Made by a program: the position numbers and the translations under genes. Below are positions 1 to 64,000 of a stretch of DNA of 64,000 nucleotides, one piece after another. Below the pieces are notes generated by a model. It was not told where the DNA came from. It made no database searches and was given only the letters and a program-made list of their open reading frames with translations. The stretch lies in the NCBI GenBank assembly GCA_963677925.2, contig CAXXYH010000004.1:2464001-2528000 (forward strand). Reading direction: 5' to 3'. The DNA is from Spirochaetia bacterium (GTDB lineage Bacteria > Spirochaetota > Spirochaetia > UBA9216). Every line of letters starts with the position of its first letter. The stretch's first letter is position 1.

Positions 1-562
1 CTCTTTCTGTGATTCCGATAACTGTGTAATTTCTATTTCCGATTCTGACCTGCTTTCCAAGAGGCTGTTCAGAGTTGAACAGTTTTGCGGCTATGTCCGG
101 ACGAAGAATACAGACCGGACGTCTGAGTTCAAGATCCTGCTGAATAAAAAGTCTTCCGTCAGAGATTTTAATATCAAAGATATCGAAGTATCCCGGTGAT
201 GAACCGTAGACCATGGTTGTATAGTTTTCTCCCCGGTAAGAGGCCGTAAATCTTTGGTCAAAAATAGAGCCGGAATTCTGTAAACCAGGCAGTGCCTGCA
301 GAAAATAATTGATATCTTTACGGTCCAGCAGGACTCTTCTTTCACCGTTTGCATATGATCGGGAATCGGGCTGAACCCATAGCATAGTTGAGCCATAGCG
401 TCCAATCTCGTTTTCTATGGAATTCCGGAATGCAAGACCTACTACCGATATTGCAATCAGACAGCCGACTCCGAAATTAATTCCAAGAATTGTGAGAAAT
501 GATCGAACCTTATTTCCGCCGATTACTCCGATTGATTCACGAAGCCCTTCGGTAAATTTCAT
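1..562 (-). CDS. MacB/FtsX-family ABC transporter permease (N-terminal part; runs off the window edge)
   Basis: Not in the ORF track. Manual translation from ATG at 562 gives [42 protein letters not shown], a typical MacB permease N-terminus (RSFLTxLGI). Overlaps the ATPase stop (ATGA). Confidence 0.88.
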
Positions 563-1341
563 GATTCGCGGCTCCGGGAATGACTGTCGATTACGTGGCT
601 CAGTTCGGAGTTCTCTGTGTCCGGCATGCTGTTCAGACTGGCAAGAGCATTGCTGGGATTCTTTATTGCTTCATCAGCCTGTATACTTCCATCGCTTAAT
701 CTGATAATTCTATCCCCGTGCATCGCGATATCCATTTCATGGGTAACCATAACAATCGTTGCCCCTTCGGCATGAAGATTCTGAAACAGGGCCATGATGG
801 ACAGTCCGGTTTTTGAGTCAAGATTTCCGGTGGGTTCATCGGCAAATATTATGTCCGGGCTGTTTACAAGAGCCCGGGCTATTGCGACCCGTTGCCGCTG
901 TCCGCCTGACAGCTCATTCGGTTTATGTGACGCACGGTCTGACAGCCCGACGCGTTCCAGCGCCTCATCTGCCTTTGCTTTTCGCTCTGCAGCAGAGTAG
1001 CCGGAATATATCAGGGGAAGTTCAACATTTCTTCTTGCAGATATTCTTGGCAGCAGATTAAATGTCTGAAATACAAAACCGATTCTTCGGTTCCTGACCT
1101 CTGCAAGTTCATTGTCACTGAGTTTTGATACATTGCTGCCGTTAAGAAAATAATCGCCGGAATTCGGCCGGTCAAGGCAGCCTATTATATTCATAAGAGT
1201 GGATTTTCCTGAACCGGAGGCTCCCATTATGCATACGAACTCATGCTCGTTAATTATGAGATTTATATCTTTCAGGGCATGAACATTCATCAATCCCATC
1301 GAATAGGTTTTCTCGATACTTTCAAGTCTTATAATTTCCAA
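559..1341 (-). CDS. MacB/LolD-like ABC transporter ATP-binding protein
   Basis: Walker A GASGSGKS, signature LSGGQRQR, Walker [14 protein letters not shown]-loop VTHE. Confidence 0.95.
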
Positions 1342-1344
1342 TTT

Positions 1345-2622
1345 CTAAACCCCGTCTTTTTTCTCCGGAGCAGCCTGCTTAACTTCCATATCCAGATAAT
1401 TAGCCGCATCTGCTCCGCTGATAATGATATCACCGCTGTTTAGTCCTGAAATTATTTCAACTGTTTCTATATCAAGTATGCCTGTTGTGACTTCTCTTTT
1501 TTCTACCTTATACACATCAGAACCTTCATATTCTGCAACGAGGAGGGCTGCGTAACTCTGTCCTTTATCCATGAAAAAAGCATCAATCGGTATTGAAACA
1601 GCATTATCCTTTTTTTCTACAGTAATAAAAATTGACGCACTTGCACCTATTCTTGCTATATTATCCGGGTTTTCAAGAAGTTCAACTTCAACCTCGCAGA
1701 CTCTGGTGTTGTCAATATTTTTTATAATGGGAGCAATACGGCTTACACGTCCTTTTATTTCACTTCCAATGAAGGAATCGGAGGTGACAGTCACATCCTG
1801 ACCGGTTCTGATGTAAGACAGATCTACTTCATCTACCAGCGCTTTTACTACAAGCAGGTTGAGATCATGAATTACTGCGAACACAGAACCGGGTTCAACA
1901 ACACTGCTGTCTTCAACCGCAAGAGTGGTGATTGTTCCGTCAATTTCAGCTTTTATCCTGTAATATTTAAGGTTTTCGCTGATGTTCTGATAATCAATCG
2001 TGGCTTTTCTGACTTCGGGAGAATCGTTCACTATTGCCTCATCACTTCTGAAAAAGTTTTCCCTCATGTCCGCAAGTGGTCTGCCTTCCCGAAAATTGAC
2101 GCGCTGTCTGGCAGAATCAAGAGCCTGCTCGGCAACAAACAGTTTTTCTTCTGCCATACGGAAGGCTTCATCACTGATTGACCCTATCTTATGCAGCTCA
2201 GAAGAACGCTCATAATCACGTTTTGCCTGATCCCTCCCGGTTAAAGCTGAAGAGTAGGAGGAGCGAAGTGAAAGAAGTTCCCCTCTGACAGACATTCTTG
2301 CGTTTGCAAGAGTATTTTCAGAGATTACAAGATTATTCTCAAGGCTTTCCCTATCAAGACTGAGCAGAATTTCTTCAGCCAGAATATGGTCTCCTTCTTC
2401 AAAATAAACCTGTTCCACAGCGGCAGTAACCGCCGAGAACAGCTGTTTATGATGTTTTGATGAGATTTCTCCGTTAGCGGTTACTTCTCTGAGAAAATCC
2501 GCAGTTTCAACAACCGCGGTTTGTACCTCAGGAAGCCTGGCAGTGTTCTTCTTAATAATGCTCAGGGTTATTATTGCAGCAAGAATAACTGATGCTGCAA
2601 TTATTATGACCTTCTTTTTCAT
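1345..2622 (-). CDS. Efflux periplasmic adaptor (MacA/HlyD-family MFP)
   Basis: N-terminal membrane anchor, lipoyl half-motifs around a coiled coil, VDEVDLSYIRTGQ beta-barrel motif, C-terminal EIISGL..GD. Confidence 0.9.
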   Translation of the reverse strand: MKKKVIIIAASVILAAIITLSIIKKNTARLPEVQTAVVETADFLREVTANGEISSKHHKQLFSAVTAAVEQVYFEEGDHILAEEILLSLDRESLENNLVISENTLANARMSVRGELLSLRSSYSSALTGRDQAKRDYERSSELHKIGSISDEAFRMAEEKLFVAEQALDSARQRVNFREGRPLADMRENFFRSDEAIVNDSPEVRKATIDYQNISENLKYYRIKAEIDGTITTLAVEDSSVVEPGSVFAVIHDLNLLVVKALVDEVDLSYIRTGQDVTVTSDSFIGSEIKGRVSRIAPIIKNIDNTRVCEVEVELLENPDNIARIGASASIFITVEKKDNAVSIPIDAFFMDKGQSYAALLVAEYEGSDVYKVEKREVTTGILDIETVEIISGLNSGDIIISGADAANYLDMEVKQAAPEKKDGV

Positions 2623-4106
2623 TAGTTTTTCTCCATGTCAGGTTCCAGCATTTCAAGCAGATCGAGGCCTGATATTTTATAAATTTCCAGCATCGTTTTG
2701 ATAATTTCAGCACGATTGCTGAATACCGAGAGCTTCGCGTTCTCAAGGTTTATCTGTGTTTCAAATAATTCTTTTCTTGTCGCTGTGCCCAGACTGAATT
2801 CCGCCTCTGTTTTTTCCAGTTCAAATTCAGCTGTCTCTACCTGCAGAATATAGATTTCATCAAGTCTAACGTTTACCCTGATGCTGTCGGTCAGGGCCTG
2901 GAATTCAGCTATTGTGGATTTAATTTGTTCATCAAGCAGATAGCCGGCCCTTTCGGCCTCTGATTCTGCTGCCTTCTGGCCGGAACTGTTCCATTTTCTT
3001 ATTGGAGGTGCAGACATGGAAAGTGTGAAACTCAGAGTATCAGCTGCGTAGTCATTGTCAATACCGTTATCTACTGAGTATTCTGCTGAAGCATTTAGAT
3101 TGAAATGCCTGTCTTTTTTCTCCAATACAGTATTTGATTCTGCGGATGAATAGGTCAGCTTTGCGACTTTTATATCCGGTGATGATTCATGTAGATTCTT
3201 TTCAAGAAGGGCTATTTCAGAATCGTTTATTTCAAGTAAACTGATTTGATCAAGAACCTTATCTGAGGACTCAATGCCGTAGAGGTTTAAAATCTGCTGT
3301 CGAATAAGATTCCGACTTCTTTCTGCTTTAAGCAGGTCGGTCTCTGACTGGAGCATTGCGGCTTTCGCAGAGTTTAGTTGAGATTTTGTCCAATAGCCGA
3401 GTTCAAACTCCCGTTCTATTTTTCTGTACTCCTCCCTGTATCCTTCCAGTCTGCTTTTTATAAGAGTAACCTGGTATCCGGTAATAGACTGATTCAGGTA
3501 GTCATTTGCAGCCTTGATGACAAGCAGATTCCGGTTATTAAGGTATCCGGCTTCAGATATCTTAAAGCTGTTTGAGACAAGTGTTTCTGATGCCTTATAG
3601 ATATTATCGGTTGTGAGCGGCTGGGTGAAACTCAGTCCCAAATCCAGTGAGTTTATATATTCACCGTCAGATTGAGGATAGGATGGATAGGTTGATTCTT
3701 CTATACCGCTATATGATATCGAATCTGATACAGAGCCGCTGAGTGTTCCTGAGCTGGGCAGGAGCTGAGAGAAGCTGATTTCAGGGCCTGCATAGTAGGT
3801 ATAATTATTTTTGATTTCTATGCCTTCAGCGTAGCGGGTGTTAAAGTTGTCGCTTCCACCGCCTGTCAGATTAAAATTCAGCTCAGGAAATACAGAAGAT
3901 TTTGAGTTTTTATATTCAAAGTCAGATCGGTTTAAATATTCCTGGTTGGCAGCATAGGCTGGATGATTTTTCACCATAGCTTTCAGAAATGCAGATAGTC
4001 CGGGTATATTTTCCAAAATATCAGTCTGAGTCTGGAAATCTCCGGTTTCTGAATATACCGGGAGAGTTAGAATAAATAACGATAAAAGAATTAATATTTT
4101 TTTCAT
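2622..4106 (-). CDS. TolC-family outer membrane efflux protein
   Basis: Signal peptide, duplicated helical/beta repeats typical of TolC, and position in an MFP-ABC operon. Confidence 0.8.
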   Translation of the reverse strand: MKKILILLSLFILTLPVYSETGDFQTQTDILENIPGLSAFLKAMVKNHPAYAANQEYLNRSDFEYKNSKSSVFPELNFNLTGGGSDNFNTRYAEGIEIKNNYTYYAGPEISFSQLLPSSGTLSGSVSDSISYSGIEESTYPSYPQSDGEYINSLDLGLSFTQPLTTDNIYKASETLVSNSFKISEAGYLNNRNLLVIKAANDYLNQSITGYQVTLIKSRLEGYREEYRKIEREFELGYWTKSQLNSAKAAMLQSETDLLKAERSRNLIRQQILNLYGIESSDKVLDQISLLEINDSEIALLEKNLHESSPDIKVAKLTYSSAESNTVLEKKDRHFNLNASAEYSVDNGIDNDYAADTLSFTLSMSAPPIRKWNSSGQKAAESEAERAGYLLDEQIKSTIAEFQALTDSIRVNVRLDEIYILQVETAEFELEKTEAEFSLGTATRKELFETQINLENAKLSVFSNRAEIIKTMLEIYKISGLDLLEMLEPDMEKN

Positions 4107-4115
4107 TGTTTACCT

Positions 4116-4877
4116 TTAAAACAGGCTTGTTAAAGCCAGACCTACCGCAATGAGCAGAACCGCCATAATGATGGTAATCGGCAGGGTTTTTCGATGTTCA
4201 ATTCCGCAGGAATATCTTAAGCCTGCATATACAAATCCGTAGTAAAGCCAGTTAAAAATATCCGTCAGTGTATCAACAAGATATATGAGTGCGGTTCCTG
4301 TTTTCCCGGGAGAAAAGAGCACTGCAAGGCTTATCTGTGAGCTCAATGCATATTGAAGATCGGCGGTTGTCATTACTCCGGCAAGAACCCTTTCATAGTC
4401 AGTTACAAGAGTGATGATATTCTTGATCAGCATCTGAGCAATGCTGATCACTGATACAAAGACTATGATTTTAAACAGGTGACCGAATTTAGGTTTTTCT
4501 CTGAAAATAAGTGTAAGAATTTTTAAAAGCACCACTGTTAAAAGTATGGTAAGCAGGTAAGCTATTGAACCTCCAATCGTTGTTGATATCAGGCTGATAG
4601 TTTTAGTTGCGGGAGAGTTGAGGCTTTGGCTTACCTGTTCTTTCTGTGAGTCGCTCATAACACCGCCGCGCTCCTCAAGAACCTTGAGCTGAACTCTTAC
4701 CATAGCATCTGAATAGGCTTTACTGTTTAGTATCGGGATAAGCAGGGTAGATACAATAAGTGCAAAAATAATAATGATGAATACCGGAAGCAGAATTTTA
4801 GTTTTATCATTAACTTTACTGAAACCTGATTCCGGAGATGTGAAAATGCTGAACCAAAGAGAAATAGTGTTTTTCAT
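4116..4877 (-). CDS. Yip1-domain membrane protein (YknW-like accessory protein)
   Basis: IFTSPESGFSKV N-terminal motif and about 5 TM segments; first gene of a MacAB-type operon. Confidence 0.75.
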   Translation of the reverse strand: MKNTISLWFSIFTSPESGFSKVNDKTKILLPVFIIIIFALIVSTLLIPILNSKAYSDAMVRVQLKVLEERGGVMSDSQKEQVSQSLNSPATKTISLISTTIGGSIAYLLTILLTVVLLKILTLIFREKPKFGHLFKIIVFVSVISIAQMLIKNIITLVTDYERVLAGVMTTADLQYALSSQISLAVLFSPGKTGTALIYLVDTLTDIFNWLYYGFVYAGLRYSCGIEHRKTLPITIIMAVLLIAVGLALTSLF

Positions 4878-4945
4878 TTTTTACCTTCCTGAATATTTAC
4901 TTTCAATTATTAAACACAGTATATCACAAAAAATATTCAAAAAAA

Positions 4946-4975
4946 ATTAGTGTACTAAACATATAGTACACTAAT
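4946..4975. promoter_or_regulatory. Perfect 12-bp-arm inverted repeat; probable GntR/YtrA-type operator
   Basis: ATTAGTGTACTA-AACATA-TAGTACACTAAT about 70 bp upstream of the ABC export operon. Confidence 0.65.
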
Positions 4976-5011
4976 AAGGTAAAACGTATTCCTCTTTATG
5001 TCAACCGGAAT

Positions 5012-5359
5012 CTACACGGTTATAATTTCATATCCCTTATTCTGGTAATCCAGGATTGAAGGGTGGCCGTACAGTGAAGATTCCAGAGTATAACCGTGCT
5101 GTTTTGCATATTCCAGAGTTCCCATCTTGTTTGCACATGCCTGACACACTGAAATCAGTTCTGTATTTTCTTTAAGCCTGCTGTAAATTTTAAGAAAAGG
5201 GTTGCTCTCAGAATCCAGGGCCGGGAGCAGAGATGTTGAGCGCCCTTCGATTATAATCTTTACTTCATATCCTTCCGAAAGCATTTGTTCCGCATTGAAA
5301 AGAATATGAGCGAAACACATAAGCTCACCTGTAAATCCGAAAAATGCTATTTTTTTCAA
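5012..5359 (-). CDS. DsrE-family small protein
   Basis: MCFAHILFNA, VKIIIEG, VCQACANKMG and GYEIITV motifs; TTG start with GGAGG RBS. Confidence 0.75.
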   Translation of the reverse strand: MKKIAFFGFTGELMCFAHILFNAEQMLSEGYEVKIIIEGRSTSLLPALDSESNPFLKIYSRLKENTELISVCQACANKMGTLEYAKQHGYTLESSLYGHPSILDYQNKGYEIITV

Positions 5360-5488
5360 ATGAAACCTCCATAAAAGTTAAAAGAATGTAATAAAATTTG
5401 AACTATCCGTTATTATAGCATAATTCTATTGAAATATAGAATTCTGAGTTGTATAATAAAGCACCGTACAGACAAAGGGGATATCATA

Positions 5489-5953
5489 ATGAAGATTGAC
5501 AAACTTGATACCGAGATTATCAAGCTTCTGCAGAAAGACGGCAGAATGAAAAGTAAAACCATGAGTAAGATTCTCGGTGTTTCTGAGACTACTATCCGTA
5601 ACAGGCTTGGAAAACTTCTTGAAGAAGATGTGATTCAGATAGTTGCGGTTGCTGACCCTCATAAGATAGGTTATGAGATAGTAGGTAGTTTCAAACTGCA
5701 GGTTGATCCAATAAAAATTGAAAATGTAATAAGTGAGCTGGGGAAAATTGAAGAAATCTGGTATATCGCAAAAGCGACTGGCAGTGTAGATATTGTCACT
5801 GAATTTAATGTGAAATCAATGAATGCTCTCAACGACCTTATTTATAACAGACTGGTTAAAATTGACGGAATAACAAAAACCGAGACATCAATAATTATGA
5901 ATTATGAAAAACGTGATTATGCATGGGGTACCGGTATTTCAATTCCTGAATAG
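5489..5953 (+). CDS. Lrp/AsnC-family transcriptional regulator
   Basis: DKLDTEIIKLLQKDGR..LGVSETTIRNRL HTH plus RAM domain; start moved to ATG 5489 behind a GGGG RBS. Confidence 0.92.
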   Translation: MKIDKLDTEIIKLLQKDGRMKSKTMSKILGVSETTIRNRLGKLLEEDVIQIVAVADPHKIGYEIVGSFKLQVDPIKIENVISELGKIEEIWYIAKATGSVDIVTEFNVKSMNALNDLIYNRLVKIDGITKTETSIIMNYEKRDYAWGTGISIPE

Positions 5954-5985
5954 TCTGTATTCCAGTAAAAATGAATATCTATTAG

Positions 5986-6015
5986 AAAAATGCGGCCTTG
6001 GAGGTCGCATTTTTT
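5986..6015 (+). terminator. Rho-independent terminator
   Basis: AAAAATGCGGCCT-TGG-AGGTCGCATTTTTT hairpin with T-tract. Confidence 0.8.
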
Positions 6016-6120
6016 GAATTTATACAATTTTACATATTTAACATTTGTTTTACCTACCATTAACCGCATAAAATTAAGCAGGTAATAGATTATATACAGA
6101 CCGATTTACAGGAGTATAAG

Positions 6121-7419
6121 ATGAAAAGAAGTCTTTTAACTGGACTCATTTTATTTTGTGTATTTTTCATTCAAACGGTCTCGGCAGAGGAGAGAACTAT
6201 TTCAATAGAAGAATCACTGACCCTCGCGCTTGAGAACAATGCCGATTTGATTGATGCATCAATATCACTTGAAAGCTCAAAAAGAGCTGAAAGATACAGC
6301 TGGAATAATTACCTGCCTGCGCTTACCGCATCACTCAGACTGGCCGGTAATGCGGCATCAGAGAGTTTATCAACCACCTTAACCCCGGGTTTTTCATTAA
6401 GTTATTCTCTAAACCCGGGAATTGCTCAAACCATTTTGCAGCTGCAGCTTGCAGTCGAAAAAGAAGAGATAAGTTTTGAAAGTGCAAGGATCAGCCTGAT
6501 AATGAGTGTTGAAACAGAATTCTATTATCTATTGACAGCTGAGAGCAATCTTGAAATTGAAAAAAACAACATTGAACTGGCTAAAAAGCAGTTTGAACAG
6601 ACAACTGCAAAATATAACAGCGGGATGGCTTCTGAGCTCCAGGTTCTGCAGGCTCGTGTAAATGTTGAAAACCTTAAGCCCTCATACAGTTCCCTGGTTT
6701 CAAGTTACAATAACCGGTTGAAGGAGTTTTTGCTTGTTCTGGGCCTTGATCCACAGGAAGATGTAAAACTTTCCGGAAGTCTTGAGTTTGAAGATATTGT
6801 TCCCGATTCTGAAGCTCTTATAAGCGAATATCTTATGAACCGGACAGATATAAGGACCAATCAGAAAAACCTTGAAGTTCTGAACAGTAATTTAAAGCTT
6901 GCAAATGCTAACGGATTTTCGCCGACCTTTTCATTATCAGCTTCATGGAGTGATGCCGTTTCTGATCCGTTTTCCGGTGATACATGGAGCAGCCGCAGTT
7001 ACGGCGGAAGCACCTCTGTAAGTCTGGGTGTAAGCCTCGGACTTGATGATTTTATTCCGGGTTCATCAACAAAGGTTAATATAGAAGAGATTAAGGATTC
7101 AATAAGTCAGGCTGAACTTGCTTTGAGCAGTCTTGTTCAGGAGGCTGAGCTTGAAGTTTTAAATCTTATCGATTCAATTAATACTGATAAGGAAAATGTT
7201 GAGTTATCCAAACTGAATCTGGAGCTTGCACAGAAATCATACGATATGACAGCAAGAAGTTTCGAGCGAGGAACCACAGATCGAATTACACTTGATGATT
7301 CCCAGCAGGATCTGCTTACAGCTCAGCAGAACCTTATCGAAAGCAGATATGAATACCTTGCAGATCTTATAAGCCTGAGCGGTGCGCTTGGTCTTGATTC
7401 TATAGAATATCTAAAGTAA
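6121..7419 (+). CDS. TolC-family outer membrane efflux protein
   Basis: Signal peptide, LALENNADL and YNSGMASELQVLQA TolC repeats; first gene of the RND operon. Confidence 0.9.
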   Translation: MKRSLLTGLILFCVFFIQTVSAEERTISIEESLTLALENNADLIDASISLESSKRAERYSWNNYLPALTASLRLAGNAASESLSTTLTPGFSLSYSLNPGIAQTILQLQLAVEKEEISFESARISLIMSVETEFYYLLTAESNLEIEKNNIELAKKQFEQTTAKYNSGMASELQVLQARVNVENLKPSYSSLVSSYNNRLKEFLLVLGLDPQEDVKLSGSLEFEDIVPDSEALISEYLMNRTDIRTNQKNLEVLNSNLKLANANGFSPTFSLSASWSDAVSDPFSGDTWSSRSYGGSTSVSLGVSLGLDDFIPGSSTKVNIEEIKDSISQAELALSSLVQEAELEVLNLIDSINTDKENVELSKLNLELAQKSYDMTARSFERGTTDRITLDDSQQDLLTAQQNLIESRYEYLADLISLSGALGLDSIEYLK

Positions 7420-7445
7420 CCAGTTAGCTGGATAAGGAGAAATTT

Positions 7446-8453
7446 ATGGCTAAGAATGTTGCAGAGAGGATAATACAGATTGTTCTTCTGTTGATAATAG
7501 CCGCCGGATTCGGCGGAATCATTTATACATTAGGCGGCTCAGGAAGCAGTGCCGGCGGACCCCCGGGAGGAATGCCGGGAGCTTCAGGCGGTGCTGCGTC
7601 CGGAATGCCTGCCGCATTTGGAGGCAGTTCTTCAAATGCCGCAGCTGCAACCGTTGCAGTTGAGGCTGAGGTTTCCGAACTTGGAGATGTTAACCAGTTC
7701 ATACGTGTGAACGGAGATGTAGTCAGCGATGTATCGGTTGATATTTATCCTGATGTTTCCGGTAAACTGATTGAGAGGAAAGTTCAGCTTGGAAGTTATG
7801 TCAAGAAGGGTGATATAATAGCGGTTGTTGATCCTTCTACACCGGGAGTTGTTTACAGTAAGAGCAGTGTTGTCTCTACTATAAGCGGTACTGTAACCGC
7901 GGTTAATGCCACTGTCGGTGATACAGTGAGTACAGGCAGTTCAATCGCCGAGGTCGGTGATCTTTCAAATCTTTCGCTTGTGACCTATGTACCTGAAAGA
8001 TATATAAGTTACCTTAAAACAGGTTTGACTGCAGAAGTAACATTTGAAGCCTTCGAAGATCGGGTTTTTCAGGCACGGGTTGTTCAGCTGAATCCTGTTG
8101 TAGATACAAGTTCACGTTCACTTGAAATTAAGCTTGAAATACTCAACCCTGACAGTGGAATACGGGCCGGAATGTTTGCCTCAATGAAGCTGATCACCCG
8201 GGAGAGTACGAACTGTATTTCAGTGCTTAACACCGCCCTTTCTTCCTATTACGAAGATACAGTAGTTTTTGTTCTTAATGATGACGACACCGTTGAACGC
8301 AGAGTCGTAACGACAGGGCTGGTTTCCGATTCCAGAACTGAAATTACCAGCGGTCTTGAAGAAGGTGAAATTGTTATTACCCAGGGAACATCATCGCTTA
8401 CGGACGGAACAGCAGTAAGGGTGGTTAATGAGCTTGAAAGCCGGGAGGGCTAA
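7446..8453 (+). CDS. RND efflux periplasmic adaptor subunit
   Basis: TM anchor, Gly-rich linker, lipoyl motifs, NPVVDTSSRS, RAGMFA; alpha-hairpin is very short. Confidence 0.9.
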   Translation: MAKNVAERIIQIVLLLIIAAGFGGIIYTLGGSGSSAGGPPGGMPGASGGAASGMPAAFGGSSSNAAAATVAVEAEVSELGDVNQFIRVNGDVVSDVSVDIYPDVSGKLIERKVQLGSYVKKGDIIAVVDPSTPGVVYSKSSVVSTISGTVTAVNATVGDTVSTGSSIAEVGDLSNLSLVTYVPERYISYLKTGLTAEVTFEAFEDRVFQARVVQLNPVVDTSSRSLEIKLEILNPDSGIRAGMFASMKLITRESTNCISVLNTALSSYYEDTVVFVLNDDDTVERRVVTTGLVSDSRTEITSGLEEGEIVITQGTSSLTDGTAVRVVNELESREG

Positions 8454-11400
8454 ATGAATATTACTGATTTATCGGTAAAAAGGCCTGTTACTATTCTTGT
8501 CGTAACACTTTTACTTGTCGGGCTGGCTGTATTCATGGTGCCGAGCCTTGCAGTTGAAATGTTCCCGGATACGGACATGCCTGTAATTATGATAAGAACC
8601 ACTTATTCGGGAGCCAGCCCTGAGGAGGTCGAGGAAAGTGTAACCTCGCTCCTTGAGCAGCAGCTTTCGAATGTAAGCGGAATTGAAAATATAACTTCTA
8701 CTTCCAGCGAGGGAAGCAGTTCGATCAGTCTTGAGTTTGGATATGATATAGATCTTGATGATGCGACAAACGACATACGTGATTCACTCGAGCGTGTCAC
8801 TTCCGCTCTTCCGGACGGGTCCGGTTCTCCGCAGATTATGAAGTTCAGCGCATCCAATATGCCTATACTCAGGCTGATTGTTACCGGAAATGAAACTGCC
8901 GACACACTGACGGCCCTTGCAGAGGACACAATACAGCCACGGCTTGAACGAATAGTCGGAGTTGCCTCTGCAGAGGTGAGTGGTGGTGAAACAAAGGAAG
9001 TGAAGGTTGATGTCTCACTGAACAGGCTTCAGGCCTACGGAATATCGCTATCATCAGTAAGAACCGCTTTGGCGAACCAGGATGTACTGTTAAGTGCTGG
9101 CGATCTTACTAAAGACGGTATGGAATATACCCTGAGGTTTAATGAAACCTTTGAAACCCTTGATGATATGAGACGTACCGTCATTACTAATATTTCAACC
9201 CAGGATTCAACAGGGTCTGTCAACAGATCGAATGTTGTCCGTCTTGAAGACATTGCTGATGTCTACATGGGTACGGAAGATTCAAGCAGAAGAGTATACA
9301 TAAACGGTACATCATCTGTTTCGATCCGTGTAATGAACGAGACTGATACAAATACTGTTCAGATAGCGGAGGCCGTACGTGCCGAGCTGCCGTCAATAAA
9401 CGCGGATCTGCCGACCGGGGTAAAACTTCAGATTCTGTATGACCAGACCACAATGATTTCAAGCCTGCTTAACCAGGTATACCAGAACGCTATTCAGGGC
9501 GGTATTCTGGCCATGATTATTCTGCTGCTGTTTCTTAGAAATATAAAAACTACCCTGGTAATCGGTGTTTCGATCCCTGTGTCACTGTTTATTACCCTTG
9601 GGGCAATGTATTTCTTTGATCTTACTCTGAACATGATTTCATTGACAGGTCTTATAATGGGACTTGGAATGATAGTTGATAATTCGATTGTTATTCTGGA
9701 AAATATTTACAAGTACCGGGAAAGGGGTGCAAAGCTGAAGCCCTCGGCCATCCTCGGTTCAAGAGAGATGGTTACTGCGATTACTGCATCAACACTTACT
9801 ACAATATGTGTATTTATCCCGATGATAATATGGAAAGATGATCTTGAAATGCTTGGTCAGATGTTCCAGGATATGATTTTTACCATAGTAATATCACTTA
9901 TATCCTCACTGCTTGTAGCGCTTATGCTTGTTCCGGCTTTGAGCAGTCATTACATAAAGATATATTCCAAGAAGCAGAAGCCGCTTAAGAATAAGCTTAT
10001 AATTGCTTTTGACAACACATTCGAGAAGGGATTTCTTGCTGTTGAAAATGCATATACAAAGGCGCTTGATTTCACACTTAGAAACAGAGCTCTTGTTCTG
10101 ACTTTTGTATCGGTTCTGCTGATTGTCTCGGTGGCAAAATTTACAACAATGGGAATAGCCTTTCAGCCTTCATCAAATACTGATGACTCTGTTACTGTAT
10201 CTCTTACAATGCCTATAGGTACTTCAATTGACAGAACAGAGACTGTTCTTATGGATATGAAAGATATCATTGAAGAAGAGATTGAAGGCTACGAAAATAT
10301 TATAGTCACAGCCGGTTCAGGCGGCGGTTTCGGATCATCAAGTTCATATAAGGGTAATATTGAAATTACTCTGCCTGATGTCGATGAACAGATTGATAAT
10401 CCAACATCGATAAAACAGAAGTTGAGACCATATCTCAATGAAGTTCCTGATGCGACTTTCGAGTTTTCTTCAGGAAGACGCTTCGGCGGTTCAAGCGATC
10501 CTATTGATATTGAAATAATATCAAGTGACCTGACTCTTGCCGGAAACACAGCTACTGAAATAAGAGATCTGATACGTGAACTTCCGCAGATTGTAGACCC
10601 GGTGTCTTCTCTTGAAAACGGAGCTCCTGAATACCGGATTGTAGTCGATAAAGATAGAGCTGCAGCAATGGGGCTTACTGTAACATCAGTCGCTTCAGCG
10701 GTTAACTACATGGTGGATGGTTCATCTCCTGTTACCTTCTGGGAGGACGGTGAAGAGCTTGATGTAATGGTTCAGCTGCAGGATTCAGATCGCGACAGCA
10801 TGTCCGATCTGGAATCGCTTACTATAGTGACATCAAGCGGTGAAGAAATACCTCTGTCAAATATTGCCTCTTTTGTACTTACTGTCGGACCGGAGGATAT
10901 CGATCGTGAAAATGAAAAGAGGGTTGTACATGTAACATCGGATATTGCCAGCGGTTTAACAGCGACTGAGGTTCTTGCACAGGTAGAAGACTACATTGAT
11001 TCATCCTATGTTGTTCCAGACGGAGTCTCAATCTCCTTCGGAGGTGAATCTGAAGATATATCAAGAATGGGAGGACCGCTCATTATTGTGTTGATAGTTG
11101 CCGTAATCCTTGTTTTTGGAGTAATGGCAAGTTTATTTGAATCATTTGTCGATCCCTTTATAATATTCTTCTCCATTCCGCTGATGATAATCGGTGTAGT
11201 AGGTATTTATACTTTAATGGGTGAGACATTCAGCATGTTCTCGGCAGTCGGAATGGTTGCTCTGGTCGGAATTGTAGTAAACAACGGTATTGTTCTTGTA
11301 GACTATATGAATCTTCTGCGAAACAAGGGCATTCCTTTGATGGAGGCCTGTCACGAAGCCGCCAGAAGCAGATTGAGGCCTGTTCTAATGACCACACTCA

Positions 11401-11630
11401 CTACTGTCCTTGGAATGGTTCCCCTGGCGTTCTTTGGAGGTGAGGGTACCGAATCTATTCAGGCCATTGCCCAGACCATTGTAGGCGGATTATCAGGCAG
11501 CATGATTTTTACCCTTTTTGTTATTCCTGCACTGTATTCAATCTTTAATAAGAAGAGAACTTTTTTTAAAAAGAAAAAGAAAGAGCAGAATTCCATGGAC
11601 ATGCTTGCAAACGAGGGAGGTTCCTTATGA
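8454..11630 (+). CDS. AcrB/AcrD/AcrF-family RND efflux permease
   Basis: 1058 aa; GMIVDNSIVILENI, GIVVNNGIVLVD and RLRPVLMTTLTT motifs. Confidence 0.96.
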   Translation: MNITDLSVKRPVTILVVTLLLVGLAVFMVPSLAVEMFPDTDMPVIMIRTTYSGASPEEVEESVTSLLEQQLSNVSGIENITSTSSEGSSSISLEFGYDIDLDDATNDIRDSLERVTSALPDGSGSPQIMKFSASNMPILRLIVTGNETADTLTALAEDTIQPRLERIVGVASAEVSGGETKEVKVDVSLNRLQAYGISLSSVRTALANQDVLLSAGDLTKDGMEYTLRFNETFETLDDMRRTVITNISTQDSTGSVNRSNVVRLEDIADVYMGTEDSSRRVYINGTSSVSIRVMNETDTNTVQIAEAVRAELPSINADLPTGVKLQILYDQTTMISSLLNQVYQNAIQGGILAMIILLLFLRNIKTTLVIGVSIPVSLFITLGAMYFFDLTLNMISLTGLIMGLGMIVDNSIVILENIYKYRERGAKLKPSAILGSREMVTAITASTLTTICVFIPMIIWKDDLEMLGQMFQDMIFTIVISLISSLLVALMLVPALSSHYIKIYSKKQKPLKNKLIIAFDNTFEKGFLAVENAYTKALDFTLRNRALVLTFVSVLLIVSVAKFTTMGIAFQPSSNTDDSVTVSLTMPIGTSIDRTETVLMDMKDIIEEEIEGYENIIVTAGSGGGFGSSSSYKGNIEITLPDVDEQIDNPTSIKQKLRPYLNEVPDATFEFSSGRRFGGSSDPIDIEIISSDLTLAGNTATEIRDLIRELPQIVDPVSSLENGAPEYRIVVDKDRAAAMGLTVTSVASAVNYMVDGSSPVTFWEDGEELDVMVQLQDSDRDSMSDLESLTIVTSSGEEIPLSNIASFVLTVGPEDIDRENEKRVVHVTSDIASGLTATEVLAQVEDYIDSSYVVPDGVSISFGGESEDISRMGGPLIIVLIVAVILVFGVMASLFESFVDPFIIFFSIPLMIIGVVGIYTLMGETFSMFSAVGMVALVGIVVNNGIVLVDYMNLLRNKGIPLMEACHEAARSRLRPVLMTTLTTVLGMVPLAFFGGEGTESIQAIAQTIVGGLSGSMIFTLFVIPALYSIFNKKRTFFKKKKKEQNSMDMLANEGGSL

Positions 11631-11920
11631 TAAGAATTGAAGTTATTGCAAATCAGGCTATAGAAGAAGATGTTATTGCTGCACTTTCTGCAAGTAAAAT
11701 TGGCGACCGTTTTACATATATTGCTCCTGTCTACGGCAGGGGGCGCAACGGACGCCGTGAAGGTTCTGCTGTATGGCCTGAAGAGAATGTTATTTTTATA
11801 GTCTATACAGATGAAGAGAAAAAAGATGATTTCATGGTTTACCTGAATAAAATAAAGACTGATTTTCCTGATGAGGGTCTGCAGTGTTTTATTATTGATA
11901 ATGCTCAGAGGCTTGTCTAG
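11627..11920 (+). CDS. P-II-like transporter-associated protein (PG0541-like)
   Basis: FTYIAPVYGRGRNGRREGSAVWPEEN motif; ATGA overlap with the RND gene. Confidence 0.75.
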   Translation: MIRIEVIANQAIEEDVIAALSASKIGDRFTYIAPVYGRGRNGRREGSAVWPEENVIFIVYTDEEKKDDFMVYLNKIKTDFPDEGLQCFIIDNAQRLV

Positions 11921-11949
11921 GCCTGTCCTGACATGTTTTCAAGTATATT

Positions 11950-11983
11950 AACTGTCCGGAATTTTCCGGACAGTTTTTTTTTT
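11950..11983 (+). terminator. Rho-independent terminator
   Basis: AACTGTCCGGAA-TT-TTCCGGACAGTT followed by a long T-run. Confidence 0.9.
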
Positions 11984-12210
11984 ACGAATGTGTAGGATTG
12001 TTTGTATGAACATTCAAAATTAAGCGGTTCGGACTTAAAGGGGTGTAATTGTTTTCCTGAACATTTTAACAGATGGATAAACTAAAATCCAATTATCAGT
12101 GAATCATATGTTTGTTATGAAAATATCATAATCATAACAGTCTGGACTATGCAATTCAGCACATTTATAATACAGTCATTCATCTTTGATCTATGAAAAA
12201 TACCCATAAA

Positions 12211-12255
12211 ACTACATTTATGTAGTAAAAGCAGGGTGAAAATTACATTTATGTA
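12211..12255. promoter_or_regulatory. Tandem inverted-repeat sites TACATTTATGTA (candidate sigma54 enhancer/UAS)
   Basis: Identical 12-mers (TACAT-TT-ATGTA) at 12213-12224 and 12244-12255, 31 bp apart and about 80-120 bp upstream of a -24/-12 promoter. Confidence 0.7.
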
Positions 12256-12329
12256 GGCTTTATCGGCGTTTTTGACCCTATAAACGGTGAATAAAGCAGT
12301 TATCCCATGACTATTTTACTGAATATGAC

Positions 12330-12346
12330 TTGGCACATATATTGCT
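12330..12346 (+). promoter_or_regulatory. sigma54 (RpoN) -24/-12 promoter
   Basis: TTGGCACATATATTGCT: GG at 12332 and GC at 12344 (GG-N10-GC), near-consensus. Confidence 0.85.
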
Positions 12347-12509
12347 TTAATTAGGCAAACAAATATGAGAGGGAATTAACAGAATGAAAACAAATCATTA
12401 CAGAAAACCGTGAGATTCGGCGTGTTTTTACAGCCCATCCAGGAGGATGTGCAATGCCCGGGCAGAATGTGCTTGCCGGGGTAATTCAACTTTAAAGAGG
12501 TAAAACGGT

Positions 12510-13496
12510 TTGAATATGAAGTTTATTCTCCGGAAACTGTTGGCATCTTTGCTAACGCTTCTGGTCATTACATTCGTAAATTTTGTAATTTTCCGAATGG
12601 CGCCTGGAGATCCTGTCAGGCTGATGTTTAAGGACCCCAGAGTTTCAATTGAAGATATCGAGGCTATGAAAGTAAAATTTGGACTCGATAAACCTATTCC
12701 CGGTCAGTATGTTGACTATATGAAAAACCTGCTTAAAGGAGATATGGGAATCTCATTTTGGCAGAAGAAACCGGTATCAGAGGTTATTGCTGCACGAATA
12801 CCGCAGACTCTGATGCTGATTGGGACGGCCTTGTTTCTTGCCGTTGTGATAGGGACTATTTTCGGTGCAATTGCCGGATGGAAAGGAGGTTCGAGGACAG
12901 ACTCGACGATTGTCGGGGTCTCGATGACTCTGTATTCGGTTCCAAGTTTCGCATTCGGTATTCTTCTGATGCTGGGGCTTGCATATCATCTTGCGATTTT
13001 CCCGCTGGGCGGAATTGAAACCCCTGCCTCCGGCTACACTGGAATACGGCGGTGGCTTGATATTGCCTGGCATATGGTTCTTCCATCCTTCTCGATTGTT
13101 TTATGGTATATAGGACAGTATATAATTATCACAAGATCATCCATGAAGGATGTTCTAAGTCAGCCCTTTATTATGACTGCAAGGTCGAAGGGCGTTCGTG
13201 AAAAAGTTATCCTCAGCAAGCATGCCCTGAGAAATGCCTTCCTTCCGCTCATTACAATCACCGGTGTAAATATAGCCTTTATGACCGGCGGTATTATTGA
13301 GGCAGAAACTGTATTTTCATGGCCTGGTCTTGGAAGACTGCTTTATGACGCGGTTATGAAACGAGATTATCCGCTTCTTCAGGGATGTTTTATGGTTTTC
13401 GCTATTGCAGTAGTTGTACTGAACTTTGCAGTCGATTTACTTTACAGCAGAGTTGATCCACGCGTTAGAATCGGAGGTATGAGCGATGAACATTAA
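12510..13496 (+). CDS. dppB: Dpp/Opp/Nik-family ABC permease 1
   Basis: APGDPV, FGLDKP, TARSKGV..HALRNA EAA loop, ETVFSWPGLGRL, RDYPLLQG. Confidence 0.9.
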   Translation: MNMKFILRKLLASLLTLLVITFVNFVIFRMAPGDPVRLMFKDPRVSIEDIEAMKVKFGLDKPIPGQYVDYMKNLLKGDMGISFWQKKPVSEVIAARIPQTLMLIGTALFLAVVIGTIFGAIAGWKGGSRTDSTIVGVSMTLYSVPSFAFGILLMLGLAYHLAIFPLGGIETPASGYTGIRRWLDIAWHMVLPSFSIVLWYIGQYIIITRSSMKDVLSQPFIMTARSKGVREKVILSKHALRNAFLPLITITGVNIAFMTGGIIEAETVFSWPGLGRLLYDAVMKRDYPLLQGCFMVFAIAVVVLNFAVDLLYSRVDPRVRIGGMSDEH

Positions 13497-14367
13497 AAGT
13501 TATAAACTAGAGAAGACCAGAAACTTTGTTCAAATGTTCTTTTCTCATCGAATGGGACTCTGGGGATTTATAATTTTCAGTCTGTTTATTGTAATGGCGC
13601 TTTTCGCTCCCTTTCTTGGAACTGTTGATCCCCACCAGTCGGGTGATGTTGATAAAATCCTGCTCAGTCCCAATGCTAATGCATGGCTTGGAACGGATGA
13701 TCTTGCACGGGATGTCTGGAGTCAGGTTATTTACGGCAGCCGGATATCACTTACAATCGGTTTTATAACAGCAATTATTACAGTTATAACAGGAACCATA
13801 GTAGGTATGGTTGCAGGCTTCAAAGGCGGTGTTGTAGATGAAATCCTGATGAGGGTTGTAGACTTCTTTATGATGCTTCCCCAGCTCCCGCTGATGATTG
13901 TACTTGCAGCGGTTATGGGTGCCAGTATATGGAATATTGTAATAGTAATCAGTATTGTCAGCTGGCCGTCAACTGCAAGACTTGTACGCTCGCAGGTGCT
14001 TTCTCTTAAGGAACGGCCCTTTGTAGAAGCTGCAAGATGTCTAGGCGCAGGTGATGCGACCATGATGCTTCGTGAAATACTGCCTAATGTTATCCCGGTA
14101 ATGTTTGCGCAGGCCGTTCTGATGGTTACAGAAACAATCTATGCCGAAGCAGTTTTAAGCTTTCTCGGGCTCGGAGATCCGACAAAGATAAGCTGGGGAA
14201 CAATGCTGCATTTCTGTTTTGAGTCAGGAGCCATGGCAAGAGCGGTCTGGTGGGTCCTTCCCCCGATTGCATGTATTGTAGGCTTGATAATCAGTTTCTC
14301 CTTTCTGGGAACTTCAGTTACAGATATTCTGACACCCGGTTATAAAGAGAAAATGGGATATTCGTGA
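13486..14367 (+). CDS. dppC: Dpp/Opp/Nik-family ABC permease 2
   Basis: WLGTDDLARD, GSRISL, FVEAARCLGA, LSFLGLG. Confidence 0.9.
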   Translation: MNIKSYKLEKTRNFVQMFFSHRMGLWGFIIFSLFIVMALFAPFLGTVDPHQSGDVDKILLSPNANAWLGTDDLARDVWSQVIYGSRISLTIGFITAIITVITGTIVGMVAGFKGGVVDEILMRVVDFFMMLPQLPLMIVLAAVMGASIWNIVIVISIVSWPSTARLVRSQVLSLKERPFVEAARCLGAGDATMMLREILPNVIPVMFAQAVLMVTETIYAEAVLSFLGLGDPTKISWGTMLHFCFESGAMARAVWWVLPPIACIVGLIISFSFLGTSVTDILTPGYKEKMGYS

Positions 14368-14376
14368 GGTACCTGA

Positions 14377-15336
14377 ATGAACTTACTTGAAGTAAAAGAC
14401 CTTTGTGTTGACTATGAAATGAAGAAAGGCACTGCAAGGGCTGTAAATAATGTTAATTTTGAATTGAAGAAGGGTGAAACCTTCGGATTAATTGGAGAAT
14501 CGGGCTGTGGTAAAACAACAACAGCTATGGCTTTGATGGGCTTTGTTTCTCCTCCCGGAAGGATAAGTCAGGGTTCGGTTGAGTTTAAAGGCGAGGATAT
14601 AAGAACTTATTCAAAGGAAAAGATGCGTCAGCTGCGCGGTAATTCTATTTCGATAGTAAGACAGGAAGCACAGAACGCACTAAATCCTGTTTTAACTATC
14701 GGTGATCAGATTGCAGAGGTTCTGAAGGAGCATGGTGTTACAAACCAGTCTGAGGTTGATGCGAGGGTGAAAAAGCAGCTTGAAATGGTCGGTATCACAC
14801 CGGACCGTAAAAACAGCTATCCCTTCGAGTTCAGCGGCGGTATGAGGCAGAGAGTAATGATCGCTCTTGCAGCTATATGTGAGCCTGATCTGATGATCCT
14901 TGATGAGCCTATCACCGGTTTGGATGTTATTGTTCAGAGACAGCTTTTAACTCTTCTTACAGATCTTCGAAAAAAGATGAATCTGACAGCACTGCTTATA
15001 GCACATGACCTTGCAGTCATTGCTGAGATGTGTGACAGGGTTGCTGTTATGTACGGCGGATATATAGTTGAGAATGCTGAAGTAGCAAAACTGTATGAGG
15101 AGCCGAAGCATCCTTACAGCAAGGCTTTGATTGAGTCCTATCCGAAAATTACCGGTGAGAAGAAGGAGCTTAAGAGTATTCCGGGAGCGCCTCCAAAGCT
15201 GCTTGAGAAACCGGACGGCTGTCTCTTTGCGGACAGATGTCCTCAGGCTATGCCTGTCTGCCGTAAAACTGTACCTGAATTGATTGATGTAGACGGCAGC
15301 CAGGTTAGATGTCATCTGTACGGAGGGAATAAATGA
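14377..15336 (+). CDS. dppD: Dpp/Opp ABC ATP-binding protein
   Basis: GESGCGKT, FSGGMRQR, DEP, HPYS and the C-terminal Cys motif (GCLFADRC..C..CH). Confidence 0.92.
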   Translation: MNLLEVKDLCVDYEMKKGTARAVNNVNFELKKGETFGLIGESGCGKTTTAMALMGFVSPPGRISQGSVEFKGEDIRTYSKEKMRQLRGNSISIVRQEAQNALNPVLTIGDQIAEVLKEHGVTNQSEVDARVKKQLEMVGITPDRKNSYPFEFSGGMRQRVMIALAAICEPDLMILDEPITGLDVIVQRQLLTLLTDLRKKMNLTALLIAHDLAVIAEMCDRVAVMYGGYIVENAEVAKLYEEPKHPYSKALIESYPKITGEKKELKSIPGAPPKLLEKPDGCLFADRCPQAMPVCRKTVPELIDVDGSQVRCHLYGGNK

Positions 15337-16340
15337 GCGACGCTGTGAATATACTTGAGGTCAGAGACCTGAAAAAATATTTCCCGCTGAAAAAAGAGAA
15401 TATTTTCTCGAAAAAGCCTCGAAAGATACTCAAGGCGGTAGACGGGCTTAACTTTTCGGTAGGAAAGGGTGAAATACTTGGATTTGTTGGAGAGTCCGGC
15501 TGCGGTAAATCAACAATGAGCCGTTCAATTATTCAGCTAATACAGCCGACATCCGGTAATGTAATTCATGATGGAGTTGATCTTACAACACTGTCAAAGC
15601 CTGAAATGAGAGCCCGGAGAAAAAGTATACAGATGATCTTTCAGGATCCTTTCGGCTCCCTTAATCCGAGAAGATCTGTATCTGAAACTCTCCGGATGGT
15701 TTTGAAAATTCATGATGTATGTAAGACTCAGGAAGAAGAGGATCAGCTGATATATAATGTTCTTGAAGAAGTAGGGCTTACTCCGGTTGAAACCTTCTGG
15801 GACAAATTTCCGGCAATGATGAGCGGAGGTCAGCTTCAGCGTGTGAGTATGGCAAGGGTTCTGATGCTCAGACCTGATTTTATAATAGCAGATGAGCCTG
15901 TATCCATGCTTGATGTATCAGTACGTATCGGTGTTCTGGATCTTCTTTTACGGATGAGAGATAAATATAAGATATCTTTCATTTACATTACACATGACCT
16001 TGCTACTGCCAGATATGTCTGCGACAGAATTGCAATAATGTACCTTGGTAGAATTGTTGAGATGGGCCCGACAGAAGAGATTCTGCATAATCCAAAGCAT
16101 CCATATACAAAAGCTTTGATTGCGGCTGTTCCTGAACCGGATCCTACCCGTGAAAAGCTTGAACTTCCTATCAAGGAATGGACCAAGGATTCCTATATTG
16201 AGAATGATAATGCCTGTCTGTTCTTTCCCAGATGTCCGGAAGGCCGTGAAGTCTGCCGTCATAAAAAGCCGGAGATGATTGATATTGTCAAAGGGCATAC
16301 AGCTGCCTGTCATGCAGTGCATAAAGACAGCGAGTACTGA
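15333..16340 (+). CDS. dppF: Dpp/Opp ABC ATP-binding protein
   Basis: GESGCGKS, QMIFQDPFGSLNPR, MSGGQLQR, HPYTKAL and C-terminal Cys motif. Confidence 0.92.
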   Translation: MSDAVNILEVRDLKKYFPLKKENIFSKKPRKILKAVDGLNFSVGKGEILGFVGESGCGKSTMSRSIIQLIQPTSGNVIHDGVDLTTLSKPEMRARRKSIQMIFQDPFGSLNPRRSVSETLRMVLKIHDVCKTQEEEDQLIYNVLEEVGLTPVETFWDKFPAMMSGGQLQRVSMARVLMLRPDFIIADEPVSMLDVSVRIGVLDLLLRMRDKYKISFIYITHDLATARYVCDRIAIMYLGRIVEMGPTEEILHNPKHPYTKALIAAVPEPDPTREKLELPIKEWTKDSYIENDNACLFFPRCPEGREVCRHKKPEMIDIVKGHTAACHAVHKDSEY

Positions 16341-16360
16341 TTCTGATATAATAAACCAAT

Positions 16361-16383
16361 GGCCGGGATCGCCCGGCTTTTTT
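16361..16383 (+). terminator. Rho-independent terminator
   Basis: GGCCGGG-ATCG-CCCGGC followed by TTTTTT. Confidence 0.85.
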
Positions 16384-16417
16384 ATTTTATGATAAATATC
16401 AGGGATGCAATTTTACT

Positions 16418-17632
16418 ATGAGAAAGCCGTCTTCTTTGTTTGAACGGGACAGAATAGAAGAACTTAAGATAATTACAAATTTTCAACCTCTCTATTCGGT
16501 AACGGAAAAGAAATATATAGGCGTTGAAGCTCTTTCCCGTGCCGATTACAGGGGTGATTTTCTGTCTGCAGGTCAGCTGTTTTCAATTCCATCAACCGAA
16601 AATGAGAAACTGTCCCTGAATATGAAATGCATTTATTCTGCAATAAACACTTTTAAAAAGCAGAAGTACTCTGAGGAGTACACAATGTTTCTTAACTTTG
16701 ATTCATCCATCCTGGACAGCGGTTTGATTGAGGAATCTCATTTTGTTAATGTTGATCGGATTGGTGTTAATCCGAACCAGATTGTTATTGAACTTATAGA
16801 ATCCAATGTTGCTGATTTCGATCTTCTGATTAAATTTGTAAACTTCTACCGTGAAAACGGTTTTTTGATTGCGCTCGATGATGTCGGTGCAGGGTATTCG
16901 GGTCTGGACAGAATCGTGAAGATTAAACCGGATATTATTAAAATTGACCGTTCTCTGGTTAATGGTGTTTCAAAGGAATATCATAAAAGGGAAGTCTGCA
17001 GAGCTCTGGTTGAGCTTACACATAATATCGGAGCGCTTTCTCTTTCTGAAGGAGTGGAAACTCTTGAGGATGCAATAGAATGTCAGCAGCTGGGAACTGA
17101 TCTAATACAGGGATATTTCTTTTCAAAGCCACTTTCTCGGCTTCCTTCCCCATATGAAAGCAGTGAACAGGGTGATCAGCTGGTTACCGCTTGGAGAACT
17201 AAGGTTGAGTTCAAACAGAAAATATTGACACATAATATAAAGAGCATAAAATCCAGAGCTTCTGAGATTACGGAAAGCCTGGAAAGTAAGGATCCGGCAG
17301 AAGCAGGCTGTATTTTACTGGCGTATCTTGATTGTTCATCTGATATTGAATGCATGTATATTCTGAATGAGAAGGGTATTCAGGTATCTGAAACTTTTAT
17401 TAACCCTGAAGTGAGCAGAAAAACACATTCCCTTTTTCAGCCGGCCAGGTTGGGGACGGACCATTCACTGAAGCACTATTTTCAGAAGCGGCTCAGGAAT
17501 CAGAAGCATTATATATCAGACCCTTACATATCCAGAGCAACAGGAAATTTCTGCAGAACTATATCATGCAGCTGGCATGATGGTTCAGCCGCAGAATATT
17601 ATCTGTGCCTCGATATTTCCCATTCTTATTAA
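16418..17632 (+). CDS. EAL-domain c-di-GMP phosphodiesterase with C-terminal PDC/Cache-like domain (YkuI-like)
   Basis: FQP..EALSR, FLNF, IELIES, ALDDVGAGYSGL, IKID, EGVE, QGYFFSKP; C-terminal YISDPYISRATGNFCRTIS. Confidence 0.88.
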   Translation: MRKPSSLFERDRIEELKIITNFQPLYSVTEKKYIGVEALSRADYRGDFLSAGQLFSIPSTENEKLSLNMKCIYSAINTFKKQKYSEEYTMFLNFDSSILDSGLIEESHFVNVDRIGVNPNQIVIELIESNVADFDLLIKFVNFYRENGFLIALDDVGAGYSGLDRIVKIKPDIIKIDRSLVNGVSKEYHKREVCRALVELTHNIGALSLSEGVETLEDAIECQQLGTDLIQGYFFSKPLSRLPSPYESSEQGDQLVTAWRTKVEFKQKILTHNIKSIKSRASEITESLESKDPAEAGCILLAYLDCSSDIECMYILNEKGIQVSETFINPEVSRKTHSLFQPARLGTDHSLKHYFQKRLRNQKHYISDPYISRATGNFCRTISCSWHDGSAAEYYLCLDISHSY

Positions 17633-17686
17633 TAATTCAGATATTTTACTCATAACCCGGGTGCGGGAGCTGCACTTTCAGCGGAG

Positions 17687-17833
17687 CTATAAGCTCTGCA
17701 TAAGAAAGAGCAGATCGTTATATTGTTTTTCAAGCATTAGCAAACGTTTGCTCTCCACGTTCTCTGAGAAGAAGATTTTAAGTCTTAAGTTTATTATGGC
17801 CTTTTTTAAGCAGGTTCTCTGTTCTATAGTCAT
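17687..17833 (-). CDS. Putative 48-aa small protein
   Basis: Manual translation MTIEQRTCLKKAIINLRLKIFFSENVESKRLLMLEKQYNDLLFLMQSL; AGGA just upstream; below the ORF-track cut-off. Confidence 0.35.
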   Translation of the reverse strand: MTIEQRTCLKKAIINLRLKIFFSENVESKRLLMLEKQYNDLLFLMQSL

Positions 17834-18025
17834 ATCATTTCCTGATGACTAATCAAGCCATCCAGAGAATATACATTCTTTTTATCAAAAATCTATAAAA
17901 ACAGTGTAAATTGGATGTAAATTCAGTAAAATCTGCTTTTAAACCTTTAAAAGCCTCCATTTATAACAGTATTTATCCGGGACAATCAGAATTGGATTAT
18001 GGAATATCATTTATTGACATCAGGA

Positions 18026-18054
18026 TTGACAGCAGAAAAAATGACACTTACCAT
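18026..18054 (+). promoter_or_regulatory. sigma70-type promoter
   Basis: TTGACA(18026-31)-17 bp-TACCAT(18049-54). Confidence 0.75.
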
Positions 18055-18197
18055 CTGTCTATAACAGCACAACCCTTCCGTTTCTATTGAAACAGTGCTG
18101 TTGCCATGGATGAATAAGAGCAATTGGGAGATATGCAGTTGTATATCTCCCATACCTTTCAACCAGAATAAATTACCTTAAATACGGAGGAAATTAG

Positions 18198-19775
18198 ATG
18201 GGTATTGGAACATATGAACAGTACAAAGAACGACTTCTCAAGATGAAGCCAAATGTATATTTACATGGTGAGAAAGTAGACAGATCAGGCGATTGGATTG
18301 ACGGCGGAACATACGTTATGAAGCAGACTTATGACTGTGCTAACGATCCTGATTACGAAGATCTCTGTACTGCGACTTCACACCTTACAGGTGAAAAAAT
18401 CAGCCGATGGACTCACATTCACAGAACCCAGGACGACCTTTTCAAAAAGCAGCTCATGACCAGGGTTATGTGTCACAGAGTAGGCGGATGTACACAGAGA
18501 TGTATGGGGACAGATGCACTCAACGCTCTTGCTGTTGTAACATATGATATGGATCAGGCTTGCGGAACCAAGTACCACGAGAGATTCAACAAGTACCTTG
18601 AGTACTCACAGAAGAACGACCTTGTTGCTAACTGTGCTCAGACTGATGTTAAGGGATCAAGAAATCCAAAGTACAAGAGAGCTCATATGCAGCCGGATCC
18701 GGATCAGTTTGTACATGTTGTTGAGACAAATGTAGACGGTATCGGTCTTGACGGAAAGCCCTGTAAGGGTATGATCGTTCGCGGTGCAAAGATTTGTAAC
18801 TCAAACGCTCCTTACGTTGATGAGATTATTGTAACTCCCACAAAGTTTATGGGATCAGGTGATGAAGCATATGCCTGTGCATTTGCTCTTCCTGCAGACT
18901 GGCCCGGCGTTAAGCTGATGGCTCTTCCAGGAAAGCATCATAAGAGAAAGCATATCGAAGCTCCTTTTGCACTCGTAGGTGATGTTGAATCACTAACAAT
19001 CTTTGATGACACTTTCGTACCTGAAGACAGAATCTTCATGAACGGTCTTGATCAGCCGGATGTTCTTCAGTATGCAGGTTACCTTGCACTGATGTTTGCT
19101 CACTTCCACAGACATTCATACACAGGTTGTAAGACTGCTGTATCGGAAGTTATTGCAGCACAGGCGGCACTTGTAGCTGATGTTAACGATATTGCAAAAG
19201 AGCACCACGTAAGAGAGAAGATTTCTGACATCGTCGGTACTGCTGAGCTCGTTTTTGCAGCGGGTCAGGCTGCAGCCCTCAGAGCTGTTCAGTTTCCTAA
19301 CGGTTCATGGGTTCCGGATGAGGTTCTTACAAACGCAGGTAGAAAGCTTGCTGGTCAGAAGATCTACCACGAGTATGAAACACTTGCAGACCTTACAGGC
19401 GGTATTTCTGCATCACTTCCTACAGAAGAATCTTTCTACGATCCTGAAACTGCAGAACTCTGTAACAAGTACATCATGAGAAATCCTGCCTACACAGCAG
19501 AAGAGACTCACAGGGTTATGAGAATGATGGAAAACAAGCTTTGTGATGCATTCGAAGGCGCACAGGCTGTAGCCGGTGTTCACGGCGGCGGTTCACCACT
19601 TATGGAAACTATCGTTATGATGGCAAGATATGACCTTGAAGCTCTTAAAGATATTGCAAAATACCTTGCAGGTTTCGAAGGCTACGAAAAGTGTCCGAGA
19701 TACGAAAGAGCAACTGCTACACCAAGAGCTATGCTTGACAGATTCAGAAAAACTGAAATGGGAAAAAAGGCTTAA
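18198..19775 (+). CDS. 4-hydroxybutyryl-CoA dehydratase-like FAD/[4Fe-4S] protein (HpaB/AbfD family)
   Basis: CTQRC and HRHSYTGCK Fe-S ligand motifs, QTDVKG, VRGAK, DLTGG, HGGGSP; GGAGG RBS. Confidence 0.85.
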   Translation: MGIGTYEQYKERLLKMKPNVYLHGEKVDRSGDWIDGGTYVMKQTYDCANDPDYEDLCTATSHLTGEKISRWTHIHRTQDDLFKKQLMTRVMCHRVGGCTQRCMGTDALNALAVVTYDMDQACGTKYHERFNKYLEYSQKNDLVANCAQTDVKGSRNPKYKRAHMQPDPDQFVHVVETNVDGIGLDGKPCKGMIVRGAKICNSNAPYVDEIIVTPTKFMGSGDEAYACAFALPADWPGVKLMALPGKHHKRKHIEAPFALVGDVESLTIFDDTFVPEDRIFMNGLDQPDVLQYAGYLALMFAHFHRHSYTGCKTAVSEVIAAQAALVADVNDIAKEHHVREKISDIVGTAELVFAAGQAAALRAVQFPNGSWVPDEVLTNAGRKLAGQKIYHEYETLADLTGGISASLPTEESFYDPETAELCNKYIMRNPAYTAEETHRVMRMMENKLCDAFEGAQAVAGVHGGGSPLMETIVMMARYDLEALKDIAKYLAGFEGYEKCPRYERATATPRAMLDRFRKTEMGKKA

Positions 19776-19815
19776 TTATAAAGACTTGTTCCTTTTTCAC
19801 AGAGATGTGAATATT

Positions 19816-19851
19816 AAAAAGATCTTCCGAGCAGGAAGATCTTTTTTTTTT
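19816..19851 (+). terminator. Rho-independent terminator
   Basis: AAAAAGATCTTCC-GAGCA-GGAAGATCTTTTTTTTTT. Confidence 0.9.
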
Positions 19852-19896
19852 GAAATTATGAAGCAGAAATGATAAGCTTAAATATTAGAGGTATGT

Positions 19897-20790
19897 ATGA
19901 AAGACAGAGTTTTGATTCTTAAACTTGCTGCCCTTATAACAGCTGTTATTTTGATTGGAAGCTGCGGACTAGCCGTTGGTTCAGTATCACTGTATATAAC
20001 AGATTCGCCTGTTGAGGATGAAGATATTGAAAGTGTATTTATAACAGTGAATTCGATAGAATATCATATAGAAGAACCTGATGAGTGGATAGAAGTTACT
20101 GATTTTGAAGGCCCGGTTACCTATGATCTTTTATCACTTACAAACGGTGTAAGTGAAATGATGGGTGAATTTACATTTCCCTCAGGCCGGATAACTCAGC
20201 TCAGGTTTCATCTTGATGCGCCTGCTACCGGAGACAGTCCTCCTTCCAATCCCGGCTGTTATGTGAAACTTGCAGGAGACAGTGCTGAATATCCGTTGTT
20301 TGTACCAAGCGGAAGTACTTCCGGGTTCAAGGCTACCGGAGCCTTTGATGTTCCGCTGTATTCTTCTGTGACTGTTACCGCAGATTTTGATGTCAGAAAA
20401 TCGGTAAAGAATACCGGTGATACCGAAAACCCTCTATATAAACTGAGCCCCACTATCAGGCTTGTTGTTGATAATGAAGCAGGTAAAATAGAGGGCGACG
20501 TCACCTACGGCGGCAGCAGCAGTCTTGTTGTATTCAGTTATAAAGACGGTGAATATTCTTCTGACGAATTGAGTTCTGATCCGTTATTCAGTTCGGCAGT
20601 GAGCAGTGCTTCAGTATCTCCAGGAGCTGATGGTAGTGACTTTATTCTTGCGTATCTTTCTGCAGGAATATACGATCTTGTTTTTGCTGAATTTGATTCG
20701 GACGGGAATTTTATTGTTTCGAGTGTGAAAATTAAGGAAGATGTTACGGTCACAGAGGGAGAAACCTCTGAAGTTGGTTTTGGTTACTGA
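19897..20790 (+). CDS. DUF4382-like lipoprotein
   Basis: Lipobox LIGS-C; LYITDSP, YDLLSLTNG, VPSGSTSG, ADFDVRKSV and YKLSPTIR motifs. Confidence 0.75.
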   Translation: MKDRVLILKLAALITAVILIGSCGLAVGSVSLYITDSPVEDEDIESVFITVNSIEYHIEEPDEWIEVTDFEGPVTYDLLSLTNGVSEMMGEFTFPSGRITQLRFHLDAPATGDSPPSNPGCYVKLAGDSAEYPLFVPSGSTSGFKATGAFDVPLYSSVTVTADFDVRKSVKNTGDTENPLYKLSPTIRLVVDNEAGKIEGDVTYGGSSSLVVFSYKDGEYSSDELSSDPLFSSAVSSASVSPGADGSDFILAYLSAGIYDLVFAEFDSDGNFIVSSVKIKEDVTVTEGETSEVGFGY

Positions 20791-20806
20791 GTAACTTCAG
20801 AGTATT

Positions 20807-21514
20807 TTATTCATCATATATTGAGACTATACCGTTAATGGTTTTTTTAAGGGATTCCTGAAAAGTGTTAACTGCGCCTTCGGAATCCTTTTCTTTTATA
20901 TTTTTCACCAGCTCAATGGTGTTTTTGTAAAGCTGCTCATTCCCATGCAGCGTAAAGTATTTCTCCCACAGCATTGTAGAGAGCTCCTTAAAGGAATAGA
21001 AAATAACCGGCAGCATTGTGTTGCCCGAAAGAATGCAGAGTTCCTGGTGGAATATGAATATAGTTTCGGCAGAGCTTTCAGGTGTCTTTGATTTTCCAAA
21101 ATTGTCTGCAAGCTTAGTCAATACCTCTATATCTGATTCTGATACAGCAGGCACCAGGAGTTCAAGTGCAAGTGTCTCAAAGACCAGTCTGATTTCAAGA
21201 AGTGACTTCATTTCAGTTTTTTTCAGATTGCCGCCGTTGTACCGCAGAATGGCCATCAGAGTTTCAACAGTTCCCCGCCTGTGGTAGTCAGCTACAAATG
21301 CTCCGATTCTCGGCTTTATTTCAACAAAGCCTATGCCTGCCAGTTCTGTAAGTCCTGAATTTACCACAGCACGGCTCACACCCATTTTTTCCGCCAGTTC
21401 TCTCTCAGGGGGAAGTCTGTCACCAATACTTAGTTTTCCTGAAATTATCATATTCTCAATTTCTCTTACGAAAAGATCCTTTAATGAGGGCGAGGACAGT
21501 CTTGAAAACTCCAT
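20807..21514 (-). CDS. GntR/FadR-family transcriptional regulator
   Basis: GDRLPPERELAEKMGVSR wHTH plus FCD domain; start at 21514 behind AAGGAG. Confidence 0.92.
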   Translation of the reverse strand: MEFSRLSSPSLKDLFVREIENMIISGKLSIGDRLPPERELAEKMGVSRAVVNSGLTELAGIGFVEIKPRIGAFVADYHRRGTVETLMAILRYNGGNLKKTEMKSLLEIRLVFETLALELLVPAVSESDIEVLTKLADNFGKSKTPESSAETIFIFHQELCILSGNTMLPVIFYSFKELSTMLWEKYFTLHGNEQLYKNTIELVKNIKEKDSEGAVNTFQESLKKTINGIVSIYDE

Positions 21515-21531
21515 AAAAAAGCTCCTTGTAC

Positions 21532-21542
21532 TGGTCATACCA
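21532..21542. promoter_or_regulatory. FadR-type operator TGGT-N3-ACCA
   Basis: TGGTCATACCA just upstream of the GntR/FadR RBS, in the divergent intergenic region. Confidence 0.55.
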
Positions 21543-21624
21543 AAGACCAAAAAATAATTATATTATGAAAGAATCAATAAATCAATATATTTAAACAAAA
21601 TAGAACGCAATAGATAAATATTTA

Positions 21625-21653
21625 TTGACAATACCAGAAAGTGGAATTAGACT
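21625..21653 (+). promoter_or_regulatory. sigma70-type promoter of the hypB/hypA operon
   Basis: TTGACA-17 bp-TAGACT. Confidence 0.65.
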
Positions 21654-21679
21654 GGATCTGTCAAATAAGGAGTCGAAAA

Positions 21680-22354
21680 ATGAATATTACCTTCTCAATG
21701 CTGCTGGCTGCAGCATTCACAGCGGGAGTACTGCATACTCTGACAGGTCCCGATCATTACGTTCCGTTTATTGTTTTTTCAAGTTCAGGAAACTGGTCTC
21801 TTAAGAAAACGCTCGGCATGACCCTGATCTGCGGACTGGGGCACATCCTTTCAGCAGTCCTCGTTGCATATGGAGCACTGAAAATCAGTTCAATCATGCT
21901 AAGCCTTGAAACGATTGAAGCAATCCGGGGCGGTTTTGCAGCCTGGGCATTGACTGTCTTCGGGTTTACCTATGCGCTTTGGGGACTTAGAAAGATTATA
22001 TCAGGAAGAAAAGCTGTGAAGGAACATATTGAGAATGTCGGACAGAACAGCAGTCTCAGTAAACGAAAGAATGTAGTTAGCTGGACGCTTTTTCTAATCT
22101 TTGTCTTCGGGCCTTGTGAACCTCTAATTCCCTTCATCCTTTTTCCGGAATCTTCAGTATCAGGCAATCAGATTATTGCAGTAACTTCAGTTTTCGGTGC
22201 AGCAACCCTGCTAACAATGCTTACAGTAGTAACATTTGCAACAGCAGGTTTAAAAAGATTTCCGCTGCATAATTTTTTCAGCCGCTTCGGACATACCCTT
22301 GCCGGCAGTATTGTAGGCTGCTGCGGACTTGCTATGACCTTTCTTGGACTTTAG
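21680..22354 (+). CDS. Putative nickel/cobalt permease (UreH/NiCoT/DsbD_2-like)
   Basis: GVLHTLTGPDH, GLGH and GPCEP motifs with about 6 TM helices; start behind AAGGAG. Confidence 0.72.
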   Translation: MNITFSMLLAAAFTAGVLHTLTGPDHYVPFIVFSSSGNWSLKKTLGMTLICGLGHILSAVLVAYGALKISSIMLSLETIEAIRGGFAAWALTVFGFTYALWGLRKIISGRKAVKEHIENVGQNSSLSKRKNVVSWTLFLIFVFGPCEPLIPFILFPESSVSGNQIIAVTSVFGAATLLTMLTVVTFATAGLKRFPLHNFFSRFGHTLAGSIVGCCGLAMTFLGL

Positions 22355-22375
22355 TAAGGCTTAAGGAGTACGACA

Positions 22376-23047
22376 ATGGATAAATACAAGGTTATAGAAA
22401 TTAAAAAAAATGTTTTTGAAAGCAACGATAATGAGGCTGCAAAATTGAGAGCTGGACTGAGAAAAGACGGGGTTTTCCTTCTTAACCTGATGTCATCTCC
22501 CGGATCCGGAAAGACCACAACCGTAATGCAGACTATCGGCAAACTCAGGGACAGTCTGAACATCCGTGTTCTTGAAGCAGATCTTGATTCTGATGTTGAT
22601 GCTGCAACTGTTCACAATTCAGGGGTCAAGGTTCTTCAGCTTCATTCAGGCGGAATGTGTCATTTGAATGCAGATATGGTCAGACAGGGGCTGACCGAAC
22701 TGGGCACAGAGGATACAGACCTTATTATCCTGGAGAATATTGGAAATCTGATATGTACTGCAGAGTTTGATACAGGAGCCGCAAAAAACGCAATGATACT
22801 CAGTGTGCCGGAAGGTGATGACAAGCCGCTGAAATATCCATCGATGTTCAAAATGACTGATGTTCTTATAGTTAACAAGATTGATGCAATGGAGTTCTTT
22901 GATTTTAATCTTGAGCGGTTGGAAGGATATGTAAGGAAACTGAATCCGGATGTGAAGATATTTCCCGTATCCGCAAAGACGGGTGAAGGCATTGATGCCT
23001 GGACTCAGTGGCTAAAAAATGAAGTCGAACTTTGGAGGAAATCCTGA
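22376..23047 (+). CDS. hypB: Nickel-insertion GTPase HypB
   Basis: NLMSSPGSGKTT, GGMCHL, ENIGNLIC, SVPEGDDKPLKYP, NKID, VSAKTGEG. Confidence 0.93.
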   Translation: MDKYKVIEIKKNVFESNDNEAAKLRAGLRKDGVFLLNLMSSPGSGKTTTVMQTIGKLRDSLNIRVLEADLDSDVDAATVHNSGVKVLQLHSGGMCHLNADMVRQGLTELGTEDTDLIILENIGNLICTAEFDTGAAKNAMILSVPEGDDKPLKYPSMFKMTDVLIVNKIDAMEFFDFNLERLEGYVRKLNPDVKIFPVSAKTGEGIDAWTQWLKNEVELWRKS

Positions 23048-25736
23048 TGGACTACAGAGAAAAGATTCTCGATCTTGCAAATCATATAAACAGGACAAAG
23101 AAGGGCTCTTCAAGGGCAATTAAACCAGGTGATCCTGAATACATGATTCTGGAACCTGTTGTAACCGATGCAATGGCTGAGGCTGCTATGTGCCTTGAAT
23201 TGCGGAAACCTAAAAGTGCAGTCGAGGTTGCCTTGCTCTGCGGCAGGGATTCTGCTGATACTTCAGCACTGCTCTGGGAACTTGCAATGGCCGGCGTCTG
23301 TTTTGTAAATGAAATAGACGGCACCGACAAGTACTGGCTTGAAACCTGGATTCCGGGTGTCATGGAAATGATGACCAACAATAAAGAGAATGTCGCCAGA
23401 TTTCCGCAGATAGCCGAAGCTTTCGAGGCATACGGCCGGGTACGCGGACCTCAGTCTGCAGGAAATTTTCCGGTTGGTGTAGGTCTAATGCGGGTTATTC
23501 CAATTGAACGCTCTATAGAAGGCGAGACCCGCAAGGCCTCCTATGAGGAAGTTTCGAAATACCTGAATGAAAACGACCGCTTTTCTGTTTCCGACTGTGC
23601 CTGCCGTACAGCCCGTGAGGCAATGGGTGAAGGCTGCGGCCATCTGAAAGAAGACATGTGCATACAGATGGGACATGCGCGGAGTACTACATTCGAACCG
23701 GGCGCGGCCGTGAGATAGATCGTAACGAAGCCTTCGAAATCATCAAAAGGGCTGAAGATAATGGACTGATGCACCAGATACCCAATACCGACGGTTCAGG
23801 TAACACGCATGCAATATGCAACTGCTGCGGCTGTTCCTGTCTGTCTTTAAGAACAGCAGAGATGTTTATCAACAACGATATGGTCCGTTCAAATTATGTA
23901 TCTGATGTAGATATTGATAAATGTGTGGCCTGCGGAGAATGCGTTGAGGTTTGTCCGGTAAATGCTCTTCAGCTTGGTCATAAACTCTGTTCGGATACAC
24001 CCCAGAATATCCCGGTACGTGAAACCCCCGAGGTCACAGAATGGGGACCTGAAAAGTGGAATCCTGATTATCGAACAAACAGGCAGGTCGTTCTTGAATC
24101 AGGAACCAGTCCATGCAAGGCTGAATGTCCTGCACATATAGGTATTCAGGGTTATGTAAAACTTGCTTCACAGGGAAAGTATACAGAGGCATTAGAGCTT
24201 ATTAAAACCGAGAATCCCTTTCCCGCGATCTGCGGCCGTATCTGTCCGCGAAAATGCGAATCTGCATGTACCAGGGGCGATATAGATGACCCAATTGCGA
24301 TTGATGACATCAAGAAATTTATTGCCGAGAAAGACCTTCATGCAGAAACCAGATTTATTCCCAGGAAACGTCATGACTACGGTAAAAAAATTGCTGTAAT
24401 AGGCTCAGGCCCGGCAGGGCTTTCCTGTGCTTACTACCTTGCTGTAGACGGTTACAAAGTTACTGTTTTTGAAAAAAACAGCAGCCCCGGCGGAATGCTC
24501 ACAACGGGCATTCCTTCATTCAGGCTTGAAAAGGATGTCGTCAGTGCAGAAATTGACATTATCAAAGAACTCGGCGTAGAAATCCGCTGCGGAGTGGAGG
24601 TTGGAAAAGATGTTTCAATTGACGGACTTCGAAAAGACGGGTTTCAAGCCTTCTATCTTGCAATTGGTGCACAGTCGGGAAGAGCCCTTGGAATTGAAGG
24701 TGAGGATGCAGAAGGGGTCATTACAGGAGTTGATTTTCTGCTGAATGTAAGCTGCGGTGAACTGAATGATTTCACAGGGAGAACAGTAGTTATCGGCGGA
24801 GGCAACGTAGCAATTGATGTAGCCCGGACGGCTGTAAGATCCGGGGCTGATAAAACCGAAATGTTCTGCCTGGAAGGCAGGGAACAGATGCCGGCGCTTG
24901 AAGAAGAAGTTGATGAGGCGCTTTCTGAAGGAATTTATATTAACAACTCCTGGGGACCGAAAAGAATAATCACCGAAAAGGGAAAAGTGAAGGCTGTTGA
25001 GTTTCGAAAGTGCCTATCGGTATTTAATGCAGAGGGAAGGTTTTCACCGGTATACGATGAATCGGATACGCTTACTGTTGAAGCCGACAATGTTCTGATT
25101 TCTGTAGGACAGGCAATTGACTGGGGGAATCTGCTTGATGGTACCGGCGTAAAACTGAACCCCAACAACACCGTGATTGCCGATCCGGAAACATGGCAGA
25201 CCGGTGAGGCTGATATCTTTGCCGGAGGCGATGCTGTAACAGGACCAAAATTTGCCATTGACGCAATTGCTCTGGGCAAGGAGGGTGCTATATCCATCCA
25301 CCGCTACGTACAGCCGGGGCAGAGTCTTGTTTACGGACGAACTAAACGCAACTATAAACCGCTTGATAAGGAAAACCTCATCCTTGCCGGATTCGACAGA
25401 ATGCCGAGGCAGAGCACATCTCATGTGAGCGGAGATGATTCGAAAAAAACCTTCAGCGATCTTCGGGAAACCTTTACCGAAGAACAGGTCATCAAAGAAA
25501 CTGAACGCTGTCTTGGATGCGGAGCAGTGGTTGTTGATAAATTCATGTGCGTCGGCTGTGGAGCCTGTACCCTGAAGTGCCGTTTTGATGCAATAAAACT
25601 TGAAAGAAAATACGACGCTGAAGGCCTGGTACTTACCGATATAAGACCCGCTGTTATGAAGCAGATGGTGAAGCGGAAGCTGAAAATAGCGGTTAACAAA
25701 CCTATCAAGGCTGTCAAGTCAGCTCTGGGCGGGTAA
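23047..25736 (+). pseudogene. Large Fe-S/FAD NAD(P)H oxidoreductase (Cys-rich N-domain, ferredoxin, GltD-like module, ferredoxin), split by a 1-nt frameshift near 23679
   Basis: ORFs 23047-23718 and 23658-25736 join into one ~896-aa frame if one base is added in CATGCGCGGAG (CIQMGHA-A-EYYIRTG). Motifs: CACR..GCGH..CIQ, CNCCGCSC, CVACGECVEVCP, PCKAECP, CGRICPRKCESAC, GSGPAG, GGGNVAID, CVGCGACTLKC. Could be a sequencing error. Confidence 0.8.
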
Positions 25737-25740
25737 TGCT

Positions 25741-26082
25741 TTGCACGAACTTGGTGTTGTAATTGAAGTGATTAAAACGGTTGAAGAAGTAGCCGCGGAG
25801 AGCGGAGTAACCAGTATTGAGTCGCTTGTTCTTCAGATAGGAGAACTTTCCTCAATAGTTCCCCGTTATGTGCAGGACTGCTATCCTGCAGCCGCCGACG
25901 GAACACTTCTTGAAAATACAAGGCTTGAAATTGAGATCCTGCCCGGAAACGGGCTCTGCCGCGGCTGCGGTAAGGTATTCAACCTTGCAGCGGAGAAAAG
26001 TATTTGTCCATCCTGTTCGGCTTCGGATTTTGAAATCCTGGGCGGACGGGAATTTATGATCAAAGAAATTGTCGCCTGTTAG
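25741..26082 (+). CDS. hypA: Nickel metallochaperone HypA
   Basis: MHE N-terminus (TTG start), IGELS, CRGC and CPSC Zn finger, GREFMIKEI. Confidence 0.93.
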   Translation: MHELGVVIEVIKTVEEVAAESGVTSIESLVLQIGELSSIVPRYVQDCYPAAADGTLLENTRLEIEILPGNGLCRGCGKVFNLAAEKSICPSCSASDFEILGGREFMIKEIVAC

Positions 26083-26116
26083 GCCGGCATGAAAATCTAT
26101 TTATATGGAGTAATAG

Positions 26117-27118
26117 ATGTTTACTTTTAATACTGCCGCCGGCGCCAATATTGCGTCGGCCTGGGGAATGTGGATAGTTGTGTTCGCGGCCCTGTTTATT
26201 CTTAATGAACTTGCACGCAGGTGGAAGGCTGCTGGATTCACAGCCTTTGTAGTTCTGCCTGCAGTACTTACTGTTCTGTGGTTTACAGTAATGAGTGATA
26301 CCACTTATACCGACTGGTTTCACCTGGCAAAGGTGTATTCATCAACTGCCGGCTGTATTGGTTTCTGGCTTATACGTCACCTTAAAGGAACAAACAAACT
26401 TACCGGTAAGCAGTGGAGACTTTCGGACAAGAAACTCGCTCTGATATTTCCTCCGCTGATCCTTGCTATCAATATTCTTGAAGCATGTGTTAGGGATTTT
26501 CAGATTGGTCTTCAGTACACAGGCGGCGGAATAACTGCCGATGAGGGAGTTTTTGTTCTTGGCGGTATATGGAACTATATGAACGGAATTGCAGGACTTC
26601 TTAATATTATAGCTATCACCGGATGGTTTGGTATTGTAATCAGGCGGCAGACAGAATGTGATAAGAGCCGCGACATGCTCTGGCCTGATATGCTCTGGTT
26701 CTGGATCATTGCCTATGATATCTGGAACTTCACATACACATACAACTGTCTGCCTCATCATGCATGGTACTGCGGTTTTGCCCTGCTGCTGGCGCCTACA
26801 CTATGTGCTTTCACAGTAGGCAAGGGGGCATGGCTTCAGCACCGTGCTCAGACTCTGGCACTCTGGTGCATGTTTGCACAGACCTTTCCGGCATTCCAGG
26901 ATGAGGGGATGTTTGCTGTTACCTCTACCTACAAGCCGGGACTGTATATGTTCTGGGGAGTACTTTCACTTGCAGTTAATATTGCAGTAATCGTGTATAT
27001 GCTTATCCGGGTTAAGAAAACCGGACGCAATCCGTATAAAGGAGAACTTTACACTGATAACCCGAAGTATCTTGAAGTTAAGGCTCTTGCAGAGGAACCT
27101 GCCGGAGCGGCTGTCTAA
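26117..27118 (+). CDS. Conserved polytopic membrane protein (DUF5692-like)
   Basis: About 9 TM segments; WFHLAKVYS, INILEA, WIIAYDIWNFTYTYNC and WLQHRAQTL motifs. Confidence 0.7.
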   Translation: MFTFNTAAGANIASAWGMWIVVFAALFILNELARRWKAAGFTAFVVLPAVLTVLWFTVMSDTTYTDWFHLAKVYSSTAGCIGFWLIRHLKGTNKLTGKQWRLSDKKLALIFPPLILAINILEACVRDFQIGLQYTGGGITADEGVFVLGGIWNYMNGIAGLLNIIAITGWFGIVIRRQTECDKSRDMLWPDMLWFWIIAYDIWNFTYTYNCLPHHAWYCGFALLLAPTLCAFTVGKGAWLQHRAQTLALWCMFAQTFPAFQDEGMFAVTSTYKPGLYMFWGVLSLAVNIAVIVYMLIRVKKTGRNPYKGELYTDNPKYLEVKALAEEPAGAAV

Positions 27119-27150
27119 CTTTAGGGTAAACTAAACGTGTTCGGCTAATC

Positions 27151-27176
27151 ACCGCGTCTTCGGGCGCGGTTTTTTT
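27151..27176 (+). terminator. Rho-independent terminator
   Basis: ACCGCGTC-TTCG-GGCGCGGT followed by a T-run. Confidence 0.88.
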
Positions 27177-27305
27177 ATTTTTTATAAGTAATTAGTAAAT
27201 AAATTGCTTATATATAGAAATAATGTTATATTGAATACAGAAAGTTGAAGCAAACCAAAGTTCCGCATCTCTGAACCAATTTTCGAAGCTAAATCGGAGG
27301 TGTTT

Positions 27306-28166
27306 ATGAAATTAAATGGAAAAGTAATTGTTATCACCGGAGCAGGCGGAGGAATAGGACGTCAGCTTGTTGTTCAGGCTCTTGATGAAGGAGCATCAGT
27401 AGCGGCAGTGGATATAAATCCTGATGCCCTTGAGGCAACACAGCTTGCAGCCGGAAAACATGCCGACAGGCTGTCTCTTCACACTGCCAATATTACAGAC
27501 AGACACGCTGTCTGCGGTCTTCCTGAGGCTGTAAAAGCAGCCCATGGTAAAATTGATGCCATTATAAACAATGCAGGTATTATTCAGCCTTTTATTCCCT
27601 TTGCTGAACTTGACTATGAAACTATTCAAAGGGTTATGAATATAAATATCTACGGCATGATGTATATGACCCGTGCTTTTCTTCCGTATATCGGTGAATC
27701 CGCTGAGGGGTATATTGCAAACGTTTCAAGTATGGGCGGATTTCTGCCTGTTCCCGGTCAGGCTCTCTACGGGGCTTCAAAGGCTGCAGTAAAGCTGCTT
27801 ACAGAAGCCCTCAGATCAGAGCTGATAAATACAAATATACATGTTTCTGTAATTATGCCGGGCGGTGTTGCCACTGATATTACAAAGAATTCAGGTGTAG
27901 AAGCAAGTTCAAATGCTACCGAAGAAAACAGCTCAAACTACAAGATGACTACGCCCGAGGAAGCTGCGGCAATAATATTATCAGGAATAAAAAAGAATAA
28001 ACCGCGAATCCTTGTCGGTAAAGACGCAAAATTTATGGATTTTCTCAGCCGTCTGGCTCCTGTAAAGGCCAGCCAGTACATAACCAAAATGATGGCATCA
28101 CTTGTGGAACAACGGGGCGGAAATGAGGGACTGAAGACTGCAGGCTGTCTTGGGAAAGATAAGTAA
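27306..28166 (+). CDS. Short-chain dehydrogenase/reductase
   Basis: TGAGGGIG, NNAG, SS, YGASK; GGAGG RBS before ATG 27306. Confidence 0.93.
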   Translation: MKLNGKVIVITGAGGGIGRQLVVQALDEGASVAAVDINPDALEATQLAAGKHADRLSLHTANITDRHAVCGLPEAVKAAHGKIDAIINNAGIIQPFIPFAELDYETIQRVMNINIYGMMYMTRAFLPYIGESAEGYIANVSSMGGFLPVPGQALYGASKAAVKLLTEALRSELINTNIHVSVIMPGGVATDITKNSGVEASSNATEENSSNYKMTTPEEAAAIILSGIKKNKPRILVGKDAKFMDFLSRLAPVKASQYITKMMASLVEQRGGNEGLKTAGCLGKDK

Positions 28167-28269
28167 TGGCGTAATTGCAATTTAATCAAAATCTAACAAT
28201 CTTAATCCTATAATAGCATTAACTTAATATATGAACTGCTTAAAGCAGGCTGATTATAGGAGTGAATAT

Positions 28270-28980
28270 TTGGATGAGGATAAGATTAAAAGCAATACAC
28301 TGACTGCCGAGGCTCTGGGAACATTTTTTCTTGTACTGATTGGCTGCGGCTCAATCGTTGTAAATAATGCAGCGGACGGGGTAATTGGCCATGCGGGTAT
28401 TTCTGCGGTTTTTGGAATGGTTGTTATGGCCATGATCTACTCAGTGGGCAATATTTCAGGAGCTCATCTGAATCCTGCTGTGACTATAGGCTTTCTTTTT
28501 GCTAAAAGAATCGGGATAAAGCAGGCTGTGTTCTACATAATATTTCAGATTATCGGGGCTGTTGCAGCTTCTCTGCTTTTGAAGTTTCTTTTTCCCCAGA
28601 GTCAGGGGCTTGGTGAGACCATTCCGGCGATAAATGTGATTAGGGCATTAACAATAGAAGTTGTGCTTACCTTCCTGCTTATGTTTGTAATTCTTAACGT
28701 CTCTACCGGTCATATGGAGAAAGGGATCATGGCCGGTGTAGCGATAGGTGCAACCGTCTGTATTGCTGCAATAGTCGGTGGCCCTCTCACCGGCGCTTCA
28801 ATGAATCCCGCACGCTCGCTTGGTCCCGGACTTATAAGCGGAAACCTTGCTCATATCTGGATCTACATAGCCGGTCCTATCATCGGTGCTGTTCTTGCCT
28901 CTCCGCTCTGCCGAATACTTCAGGGGCCCGAATGCTGTTATGTGGATTGTGATGTAAATAAATCGGTCGATGACCGATAA
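28270..28980 (+). CDS. MIP-family channel (aquaporin/aquaglyceroporin)
   Basis: AEALGTF, SGAHLNPAVT, GASMNPARS; TTG start at 28270 behind GGAG (28231 is the alternative). Confidence 0.92.
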   Translation: MDEDKIKSNTLTAEALGTFFLVLIGCGSIVVNNAADGVIGHAGISAVFGMVVMAMIYSVGNISGAHLNPAVTIGFLFAKRIGIKQAVFYIIFQIIGAVAASLLLKFLFPQSQGLGETIPAINVIRALTIEVVLTFLLMFVILNVSTGHMEKGIMAGVAIGATVCIAAIVGGPLTGASMNPARSLGPGLISGNLAHIWIYIAGPIIGAVLASPLCRILQGPECCYVDCDVNKSVDDR

Positions 28981-28995
28981 ATAGCCTGATCTCAT

Positions 28996-29025
28996 TTGAC
29001 AGCCTCTAATAAAAGAGGATACAAT
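28996..29025 (+). promoter_or_regulatory. sigma70-type promoter of PFOR
   Basis: TTGACA-18 bp-TACAAT. Confidence 0.6.
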
Positions 29026-29054
29026 CGATCTATCCCACACACAAGGATCGAAAT

Positions 29055-32000
29055 ATGGCTAAGAAAGTATTGACGATTGACGGTAACGAAGCGGCGGCTC
29101 ATGTATCCTACGCATTCACCGAGATTGCCACTATATATCCAATTACACCCTCATCCCCGATGGCCGAGAAAGTAGACGAATGGTCCGCAGTTGGCAGAAA
29201 AAACATCTTCGGACAGCCGGTAAGGCTTGTTGAGATGCAGTCGGAAGCCGGAGCTGCCGGTGCTATGCATGGAACCCTTGAAGCGGGTGCACTTGCTACG
29301 ACTTATACGGCCTCACAGGGCCTTCTTTTAATGATTCCGCCCATGTACAGGATGGCAGGACAGCTTCATCCGGCGGTTATGCATGTGAGCTCCAGAACAC
29401 TCGGCACACATGCCTTTTCTATATTCGGAGATCATTCAGACGTAATGAGCTGTCGGCAGACCGGTTTTGCCATGCTTGCAAGCTCAAGTGTACAGGAAAT
29501 TGCCGACCTGGCCGCAGTAGCCCATATGTCGGCAATTAAGGCCCGTGTTCCATTTCTTCATTTCTTTGACGGTTTCAGGACTTCGCATGAAATTCAGAAG
29601 GCTGAATTTCTCGAATATGAAGACTATGCAAAACTGGTTGATATGGACGCGGTAAACGCTTTTCGCAGAAGAGCTCTCAACCCGGAACACCCGGTAATGA
29701 AGAGTACTGTTCAGAATCCCGATATGTTCTTTCAGGCCAGAGAGGCGATTAACCCTTACTACAACCAGGTTACTCCGATTGTTGAAGAGTACATGGAAAA
29801 AATGAACAGTATCACCGGCAGGAAGCTGGGACTGTTCAATTACTACGGAGATCCGCAGGCTGAAAATATAATAATAGCCATGGGTTCAGTAAGCGGTACA
29901 ATTGAAGAAACCGTTGATTACCTTCGCGGAAAAGGTGAAAAGGTCGGTTTCATTCAGGTTCACCTGTACAGACCTTTCTCTGTTAAGCATCTGCTTGATC
30001 TTATTCCGGCAAGTGCAAAGAACATTAGCGTGCTTGACCGGACAAAGGAGCCCGGAGCCATCGGTGAACCGCTGTACGTTGATGTTACATCAGCTGTTTA
30101 TTCTGCAGGACGGCAGATTCGAATCACCGGCGGCCGTTATGGACTTTCCTCAAAGGATACTACACCTGCCCAGATAGCCGGAGTCTTTGCGAACATGAGA
30201 TCTGCCGAACCTAAAAACGGCTTTACAATCGGTATTGAAGATGATGTGACCCATCTTTCACTAAAAGACGAACCGGTTTATATAGAAACTAAAAACATCA
30301 GCTGCAAGTTCTGGGGGCTCGGTTCGGACGGAACAGTCGGTGCAAACAAAAACACTATTAAAATTATCGGCGACTATACAGATCAGAATGTTCAGGCTTA
30401 TTTTGAATACGATACCAAGAAATCATACGGAATTACCAAATCAAACCTCCGCTTCGGAAATGAAAAGATACGCTCCAGTTATCTGGTAAAATCAGCAGAT
30501 TTTGTAGCCTGCCACAATGCATCATTCATTGACAAGTACGACATGCTGACGGATCTAAAACCCGGAGGAACCTTCCTTCTTAACTGCGGCTGGAATGCTG
30601 ATGAGCTTGAAGCCAACCTGCCTTCATCGGTTAAGAAAGGCCTGGCGGATAAGAATGTGAATTTCTTTACCATTGATGCAACTGCAATTGCTGAAGAGCT
30701 TGGCCTTGGAAACAGGACAAATACGGTACTTCAGGCCTCTTTCTTTAAACTTGCAAATATTATTCCTGTTGATGATGCTGTTAAGTACATGAAGGAAGGC
30801 ATCAAAAAGACCTACTTCAAAAAGGGTGAGGCTGTTATCAAGCTTAACTATGATGCCGTGGATAAGGGTATTGACGGAGCAGTCAGGGTGAATGTCCCTG
30901 AAGCCTGGAAATCAGCACCTGCCGATCCCGTTCATCCGGTAAATCCAGAATGGCCGTCATTCGTAAAGAATATACTGATTCCCGCAAATGCGCAGCGGGG
31001 CGATGAACTTCCGGTTAGTGCATTCAACGATATTGTTGACGGTGCTGTAAAGCTTGGAACCTCCCAGTATGAAAAACGCGGCATAGCCGTGAGTATTCCC
31101 GTATGGCAGCCGGAGAAATGTATTCAGTGCAATCAGTGTGCATATGTCTGTCCCCATGCTGTAATCCGCCCCTTCCTGCTGACAGACGAAGAGGCTTCCA
31201 ATGCTCCCGAGGGATTCAAGCTTGCAGAAACAAAGGGCAAGATGCCTGAGGGGCTTAAGTACAGTATTCAGGTCAGTACAATGGACTGTACCGGCTGCGG
31301 TATATGCGAAAACACATGTCCGGCAAAGGAAAAGGCTCTTGTAATGACGCCTTTTACTCCGAGCGCCGAATATGACGCATGCTGGGAGTACGCTTTTAAA
31401 CTGCCTGAGAAGGAAAATCCTGTTAGAAAGACTACGGTCAAGGGCAGTCAGTTTGAACAGCCTCTGCTTGAGTTCTCCGGTGCATGCGCCGGCTGCGGCG
31501 AAACACCCTATATCAAGGTTGTTACCCAGCTTTACGGCGACAAGATGTATTTTGCCAACGCTACCGGCTGTACCCAGGCATGGGGCGCCGCGATGCCTTC
31601 AATACCTTATACCGTAAATAAGAAAGGGAAAGGGCCGGCATGGTCGAATTCCCTGTTTGAAAATAATGCAGAGTTCAGCCTCGGAATGGCGCTTGCCGTA
31701 ACCCAGCAGAGAAACCGCCTTAAGGATCTGGCCTCCGGGCTTCTTGAAAGCACCCCTGACAGTGAACTAAAAGAGTCTATTACAAAATGGCTTGATACCT
31801 TCAGCAGTGATGCCGAATCTGAAGCCGCCTCAGTAGAACTTATATCGAAGCTTAAAGCATACAGCCCCTCAGCAGAGGAAAAGGATGCGGTTTCGGTTAT
31901 CCTTGAAAACGATGATCAGCTTGCAAAGAAGATGATGTGGATGATAGGCGGGGACGGCTGGGCCTATGATATCGGCTACGGCGGTCTTGATCATGTTCTT

Positions 32001-32579
32001 GCCCTCGGCGAGGACATCAACATCCTGATTCTTGATACAGAGGTGTATTCAAATACAGGCGGTCAGTCTTCAAAGGCTACCCCCATTGGAGCAGTGGCAC
32101 AGTTTGCTGCCTCGGGTAAGAAGGTCGGCAAGAAGGATCTTGCCGCCCAGGCTATTGCCTACGGAAACGTTTATGTTGCTCAGGTAGCAATGGGAGCCAA
32201 CCAGGGACATCTTATCAAGGTTCTTGAGGAAGCGGTCAATTATCCCGGACCGTCTCTCGTAATTGCATATGCACCCTGTATAGCACACGGCCTTAAGCGC
32301 GGAATGAAGGATGCTCAGGAGGAAATGAAGCTGGCGGTAGATACAGGTTACTGGCATCTGTTCAGGTATAATCCCGCTCTAAAGGATGAGGGGCAAAATC
32401 CATTCCAGCTTGATTCAAAGGAACCTTCGGTTGAGCTTGGAGAGTTCCTGAAGAGGGAAACAAGATATTCCGCGCTTGAGATTACATTCCCTGATGAGGC
32501 AGAAAGGCTTTTTGCCGAAGCTGAACGTCAGGTGAAGGAAAAATTCCGCAAATATAAGATGATGAGTGAGAGTTATTAG
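29055..32579 (+). CDS. nifJ: Pyruvate:ferredoxin (flavodoxin) oxidoreductase
   Basis: YPITPSS, MQSEAGAAG, FFDGFRTSHE, CIQCNQC, CTGCGIC, FSGACAGCGETPY, GGDGWAYDIG, YSNTGGQ. Confidence 0.97.
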   Translation: MAKKVLTIDGNEAAAHVSYAFTEIATIYPITPSSPMAEKVDEWSAVGRKNIFGQPVRLVEMQSEAGAAGAMHGTLEAGALATTYTASQGLLLMIPPMYRMAGQLHPAVMHVSSRTLGTHAFSIFGDHSDVMSCRQTGFAMLASSSVQEIADLAAVAHMSAIKARVPFLHFFDGFRTSHEIQKAEFLEYEDYAKLVDMDAVNAFRRRALNPEHPVMKSTVQNPDMFFQAREAINPYYNQVTPIVEEYMEKMNSITGRKLGLFNYYGDPQAENIIIAMGSVSGTIEETVDYLRGKGEKVGFIQVHLYRPFSVKHLLDLIPASAKNISVLDRTKEPGAIGEPLYVDVTSAVYSAGRQIRITGGRYGLSSKDTTPAQIAGVFANMRSAEPKNGFTIGIEDDVTHLSLKDEPVYIETKNISCKFWGLGSDGTVGANKNTIKIIGDYTDQNVQAYFEYDTKKSYGITKSNLRFGNEKIRSSYLVKSADFVACHNASFIDKYDMLTDLKPGGTFLLNCGWNADELEANLPSSVKKGLADKNVNFFTIDATAIAEELGLGNRTNTVLQASFFKLANIIPVDDAVKYMKEGIKKTYFKKGEAVIKLNYDAVDKGIDGAVRVNVPEAWKSAPADPVHPVNPEWPSFVKNILIPANAQRGDELPVSAFNDIVDGAVKLGTSQYEKRGIAVSIPVWQPEKCIQCNQCAYVCPHAVIRPFLLTDEEASNAPEGFKLAETKGKMPEGLKYSIQVSTMDCTGCGICENTCPAKEKALVMTPFTPSAEYDACWEYAFKLPEKENPVRKTTVKGSQFEQPLLEFSGACAGCGETPYIKVVTQLYGDKMYFANATGCTQAWGAAMPSIPYTVNKKGKGPAWSNSLFENNAEFSLGMALAVTQQRNRLKDLASGLLESTPDSELKESITKWLDTFSSDAESEAASVELISKLKAYSPSAEEKDAVSVILENDDQLAKKMMWMIGGDGWAYDIGYGGLDHVLALGEDINILILDTEVYSNTGGQSSKATPIGAVAQFAASGKKVGKKDLAAQAIAYGNVYVAQVAMGANQGHLIKVLEEAVNYPGPSLVIAYAPCIAHGLKRGMKDAQEEMKLAVDTGYWHLFRYNPALKDEGQNPFQLDSKEPSVELGEFLKRETRYSALEITFPDEAERLFAEAERQVKEKFRKYKMMSESY

Positions 32580-32582
32580 ACC

Positions 32583-32873
32583 ATGGAAGAAAAAAGATAC
32601 CCAAGAAATTATTTTTCGAGTCTCGGCATCTCAATCGGCGTGCCGGTTGGAGTTGCGCTGGGGCTGATTTTCGGTAACCTTGGAATTGGTGTTACAGTCG
32701 GCTTAAGTGCCGGTGTCATCGTGGGCCGCCTTCTAGAAAAGAAGAAAAATCCCAATCCGCTGGATCAGGACAGTGAAGAGCATGCAAAAGGACGTAAGAG
32801 GCTTCTTTTGATGTTTCTTATAGGTGATGCTGTTTTTCTTGCCCTCGCAGCTTATATTGTTCTTAGCAGATAG
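32583..32873 (+). CDS. Small Gly-zipper membrane protein, unknown function
   Basis: GxxxG-rich hydrophobic hairpin plus a C-terminal TM; begins 3 bp after PFOR. Confidence 0.6.
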   Translation: MEEKRYPRNYFSSLGISIGVPVGVALGLIFGNLGIGVTVGLSAGVIVGRLLEKKKNPNPLDQDSEEHAKGRKRLLLMFLIGDAVFLALAAYIVLSR

Positions 32874-32894
32874 GCTGACTGATTTTATTGATCA

Positions 32895-32932
32895 AACCCC
32901 TTTTTCGGAATGAATAATCCGCAAAAGGGGTT
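32895..32932. terminator. Hairpin between convergent genes (terminator)
   Basis: AACCCCTTTTTCGGA...TCCGCAAAAGGGGTT. Confidence 0.7.
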
Positions 32933-32946
32933 ATCTGTTTTCCGGC

Positions 32947-34059
32947 TCATTCAAATGTTGCAGCCACATCCTTCAGATGTTTTATTATTTCGATATGCTG
33001 CGGGCAGTTACTTTCACAGACTCCGCATTCAATACAGTCTGAAGCTTTCCCATGATTTTTAATATAGTTTCCGTAGTAGACCTTCTGAACTGAAAATCCT
33101 TTGAAAATATCCTGCTTTTCGGTATTGTAAAGTGAAAAATATTCAGGAATGGCTATATTCTGCGGACAGTCGTCAACACAGTATCTGCAGGCAGTGCAGG
33201 GGACAGTGATACTGTTGTTTATTATTTTTACCGCCTTATCAATCACTGATGATTCATCTTTGGTAATCGGCTTGAATTCCTGCATATAGCCGGTATTATC
33301 TGAAAGCTGCTCATAATCAGACATTCCGCTTAGCACCGTGAATATACCTTCAAGACTGGCTGCGTACCTGATTGCCCAGGAGGCGAGGGAAGCTTCGGGT
33401 TCTGATTCTTTGAACAGCTTTTCTGCTTCTTCAGGCAGAGCGGTAAGAGTTCCTCCCTTTACCGGTTCCATTACTATGATGGGCTTTTTGTGTTTACGTG
33501 CAATTTTATAACATTTTTCTGACTGAATAGCCTTGCTTTCCCAGTCCAGGTAATTTATCTGAAGCTGAACAAAATCAATTTCAGGATGATCCGACAAGAT
33601 TGTTTCAAGCAGATCCGCATAATCATGAAACGAAAACCCTATCTGCTTTATTTTTCCCTCAGCTTTCATTTTACTGATGAACTCAAAACTTCTGCATTTT
33701 TCAGCAATTTCATAGTGGCTTTCATTCAGGTTGTGCAGAAGGTAATAATCAAAATAATCCACACCGCATTTCTCAAGCTGTTCGTTGAAAATACGCTGAT
33801 TATCCTCTTCAGATTTTAGAAACATTGTCGGAAGCTTTGTAGCTACTGTAAAACTTTCTCTGGGGTGGCGTTTAACCAGTGATTCTCTGAGAGCAATCTC
33901 GCTTTTAAAACTGTGATACATATAGGCTGTATCAAAATATGTAAACCCCCGCTCAAGAAAGGTATCAACCATTCTGTTAAGTATGTCAAAATCTACTGAT
34001 TCCTGGTTTGCAGGTTCAGTAAGCGGCAGCCGCATGAAACCGAATCCGAGTTTCTTCAT
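32947..34059 (-). CDS. Aldo/keto reductase with C-terminal [4Fe-4S] dicluster
   Basis: [50 protein letters not shown]. Confidence 0.92.
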
Positions 34060-34147
34060 AAATATTCTCCTCATCTAATTAAAGCAGATGATACGTATTA
34101 AGGTCAATATATTGAGATAATATAGATATATTCAGGGTATACTTAGA

Positions 34148-35185
34148 TTATTCGGAGCCCATATCAAACAGTATTTTCATATAGGGCTTCCCTCCGTAGA
34201 TAACATCATATGCTTTCTGAGCTTCATCAGCCTTAAACACATGGGAAATTACTCTCTCATCTTTTATGTATCCCTTTTTCAGCAGCTGGACAGCTATTTC
34301 CCATTCCCGTCCAGGCCAAGGTGCAGAATAGTTCATCCATGAACCCTTCACTGTCAGTTCCTTTCGATTAATCCGTTCCATAAGCTCCGGTTCAAATGTA
34401 GCGGACTTTGCAGCCGTACCGACCAGGACAATGGTCCCTCTTCCGTTGCAGACATTAAGTGCATCAATCTTACCAAAATTAGTTCCCGAACACTCCAGTA
34501 TGATATCAGGACGCCGGTGATTGCTGTAGTATTCTGTTAAGGGCACTGACTTTGAGTTAACAGTAAAATCGGCACCGCATTCGGCCGCGAGTGAAAGTTT
34601 TTCATCCACAACATCGGATACGGTAATACTGGCCGGTCCCATCATTTTAACTGCAGAAACAGCAAGAAGACCAATGGTGCCTGCACCTATCACCAGAACA
34701 TTTTTCCCTGCAATCGTTCCGAGCTCCAGTACAGGATGAAGACTTACAGTAATCGGTTCAAGAAGAGCTGCCTGCATTAGACTGATATCATCTCCGATAG
34801 GAATAATATTTGAAGCTTTGACTCTTACATATTCTGCAAAGGCTCCGTTTTTTCGTGAGCCTACGAAAGAGTAGCTCTCACAAAGCGAGTAATGTCCCTG
34901 CTGGCACCATTCGCATTCATGGCAGGGTTCAAGGGGCACTGCGGCAACACGGGCACCGGGTTTTATATTCTCAACCCCTGGACCAACTTCATCGACGATG
35001 CCTGAAAACTCGTGGCCGAGGGCTATTGTATTCCATTTAGGATTGTCCTCTCTGACCCGCTGAATGTCTGAGCCGCATATACCGGCATAGGCAACCCGTA
35101 CTATAACCTCTCCTTCTCCTGCGGAGGGTTTTTCTATTTCAATTGCAGATACCTTCATGGGTTCGGTTCTTATAATTGCTTTCAT
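34148..35185 (-). CDS. Zn-dependent polyol(-phosphate) dehydrogenase (GatD-like)
   Basis: GICGSD, GHEFSG, CHECEWC..C, GAGTIG, KGSWMNYSAPWPGREW. Confidence 0.88.
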   Translation of the reverse strand: MKAIIRTEPMKVSAIEIEKPSAGEGEVIVRVAYAGICGSDIQRVREDNPKWNTIALGHEFSGIVDEVGPGVENIKPGARVAAVPLEPCHECEWCQQGHYSLCESYSFVGSRKNGAFAEYVRVKASNIIPIGDDISLMQAALLEPITVSLHPVLELGTIAGKNVLVIGAGTIGLLAVSAVKMMGPASITVSDVVDEKLSLAAECGADFTVNSKSVPLTEYYSNHRRPDIILECSGTNFGKIDALNVCNGRGTIVLVGTAAKSATFEPELMERINRKELTVKGSWMNYSAPWPGREWEIAVQLLKKGYIKDERVISHVFKADEAQKAYDVIYGGKPYMKILFDMGSE

Positions 35186-36684
35186 TTTGTTTCTCCATAA
35201 ATATTCAGTTGGTGAAAAACCGGTTCAAGTCCGGAATACAGCATTTTAAAAATTTCAGAACGTTTGCGGTTCAGCTGCATGGTCTTTTCAGTCTCATCCG
35301 GATTAAAGCTTTCGCGAATGGTGATCTTCTCTGCGGCTTCCTCGAAGGAGCCGAATATTCCGGTTCCGACTCCTGCTGTTACAGCTGCGCCCAGGGAAGC
35401 CACATCATCATTTCCTGGTATTGAAATTGTACAGTTTAAAATATCTGCGAACATCCGGGCCCAGACGCTGCTGTTTGAACAGCCGCCGGTCAGTCTGACA
35501 GCATCGGGAAAAATGCCCTTTTCTCGCTGAATATCAATTATCGTACTGACTCCCAGAACATTTCCTTCCATAAGAGCCCTGTACATTTCGTTACGCGTTG
35601 TTTCCGGTGTAAGCCCGAAAAATACTCCCTTTGTGTCGTTATTCCAAAGAGGAGCCCGCTGTCCTACCATGTATGGAAGAAACATCGGGGAATGCTGATT
35701 AAGCTCAACCTGTTCTGAACCTATATTTACCCTTTCAAAGCTTTCCTCGCCAATCAGTTCCTTGAACCACTTGAGCCCGGCTCCGCCGTAATCAACACCG
35801 GCAACACTAAGCCATTTACCGTGAACTGCATGTCGGTAAAGGTGCATCCGGCTGTCATAATCAGGCTTTTCAATACAGCAGTTGACAGTTGTTACAGTTC
35901 CGGCAGAAACATAAATCTCGCGGTTTTTATACAGTCCGGCACCGGTACCTGCTGCAGCGTTGTCCATTGAGCCGCAGACTACCGGTGTTCCCTGCTTGAG
36001 CCCCGATGCAGACGCCGCCTTGGCCGAGATCGTTCCTGCTATTTCGGTGCTCTCATATATATCGGGAAGCTTCTCTGCTGAAATGCCGCAGCCCCTCAGC
36101 AGGTCTTCAGACCACTGTGAATCGGAAGTTCTGCATAACTGGGAAAGTCCGCATTCAGTTACATCCATTGTATTCAGCCCTGTAAGCTTTTTTACAAGAT
36201 AGCCATTCGCATGAAGTATCATATCGGTTTTATTATAAATTTCAGGCCGGTTATTTTTGAGCCACATCACCTTGGGGCCGAAATTGGAAGGATCATTGTG
36301 ATTTCCTGCAATCTTAAAAAAATCATTTCCGAAGATGCTGTCGATTGCACTGCATTCCTTTTCAGCCCGGCGGTCCAGCCAAAGCATAGCAGGGTGAAGC
36401 GGATTACCGCTTTTATCCAGAGCTACAACGGCGGAGGACATTGTATCTATTCCTACGGCTGCTATATCAGATGAATTGAAATCACTTTCAGCGAATATTT
36501 CAGTGGTTGATTCACAAAGAAGTTTCCACCACATCTGAGGATCCTGTTCGGCTCCATTATCTTCAGTATGATTTGTACGGTAGAACTTCTGAACACCGTA
36601 AAGTGTTTTTAACTCAGAGCTGTACAGCACTGTTTTCATACTTGTGGTGCCGAGATCTACACTAAGAATCAGGTTTTTCATCAC
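35182..36684 (-). CDS. FGGY-family carbohydrate kinase (xylulokinase-like)
   Basis: DLGTTSMK, EQDPQMWW, WLDRRA, FLPYMVGQRAP, TGGCSNS. Confidence 0.9.
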   Translation of the reverse strand: MMKNLILSVDLGTTSMKTVLYSSELKTLYGVQKFYRTNHTEDNGAEQDPQMWWKLLCESTTEIFAESDFNSSDIAAVGIDTMSSAVVALDKSGNPLHPAMLWLDRRAEKECSAIDSIFGNDFFKIAGNHNDPSNFGPKVMWLKNNRPEIYNKTDMILHANGYLVKKLTGLNTMDVTECGLSQLCRTSDSQWSEDLLRGCGISAEKLPDIYESTEIAGTISAKAASASGLKQGTPVVCGSMDNAAAGTGAGLYKNREIYVSAGTVTTVNCCIEKPDYDSRMHLYRHAVHGKWLSVAGVDYGGAGLKWFKELIGEESFERVNIGSEQVELNQHSPMFLPYMVGQRAPLWNNDTKGVFFGLTPETTRNEMYRALMEGNVLGVSTIIDIQREKGIFPDAVRLTGGCSNSSVWARMFADILNCTISIPGNDDVASLGAAVTAGVGTGIFGSFEEAAEKITIRESFNPDETEKTMQLNRKRSEIFKMLYSGLEPVFHQLNIYGETK

Positions 36685-36715
36685 TTCTCCCGTGTCTATC
36701 GTATAATTAAATATA

Positions 36716-36729
36716 GTTAATCGATTAAC
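36716..36729. promoter_or_regulatory. LacI-family operator
   Basis: Perfect palindrome GTTAATCGATTAAC with a central CG, between the kinase operon and a divergent LacI gene. Confidence 0.75.
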
Positions 36730-36905
36730 CTTTTGTAAAGTAGGCTATTCCTTAAAATGACAAAATAATAAAATAATTGATTTAAATAGTTTTTTAAAAA
36801 AATGTTTCAAAGTACCTTGTAAACTAACCGAGTTTTTCAGGAAGCTCATTGAAAAGTTTATAGACCAGTGCTAAGATTTTTACAATTAAAATACAGGAGA
36901 AATAC

Positions 36906-37904
36906 TTGGCTGCTTCAATGAAGGATGTCGCCTCACTTGCAGGAGTTTCAACTGCTACCGTATCTCATGTAATAAACCGGACCAGGAATGTTAAACCGGA
37001 AACTTACCGAAGGGTCATGGATGCAGTCAGTGAACTGCAGTACTCAGTTAACCCGGTAGCCAGGAATCTCCGAAACGGCAGATCGCGGATTATCGGATAT
37101 CTGGTTTCAAATCTGGCCAATTACTTTTATATAGAAATTTCAAGGAAAATGGAAGAAATACTATATGCTGCCGGTTACAGCGTTATTCATTTGAATACTG
37201 ATGAGGATCCGGTGAAAGAAAAAGAGAGTCTTCAGAATCTGGTCCTGCAGAATGTCGACGGTCTTATTATTGTGCCTGTCTCAAATGACTGGAGCGAGCT
37301 TGAAGATATTGTCGGAGGCAGATGTCCCTGTGTTTTCATCGACCGAAAACCACAAAACTGTCAGCATGACAGTGTCCTTTCAACCAATTATGAGGGAGCA
37401 TATGAATGTACACGTATTCTTCTGGATCGCGGATATGAGCGGGTAGGATTTCTGGCGTCACGAAGGGATACAACTATGGATGAGCGTCTGAACGGCTACC
37501 TGCAGGCATTGAAAGATACGGGACGTAAAACTGATGACAAGCTTATCAAAACCGGAAGCGGCCGGCCGATGATTACCAGGGAGCTCCAGAAGGGAGAAAG
37601 TTATTATCTGATGAAAGAGCTATATGAGGTTGAAAATATAAAGGCTTTGTTTATTGGAAATGATCTATTTGCCCTGGGTGCCTTTAATTATGTGATCGAC
37701 AATGGACTGCGTATTCCGGAAGATATTGATATTGTCACATTTGATAACCCATTCTGGCTGTCAATGCTTGATACCCCTATACCGGCAATGAGGCAGGATG
37801 TTGAGTCTATGGGTAAGGCCGCGGCTGAAATAATGCTTGAAAGACTGAAAGGTGCTGATCATGAAATTAAAGAATACCGGATTGAAACGCAGTTAATCAC
37901 TTAA
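36906..37904 (+). CDS. LacI-family transcriptional regulator
   Basis: SMKDVASLAGVSTATVSHVIN HTH, YSVNPVARNL hinge, sugar-binding domain. Confidence 0.95.
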   Translation: MAASMKDVASLAGVSTATVSHVINRTRNVKPETYRRVMDAVSELQYSVNPVARNLRNGRSRIIGYLVSNLANYFYIEISRKMEEILYAAGYSVIHLNTDEDPVKEKESLQNLVLQNVDGLIIVPVSNDWSELEDIVGGRCPCVFIDRKPQNCQHDSVLSTNYEGAYECTRILLDRGYERVGFLASRRDTTMDERLNGYLQALKDTGRKTDDKLIKTGSGRPMITRELQKGESYYLMKELYEVENIKALFIGNDLFALGAFNYVIDNGLRIPEDIDIVTFDNPFWLSMLDTPIPAMRQDVESMGKAAAEIMLERLKGADHEIKEYRIETQLIT

Positions 37905-37979
37905 CCTATGTTTTAATGCGTTAAAAAATTGAGTTCACAGCCGAAGGTTTCAATAGTATTATATTAAAAAGGGGAAACT

Positions 37980-38465
37980 ATGAGCGGACCGTTTAAAAAC
38001 ATTCTTGTTTACGTTGATGGCTCCGAAGCTTCTATTTCAGCTGCGATGTACGCAATAATTCTGGCTGAAAGTACAGGGGCTTCTCTGACCGCCGTCTATA
38101 TCATAAATACAAGAGCTTTAAGCGATCTTGTGACCGCTCATATCTTTATCAAGAGTGAAGAGGCCGAATACCAGCAGGATCTTGAAAAAGATGCTGACAG
38201 GTATCTTAAGCATGTTTCAAAACTTGCCGCAGGAAAGGGTCTCGAAATATCAACACTCAAGCTTTCCGGATCTGTAAACAAGGAAATCAAGAATATTATT
38301 AAGGAAGATAATTTTGATCTTCTTGTAATAGGCGGGGTTTCCCAAATTAGAAGCCGCAGAGACGAGTTTTACAATGAAGCCGACAGGGCAATGAGAAGTG
38401 TATCCTGTCCGGTACTGGTCGTAAAAGAAGATGAACAGCTGTGGGATCTTTTCGAGTCCCTTTAA
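37980..38465 (+). CDS. Universal stress protein (UspA family)
   Basis: FKNILVYVDGSEAS, DLLVIG, CPVLVVK. Confidence 0.9.
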   Translation: MSGPFKNILVYVDGSEASISAAMYAIILAESTGASLTAVYIINTRALSDLVTAHIFIKSEEAEYQQDLEKDADRYLKHVSKLAAGKGLEISTLKLSGSVNKEIKNIIKEDNFDLLVIGGVSQIRSRRDEFYNEADRAMRSVSCPVLVVKEDEQLWDLFESL

Positions 38466-38479
38466 AATAAGGAGTAAAG

Positions 38480-38929
38480 ATGGGGTTTATTGATTTACTT
38501 GATAAAAATCTTATAAGGGTTCCTGTAAAAGCCACCAAGAAACTTGAGCTTATTGAAGAACTTATTCAGGTCCTTGATAAGAATGGTGCACTTAAAGATC
38601 GTGAAAAGGCGCTGAACGATGTTCTGAAAAGAGAACAGATGGGCAGCACCGGCCTTGAAAAGGGAATAGCTGTTCCGCATTCAAAGACCGATGCGGTTGA
38701 AAAGATGGTTATGGCTATTGGTATTGCTCCTTCGGGAATTGATTTTAATGCACTGGATGGTAAGTCTTCCACGCTTTTCTTTATGATACTGGCTCCGCCC
38801 GACCAGTCAGGGCCCCATATTGAGGTTCTTGCCGATATTGCTCGGGCAACCAAGTCGGCTGCGCTGTGCAGACTTCTTGTAAATGCCGCTGATGCGGATG
38901 AGGTGCTTGAACTGTTTGAGGAAACCTGA
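38480..38929 (+). CDS. PTS EIIA (Fru/Mtl/Ntr type)
   Basis: REQMGSTGLEKGIAVPH phospho-His motif, FNALDG. Confidence 0.92.
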   Translation: MGFIDLLDKNLIRVPVKATKKLELIEELIQVLDKNGALKDREKALNDVLKREQMGSTGLEKGIAVPHSKTDAVEKMVMAIGIAPSGIDFNALDGKSSTLFFMILAPPDQSGPHIEVLADIARATKSAALCRLLVNAADADEVLELFEET

Positions 38930-38931
38930 TT

Positions 38932-38976
38932 AAGCCCGGCAGAAATATGCCGGAGCCGGGCTGTGAGCCGGGCTTT
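38932..38976. terminator. GC-rich inverted repeats between convergent genes
   Basis: AAGCCCGGC can pair with either of two downstream GCCGGGCT copies. Confidence 0.5.
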
Positions 38977-38980
38977 CGGC

Positions 38981-40213
38981 CTATACCTCCGAATCTTCCG
39001 GAGAAAACGGTGAAGTTTCAGTTTTGCCGGGAGCCTTTGCCGGTTCAGAACTGTGAGTAAACCGTATTGGTTCTGAAACCTTAAGCTGTACATGCGGAAA
39101 GGGAATTGATATTTTCTGTTCGTCAAACCTCTTCCATATCTCCCTGTTTGTCCAGTCTTCGGCATCATACTTATACATCACGTCATCAATCCAGGTAAAA
39201 AGGCCCAGATCAAGTCCTGAGTCGCCGAATGACCGGAACCTGGGTATCGGCTCCATATTTTTTATTGCCCAGGGATTATCCTTTCCGATTTCATACAGGA
39301 TTTTCAGCGCAATTTCGGGATTAGTGTCATAGGAAATCTGTACAAAATTCTTTACAAGGATTCTGCGGTCTTCATAGGAATAATTGTGTACCTCGTTCTG
39401 AACAAGCTTTGAATTCGGAATAATTATGCTTTCGTTTGTAAGAGTGTTAATTACTGTCGTGGAAAGTTTTATCTGCGATACAGTACCCTCAAGTCCGTTA
39501 ATCAGAATACGGTCTCCCTCTTTTACCGGGCGTGTGAAAATGATCTGAATGCCGGCTATAAAATTGGCAACTGTATTCTGAAGCCCGAAACCCAGACCAA
39601 GACCAAGCACACCGAAGATTACAGTGATGGCCGAAAGGTCAATTCCGATAACTGAAAAGCCGGTGAGTGCAACGACTACCATCACACTGTACTGCAGGAT
39701 TGAAACTACGCTGAATTTACGTGAAGCATCAAATCCAATACGATCAAGAAAGCTTGTATTAATCATCTTTCTTGAAGCTTTTCCTGCCCATGATGCAATG
39801 TAGAACACAGGAATAGTCATTATCAAAGTCAGAAAGGTGATCTTTGTGCTGCCCGATTCTATGAGAGGCTGGTTCAGTATGTTAATGAATATGCCCACGT
39901 ATTTGAGAGTCTCGGCTCCGAAAAGATTAGCCGCCAGACTGACTACTATTACCAGAAATGCGGCATTGAATATCCGTCTGATCCACAGAATGCTTCTGTC
40001 CTTTGACTTCTGCTGGATATTACTTTTTCTAATCAGGTGAAAAACTGCTCTTTTAATAAGTTTGAAAACTATAAAAATAATGATTGAAGGTAGTAGAAAT
40101 CTTAACAGCAGGTCGAAGACCGAAAACGGAAATGCAAAATCTCCGAGGCTGATTTTTGAAAATAAAATGTCTGTTGCAATAGATTTAAGCTGCATACTAA
40201 TATTAAACCTCAT
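38981..40213 (-). CDS. MscS-family mechanosensitive channel
   Basis: GLGLGFGLQNTVANFIAG, RPVKEGD, IIIPNS, ISIPFP. Confidence 0.93.
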   Translation of the reverse strand: MRFNISMQLKSIATDILFSKISLGDFAFPFSVFDLLLRFLLPSIIIFIVFKLIKRAVFHLIRKSNIQQKSKDRSILWIRRIFNAAFLVIVVSLAANLFGAETLKYVGIFINILNQPLIESGSTKITFLTLIMTIPVFYIASWAGKASRKMINTSFLDRIGFDASRKFSVVSILQYSVMVVVALTGFSVIGIDLSAITVIFGVLGLGLGFGLQNTVANFIAGIQIIFTRPVKEGDRILINGLEGTVSQIKLSTTVINTLTNESIIIPNSKLVQNEVHNYSYEDRRILVKNFVQISYDTNPEIALKILYEIGKDNPWAIKNMEPIPRFRSFGDSGLDLGLFTWIDDVMYKYDAEDWTNREIWKRFDEQKISIPFPHVQLKVSEPIRFTHSSEPAKAPGKTETSPFSPEDSEV

Positions 40214-40309
40214 TTATTCCCTGTTGTAAATACAGAATATTAATCCTAATGAATAAAGATTTCTCTATATAAATACATTTATTTATATCGATATTATTTT
40301 ATAAATATT

Positions 40310-40355
40310 TTGACAACGATATAATTTGCCTGTATCATGGAAATAATTATTTACA
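40310..40355 (+). promoter_or_regulatory. sigma70 promoter with adjacent palindromic operator for the hydrogenase operon
   Basis: TTGACA(40310)-17 bp-TATCAT(40333), then near-perfect palindrome TGGAAATAATTATTTACA (40338-40355). Confidence 0.6.
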
Positions 40356-40430
40356 ACAGTATTACTAATATTTGGACATCAGCCTTTCTTTATGATCCAG
40401 GTCAAAGCCTGCTAATCAACAAAGAAGGAG

Positions 40431-40955
40431 ATGCAAATGGCAGAAACAGCCCAGATTTCCCACCACAAGACAGAAGAGGAAATAATTCAACAGACTGACA
40501 TCGTAGTCAACGAACTTGCAGGAAAAAAAGGTGCACTCATACCTGTACTGCAGACTTTGCAGGATATCTTCGGATACCTGCCCGAAACCGCCCTGAAAAG
40601 GACAAGCGAACAGATGAAGATTCCCTACAGCGAGGTAGCCGGAGTAGTAAGTTTCTACAAGTACTTTTCTACTTCACCGCGGGGAAAATATCTTATCAGG
40701 GTATGTCTAGGAACATCGTGTTACGTAAGGGGAGGCCGTGAAGTACTCAACAGCCTCCGGGATGCTCTCGGTATCGAGATCGATCAGACTACTGAAGACG
40801 GTCTGTTTTCACTCAAGGTCGGCAGATGCTTCGGTGCCTGCGGTCTTGCGCCGGTCATCATGATAAATGATGATATCTACAGACGGGTAAAGCCTTCCAA
40901 GGTCGATGAAATCATCGCGGTTTACAAGGATATGGAGGCTGCCGATGAAGAGTGA
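40431..40955 (+). CDS. hydC: [FeFe]-hydrogenase NuoE-like [2Fe-2S] subunit
   Basis: LIPVLQ..FGYLP, VVSFY, CLGTSC, CFGACGLAP. Confidence 0.9.
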   Translation: MQMAETAQISHHKTEEEIIQQTDIVVNELAGKKGALIPVLQTLQDIFGYLPETALKRTSEQMKIPYSEVAGVVSFYKYFSTSPRGKYLIRVCLGTSCYVRGGREVLNSLRDALGIEIDQTTEDGLFSLKVGRCFGACGLAPVIMINDDIYRRVKPSKVDEIIAVYKDMEAADEE

Positions 40956-43900
40956 GAACAAGTTTATTAAATCTGTAAAAGACCTTGAAAAAATAAAAAA
41001 GGATAATGCTGAAAAAATCAATTTCAGGCTCCTTGAAAAGGCCGATTCAGGAGATCTTCAGCAGCAGATGAAATCAAGGGACGGGCGATACGATATAGCT
41101 CTATGCATGGGCACAAGCTGTCAGTCCTCGGCATCAGCAGAGGTTGCTGAGGCGGTTGATGAAGAAATAAAGAAACTCAAGCTTGAAGATAAGGTCACCC
41201 TGGTCCGTACCGGATGCAACGGTTTTTGCGCTGTCGGTCCGATCATGGTCATATATCCGGGAAGTATTCTCTATCATGGAATGAATGCGAAGGATGTCCC
41301 TGAAATTTTTGAAGAACATATTCTTAATAACAGAACAGTTGAAAGACTGATGTATCATCATCCGGTTTCAGATGCGGTCATTCCCCGCTACATGGATCTT
41401 CCCTTTTTCTCCAGCCAGGAGCTGAGGGTCCTGCGTAATAAGGGCATAATAGAAGCGGACAGTATTGATGAGTATATTGCCAGAGACGGATATTTTGCTG
41501 CCGCAAAGGCTTTAATGAATATGAGCTCCGATGAGATCATTAGTGAAATATCAGAATCAGGACTTCGCGGCAGAGGCGGCGGAGGTTTTCCTACAGGCCT
41601 GAAATGGTCTTTCTGTAAAAAGGCTGAGGGAGACAAGAAATACATCCTCTGCAATGCAGATGAGGGCGATCCAGGCGCATTTATGGACCGCAGTATCATC
41701 GAATCTGATCCGCATACAGTGATTGAAGGTATGATGATCGGAGCGAAGGCTATAGGAGCCGACGAAGGATACGTATACTGCCGTGCCGAATATCCGCTGG
41801 CCTTAAAACGCCTGGAAACCGCGATTGCCAAATGCCGTGAATACGGCCTTCTGGGTGAAAATATTCTCGGGACAGGGTTCAACTTTGAACTGCATATTTC
41901 ACGCGGATCGGGTGCCTTTGTCTGCGGTGAGGAAACCGCACTTATGAATTCGATCGAAGGCAAGCGCGGCGAACCCCGGCCCAGACCTCCCTTTCCTGCG
42001 GTAAAAGGTCTCTGGGGTAAACCTTCTGTATTGAATAATGTTGAAACATACGGAAATATCCCGCAGATAATACTCAAAGGCGCAGGCTGGTACCGGGAAA
42101 CCGGAACTGAAAAATCTCCCGGAACAAAAATATTCGCACTTACAGGTAATGTAAGAAATGTCGGTCTGGTGGAAGTTCCTGTCGGAACAAGCCTCGGCGA
42201 CCTGGTATTCGATATCGGCGGCGGTATGCAGGGTGAGAAAAAATACAAGGCAGCTCAAATTGGCGGTCCTTCCGGCGGATGCATCCCCAGAAGTCATCTG
42301 AGTGTTCCGCTTGATTATGAATCTCTCACCGAACTCGGCGCGATAATGGGATCGGGCGGACTCGTTGTTATGAACGATGAAACCTGCATGGTCGATGTTG
42401 CCAAGTTTTTTCTTGAGTTTGTACTCGAAGAATCCTGCGGAAAGTGTGTTCCCTGCCGTGTAGGAATCAAGAGAATGCATGAAATACTTGCAAGAATATG
42501 CGAAGGTCAGGGCGAGGAAGGCGACATTGAAAGACTGATTGAGCTTGGTCAGACGATCAAGGATACTGCTCTCTGCGGTCTTGGCCAGACAGCTCCGAAC
42601 CCTGTCCTTTCTACAATCCAGCATTTCCGCGATGAGTATGAAGACCACATTATTCACAAACACTGTGAAGCAGGTGTCTGTCCAGGACTCGTCAGGGCTC
42701 CATGTCAGAGTTCCTGTCCGGCAAGTGTTGATATTCCGGGCTTCGTTGCTCTTATTCGGGAAAAACGCTATGAAGAGGCATTAAAACTTCACCGTGAAAA
42801 GAATCCATTTGCGGTTGTATGCGCAAGGGTATGCTTTCATACCTGTGAGGAAAAATGCCGCCGAGCAATGCTTGATGATCCTGTTTCAATACGCGCTCTC
42901 AAGCGCTACCTGGTTGAGCAGGAGATAATAGTGCAGCTCCCTGAGGTTCTGGAGAACAAAGAAAACGAAGCAAAAAAGATAGCTATAGTCGGTGCCGGTC
43001 CGGCGGGCCTGTCATGTGCCTACTTTCTAGCTAGACTGGGATACAAACCTGTGATATTCGAATCAGAAAACCGCCCCGGCGGAATGCTTACTCAGGCTAT
43101 CCCTTCATACAGACTTCCGCGTGAAGAACTAGCCCGTGAGATCCGTATGATTGAGAGGCTCGGTGTTCAGATAAATACGGAAAAGAAACTGGGACGGGAC
43201 TTTACCCTGAACAGTCTGAAAGAAGACGGATATGATGCTGTTTTTGTCGGCATCGGAGCTCCGAAGGGTACTCTTCTTGGCATTAAGGGCGATGATGCTG
43301 AAGATGTTGTTGATGCACTTTCATTTCTGAAAGAGTACAACATCAGAGGTAACGTAAAAGTAAACAACGATATTCTGGTTATAGGCGGCGGGAATGCTGC
43401 CATCGATGCAGCAAGAACTGCGGTTCGTCTGGGTGCAGAAAATGTAACCATCATCTACCGCAGAAAACGCGAACAGATGCCTGCCTACCAGGAAGAAATT
43501 GAAGAAGCAATTGTTGAAGGTGTTAAGCTTATAGATCTGACTCAGCCGGTTGAGGTTGTAAAGACAGCCGACGGTAAGGTTAAAGGCCTGAAATGTCTTC
43601 ATATGGAGCTTGGTGAATTCGACAAGCAGGGCAGAAGACGTGCCGTGAAATCCGATGAAGATTATTTTGAGATTCCCGGTGACCAGATAATTACCGCAAT
43701 CGGACAGAATGTGGATCTATCAGTTTTCAAGGATTCGGAAGGCCTCAAGTTTGATGAAAAGGGCTTTATACGTGCTGACAGCAGTACAGGCAAGACATCA
43801 ATTGACTGGGTTTTTGCCGGAGGCGATTCATCAAGCGGTCCTTCATCAGTAGTAAAGGCAATCAAAGGCGGTGAGGTAGCCGCGGTTGGTATTGATTATT

Positions 43901-44148
43901 TCCTGACGGGTGAAGATCATGCATTCTGGCGCGAGGAGCGAAAGGTTGAGACAGCCTTTGATCCGGATGCAGATCCAGCACCATATCCAAGGGAGAAGGT
44001 TCCACTGGTGGCAGTTGAAAAGCGGCGGTCGAACTTTACGGAAGTGGAAATGGCATGGACTGAGGCTGTTGCCCTGCGTCAGAGCTCAAGATGTCTGCGC
44101 TGTGACTACGGAAAACCTGTTGCACCTAGGGAGGTTTTACATGATTAA
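40945..44148 (+). CDS. hydB: [FeFe]-hydrogenase NuoF-like diaphorase subunit fused to a GltD/NfnB-like FAD-NAD(P)H module
   Basis: Trx-like 2Fe-2S (CMGTSC, GCNGFC), SGLRGRGGGGFPTG, NADEGDPGAFMDR, GGPSGG, ESCGKCVPCR, ALCGLG; then PCQSSCP, CARVCFHTCEEKC, GAGPAG, GGGNAAID, YRR. Confidence 0.9.
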   Translation: MKSENKFIKSVKDLEKIKKDNAEKINFRLLEKADSGDLQQQMKSRDGRYDIALCMGTSCQSSASAEVAEAVDEEIKKLKLEDKVTLVRTGCNGFCAVGPIMVIYPGSILYHGMNAKDVPEIFEEHILNNRTVERLMYHHPVSDAVIPRYMDLPFFSSQELRVLRNKGIIEADSIDEYIARDGYFAAAKALMNMSSDEIISEISESGLRGRGGGGFPTGLKWSFCKKAEGDKKYILCNADEGDPGAFMDRSIIESDPHTVIEGMMIGAKAIGADEGYVYCRAEYPLALKRLETAIAKCREYGLLGENILGTGFNFELHISRGSGAFVCGEETALMNSIEGKRGEPRPRPPFPAVKGLWGKPSVLNNVETYGNIPQIILKGAGWYRETGTEKSPGTKIFALTGNVRNVGLVEVPVGTSLGDLVFDIGGGMQGEKKYKAAQIGGPSGGCIPRSHLSVPLDYESLTELGAIMGSGGLVVMNDETCMVDVAKFFLEFVLEESCGKCVPCRVGIKRMHEILARICEGQGEEGDIERLIELGQTIKDTALCGLGQTAPNPVLSTIQHFRDEYEDHIIHKHCEAGVCPGLVRAPCQSSCPASVDIPGFVALIREKRYEEALKLHREKNPFAVVCARVCFHTCEEKCRRAMLDDPVSIRALKRYLVEQEIIVQLPEVLENKENEAKKIAIVGAGPAGLSCAYFLARLGYKPVIFESENRPGGMLTQAIPSYRLPREELAREIRMIERLGVQINTEKKLGRDFTLNSLKEDGYDAVFVGIGAPKGTLLGIKGDDAEDVVDALSFLKEYNIRGNVKVNNDILVIGGGNAAIDAARTAVRLGAENVTIIYRRKREQMPAYQEEIEEAIVEGVKLIDLTQPVEVVKTADGKVKGLKCLHMELGEFDKQGRRRAVKSDEDYFEIPGDQIITAIGQNVDLSVFKDSEGLKFDEKGFIRADSSTGKTSIDWVFAGGDSSSGPSSVVKAIKGGEVAAVGIDYFLTGEDHAFWREERKVETAFDPDADPAPYPREKVPLVAVEKRRSNFTEVEMAWTEAVALRQSSRCLRCDYGKPVAPREVLHD

Positions 44149-45907
44149 TCTGACTGTTAACGGAACAGAATTACTGGTCGAAAGCGGTACAAGTGTTCTC
44201 GACGCCGCAAGACTGACCGGAGTAGATATACCCACGCTCTGCAATTATGAAGGAAAACCGGCTGTCGGCGCATGCAGGGTCTGTGTAGTTGAGGTGGAAG
44301 GTGCAAAAGCTCTGATGCCTGCCTGTGCGACACCTGCATCCAACGGTATGAAGATTTTTACAAACACAAAGCGCGTTCGTGATGCAAGACGGACTGTTGT
44401 CGAACTGCTGCTAAGCGAGCACGAAGGAAACTGCCAGTACTGTGAGAGAAACAGTGACTGCGAGCTGGAAAGGCTTGCCTTAAAGATGGGAATTACAAAA
44501 CCTGTTTATGAAGGAGAAAAACCTGATGCCCGAACAGATAATTCCACCTGGGCTCTGGTTCGTGATACGGGTAAATGTATAAAATGCAGGCGCTGTGTTA
44601 CCGTCTGTAATGAGGTTCAGGCCGTCGGTGCACTCTTTCCTCAGTACAGAGGTTATGAAACGATAATAGGTCCTGCATTTACGATGGATCTTGCAGATGT
44701 AAAATGTGTACAGTGCGGTCAGTGTGCTGCAGTCTGTCCGGTGGGTGCTATTGTTGAAAGATCGGCGATAGAGAGTGTCTGGTCGGCTATTGATGATCCG
44801 AAAAAGCATGTAGTTGTACAGACTGCTCCGGCAATCCGCGCGGCTCTGGGTGAATGCTTTGACTATGAACCCGGCACCCTTGTTACAGGAAAGATGGTAA
44901 CCGCGCTTAAGCAGATGGGATTTGATTCTGTATTCGATACAAACTTCACTGCCGACCTTACAATACTTGAAGAGGGTACGGAACTGCTGACCCGGCTTAA
45001 GAAGAAACTTGTTGAAAACGAAGATATAGCACTTCCGATGTTTACAAGCTGCTCTCCCGGCTGGATTAATTTTGCTGAATATTTTTATCCGGATTTTCTG
45101 CCAAATCTTTCCACATGTAAATCACCCCAGCAGATGTTCGGAGCTGTTACTAAGACATATTACGCAGCGAAGAAAGGTGTCGATCCGGCTGATATTGTCA
45201 TGGTTTCGGTAATGCCCTGTACAGCCAAGAAGTTTGAAGCCTCAAGGGATGAGATGAATGACAGCGGTTTTATGGATGTTGATTATGTTTTAACCACCAG
45301 AGAGCTGGGCAGAATGATTAAATCAGCTGGTATAGATTTCCACAAGCTTGAAGATTCCGAAATGGATTCACCGCTTGGTGAATCAACCGGTGCTGCTGAT
45401 ATCTTTGCCAATTCAGGCGGTGTTATGGAAGCGGCTATCAGAACAGTGTATGAAATAGTAACAGGACGCGAAGTACCCTTTGATAATCTGCATCTGCAGC
45501 CGGTCGCTGGACTTCAGGGGCTGAAGGAAGCAAGTCTGAAACTTGAGGGAACAGTTGCTGACTGGTCTTTCCTTGAAGGCGTTGAAGTCAAGGTTGCTGT
45601 AGCCCATGGACTTGGAAATGCTGTCGAAGTGATGAAAAAGATAGAGGAAAACGGTTCCACATACCACTTTGTCGAAGTGATGGCCTGCCCGGGAGGCTGT
45701 ATAGGCGGCGGAGGACAGCCGAGATTTACTACTGATGAAGTTCGGATGGCCAGAATGAAGGCCATATTTGCTGAAGATGAGGGCAAACCGCTTAGAAAAT
45801 CACATCTCAATCCTTCAGTGGCAAAGATATATGAAGAATTTCTCATCAATCCGCTTGGCGAGAAGTCTCATCATCTGCTTCATACGCATTATGCAAAAAA
45901 AATGTAG
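44141..45907 (+). CDS. hydA: [FeFe]-hydrogenase catalytic subunit (group A3-type architecture)
   Basis: H-cluster motifs TSCSPGW, MPCTAKKFE, EVMACPGGCIGGGGQP; N-terminal 2Fe-2S, His-ligated 4Fe-4S (HEGNCQYC) and 2x4Fe-4S; real start ATG 44141 behind GGAGG. Confidence 0.95.
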   Translation: MINLTVNGTELLVESGTSVLDAARLTGVDIPTLCNYEGKPAVGACRVCVVEVEGAKALMPACATPASNGMKIFTNTKRVRDARRTVVELLLSEHEGNCQYCERNSDCELERLALKMGITKPVYEGEKPDARTDNSTWALVRDTGKCIKCRRCVTVCNEVQAVGALFPQYRGYETIIGPAFTMDLADVKCVQCGQCAAVCPVGAIVERSAIESVWSAIDDPKKHVVVQTAPAIRAALGECFDYEPGTLVTGKMVTALKQMGFDSVFDTNFTADLTILEEGTELLTRLKKKLVENEDIALPMFTSCSPGWINFAEYFYPDFLPNLSTCKSPQQMFGAVTKTYYAAKKGVDPADIVMVSVMPCTAKKFEASRDEMNDSGFMDVDYVLTTRELGRMIKSAGIDFHKLEDSEMDSPLGESTGAADIFANSGGVMEAAIRTVYEIVTGREVPFDNLHLQPVAGLQGLKEASLKLEGTVADWSFLEGVEVKVAVAHGLGNAVEVMKKIEENGSTYHFVEVMACPGGCIGGGGQPRFTTDEVRMARMKAIFAEDEGKPLRKSHLNPSVAKIYEEFLINPLGEKSHHLLHTHYAKKM

Positions 45908-45962
45908 TCTAATATATAGCGGATGTTGTATTATGTTATTATTATATTAATCGGAGGCTAAT

Positions 45963-46397
45963 ATGAATATAGGAGATGTGCTTAAAGTTAAAGGGACCAC
46001 CGTTGAAACCATCGGTGCCGGAGAGAAGCTGGACACAGCATTGGGTAAACTTAATGAAAAGCGTATCGGCGCTCTTATGGTTACTGATGACAGCGGGGCG
46101 ATCGCAGGAATAGTCAGTGAACGTGATTTCCTCAGAGTCTGCAGTAAATGCGCTCCCGACCTGGTTGTGAAAGATCTGATGACTCCTAAAGAGAAAATTT
46201 CTTCACTGACTCCGAAAGATTCACTGCAGACCGCAATGAAGATTTTTACAGAGAAGAGAATACGTCACCTTCCCGTACTGGAGAATGACGACCTTAAGGG
46301 TATGCTGTCAATAGGTGATGCTGTAAAAGCTCTGCTTGATGCAGTTGAGCAGGAGAACAAGTATCTTAAAGAATATATCATGGGACAGGATATCTGA
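45963..46397 (+). CDS. CBS-domain protein
   Basis: RIGALMV..GIVSERD and RIRHLPV..GMLSIGD CBS pair. Confidence 0.9.
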   Translation: MNIGDVLKVKGTTVETIGAGEKLDTALGKLNEKRIGALMVTDDSGAIAGIVSERDFLRVCSKCAPDLVVKDLMTPKEKISSLTPKDSLQTAMKIFTEKRIRHLPVLENDDLKGMLSIGDAVKALLDAVEQENKYLKEYIMGQDI

Positions 46398-46418
46398 TAT
46401 CCTGATACTTAAATTTCA

Positions 46419-46455
46419 GGGCTGACCGGGCTTAATACCAGGTCAGCCTTTTTTT
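46419..46455 (+). terminator. Rho-independent terminator
   Basis: GGGCTGACC...GGTCAGCC followed by TTTTTTT. Confidence 0.8.
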
Positions 46456-46474
46456 ATAGATGAACAGGCTGGGC

Positions 46475-48448
46475 CTAGTCCGTCTGGACAAGAAAGTCAA
46501 ATTCATCGTCTTCAAAGGTTTCTCTGGTATACTTCATAAGTTCATCATCTTCCAGTTCTGAAAAGCTTTCCAGGGTTGTTGTAAGGTCGCTGTTAATATC
46601 TTTTTTGTGGTTCACATAGGTTGTCTGATAAAATCCGAGTTTCTTTTCCTTATGAAGACCCATATCAAGAAGTTTTTTTGATGCCTGACGCATCATTTTT
46701 AACCTTTTGATCAAGCCTTCATCTGAATCGATGCTCCAGACTCCTAAATAGATAGGTTTCAGATCATTGTTAAGGTCACCTGTAAACTCTCCCCGTAATA
46801 GATCATTTTTCTCCTTTCCGAGGTAGGGAACAAAATCAAGATGCTCGGCCAGCTTTCTGTCAGATGCGAAGAATCTGCCGCTCTCAGGATCCATTGTAAA
46901 GATGATGACATTGTCTACTGCCTGCCCGTAGCTCTTAAACAGAGCACCCTTGAAAGAATTAAGATCGTAAACCTTTTGAGAAAGGTGGGCGATACGTTTT
47001 TTTATTTCAATGGAGATATCGAAAAGCCATTCCTTCAGGATTTCATGATCGCTTTTCAGGTTGAATATATATTCATTTAAATTGTCTTCAGTTGTTTTGT
47101 CCATCATGAATGACAGAATGGTACGGTATATAAATCTGATGTTCTGAAAGGTGGAAAACAGCATAATTAGATCAAAAAGAAAGATTTCCATTTTACGCAG
47201 CTGCCAGATGAATGCAATTATTTCATTTCTGGGGGTTGTTTTCTTTATGCTGTAATCCTCCCAGAGGTCCTTAAATTCATTATACCTGCGGCTTAAAACT
47301 GCATGCCTCTCGTCCAGTTCGCTTGATGATTTAGAGAAAAGAATTTTATAGCAGGTTCCTTCAGGACTGCTTTTTACCGTTATATTCTCCGCCCCGAATG
47401 TAGCGAAAATCTGCTGAGTTCCAAGTCCTTCCCCGGAAGAGCTGTTTCCGGCTGATTTTGTAGTTTTCCCAACGAAAATCGGTATACCGTTTTCATCTTT
47501 TTCGAGAAGCTCAGCATCTATTCCGATGCCGTTGTCACGTATCGAAAGGGTGAGATTTTCTTCATCATCTGTCAGCCCGATTTTTATTACACCTTTATCA
47601 GCCTTGGCTTCAATAGCGTCCATGGAATTTGAAACGATATTTATCAGGGCTCTTCCAATTGTCTCATGATAACCAAGTATCACTGAGGATTTCGCATTTA
47701 GTTTCAGATGAAGCGCGCATCTAAGCGGTGAGGCCTGTATATAGGGAACAATCCTTTCGAGGAGGAGATCACGAAGATTTACCTCATGAATGATTTTTCT
47801 CGAATCCCTGAAGATGTTCAGCATATTAATCATTGCAGTCGTTTCCCTGTTAACATCTTCAACAATGCGGTCGCAGTTTTCTGCAGAAAGTGAATCAATC
47901 ATATGCGACAGAAGCCTGACTATCTTTCTGGCATCGTGCCTTGTTTTTCCGATCTCTGCTTCTTCAAGAGCCTTGGCTTTCTGCGCCAGATTCCCTTTTA
48001 GAATCTCTTCCTTATAAGTATAAATATGGTAGTAGACCAGGTTTCGATAGACGATTGTATCTCCCAGGCTGAACCCTCTTGTTCTGAAGAATTCAAGTGT
48101 ATCGGACTGTTTTTCCCAGAGGTACAGGTAAATGCAGGCTTTATCGGGGATATTTTCTGCAAGGTTGTAGATGAAAGCCTGTCCGATTCCTCGGCCGCGT
48201 CCGAAGGGGCTGGCAACAAGTTTATAAATATGAAAGTTCTGCTGTCTGGCGTCAGAATAAACAAGAAGATAACCAAGGATTTCGCGTTCTTCAATCCATA
48301 TATAGCTGTGTTCATAATCTTTCTCAAGAGTTGAATCCTTGATATATGGAGACGGAATTATAAAGGTATCAAGATTGAGAAGCGGATTTTTTTTAATTCT
48401 TGCTTCAATCTTGGGAGTAAGTTTAACAATATGAGATGAAGTTTCCAT
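46475..48448 (-). CDS. GNAT-domain/histidine-kinase fusion protein
   Basis: GNAT motif A (ASPFGRGRGIGQ) and FFRTRGF; H-box RHDARK; N box INIVSNSMDAI; G1 IRDNGIGI; G2 GEGLGT; unknown C-terminal domain. Confidence 0.75.
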   Translation of the reverse strand: METSSHIVKLTPKIEARIKKNPLLNLDTFIIPSPYIKDSTLEKDYEHSYIWIEEREILGYLLVYSDARQQNFHIYKLVASPFGRGRGIGQAFIYNLAENIPDKACIYLYLWEKQSDTLEFFRTRGFSLGDTIVYRNLVYYHIYTYKEEILKGNLAQKAKALEEAEIGKTRHDARKIVRLLSHMIDSLSAENCDRIVEDVNRETTAMINMLNIFRDSRKIIHEVNLRDLLLERIVPYIQASPLRCALHLKLNAKSSVILGYHETIGRALINIVSNSMDAIEAKADKGVIKIGLTDDEENLTLSIRDNGIGIDAELLEKDENGIPIFVGKTTKSAGNSSSGEGLGTQQIFATFGAENITVKSSPEGTCYKILFSKSSSELDERHAVLSRRYNEFKDLWEDYSIKKTTPRNEIIAFIWQLRKMEIFLFDLIMLFSTFQNIRFIYRTILSFMMDKTTEDNLNEYIFNLKSDHEILKEWLFDISIEIKKRIAHLSQKVYDLNSFKGALFKSYGQAVDNVIIFTMDPESGRFFASDRKLAEHLDFVPYLGKEKNDLLRGEFTGDLNNDLKPIYLGVWSIDSDEGLIKRLKMMRQASKKLLDMGLHKEKKLGFYQTTYVNHKKDINSDLTTTLESFSELEDDELMKYTRETFEDDEFDFLVQTD

Positions 48449-48548
48449 TCTTTATATTATATCAATTAGGCAGCAGCAATCAATATTTTACGGTTTTTCT
48501 TGATAGTGGTGCATAGCTTTATTATCTTTGTCTAAGTGAGGTGATAGA

Positions 48549-49043
48549 ATGAAAAAAATATTTATTATTCTTTTAGTTCTTCTTCCTGTTTCAGTATTTG
48601 CGTCGGATTGGAAGTCTGAGAATATAAAAGACTTTAGTTTCAATTGGAGATTTGAAGGTTCAAATCTTGAAGTAAAGCTCAGCTATCCTGGAACCGGATG
48701 GGTGGCAGTTGGTTTTGGTGCTGAGAACAAAATGAAGGGTGCGAATATAATTATCGGTGCTGTTGATAAGGGTGAGCTGACTATTGAAGATCATTATGGA
48801 AACAGCCCTGTAAGCCATAAGGAGGATATCCGGCTTGACGGTACTGATGATATAATCAGTGCAAGCGGTACGGAGTCCGGCGGCGTTACTACTATCCAAT
48901 TTACTATTCCCTTATCTTCAGGTGACCAAAATGATAAAGACCTTGTTGAAGGAAGGGTCTACCGTGTTATTTTTGCAGCATCAAACAGCGACAACCTGGG
49001 GAGGATTCACAAAATCGCTACAGGAAAGGATATTAAACTGTAG
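48549..49043 (+). CDS. Exported DOMON-domain protein
   Basis: Signal peptide, GWVAVGFG..KMKGANIIIG, C-terminal His (RIHK). Confidence 0.82.
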   Translation: MKKIFIILLVLLPVSVFASDWKSENIKDFSFNWRFEGSNLEVKLSYPGTGWVAVGFGAENKMKGANIIIGAVDKGELTIEDHYGNSPVSHKEDIRLDGTDDIISASGTESGGVTTIQFTIPLSSGDQNDKDLVEGRVYRVIFAASNSDNLGRIHKIATGKDIKL

Positions 49044-49045
49044 AA

Positions 49046-49354
49046 TTACCAGCCCTTAATGCTGTCAGGCAGGAGCGGTTTGAACATCCTGCCTGATCTG
49101 GGCTTTTCCATCCATGGTTCGACAGTTTCCCTCCATTTTTTATAGTGTTCAGTTGTTTTATGATAGGCAACTGCTTCTTCATCTTCATAAACTTCATATA
49201 GAAAGAACAGCCCGGGATCTTTCGGATCCTGTGAAAGATCAAAGCGTACATTACCTTCCTCCTTCCTTGCGGCCAGGTGGTTAAGTCTTGTCGCTTCAAT
49301 GAATTCTTTTTCATTTCCCTTCTTAACAAAAACATCAACACAATAAACAACCAT
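49046..49354 (-). CDS. ABM-family protein (LsrG/putative quinol monooxygenase-like)
   Basis: EEGNVRFD, FLYEVY, HKTTEHYKKWRETVEPWM. Confidence 0.85.
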   Translation of the reverse strand: MVVYCVDVFVKKGNEKEFIEATRLNHLAARKEEGNVRFDLSQDPKDPGLFFLYEVYEDEEAVAYHKTTEHYKKWRETVEPWMEKPRSGRMFKPLLPDSIKGW

Positions 49355-49484
49355 AGGATCCTCCTGTAATTATTATACTCAGACAGAGAAAAAAATGCAT
49401 CTGTTTATTTGAATTACGTTAGTAGATTGCTTAGGATTTATGTTAGCTCATAAAAGCTTATTTAACATAGAGAAGAGGTTAATA

Positions 49485-51404
49485 ATGTTTTGGAAAAATC
49501 TAAAAGTCAGAACCAAGATGTATGCCGGCTTTGGACTGGTTCTGCTATTGCTTGGAACCACCGCAGTTTTTGCAATATCAGGAATAATTGAGATAGTCAG
49601 CAACGCAGGGATTGTCATTGAAGGGAATAAACTTGACGGCCTTCTGGCTCAGAAAGAAATTGATCATCTTAACTGGGCGTCTGAAGTAAACGCTCTTCTC
49701 ACTGATGAGAATATTACAGAATTGAATGTCGAACTTGATGATCATAACTGTGCCTTCGGTAAATGGCTTTACGGCTCCGAACGTGAACAGATCGAGGCTT
49801 TTATTCCTGATTTAGCAGCACTTCTGAATCAGATTGAATCTCCTCATAAGGCACTCCATGATTCGGCTGCCGAGATAAAAGAACTTTTCGTTCAGGCAGA
49901 TCAAAGCCTTCCGGCAGTCCTGAGGCAGCGAGAAATTGAGCATCTTAACTGGGCAGCGGCTATTAGAGATTCTCTTCTTGCCGGAGATAGAACGCTGAAT
50001 GTTCAGACTGATCCCGGGCAGTGCGGACTGGGAGTCTGGCTGGCCGGTCCGGAAGCAAAGCATATATATTCAAACGCATCACAGGAATTTAAGGCTGCAT
50101 GGGACAGAATGCTTCTGGTACATGAAAAACTGCATGAATCTGCAATCAACCTTGAACGGCAGATGCAAGTATCAGAAACTGCAGCCCTGAATTATTTTAG
50201 AAATATAACACTTCAGTATCTTCAGCAGACTATTGATGAGCTTCGATTTATGACTGAAGAATCTGAAGCCGCACTTGCAGGAATGCTGTCCGCAAACCGT
50301 GTATACAGTGAAAGTACCAAGCCGGCTTTACATGAGGTTCAGCGAATCCTTTTAGATGTACGGGCAACCGCCAGGGCTAATATCATGACTGATGAGCAGA
50401 TGCTGAAAGCAGCTTCTACCACCAGGTTTTCAGTTATTGTAATCAGTATTATCGCTTTGGTGGTGGGGCTGCTTCTGGCATTTTTCATTTCAAATGGAAT
50501 AACAGCTCCATTAAAGGACGGTATAGTATTTGCCTCCAAGCTTTCGGAGGGGGATCTTTCCTATGCTATGCAGATAAAACAGAACGATGAATGCGGTCAG
50601 CTGGTAGGTTCCCTGATGGCTATGCGGGAAAGTCTGCGTGATATAGTTTCAAATGTAATAACGGCTTCAGAGAATGTTTCATCCGGCAGCAGCCAGCTTT
50701 CCGATACTTCGCTGGTGCTTTCTCAGGGGGCCAGTGAGCAGGCGGCTTCAGCGGAGGAAATCTCGGCTTCCATGGAGCAGATGATCTCAAATATCAGCCA
50801 GAACTCCGATAACGCTTCTCAGACTGCCAGGATATCTGATAAGGCTCTTCGAACAGTAGAAGAGGGTGGAAGCGCCGTAATGCAGACAGTGAAAGCAATG
50901 AACGATATTGCTGAAAAAATAAGCATAATAGAGCAAATTGCTAACCAGACAAACTTATTAAGTCTTAACGCTGCAATAGAAGCCGCAAGAGCGGGTGAGT
51001 ACGGGAAGGGCTTTGCCGTGGTTGCTGCAGAAGTAGGCAAGCTTGCGTCCAGAAGCAAGGAAGCTGCTACAGAGATTTCTGAATTAACCGGTTCAAGCGT
51101 TAAACAGGCAAATGAAACCGGTCAGATTATGCAGGATATTGTTGAACAGATTCAGAAGACTGCAAGTCTTGTTCAGGAAATTGATGCGGCAAGCCGTGAA
51201 CAGCAGACCGGCGCCGAGCAGATAAACGCATCGGTTATGCAGCTTGATTCGGTTGTCCAGCAGAATGCCTCGGCTTCTGAAGAGGCTGCTTCGATGTCTG
51301 AAGAGCTGTCCGCTCAGGCTGTGAAGCTTAAGGAGCTGATAGGATTTTTTAAGCTTGATTCAGGCCGGCTTAAAGCTCCTGAAGATGATTTTGATCAGCT
51401 GTAA
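49485..51404 (+). CDS. Methyl-accepting chemotaxis protein with two CZB domains in the extracytoplasmic region
   Basis: TM1; HLNW..CAFGKW..HKALH and HLNW..CGLGVW..HEKLH; TM2; HAMP; [30 protein letters not shown]. Confidence 0.92.
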
Positions 51405-51489
51405 CCCCTGATCAGGTTGAAACACCAGCGATGCCTGATTTGAAAAAAAATTATATATTATTGTCAATCTTTAGTTCTAATCATATACT

Positions 51490-53337
51490 GTGTCCATAGG
51501 TGGTTTTTCGAAACTTATGGCACTGAATAAGGCAGAAAGGGTATTATTTCTTCTCAAAGGCATAAATCCGGAGGGCAGCGGGCTCTATCAGACTGTAGCC
51601 GCTCTGGGTTACAGTGTTAAAGTCTGCTCGGTTTTCGATGAATCAGAACAGACTGCTGATGCTTTTTCTCCTGATATAATTCTTTATGATAGCGGTTCTG
51701 TCAGCTTAACTGAGGAGCTTATTGAAGTCCTTATCAAACTGTCCAGGAATTCCAGAACTCCGATTGTGCTCCCTGCTTCATATGCTTCTGATGAAAACCT
51801 TTTTAGACTGATAAAAGAAGCTCCATGCAGTTTCATCCCCGCTGAAGCATCTTCTGATTTACTTAATTCCGTAATACAGGCCGCTTTTTATTCATGCAGG
51901 CAGTGCTTCTCTTCAAATACTGTAAAACTTGCAGATGATTTGGGAAAAGCCAGAGCTATGCTGGATGATGTGTTAAATACAATTCCCGTACGTGTTTTCT
52001 GGAAGGATTTGGAAAGTGTTTATCTTGGATGCAACAGGCTTTTCGCCCTGGATTCAGGGAAAGCCAGTCCCGAAGAAATTATAGGACTTACTGATTATGA
52101 TATCCGTGACCGGGAAAGGGCGGGACTTAACCGTGCCGACGATAAGGAAATAATGGCTGCAGGAAAGCCTAAAATCAATTATGAAGAGCCTTTTATAACA
52201 TCTGATGGTGAAAAAAACTGGATTATGACGTCAAAAATCCCCTTAAAAAACCGTGCAGGAAAAATGTACGGAATTCTGGGGACTTATGAGAATATAACAG
52301 AAAGAAAAAAACTGCAGGAAGAATTGATTCTGCAGAGAAACCGTTTATCCGATATTCTTTACGGAAGTCATGTCGGTACCTGGGAATGGAATGTTCAAAC
52401 CGGAATAAATATTGTAAATAAACAATGGGCTGATATTATCGGCTACAGCCTTGATGAATTATATCTGAATGGAAGAGATTCCTGGAAGGATTTTCTGCAT
52501 CCTGATGATTTGATTGATACAGAAAAAGAACTTCAGAAGCATTTTGACGGAGCAACAGAATATTTCGAATCTTACTTTAGAATGCAGCACAAGGATGGAC
52601 ACTGGGTTTGGGTATTATCCAGAGGCCGGGTTTCTTCCAGAACTGCTGATGGATATCCGCTGGTTGTTTCCGGGACTCATCTTGATATGAGTGAGCAGAA
52701 AAAAGCTGAAGAGGAGATTCTGAATCAGCTTAATGAAAAGGAAATGATTTTAAAAGAAACAAATCATCGTATCAAAAATAATTTATCTTCAATAAGCAGT
52801 CTGCTGTCGCTTCAGGCAAATACCGACATTCCGGTCGAAGCCCAGGAAGCACTTCAGGATGCCGGTAATCGTGTTATGAGTATGGAAGTTCTGTATGAAA
52901 ACCTTCTGAATACAGAAGATCATCAGAATACTTCCATTGTTTCGTATTTAAAGGAGCTTGTTGCAGACATAGTCGCGGTTCAGAATATAAACACCGATTT
53001 GGAAATTTTATATGACATTCAAGATACTGCAATCACTCCAAAGAAGCTCTTTCCAATAGGTCTAATCGTAAATGAGTCAATTACAAACATTCTGAAATAT
53101 GCTTTTAAAGATCGCGATTACGGAAAAGTGAAATTGTGTTTATGGCGAAAAGAGGATATTGTTCATCTGGTAATAGAAGATGACGGAATCGGAATGCCGG
53201 ATAAGATTGTTCCCGGAGAAAGCGGAGGTTTCGGCCTGATGCTAATGGATATTCTGATCAGACAAATTGAAGGGGAATATAAAATTGACGGCTCAGATGG
53301 AACAAAAATATCAATTGAAATTAGAGATCCGCAATAA
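51490..53337 (+). CDS. PAS/PAC sensor histidine kinase (HisKA_2 type) with receiver-like N-terminus
   Basis: Two PAS domains (VFWKD..YLGCN; GTWEWN..HPDD), KETNHRIKNNL H-box, NESITNILKYAF, EDDGIG, GFGL. Confidence 0.88.
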   Translation: MSIGGFSKLMALNKAERVLFLLKGINPEGSGLYQTVAALGYSVKVCSVFDESEQTADAFSPDIILYDSGSVSLTEELIEVLIKLSRNSRTPIVLPASYASDENLFRLIKEAPCSFIPAEASSDLLNSVIQAAFYSCRQCFSSNTVKLADDLGKARAMLDDVLNTIPVRVFWKDLESVYLGCNRLFALDSGKASPEEIIGLTDYDIRDRERAGLNRADDKEIMAAGKPKINYEEPFITSDGEKNWIMTSKIPLKNRAGKMYGILGTYENITERKKLQEELILQRNRLSDILYGSHVGTWEWNVQTGINIVNKQWADIIGYSLDELYLNGRDSWKDFLHPDDLIDTEKELQKHFDGATEYFESYFRMQHKDGHWVWVLSRGRVSSRTADGYPLVVSGTHLDMSEQKKAEEEILNQLNEKEMILKETNHRIKNNLSSISSLLSLQANTDIPVEAQEALQDAGNRVMSMEVLYENLLNTEDHQNTSIVSYLKELVADIVAVQNINTDLEILYDIQDTAITPKKLFPIGLIVNESITNILKYAFKDRDYGKVKLCLWRKEDIVHLVIEDDGIGMPDKIVPGESGGFGLMLMDILIRQIEGEYKIDGSDGTKISIEIRDPQ

Positions 53338-53383
53338 TTAAAACCGAATTATTTCATACAAATTAGTAGCAATCGGGTAAGTA

Positions 53384-53399
53384 TTTACATTTATGTAAA
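53384..53399. promoter_or_regulatory. Inverted repeat TTTACATTTATGTAAA (candidate sigma54 UAS)
   Basis: Same TACATTTATGTA core as 12213 and 12244; about 90-100 bp upstream of a -24/-12 element. Confidence 0.65.
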
Positions 53400-53483
53400 A
53401 TTATAATTCAAGACCCATTTTTTCAAATTTAATTAAAATATTATTCTGTAACCAATTATATAAATAATATAGTAAGTTCTGCT

Positions 53484-53500
53484 TTGGTATGATATCTGCT
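53484..53500 (+). promoter_or_regulatory. sigma54 (RpoN) -24/-12 promoter
   Basis: TTGGTATGATATCTGCT: GG at 53486 and GC at 53498 (GG-N10-GC), about 20 bp before the start codon. Confidence 0.65.
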
Positions 53501-53521
53501 TTAAATAAACAGGAGGTTATT

Positions 53522-53839
53522 ATGCCGTTTATTGATGCACAGAACTTTATTAAAGAAATTGCTCCGAATAATGAGATGCGGAGATCCCTTTACGAATTCG
53601 AAAATGCCAGGGCGATTAAAGAGCATATCGAAACACTTGGTTTTAATTTTAAACTTTATGAATTTGAGCAGTCCATCCTTTATCTTAAAACTGAAGCGCC
53701 TAATGAGGAGCAGGCAATCATGCTTGATGAACTTCTATTGTGGTGGAATATGCTTATGTATGACGGCAGTATCACTGAGGAAGTAGATTCCTCTGAGTGT
53801 TCACCGGTTAAATGCGGAACCTGCAGTTCCTGCGGATAG
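53522..53839 (+). CDS. Nif11-like small protein with Cys-rich C-terminus
   Basis: AGGAGG RBS; the N-terminus (AQNFIKEI..NNEMRRSL..LGFNF..EF) resembles Nif11 leader domains; ends CSPVKCGTCSSCG. Confidence 0.65.
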   Translation: MPFIDAQNFIKEIAPNNEMRRSLYEFENARAIKEHIETLGFNFKLYEFEQSILYLKTEAPNEEQAIMLDELLLWWNMLMYDGSITEEVDSSECSPVKCGTCSSCG

Positions 53840-53861
53840 AAGTTCATCCTGAAGATTGTAT

Positions 53862-55100
53862 CTAATACCATAATGTTGAACTTGAATGCTCGTTACGGAA
53901 CTGCTTTGGCGACTGATCGGTAAACTTTTTGAATACTTTTGTAAAATGGCTTTGATCGTAAAAATTAAGTGCTGTTGAAATATCCAGAATTGAAAACTGG
54001 GTAAAAAGAAGCATTCTTTTTGCTTCACTAATCTTCTCCTTCATTATATATTCTGTAACTGAAATTCCAACCTCAGTCTTAAAGGCATTGGAAAGATAGC
54101 TTCCATTAACATCAAGCTGTTCTGAAATTTGGGCAAGAGTCAGTGTTTTATCCATATTTTTTGAAATATAATTCAATGCTCTTGTTACAAGCTTGGAGTA
54201 ATGCATTTTTTTCAGGCTGTTAACCCTGTCTGCAAGGTCGATAAATACTTTATTTGCAAGATCTTCAACATCCTTAATTCTGTTAAGTTCTTCAAGTTTC
54301 TGAATAAAAACATCGGAAATGGCATAGGTTGTTTCAGTTGCCAGACCTCCTTCCATAGCTGCACGGCAGCTGATAGTAATAAAGCATATAACAAGGTTTT
54401 TCCAGCTTCGAAGGGGGTTGTTTTTTGCAAGTACTATATATTCACCGTCAAGGCTGTGAACACTGAGCAACTTTTTTAATTTATCTGTTTCACCATTCTT
54501 GATAAGGCTGTAAAAATGCCGTTCAAAGAAAGAGGAACGATGCAGATAGTTTAGATCCCTGTACTGAATGTTATATTCATTTTCAATTTTTAAATGAAAA
54601 TTCTGCAGCGCACTGTCTGCTGTATTAATTGAATCAAGATCTATTTTTTCTTTATGAAGAATATAGTGAATAAAAATGCCATGCTTAATCAGTTCATGAT
54701 AATTGATAACAGGCAGTAATTTATAATATTTTATTAACAGGGATTTTTCTTTAGCACTCATTCTCCGGTTGATAACTGAATCAATAGACTCATCAATTAC
54801 ATGAGCTATCGAAGGGCCGAGTATCATAAATCCGTTCTGACCATCAGGCAGAGAGACTGTAAGTGCAAGAAAGTTTTCCAGATATTCTGAAGAATAGGTT
54901 CTGGGAAACTCTTCTCTGCTTCTTGAAATGATATCACTGAAAATTGCTTCTCTGTTATCGTTAATCGGATTTTCAATTTCATTGTCAGCAATTTTAAATA
55001 AAGCAAGTCCGTTTTCATCGATTACAAGGATAGGAATCTTAATAACGGAATACAGTATGGCGGAAAAATCCTGAAGTTCGGTATTATTTTGAAGAAGCAT
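53862..55100 (-). CDS. AraC-family regulator with long N-terminal (PocR-like) sensor region
   Basis: LRSWKNLVI..SCRAAMEGGL..SDVFIQ; C-terminal AraC HTH (SYLSNAFKTEVG, FYDQSHFTKVFKK). Confidence 0.9.
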   Translation of the reverse strand: MLLQNNTELQDFSAILYSVIKIPILVIDENGLALFKIADNEIENPINDNREAIFSDIISRSREEFPRTYSSEYLENFLALTVSLPDGQNGFMILGPSIAHVIDESIDSVINRRMSAKEKSLLIKYYKLLPVINYHELIKHGIFIHYILHKEKIDLDSINTADSALQNFHLKIENEYNIQYRDLNYLHRSSFFERHFYSLIKNGETDKLKKLLSVHSLDGEYIVLAKNNPLRSWKNLVICFITISCRAAMEGGLATETTYAISDVFIQKLEELNRIKDVEDLANKVFIDLADRVNSLKKMHYSKLVTRALNYISKNMDKTLTLAQISEQLDVNGSYLSNAFKTEVGISVTEYIMKEKISEAKRMLLFTQFSILDISTALNFYDQSHFTKVFKKFTDQSPKQFRNEHSSSTLWY

Positions 55101-55206
55101 TGTTTTAACTCCCTATATTCCTGTTTAATTTACCAAAAAACAAAAATACATACAAAAACTGTATATGATTATATATATAATATACCACAGTTATCAGGGG
55201 GTAAAT

Positions 55207-56715
55207 ATGCAACATGCAGATGTTGTTTTTAAAGTAGAAAATCTGAATAAATCATTTACTGCAACTAAAGCGGTAATAGACCTCAGTCTTGATCTATATA
55301 AGGGTGAGATAAGAGGACTGATTGGTGAAAACGGATCAGGAAAATCCACTCTTGCATCAATGATTGCAGGAACTCTAAAACCGGACAGCGGCAGGATGTT
55401 TATCAAAAACAGTGAACCATATTCCCCTGCCAGCATGCTTGATGGAAGAGCTGCCGGAATAAGTATTCTTGTTCAGGAAATGGGAACAATAGACGGGCTC
55501 TCTGTAGCAGAGAATATCTTTTTAGGAAAAGAAAAGAATTTTATCAGGAACGGTTTGATAAAAAAAACAGCAATGCTGTCGGAAGCTAAAAAAGTTTTAT
55601 CTTCAATTGATGCTGATGATATAGACCCGGCCTGTTTAATAGATGAGATATCATTTGAGGATCGAAAACTGCTTGAAGTTGCAGTTTCGCTGAATGATAA
55701 TCCCGATATTCTGATACTTGATGAAACAACGACGGCTCTTTCTCAGAAAGGCCGGGATAAAATATACAGTATTATTGAAAAAATGAGGCGGGATGGAAAG
55801 ACTATAATTCTGATTTCCCATGACCTTTTAGAGCTGAAAGAGCAGTGTGATCGCATAACCGTACTCAGGGATGGAAGTCTCGTAAAAACAATTGAAAAAG
55901 ATGAAATATCCGAAGATACGATGAAGCGGCTCATGATCGGCCGTGATCTTACAGATTCATATTACAGAGCCGACAGCGAATGCAATTACAGCGATGAAGT
56001 TGTCCTTTCGGCAGAAAATATAAGTATGGGTTCAGTTCTTCATAATATCTCATTTGATCTGCACAAGGGTGAAATCCTTGGTATAGGCGGACTCACAGAC
56101 TGCGGAATGCATGAGCTGTGCAAGATAGTTTTCGGAGTCATTAAACCTGACTCGGGAAGTGTAAAAGTAACTAAGACCGGCGATATCATAAAGAATGCAG
56201 AGACGGCAATTCAAAATAAAATCGCATATATTCCGAAAAACAGGGAGCAGGAAGCCCTGCTGTTAAGCGGAAGCATAAAGGACAATGTAGTTCTTATGTC
56301 CTATGATAAAATTCGCAGGGGTGCTTATATTTCCAGAAAAAGCGAAAAGGTCCTTGCTCAGAAACAGGCAGATCTCCTTCGAATCAAAATGGTTTCCATC
56401 GAACAGCTTACAATGGCCTTATCAGGCGGAAACAAGCAGAAAGTAGTAATCGGCAGATGGCTCGCAAATGACTCGGAAATCCTGATTATGGACTGTCCGA
56501 CCAGAGGTATTGATGTCGGTGTAAAGGCTTCAATTTATGAATTGATGGACGGCCTTAAAAAAGAAGGAAAATCCATAATTATGGTATCAGAAGAGCTGCC
56601 TGAACTTATCGGAATGTCGGATCGTATTCTCATTTTAAGAGAAGGCCGTATGTCAGCCGTATTTAATCGAAGCGCCGAATTAAGCGAAGAAAAAATAATT
56701 CATGAGATGATTTGA
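55207..56715 (+). CDS. Sugar ABC transporter ATP-binding protein (RbsA/MglA type)
   Basis: GENGSGKSTL, two NBD halves, LSGGNKQKV, DCPTRGIDVG. Confidence 0.93.
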   Translation: MQHADVVFKVENLNKSFTATKAVIDLSLDLYKGEIRGLIGENGSGKSTLASMIAGTLKPDSGRMFIKNSEPYSPASMLDGRAAGISILVQEMGTIDGLSVAENIFLGKEKNFIRNGLIKKTAMLSEAKKVLSSIDADDIDPACLIDEISFEDRKLLEVAVSLNDNPDILILDETTTALSQKGRDKIYSIIEKMRRDGKTIILISHDLLELKEQCDRITVLRDGSLVKTIEKDEISEDTMKRLMIGRDLTDSYYRADSECNYSDEVVLSAENISMGSVLHNISFDLHKGEILGIGGLTDCGMHELCKIVFGVIKPDSGSVKVTKTGDIIKNAETAIQNKIAYIPKNREQEALLLSGSIKDNVVLMSYDKIRRGAYISRKSEKVLAQKQADLLRIKMVSIEQLTMALSGGNKQKVVIGRWLANDSEILIMDCPTRGIDVGVKASIYELMDGLKKEGKSIIMVSEELPELIGMSDRILILREGRMSAVFNRSAELSEEKIIHEMI

Positions 56716-56725
56716 GGTTTGCAGA

Positions 56726-57685
56726 ATGAAATTTAATACCACACAGTTGAAGATCAGAATAAAAAATTCCAATTTCAGAATTCAGAGCATCACCTCTTTT
56801 TTAGGACTTGCCTTTGTTGTAATTTTATTTGCAATTCTTACTCACGGGCTCAGTCTCAGACCTGCAAATATTCAGCGGATACTGCTGCAGTCGATCCTGT
56901 TGATAATCGGAGGAGCAGGGGTTTCATTTACTATTGCACACGGGCATCTTGATTTCGCCATAGGGGGAATTCTGGGAATGTCGGTGGTGCTCGGCGGACT
57001 TGCCGGAAGCATACATCCGCTTCTTACAATTCCTGTAATAATTCTTGCTGCAGTTCTTGGTGAATTACTTGTTGTTTCGACTTCAATATTTCTTGCAATT
57101 CCTTCTTTTATAGTATCACTTGCCATGATGTTTATAACCAAGGGTGTTCTTGTCGGTATTACGCAGACAGTTTCTGTAAGTCTTGATCCGGTGTTCAACA
57201 GCTGGGATTCACAGATATTTTACTTCGTAGTACTGATAGCTGTACTTATAGCGGCTGTTTTTCTGATGGAATTTACAAAAATCGGAAAGTTCAATAAAGC
57301 AATCGGGGCAAATTACACCGCTGCAGAGACTACGGGCATCCCGGTAAACAAGTACAAGGTTCTTGCTTTCATTGTCGCCGGAGCTGCCGTCGGATTGAGT
57401 GCATTTCTTAATTTTGTCAGGGCGGGCGGAGTTTCCGCAACAACAGGTTCCGGATATGAGATTAATGTTCTTATTTCACTTGTCCTCGGCGGCACCTCTC
57501 TGACCGGAGGAACAAGTGTGAAAATAAGGGGCGCTGTAATTGGCTGCCTTATTCTGATGGTGCTTGAGAACGGACTGGTCATACTGGGTGTTCAGCCTGC
57601 AATGATGGGTCTGATAAAGGGTTTGCTGTTTCTTGTAGCAATTGCCCTGGCTTACGATAGAAAATCGGGACAGGTTATTTCCTGA
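56726..57685 (+). CDS. Sugar ABC transporter permease
   Basis: RbsC-like; AIGANYTAAETTGI EAA loop, VLGGTSLTGG. Confidence 0.9.
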   Translation: MKFNTTQLKIRIKNSNFRIQSITSFLGLAFVVILFAILTHGLSLRPANIQRILLQSILLIIGGAGVSFTIAHGHLDFAIGGILGMSVVLGGLAGSIHPLLTIPVIILAAVLGELLVVSTSIFLAIPSFIVSLAMMFITKGVLVGITQTVSVSLDPVFNSWDSQIFYFVVLIAVLIAAVFLMEFTKIGKFNKAIGANYTAAETTGIPVNKYKVLAFIVAGAAVGLSAFLNFVRAGGVSATTGSGYEINVLISLVLGGTSLTGGTSVKIRGAVIGCLILMVLENGLVILGVQPAMMGLIKGLLFLVAIALAYDRKSGQVIS

Positions 57686-57734
57686 TTTCTATATATATAC
57701 CGTGCTTGTGCACAAAATTAAATGGAGGAAAAGG

Positions 57735-58910
57735 ATGAAGATTCAGAAAAAAATCAGCGTAATGCTTCTTGCCGCATTGATTGCTGTAAGTGTCCTTTCA
57801 GGATGTCAGAAAGACCAGTCTTCAGATAAGAGCGCTTCAGCTGAAACTGAAAATGCTGCTGTTGCCAGTGCTCCTGAAATGAAGAAAATTGGTGTAGTAA
57901 TTTGGGGAACCGAGGATGGTCTTGGTTCAGCTGTAAAGAGAATTCTTGAGTATGCCGGTGAGGCTCTCAACATCGAAGTTCGTTTTAAAACCGGTGACTT
58001 TGATACTGAAGCCCAGGTAAAGGCAATGGAGAATTTTGTTGCTGCTGATATGGATGGTATTATCTGTGTGCCTCTTATTGACAGCGGTATACCTAAAATC
58101 TACAAAGTATGTGAAGATGCAAAGATTCCCTATATCCAGGCATTCAGAAGAATTGATGATCCCGCAAATGCTGCTCAGCTTGATAAGGCTCCATACTTTC
58201 TCGGTTACACAGTAGAAGATGAGGAAAAGGCCGGATACGATCTTCTTAAAATACTTGCCGATGCAGGCGGTTCAACAGTTGGATGTATTTACAATGCACC
58301 TGGTTCAAGCTTTGCAGACAGACGAAAGGCCGGTATTGAAAAAGGTCTCTCAGAAAATATAGCAGATAAAATTGCCGAGTTTACTCTTCCGCTTTCACCA
58401 ACAAGTGAAGCCTGGGTTGAAGGAACAAACAACTTCATCAACACCTATCCGGAGCTCAACGGTATCATCATGACATCCGGATCAGTCGGAGGCTCAGAAG
58501 GCGCTATCGCTACAATTATCAGAAATAAGGCAGAAGGTAAAGTTAAAATGGTTACCTTTGATCAGCCCGCTAATGCCAATGAAGCATTTGAGAAAGGCAT
58601 CCTTGTAGGTCTTGCCTCAGGTATATATACAGATGCTCTGTGGTCATTCATTGTTATGGCAAATGAGCTTCAGGGTAATCCGCTGTCTGATAAACCAATC
58701 AAAATTGATTCAAACTACATCTACATTACAAGCATTGAAGATGCACAGAACTACAGCAAGTATGTTGATGGAGAGGGTATTTATCCTTATACAAAGGAAG
58801 AAATCCAGCAGATGACAAAATTCTATAATCCTGATTTTACTGCAGAAGACCTGCAGAGAGTTGCATCAGAATGGACTATGGAAAATGTAATCTCAAAAGC
58901 TCAGAAATAA
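57735..58910 (+). CDS. Sugar ABC substrate-binding lipoprotein
   Basis: Lipobox LSG-C; periplasmic binding protein type-1 pattern; GGAGG RBS before ATG 57735. Confidence 0.88.
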   Translation: MKIQKKISVMLLAALIAVSVLSGCQKDQSSDKSASAETENAAVASAPEMKKIGVVIWGTEDGLGSAVKRILEYAGEALNIEVRFKTGDFDTEAQVKAMENFVAADMDGIICVPLIDSGIPKIYKVCEDAKIPYIQAFRRIDDPANAAQLDKAPYFLGYTVEDEEKAGYDLLKILADAGGSTVGCIYNAPGSSFADRRKAGIEKGLSENIADKIAEFTLPLSPTSEAWVEGTNNFINTYPELNGIIMTSGSVGGSEGAIATIIRNKAEGKVKMVTFDQPANANEAFEKGILVGLASGIYTDALWSFIVMANELQGNPLSDKPIKIDSNYIYITSIEDAQNYSKYVDGEGIYPYTKEEIQQMTKFYNPDFTAEDLQRVASEWTMENVISKAQK

Positions 58911-58921
58911 ATTAAACCAGT

Positions 58922-58949
58922 CCGGGAGGGCTTTGCCTTCCCGGTTTTT
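58922..58949 (+). terminator. Intra-operon hairpin after the binding-protein gene
   Basis: CCGGGAGGGC-TTT-GCCTTCCCGG plus TTTTT; partial terminator or mRNA stabiliser. Confidence 0.7.
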
Positions 58950-58961
58950 CAGGACGGTAAC

Positions 58962-59939
58962 ATGGACAGGTTCTTTCACTTTGGAAAACGAGTATTATTA
59001 AGCATAGCAATCCCTGCAATTTTATTTATCATCGGTCTTATAGTATTTCCGGATCGGGTAGACTTTGATCTGCTCAGGGTTTTATTGATTCAGGCAATTC
59101 CGCCGGCCATTCTTGCATGGGGTGTATGTTTTGAGATTAAGGTTAAAATATGGGATTTTTCCGTCGGTTCAGTGGTGCTCATATCAGGTATTCTGGCTGG
59201 ACAGCTTGCCAATATCCTGAACCTCGGAGTTGCAGGTATAGTGATTTTAAGCCCGTTAATTGGTATGACAGCAGGGCTTCTCACCGGAACAATTTTCAGA
59301 TTGGTAAAAATTCCCTCTATTATAGTATCTGTAGGAATGATGCTCGTTTTTGAAAGTATCAGCGGTTTAATGTTCAAGGGCCAGGGGGTTCTTGTTTCAA
59401 CTGATGTCTATGCGCTTGCAAGTTTTCCAATAAATGTAATCATCGGTATTATCGCTTTTTCCATTGCGTACGTTCTATATAATTTCCGCAGTTTCGGTTA
59501 TCACGTTAAAGCCGTCGGAAATGGAATTTCAATAGCCAGACAGAGCGGCATCAATGTCGACCGGGTCAGGGTGATGTGTTTTGCAACTACAGGCCTTTTT
59601 GCCGGAATGTTCGCATTCATGCAGCTTGGCGGTGCCGGAGTAATTAAAGCCCAGAGCAATATGACTACAATGGGGCTGGTCGTAGATGCAATCATCTGTG
59701 CCTGTATTGCCCTGTCTCTTGAAAAAGTTTCAAATCTTATAATCGGTGTATACATCGGAAGCGTTGTTACCCAGATCATCAAGATAACAGTTCTTATAAG
59801 TGGTTTTCCAAGTATGTTCCAGCAGGTTGTAATCGCCTTCTTTCTGCTTGTGTTTATGGGTATCAGCTCAAGAGCAGACTACCTTCAGAGGTTTTTCGGC
59901 AGGTTCAAATTCGGTTCTGCACAGCAGGCGGTAAAGTAG
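58962..59939 (+). CDS. Sugar ABC transporter permease
   Basis: RbsC-like; WDFSVGS, IPSIIVS, AVGNGISIARQSGI. Confidence 0.88.
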   Translation: MDRFFHFGKRVLLSIAIPAILFIIGLIVFPDRVDFDLLRVLLIQAIPPAILAWGVCFEIKVKIWDFSVGSVVLISGILAGQLANILNLGVAGIVILSPLIGMTAGLLTGTIFRLVKIPSIIVSVGMMLVFESISGLMFKGQGVLVSTDVYALASFPINVIIGIIAFSIAYVLYNFRSFGYHVKAVGNGISIARQSGINVDRVRVMCFATTGLFAGMFAFMQLGGAGVIKAQSNMTTMGLVVDAIICACIALSLEKVSNLIIGVYIGSVVTQIIKITVLISGFPSMFQQVVIAFFLLVFMGISSRADYLQRFFGRFKFGSAQQAVK

Positions 59940-59942
59940 AGT

Positions 59943-60758
59943 ATGAAAACAGATAAGAAATTTCTTTATGAGACTACTCTTGAGTATCTTGAAGCTATCA
60001 CAAGTAATGATGTCTCAAGACTTCCTCTTGCTGCTGAGTGCAGGATGACTGTAAACGGGAAGAATACCAGCCCGGGAAACAGCCCTGTATGGGGAAGTCC
60101 CAGAAGAATACCCTACCGCCAGAGTTTTGTTGACCCTGTTACAGGATCATCTGTTTTTTTTGGAATTATTACAAACACTACAACCACACATGCAGGTTTC
60201 GGTGAGAAATGGTGGCTGTATACAGTAAGACTTAAAACAGAATCAGGACTGATCACCGAGATTGAAGAAATTATTAATGATAATACTTTTGCACACTACG
60301 AAAGAAAGCCATGGGAGATGACCCCGAATCAGGCTTTCAGCCATATACTTCCGGAAGACGAACGTCTTGATCGTGAGAGTCTTATTACTGTTGTAGAAAG
60401 CTACTGGAATGCTGTTGAAAGAAGTGTAGACGGTTTCAGTGTACCATTTCATCCGGATGCTGTCAGATATGAGTGCGGCACCATTACAACCGACGCAAAG
60501 AATTTTCCCAACAGCGCACGCGGAGATTTTATTAAGGCTGAAAACGCCGGATGGAGGTGGAGGGTACTTAACCGGAGATATCCTGTAATTGATACCGATA
60601 GGGGTGTGGTAGTCTCCTACGGTGAACTGAGCATGACGGACAGCACAAATCCGGATTTTCTTCCCTGTATAGTTACCGAGGTATTTAAAATCGAATCAGG
60701 CTTGATTAAGGAGCTTAATGCGTTCTTCTATGCCGGCGAAAGTGTTTCTAACTGGTAG
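59943..60758 (+). CDS. Hypothetical protein, probable tandem NTF2/SnoaL-like fold
   Basis: Two internally similar halves (YLEAI..LPLAAECRMTVNG..RLKTESGLITEIE; YWNAV..VPFHPDAVRYECG..FKIESGLIKEL). Confidence 0.6.
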   Translation: MKTDKKFLYETTLEYLEAITSNDVSRLPLAAECRMTVNGKNTSPGNSPVWGSPRRIPYRQSFVDPVTGSSVFFGIITNTTTTHAGFGEKWWLYTVRLKTESGLITEIEEIINDNTFAHYERKPWEMTPNQAFSHILPEDERLDRESLITVVESYWNAVERSVDGFSVPFHPDAVRYECGTITTDAKNFPNSARGDFIKAENAGWRWRVLNRRYPVIDTDRGVVVSYGELSMTDSTNPDFLPCIVTEVFKIESGLIKELNAFFYAGESVSNW

Positions 60759-60766
60759 AACCGGAG

Positions 60767-63046
60767 ATGGAAATGGAAATTGATATAAAAAAAATTCTCG
60801 GTGCAATGACCACCGAGGATAAAGCTGCTATTTGTTCCGGTCAGGATTTTTTTACCACTAAAGCTTTAGAGGAATATGATATACCTTCAATTCTTCTCTC
60901 TGACGGACCCCATGGTCTTCGCAAGCAGAGTGAGAATGCTGATTTTCTGGGAATTAACGAAAGTATTAAATCGACCTGTTTTCCTACAGAAGCAACACTG
61001 GCATGTTCATTTGATCGGGAACTGATTCATGAAGTCGGGGCAGCTCTGGGAGCCGAATGCCAGGCTGAGGGTGTGGGCGTACTTCTGGGGCCTGCCGTGA
61101 ATATAAAACGCTCTCCGCTGTGCGGAAGGAATTTTGAATATTTTTCTGAAGACCCCTATTTAACATCTGAACTGGCTACCGCCTATATAGAAGGGCTTCA
61201 ATCTCAGGGTGTAGGCGCCTGTATCAAGCATTTTGCTGCAAACAATCAGGAAGATTTCAGGCTGTCGGTTGATGTGAAAATTGATGAAAGAACCCTAAGA
61301 GAGATTTATCTTTCCAGTTTTGAGAAACCTGTAAAAGAAGCCAGGCCCTGGTCGGTGATGTGTGCATACAATAAACTCAACGGCGTATACTGTTCCGAGA
61401 ATAAGATTCTTCTCACTGATATTCTTAGACAACAATGGGGTTTTGAAGGCTTTGTTGTATCCGACTGGGGAGCTGTAGCACACAGGGTAGAAGGCATAAT
61501 GGCGGGACTGAATCTTGAAATGCCTCCCAGCGGAAAGTTAAATGATGCAAAAATTCTGAAAGCTCTTGATAGTGGAGAACTTGATCCAGTTTTGCTTGAT
61601 AAGTCTGTTGAAGAGCTTTTAAAAATAGTATTCAAATCTGCAGAGAACAGAAAAACCGGTATTGCAGCCGATCTTGAAAAACACCATGAACTTGCCAAGC
61701 GTGCCGCATCCGAGAGTATGGTTCTGTTAAAAAATGAAGATTCTATACTCCCTCTTGATAATAAACGTTCAATTGCTGTTATCGGTGAAATGGCAATGTC
61801 ACCGAGGTTTCAGGGCGCGGGAAGCTCTCATGTAAACCCTGCCTACCGTGAGAACATATATAAAATGATGCTTGAGAAGTCGGCAGATTTAAGTTTTTCG
61901 GCTGGATATAAAATCAACAGCGATTTGACAGATGACTCCCTGCTGCAGAAGGCGGTCTCTACAGCAGAAGCAGCGGAAACTGCAGTTATATTTGCAGGGC
62001 TTATTGAAGAATATGAATCAGAAGGCTATGACCGATCACATATGAGACTGCCTGACAGCCACATTGAATTAATTGAAGCGGTTTCTGCGGTTCAGCCCAA
62101 TACAGTAGTTGTTCTTGCAAACGGTGCCCCGGTTGAAATGCCCTGGGCAGCAAGGGTAAAGGGGCTGCTGGAAGGATATCTTGGCGGTCAGGCTCTTGGC
62201 GGCGCTATAGCAGATATTCTTTTCGGCGATGTGAACCCCTGCGGAAAGCTGGCTGAAACTTTTCCCGAGAAACTGAGTCATAATCCGTCATACTGCAATT
62301 TCCCGGGCTCAGGTAAAACCGTGGAGTACAGAGAAGGACTTTTTATCGGTTACAGGTATTATGATAAGAAAGGAATAAAACCACTCTGGCCCTTCGGCTA
62401 CGGCCTTTCCTACACCAGCTTTGAATATAGTTCTCTGGAACTGGATAAGAATCAAATGACCGATAAAGACTTTCTTTCTCTAAGTTTTAAGGTTAAAAAT
62501 ACAGGAACTGTACAGGGAAAAGAAATTGTTCAGCTTTATGTTGGTAAAAACTCGGCAAGAATAATCAGAGCTCCGCGGGAATTAAAAGGTTTTCAAAAAA
62601 TAAGTCTTAAGCCGGGTGAACAAAAAACTGTCAGATTTAAATTGGAGAAAAGAGCATTTGCATATTACGATGAAGAACTGTCCGACTGGTCAGTTGAAGG
62701 CGGTGAATATCAAATTATGGCCGCATCATCATCTGCAGATATCAGACTGACAGGTACAGTCCAAATTAAAAATACTGAAAGAAAGAAGACTGCCTATACC
62801 CGTTTTTCAACTATCGGAGAAATCATGGATGATCCGGAGCAGCAGACTGTCCTGGCAGAATTAATTGACTACCTAAGCGTTGAAGGTGCCTTACTTTACA
62901 ATACAAGCGACAACAAAAAAATGGGCGATGGAATGGTTAGAGGAATGCCTCTGTGTACCCTGTATTCCTATTCTAATGCCTGTTTTGATGAAGAAAAGCT
63001 TCAGTACATACTAAAACAACTCAACAAAACTTCCAGGGAGAACTGA
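60767..63046 (+). CDS. GH3 beta-glucosidase
   Basis: SDGPHGLRKQ, GRNFEYFSEDP, KHFAANNQE, VVSDW nucleophile, ESEGYDR, PFGYGLSYT, Fn3-like domain. Confidence 0.95.
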   Translation: MEMEIDIKKILGAMTTEDKAAICSGQDFFTTKALEEYDIPSILLSDGPHGLRKQSENADFLGINESIKSTCFPTEATLACSFDRELIHEVGAALGAECQAEGVGVLLGPAVNIKRSPLCGRNFEYFSEDPYLTSELATAYIEGLQSQGVGACIKHFAANNQEDFRLSVDVKIDERTLREIYLSSFEKPVKEARPWSVMCAYNKLNGVYCSENKILLTDILRQQWGFEGFVVSDWGAVAHRVEGIMAGLNLEMPPSGKLNDAKILKALDSGELDPVLLDKSVEELLKIVFKSAENRKTGIAADLEKHHELAKRAASESMVLLKNEDSILPLDNKRSIAVIGEMAMSPRFQGAGSSHVNPAYRENIYKMMLEKSADLSFSAGYKINSDLTDDSLLQKAVSTAEAAETAVIFAGLIEEYESEGYDRSHMRLPDSHIELIEAVSAVQPNTVVVLANGAPVEMPWAARVKGLLEGYLGGQALGGAIADILFGDVNPCGKLAETFPEKLSHNPSYCNFPGSGKTVEYREGLFIGYRYYDKKGIKPLWPFGYGLSYTSFEYSSLELDKNQMTDKDFLSLSFKVKNTGTVQGKEIVQLYVGKNSARIIRAPRELKGFQKISLKPGEQKTVRFKLEKRAFAYYDEELSDWSVEGGEYQIMAASSSADIRLTGTVQIKNTERKKTAYTRFSTIGEIMDDPEQQTVLAELIDYLSVEGALLYNTSDNKKMGDGMVRGMPLCTLYSYSNACFDEEKLQYILKQLNKTSREN

Positions 63047-63048
63047 GA

Positions 63049-64000
63049 ATGAAGAATTACGATAATCTGTTAAAACCTATAAAAGTGAACAGCCTGTTTT
63101 TAAAAAACAGAATTATAGCAGCTCCTATGGGAGGAGGATTTGTAGAACGTCATAAAATAGAGAACATTGCAGCCAAGGCTCGCGGCGGAGCTGCAGTAGT
63201 TGTGCTTGGAAGCTGTAATGTTGATAATGACCGCTCCTTCATCGCCCCCGGCTGGCCCGGACTTTACGAACCCTATATGGAAATTTATATGGATCAGCTG
63301 AATATTATCCATATGTACGGGGCGAAGGCTTCGATAGAGCTGATGCATGCAGGGCTTTGGGCCATCACTGATCATGTGGGTAAAAACCCGCTCGGACCGG
63401 TTACTATGAAAAGAACAATCGGCAAGGATGCTGATGATGCCCAGATAGACGGAATGACTCTGGAAGATATGAACAGGGTTGCAGACAGCTTCGCCGAATC
63501 TGCCTTAAGTGCAAAAAAACTGGGCTTTGACATCTGTATGCTTCACTTTGCCCATGGCTGGCTGCCAGCGCAGTTTCTTTCTCCAAAATTTAATAAAAGG
63601 ACCGATGAATTCGGCGGAAGTTTTGAAAACCGGATACGTTTTCCGATGATGATAGTGGACAGAGTCCGTAAAGCGGTCGGTCCTGATTATCCTATTGACA
63701 TGAGAATCAGCGGTGATGAACGCTGTGAAGATGGAATGGATCCGGATGAAGTGATACGCTTTGTTCAGCAGATACAGAGTAAAATCGATATGATACATGT
63801 CTCATCAGGAATCGATAAGTATTTCGATCTGACTACATGGGTCGAATCTCCGCAGTTATACCCTCATCTGATAAACGTTGAACTTGCTGCAGCTATGAAG
63901 AAGGCGGTGAAAATTCCTGTCACTGTTGTCGGCGGTATCACAATGCCTGATGAAGCTGAGAAAATACTGGCAGATGGAAAGGCAGACTTTATAGCAATGG
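63049..64000 (+). CDS. NADH:flavin oxidoreductase (old yellow enzyme family), N-terminal part
   Basis: Not in the ORF track (open at the window end). Manual translation: MKNYDNLLKPIKVNSLFLKNRIIAAPM..KARGGAAVV..ELMHAG..LHFAHGWLPAQFLSPKFNKRTDEFGGSFENRIRF..IPVTVVGGI..GKADFIAM. Confidence 0.92.
   Translation, partial: MKNYDNLLKPIKVNSLFLKNRIIAAPMGGGFVERHKIENIAAKARGGAAVVVLGSCNVDNDRSFIAPGWPGLYEPYMEIYMDQLNIIHMYGAKASIELMHAGLWAITDHVGKNPLGPVTMKRTIGKDADDAQIDGMTLEDMNRVADSFAESALSAKKLGFDICMLHFAHGWLPAQFLSPKFNKRTDEFGGSFENRIRFPMMIVDRVRKAVGPDYPIDMRISGDERCEDGMDPDEVIRFVQQIQSKIDMIHVSSGIDKYFDLTTWVESPQLYPHLINVELAAAMKKAVKIPVTVVGGITMPDEAEKILADGKADFIAM

Follow-up and report, generated by a model that had tools for sequence, protein, structure and literature searches.

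The closest described relatives of the system analysed here are found in the IsrA or 'clade 9' family of Kronen et al. (2023; mSystems, PMC10134865), for which neighbouring HypA, HypB and DUF5692 genes have been reported along with a Cys6 site that may bind nickel. IsrA itself (VUZ27132.1), a putative isoprene reductase from Acetobacterium wieringae ISORED-2, is only 47-49% identical to other Acetobacterium homologues (PMC10134865). For 988 homologues, that report gives neighbour co-occurrence values of 0.73 for HypA, 0.56 for HypB and 0.4 for DUF5692; it also names Spirochaetes among the taxa with IsrA homologues and likens the Cys-rich site to the A-cluster of acetyl-CoA synthase (PMC10134865).

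Here, we analyse an operon in which hypB and hypA flank the gene of a large Fe-S flavoprotein. It lies at positions 21680..27118 of a 64,000-nt stretch of DNA (hereafter, the window) from a Spirochaetia bacterium (Spirochaetota; UBA9216; GCA_963677925.2, contig CAXXYH010000004.1, positions 2,464,001-2,528,000 of the forward strand). Judged by its length, its Cys6 and CxC motifs and its neighbours, and taking IsrA as it is described in print, the oxidoreductase is a member of IsrA 'clade 9'. Like IsrA, it is ~900 aa long and has a ~300-aa N-terminal extension with the Cys6 site and two CxC motifs (residues 184/186 and 258/260 here, 180/182 and 254/256 in IsrA), an NfnB-like core with FAD and NAD(P)H sites, and two pairs of [4Fe-4S] motifs; its locus also shares the hypA, hypB and DUF5692 neighbours of the IsrA locus. 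The IsrA host is described as having neither a [NiFe]-hydrogenase nor hypCDEF, and the genome studied here has no PF00374 or HypD match. The two loci differ in that the isr operon contains two hypA genes and a gene for a 350-aa ferredoxin in another order, whereas the order here is putative permease, hypB, oxidoreductase, hypA and DUF5692, accompanied by a GntR/FCD regulator.

The initial annotation of the window presented the flavoprotein as a new candidate nickel enzyme, but the same hypothesis, neighbours and Cys6 site were already in print (PMC10134865). Because this pairing with HypA and HypB has been on record since 2023 in the case of a putative isoprene reductase, the operon is to be seen as a further member of a family of suspected, and as yet unproven, nickel enzymes. 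Our reading, to which we assign a probability of about 0.7, is that the operon encodes an IsrA-family Fe-S flavoprotein of ~900 aa and a dedicated pair of chaperones, HypB and HypA, that would supply it with a metal, most probably Ni(II); which metal is bound and where, which way electrons flow and what is reduced are inferences.

Results

The operon is a single compact unit on the forward strand. A promoter-like sequence (TTGACA-17-TAGACT, 10/12 consensus match; 21625..21653), followed by AAGGAG and an ATG at 21680, precedes the genes for a 224-aa DsbD_2/UreH-like membrane protein (21680..22354), the nickel-chaperone GTPase HypB (22376..23047; TIGR00073, 239.2 bits against a cut-off of 121.2), the IsrA-like Fe-S flavoprotein (23047..25736; ~896 aa when one missing base is allowed for), the nickel metallochaperone HypA (25741..26082, TTG start; PF01155, 106.6 bits against a cut-off of 28.9) and a DUF5692 membrane protein (26117..27118; PF18948, 392.7 bits). 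A terminator-like hairpin (27151..27180; an 8-bp stem with 6 GC pairs and a T tract) closes the unit. The ATG of the oxidoreductase gene and the stop codon of hypB have one base in common in a TGATG junction, and only 4 bp separate the end of the oxidoreductase gene from hypA. Gene set, order and spacing as originally annotated were borne out by sequence reading and profile scores, and hypB and hypA flanking a large Fe-S flavoprotein constitute a real operon. Both annotated signals, at 21625 and 27151, were found as well, in a region where counts of such sites match those in shuffled sequence (10 promoter-like sites against a shuffle mean of 10.3; 7 terminator-like sites against 6.1).

The proteins at the edges of the unit recur unevenly among the 80 related oxidoreductase loci, from several phyla, that make up our linkage survey. 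The regulator gene, divergent from the operon (20807..21550, reverse strand), encodes a protein scoring 62.1 bits with Pfam GntR and 32.8 bits with FCD, and a homologue is present in 22 of the 80 loci. Its previous label, FadR, has to be dropped in favour of GntR/FCD protein: FadR_C reaches 19.6 bits, below the 23.6 required, and the FadR equivalogs reach 46-48 against cut-offs of 189-249. The first gene of the operon had been called a Ni permease. It does encode a UreH-like membrane protein with an HTLTGPDH motif, which we take to be linked to nickel permeases, and the Atlas neighbours of this protein are DsbD_2-bearing clusters and, at rank 21, one 'putative Nickel transporter UreH' cluster; its DsbD_2 score, however, is sub-threshold (24.1 bits, cut-off 24.9), and it is found in just one of the 80 loci (L007). 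On these sequence matches it is a possible nickel permease. The DUF5692 protein has a homologue in 45/80 loci, and its Protein Atlas neighbours are DUF5692 clusters only.

In the assembly, the oxidoreductase gene is broken into two open reading frames (23032-23718, 228 aa; 23658-25736, 692 aa) by one base missing near 23677/23678 relative to L007, which, taken at face value, would make it a pseudogene in this strain and the operon a decaying one. However, a 49-kb contig from run X1 (depth 7.8), otherwise identical over 801 bases, has an extra C after 23677; in run X2 and L007, the additional base is an A after 23678, and both versions restore the frame (...GHAAEYY...). The flanking genes are intact, and each piece of the oxidoreductase shares 95-96% identity with the L007 protein and contains no other stop. 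X1 may be the very sample behind the window's assembly and hence serves as a check of the consensus, not as an independent strain. The frameshift is most likely a consensus error in the assembly, so that the gene is probably intact, and decay through a one-base deletion is very unlikely. The annotation had spoken of a repaired gene; the assembly does carry the frameshift, but repair is probably unnecessary because X1, X2 and L007 all read through.

Searches for other nickel proteins covered the whole genome (5.04 Mb, 99.63% complete), beyond the window. The [NiFe]-hydrogenase large subunit (PF00374) and HypD (PF01924) had no match anywhere in it, with positive controls; these two profiles made up the hydrogenase-maturation search. 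Urease alpha and LarC were likewise without a match across the genome, and CODH was rejected because the single Prismane match is the hydroxylamine reductase Hcp (867 bits, cut-off 367). On these profiles, the annotated absence of [NiFe]-hydrogenase, urease and CODH holds genome-wide. In a whole-genome profile search, the hypA and hypB genes of the operon are the only copies above the family cut-offs; a weak HypA/HypB-like pair at 802-806 kb of contig C4 was rejected, the proteins there being a P-loop NTPase, an ABC ATPase and an 80-aa zinc-ribbon protein.

Three strong LarA-like genes are possible nickel users in the same genome. They lend some weight to an explanation in which the chaperones serve another nickel protein, for example a LarA-like one, and nothing functional follows from their location around the flavoprotein gene. 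Against this stands the conservation of the linkage: HypB is encoded directly upstream in 72 of the 80 loci (70 found by script and two, L007 and L036, with overlapping genes), HypA lies no more than 1.3 kb downstream in 72, and 68 loci, across several phyla, have both chaperone genes around the oxidoreductase gene. The linkage is not universal, in that four loci have neither gene nearby and in two Treponema genomes HypA is far from the oxidoreductase gene. Among 50 genomes with the cassette, 23 have no PF00374 match, and 21 of these have a single HypB. Of the 27 with a match, 19 have at least two HypB; the remaining eight have one, and in these the cassette HypB may also serve the hydrogenase, a point in favour of duties elsewhere.

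A survey of 401 Spirochaetota genomes comprised 263 without a PF00374 match; HypB is present in 18 of them, and 17 of those 18 also have the N-terminal domain (N-domain) of the oxidoreductase. Put differently, HypB occurs in 17/18 PF00374-negative genomes with the N-domain and in 1/245 without it. Within one family (f2), the N-domain and HypB occur in the same 11 of 50 genomes, and PF00374 in none of the 50. HypA, for its part, is present in all 16 further genomes (the window's aside) in which the N-domain and HypB occur without a hydrogenase match.

The chaperones of the cassette are also distinct in sequence. In a quick IQ-TREE phylogeny of 98 HypB rows, a branch with 100% SH-aLRT support separates 74/74 cassette copies, the window's HypB within their clade, and six others from 13/13 hydrogenase-linked copies and five others; two of the six belong to further hypB-oxidoreductase-hypA cassettes. 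HypA copies from cassettes are 53-92% identical to the window's, as against 28-30% for those beside hydrogenase-linked HypB. Cassette HypB thus forms a dedicated clade, apart from hydrogenase-linked HypB, for which the annotation had suggested a test, and the association of hypAB with the oxidoreductase, whose conservation it had likewise put up for testing, extends to genomes without a hydrogenase match. The single genomic copies, the linkage, the separate clade and the tracking of the N-domain support a link of HypA and HypB to the flavoprotein that they flank rather than to a hydrogenase; that they act on another nickel protein, with their position meaningless, is extremely improbable.

The window's HypB has a P-loop (GSGKTT) and the motifs GGMCH, ENIGNLIC and NKID, and its N-terminus is not extended by a Cys-rich or His-rich stretch. 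HypA has an MHE N-terminus and a zinc site of two CxxC motifs, and M1, H2, E3, C73, C76, C89 and C92 are invariant across 48 cassette HypA proteins; the window's copy scores 74.3 against the TIGR00100 equivalog cut-off of 88.1. The HypA MHE and HypB GGMCH...C residues are nickel binders in studied homologues, as is well established (see also PMC10134865), and their retention here argues against an alternative in which HypA and HypB act on the flavoprotein without placing catalytic nickel in its Cys-rich domain, be it by providing another metal, by supplying a structural ion elsewhere or by gating how an unusual Fe-S cluster is assembled. We regard this alternative as unlikely.

The oxidoreductase consists of a winged helix (residues 1-137), a Cys-rich part (~140-282), a ferredoxin motif and an NfnB/GltD-like core made up of FAD/NAD(P)H domains and two clusters (Fer4_20), after which comes a C-terminal dicluster motif. 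A full-length model of the intact L007 orthologue (pLDDT 92.9, pTM 0.91) matches NfnABC (9bov_A) over the core with a Foldseek E of 2e-47, and NfnI, DPD and GltD are matched as well. Relatives of ~890-905 aa, 70-81% identical to the C-terminal piece, occur in Clostridia, Spirochaetes, delta-proteobacteria and Bacteroidales, with a mean column identity of 81% over 11 of them. In the alignment of N-domains, C184 and C186 are kept in 69/69 rows, C205 in 67/67, C258 in 63/65, C260 in 61/65 and C265 in 60/64, and C197 and H243 are usually kept. The Cys/His-rich N-terminal domain singled out in the annotation is therefore real and conserved across up to 69 aligned rows.

Two further cysteines, C261 and C263, are kept in 41 of 64 relatives and swapped in about a third, which favours a role for the chaperones other than placing nickel at this site; L148 has N at both positions, yet HypB adjoins its gene, and stand-alone forms have C261 and mostly C263, so that no pattern of co-variation with chaperone adjacency was found. 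The stand-alone forms, ~360-aa paralogues of the N-domain, also speak for such a role: the tracked Cys and His positions are conserved in them completely or almost so, yet none of the 11 loci read has hypA or hypB within 1.5 kb, and the Cys site may accordingly be a regular Fe-S site, albeit an unusual one. All 63 genomes that have only stand-alone forms do encode HypB somewhere, but a hydrogenase match accompanies it in nearly all, so this count does not discriminate. Nor can the cofactor be read from a relative, because no similar solved structure was found for the Cys-rich part: Foldseek with the N-domain model found no match in the PDB at E ≤ 0.001, a wide VIA search and a second look with the whole N-domain model returned winged-helix matches only (Z 7.1-7.5, residues 4-137), and phmmer with residues 137-282 against the PDB returned only chance rows (E 0.29). 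A complex prediction for the L007 N-domain (residues 1-345) and HypA, both supplied as alignments, scored 0.00 twice in runs without controls, an outcome with no weight for or against binding.

As to the substrate, 15 of the 80 loci have genes for an HTH protein and a flavoprotein just upstream of hypB. [quoted passage not shown] As a close homologue of this linoleate isomerase, it points to conjugated fatty acids. The 15 isomerase-bearing loci are dispersed over the HypB tree, with one (L071) in the window's subclade, and no PAI-like isomerase was found in the window's genome, so that the fatty-acid lead rests on other genomes. From this, we infer that a hydrophobic unsaturated carboxylate, such as conjugated linoleic acid (CLA), is the best substrate lead for the subclade; isoprene is an unlikely substrate for this widespread subclade of ~70% identity. 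In the literature searched, which left most subscription journals out of reach, we found no link between CLA reduction and HypA and no metal analysis or biochemical characterization of any family member.

Discussion

Delivery of a metal, most likely Ni(II), to the flavoprotein by its own HypB and HypA is the reading that we prefer, and it can be cast as a mechanism. NAD(P)H would reduce the FAD in the NfnB/GltD-like core, and electrons would run via the four canonical [4Fe-4S] clusters to the Cys-rich site of the N-terminal domain, where the substrate would be reduced; the GTPase HypB, together with HypA, would insert the metal at or beside that site. A more specific and decidedly speculative version, which we would hold to be rather doubtful, is that the subclade represents the long-sought reductase of bacterial fatty-acid biohydrogenation, a nickel-dependent enzyme with a Ni-Fe-S site in the Cys-rich N-domain that hydrogenates an unactivated conjugated C=C bond of the CLA that a PAI-type isomerase produces. 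In that case, the stand-alone forms of ~360 aa would constitute a wider family with the same catalytic module and other electron donors.

By itself, the window adds modestly to the record, providing one further member of a family already in print. The comparative evidence does more: it strengthens the published case, in that the chaperones track the enzyme through hydrogenase-free genomes, form a clade of their own and recur with a linoleate-isomerase homologue, and it yields concrete candidate substrates and concrete cysteines to mutate. To our knowledge, fewer than a dozen types of nickel enzyme are known, and a flavoprotein that is given nickel by HypA and HypB and reduces unactivated double bonds would, if the reading is right, be an additional one.

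Compared with other known systems, the Cys-rich site is like the A-cluster of acetyl-CoA synthase, which uses a Cys-Gly-Cys triplet for its distal nickel, in containing such a triplet (C261-G262-C263 here), whereas the N-domain searches gave no match to acetyl-CoA synthase in sequence or fold, the structure searches having been run on the whole N-domain. From residue ~345 on, the protein matches, in sequence and in the model, the NfnB/GltD/DPD N-terminal module (9bov_A, 8oh5_C, 5jca_L and 1h7w_B) with 29-37% identity and Foldseek E values of 2e-47 to 2e-32; the NfnB/GltD/DPD proteins, however, all lack the winged-helix and Cys-rich N-domain and are encoded without HypA/HypB. The chaperones themselves resemble those of hydrogenase (and of Helicobacter urease) in their family scores, MHE terminus, zinc site and GTPase motifs. 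They differ from hydrogenase HypA/HypB in belonging to a genome without a large-subunit, HypD or urease alpha match, in a HypA below the TIGR00100 cut-off and in a HypB that falls in a clade separate from that of the hydrogenase-linked proteins.

Results

Operon layout and the frameshift in the oxidoreductase gene

Gene calls and family scores bear out the gene content and order given in the initial annotation. Five plus-strand genes are bounded by a promoter-like site (21625) and by a terminator-like hairpin bearing a T tract (27151), both of which are consensus matches only, with a count in the region not above that of shuffled sequence. A 224-residue membrane protein (21680–22354; DsbD_2, 24.1 bits, slightly below the 24.9 cut-off) is followed by hypB (22376–23047; TIGR00073, 239.2 bits versus a cut-off of 121.2), the oxidoreductase (23047–25736), whose ATG has one base in common with the hypB stop (TGATG), hypA four bases further on (25741–26082; PF01155, 106.6 bits), and a DUF5692 membrane protein (26117–27118; 392.7 bits); a gene for a GntR/FCD regulator (20807–21550) is divergent from the operon. 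The flanking genes, encoding an HpaB-family protein (HpaB_N and HpaB domains; 18198–19775), a DUF4382 protein (19897–20790), a short-chain dehydrogenase (27300–28166), and two open reading frames (28231–28980 and 29055–32579, the latter of 1174 residues), do not recur beside the hypB-oxidoreductase-hypA cassette in other loci, except for the dehydrogenase in L007, a near-identical metagenome-assembled genome. In L007, a 1438-residue open reading frame (12186–16502) stands between the DUF5692 and dehydrogenase genes; no such frame is present at the matching place in the window (27119–27299).

The assembly divides the oxidoreductase into two frames of 228 and 692 residues. Across the break, homologues read ...MCIQ[LM]GHAAEYYIRTGRGR..., and L007, in which the gene is intact (896 residues from the matching ATG), has one extra base (CATGCAGCGG versus CATGC-GCGG in the window). 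When Logan contigs were compared with window positions 23300–24100, a 49-kb contig from one sequencing run was found to carry an extra C after 23677 and to be otherwise identical over 801 bases, and a contig from a second run carries an extra A after 23678; both versions give back His-Ala-Ala-Glu. Because the first run may be the window's own source sample, the simplest reading is an assembly consensus error rather than a dead gene.

A conserved Cys-rich domain in the oxidoreductase

The C-terminal ∼550 residues are a module of the NfnB/GltD/DPD type (Fer4_20, 82.6 bits; Pyr_redox_2, 92 bits; a dicluster motif at the C terminus), and the orthologue from L007, which is intact, gives an AlphaFold model (pLDDT 92.9, pTM 0.91) that matches NfnABC (9bov_A, E = 2e-47), StnABC, NfnI, DPD, and the glutamate synthase beta subunit. 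A second GltD/NfnB-like module in the window (42697–44106), part of a 1085-residue open reading frame, is 36% identical to oxidoreductase residues 355–826 and lacks the N-domain. No Pfam or NCBIfam model matches residues 1 to ∼282. Modeled alone (pLDDT 87.9), this N-domain is predicted to form a winged helix at residues 4–137, whose structural matches (Z ∼7) reflect a common arrangement and say little; for the Cys-rich remainder, no solved relative was found in structure and sequence searches, in which it was hardly tested alone.

Among 69 relatives that are 25–84% identical to the L007 N-domain, C184 and C186 are kept in all 69, C205 in 67/67, C258 in 63/65, C260 in 61/65, C265 in 60/64, C197 in 58/68, and H243 in 60/68, with C261 and C263 each kept in 41/64. 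The N-domain is found only once in the window's genome. Many Spirochaetota encode several stand-alone proteins of ∼360 residues, ∼30% identical to it, that combine a winged helix, the Cys-rich domain, and a dicluster (2x[4Fe-4S]) ferredoxin; in certain families, a single genome can have as many as six scored copies. Their N-terminal part is likewise covered by no Pfam or NCBIfam model. In the 11 that we read (L150–L160, e.g., L153:1438–2520 and L159:1390–2472), C184, C186, C197, C205, H243, C258, C260, C261, and C265 are invariant, C263 is Asp in two, and no hypA or hypB lies within 1.5 kb. The L153 gene adjoins a TetR regulator, a 4HBT thioesterase, and an enoyl-CoA hydratase. HypB is present in 63/63 genomes with the stand-alone form only, but nearly all of these also have a hydrogenase match, so they do not discriminate on whether the Cys site needs nickel.

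Linkage of HypA and HypB to the oxidoreductase

Scanning one genome per species yielded 556 relatives, of which the best 80 loci were examined by tblastn. In these best 80, hypB lies directly upstream in 72 (70 found by script, plus L007 and L036, in which hypB and the oxidoreductase gene share a few bases), 72 loci have hypA no more than 1.3 kb downstream, and both are present in 68; the linkage of chaperones and oxidoreductase is conserved. At least one of the two is found anywhere in the locus in 76, and neither in four (L010, L016, L034, and L078). DUF5692 accompanies 45 of the best 80 loci and a GntR homologue 22; the UreH-like permease is seen in L007 only.

A quick IQ-TREE analysis of HypB (98 rows, LG+G4, SH-aLRT support only) likewise agrees with the idea of a dedicated clade: a branch with 100% support separates all 74 cassette HypB and six others from all 13 HypB encoded ∼7 kb or less from a match to the hydrogenase large subunit and five others, in a tree that is unrooted, has several long-branched non-cassette rows, and samples only genomes carrying the enzyme. 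Of the six, two belong to further hypB-oxidoreductase-hypA cassettes; another stands alone, its genome having a cassette devoid of hypB; and the fetched stretches around the remaining three show a hypA-hypB pair but no oxidoreductase.

Independence from [NiFe]-hydrogenase

Could the chaperones instead serve a [NiFe]-hydrogenase elsewhere, with only a chance linkage to the flavoprotein? The initial annotation had named this outcome, and one part of it holds: the genome has no hypA or hypB above family cut-offs other than those of the operon. The rest does not, since the linkage is conserved and a search of the whole genome (5.04 Mb, 99.63% complete) matched neither the [NiFe] large subunit nor HypD. 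Urease alpha and LarC were likewise without a match. The sole Prismane match, considered as a CODH, is Hcp. Weak HypA-like and HypB-like matches come from a cluster near 802–806 kb of contig C4 (L005:56–3261), but its genes encode an 80-residue zinc-ribbon protein, an ABC-type ATPase, a 236-residue P-loop NTPase, and a 411-residue protein, not a Hyp pair. Outside the window (L087, L088), the genome has at least three LarA-like genes with strong Lar_N matches, which would be candidate users of a nickel-pincer cofactor, but no LarC match.

The same independence is seen in other genomes. No match to PF00374, the [NiFe] large-subunit model, is present in 23/50 cassette genomes, 21 of which have a single HypB; of the 27 with a match, 19 have at least two HypB and eight only one. 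In several Clostridia (including L125 and L126), open reading frames of ∼360–390 residues match only positions 1–69 of the model, and a hypA-hypB pair belonging to the hydrogenase-type clade lies 1–1.5 kb away; they probably encode large subunits of the short kind found in energy-converting group 4 hydrogenases.

We then scored 401 Spirochaetota genomes for the N-domain (E ≤ 1e-8; 92 genomes), HypB (E ≤ 1e-30; 135), and PF00374 (E ≤ 1e-5; 138). Of the N-domain genomes, 73 have both HypB and PF00374, 17 HypB only, one PF00374 only, and one neither; the corresponding counts without the N-domain are 44, 1, 20, and 244. Thus, where there is no hydrogenase match, HypB occurs in 17/18 genomes with the N-domain versus 1/245 without it, counts that overstate independence because the genomes are akin (the 17 represent 10 genera). 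HypA is present in all 16 of the 17 other than the window's genome. In one family (f2), the N-domain and HypB coincide in the identical 11/50 genomes, with PF00374 in 0/50. The sole exception to the three-way pattern (G233, a Spirochaetota genome, 91% complete) has two HypB and two HypA matches and neither an N-domain nor a large-subunit match. Taken together, the comparative evidence gives good support to a functional tie between HypA/HypB and the flavoprotein.

Substrate lead and relation to IsrA

Clustering of the neighbor genes of the best 80 loci revealed, just upstream of hypB in 15, a gene pair encoding an HTH protein and a 420-residue flavoprotein (L039:4200–5462, and L027, L031, L032, L037, L042, L044, L059, L064, L066, L070, L071, L073, L080, and L081). 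Along its full length, this flavoprotein is a close homologue of PDB: 2b9w (E = 8.5e-70), a structure that a 2026 paper (PMC13003489) identifies with the polyunsaturated fatty acid isomerase of P. acnes. These 15 loci occur in different parts of the HypB tree, one (L071) falling in the window's subclade. Together with the conjugated-diene action proposed for the family, this neighbor points to conjugated fatty acids as candidate substrates; a search of the window's genome found no such isomerase, so the lead is indirect for this organism.

Searching DUF5692 with HypA/HypB led to IsrA, the putative isoprene reductase of Acetobacterium wieringae (Kronen et al., 2023; PMC10134865). As described there, IsrA has 901 residues and two CxC motifs (180/182 and 254/256), and its "Cys6" cluster V is proposed as the nickel site; the isr operon has two hypA and one hypB, and the host lacks [NiFe]-hydrogenase and hypCDEF. 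Neighbors among 988 homologues are HypA (0.73), HypB (0.56), DUF5692 (0.4), and TetR (0.21), and an oleate hydratase adjoins two Acetobacterium homologues. Nickel dependence is still hypothetical in two 2026 preprints on Pelotomaculum, and we found no biochemical work on the family elsewhere in the literature searched. Of the candidate new nickel enzyme, then, the chaperone-flavoprotein tie stands and the novelty does not: we infer that the Cys-rich domain may hold nickel, an idea already in print. By the published description of IsrA, the oxidoreductase is a further member of the IsrA family of Kronen et al. (2023).
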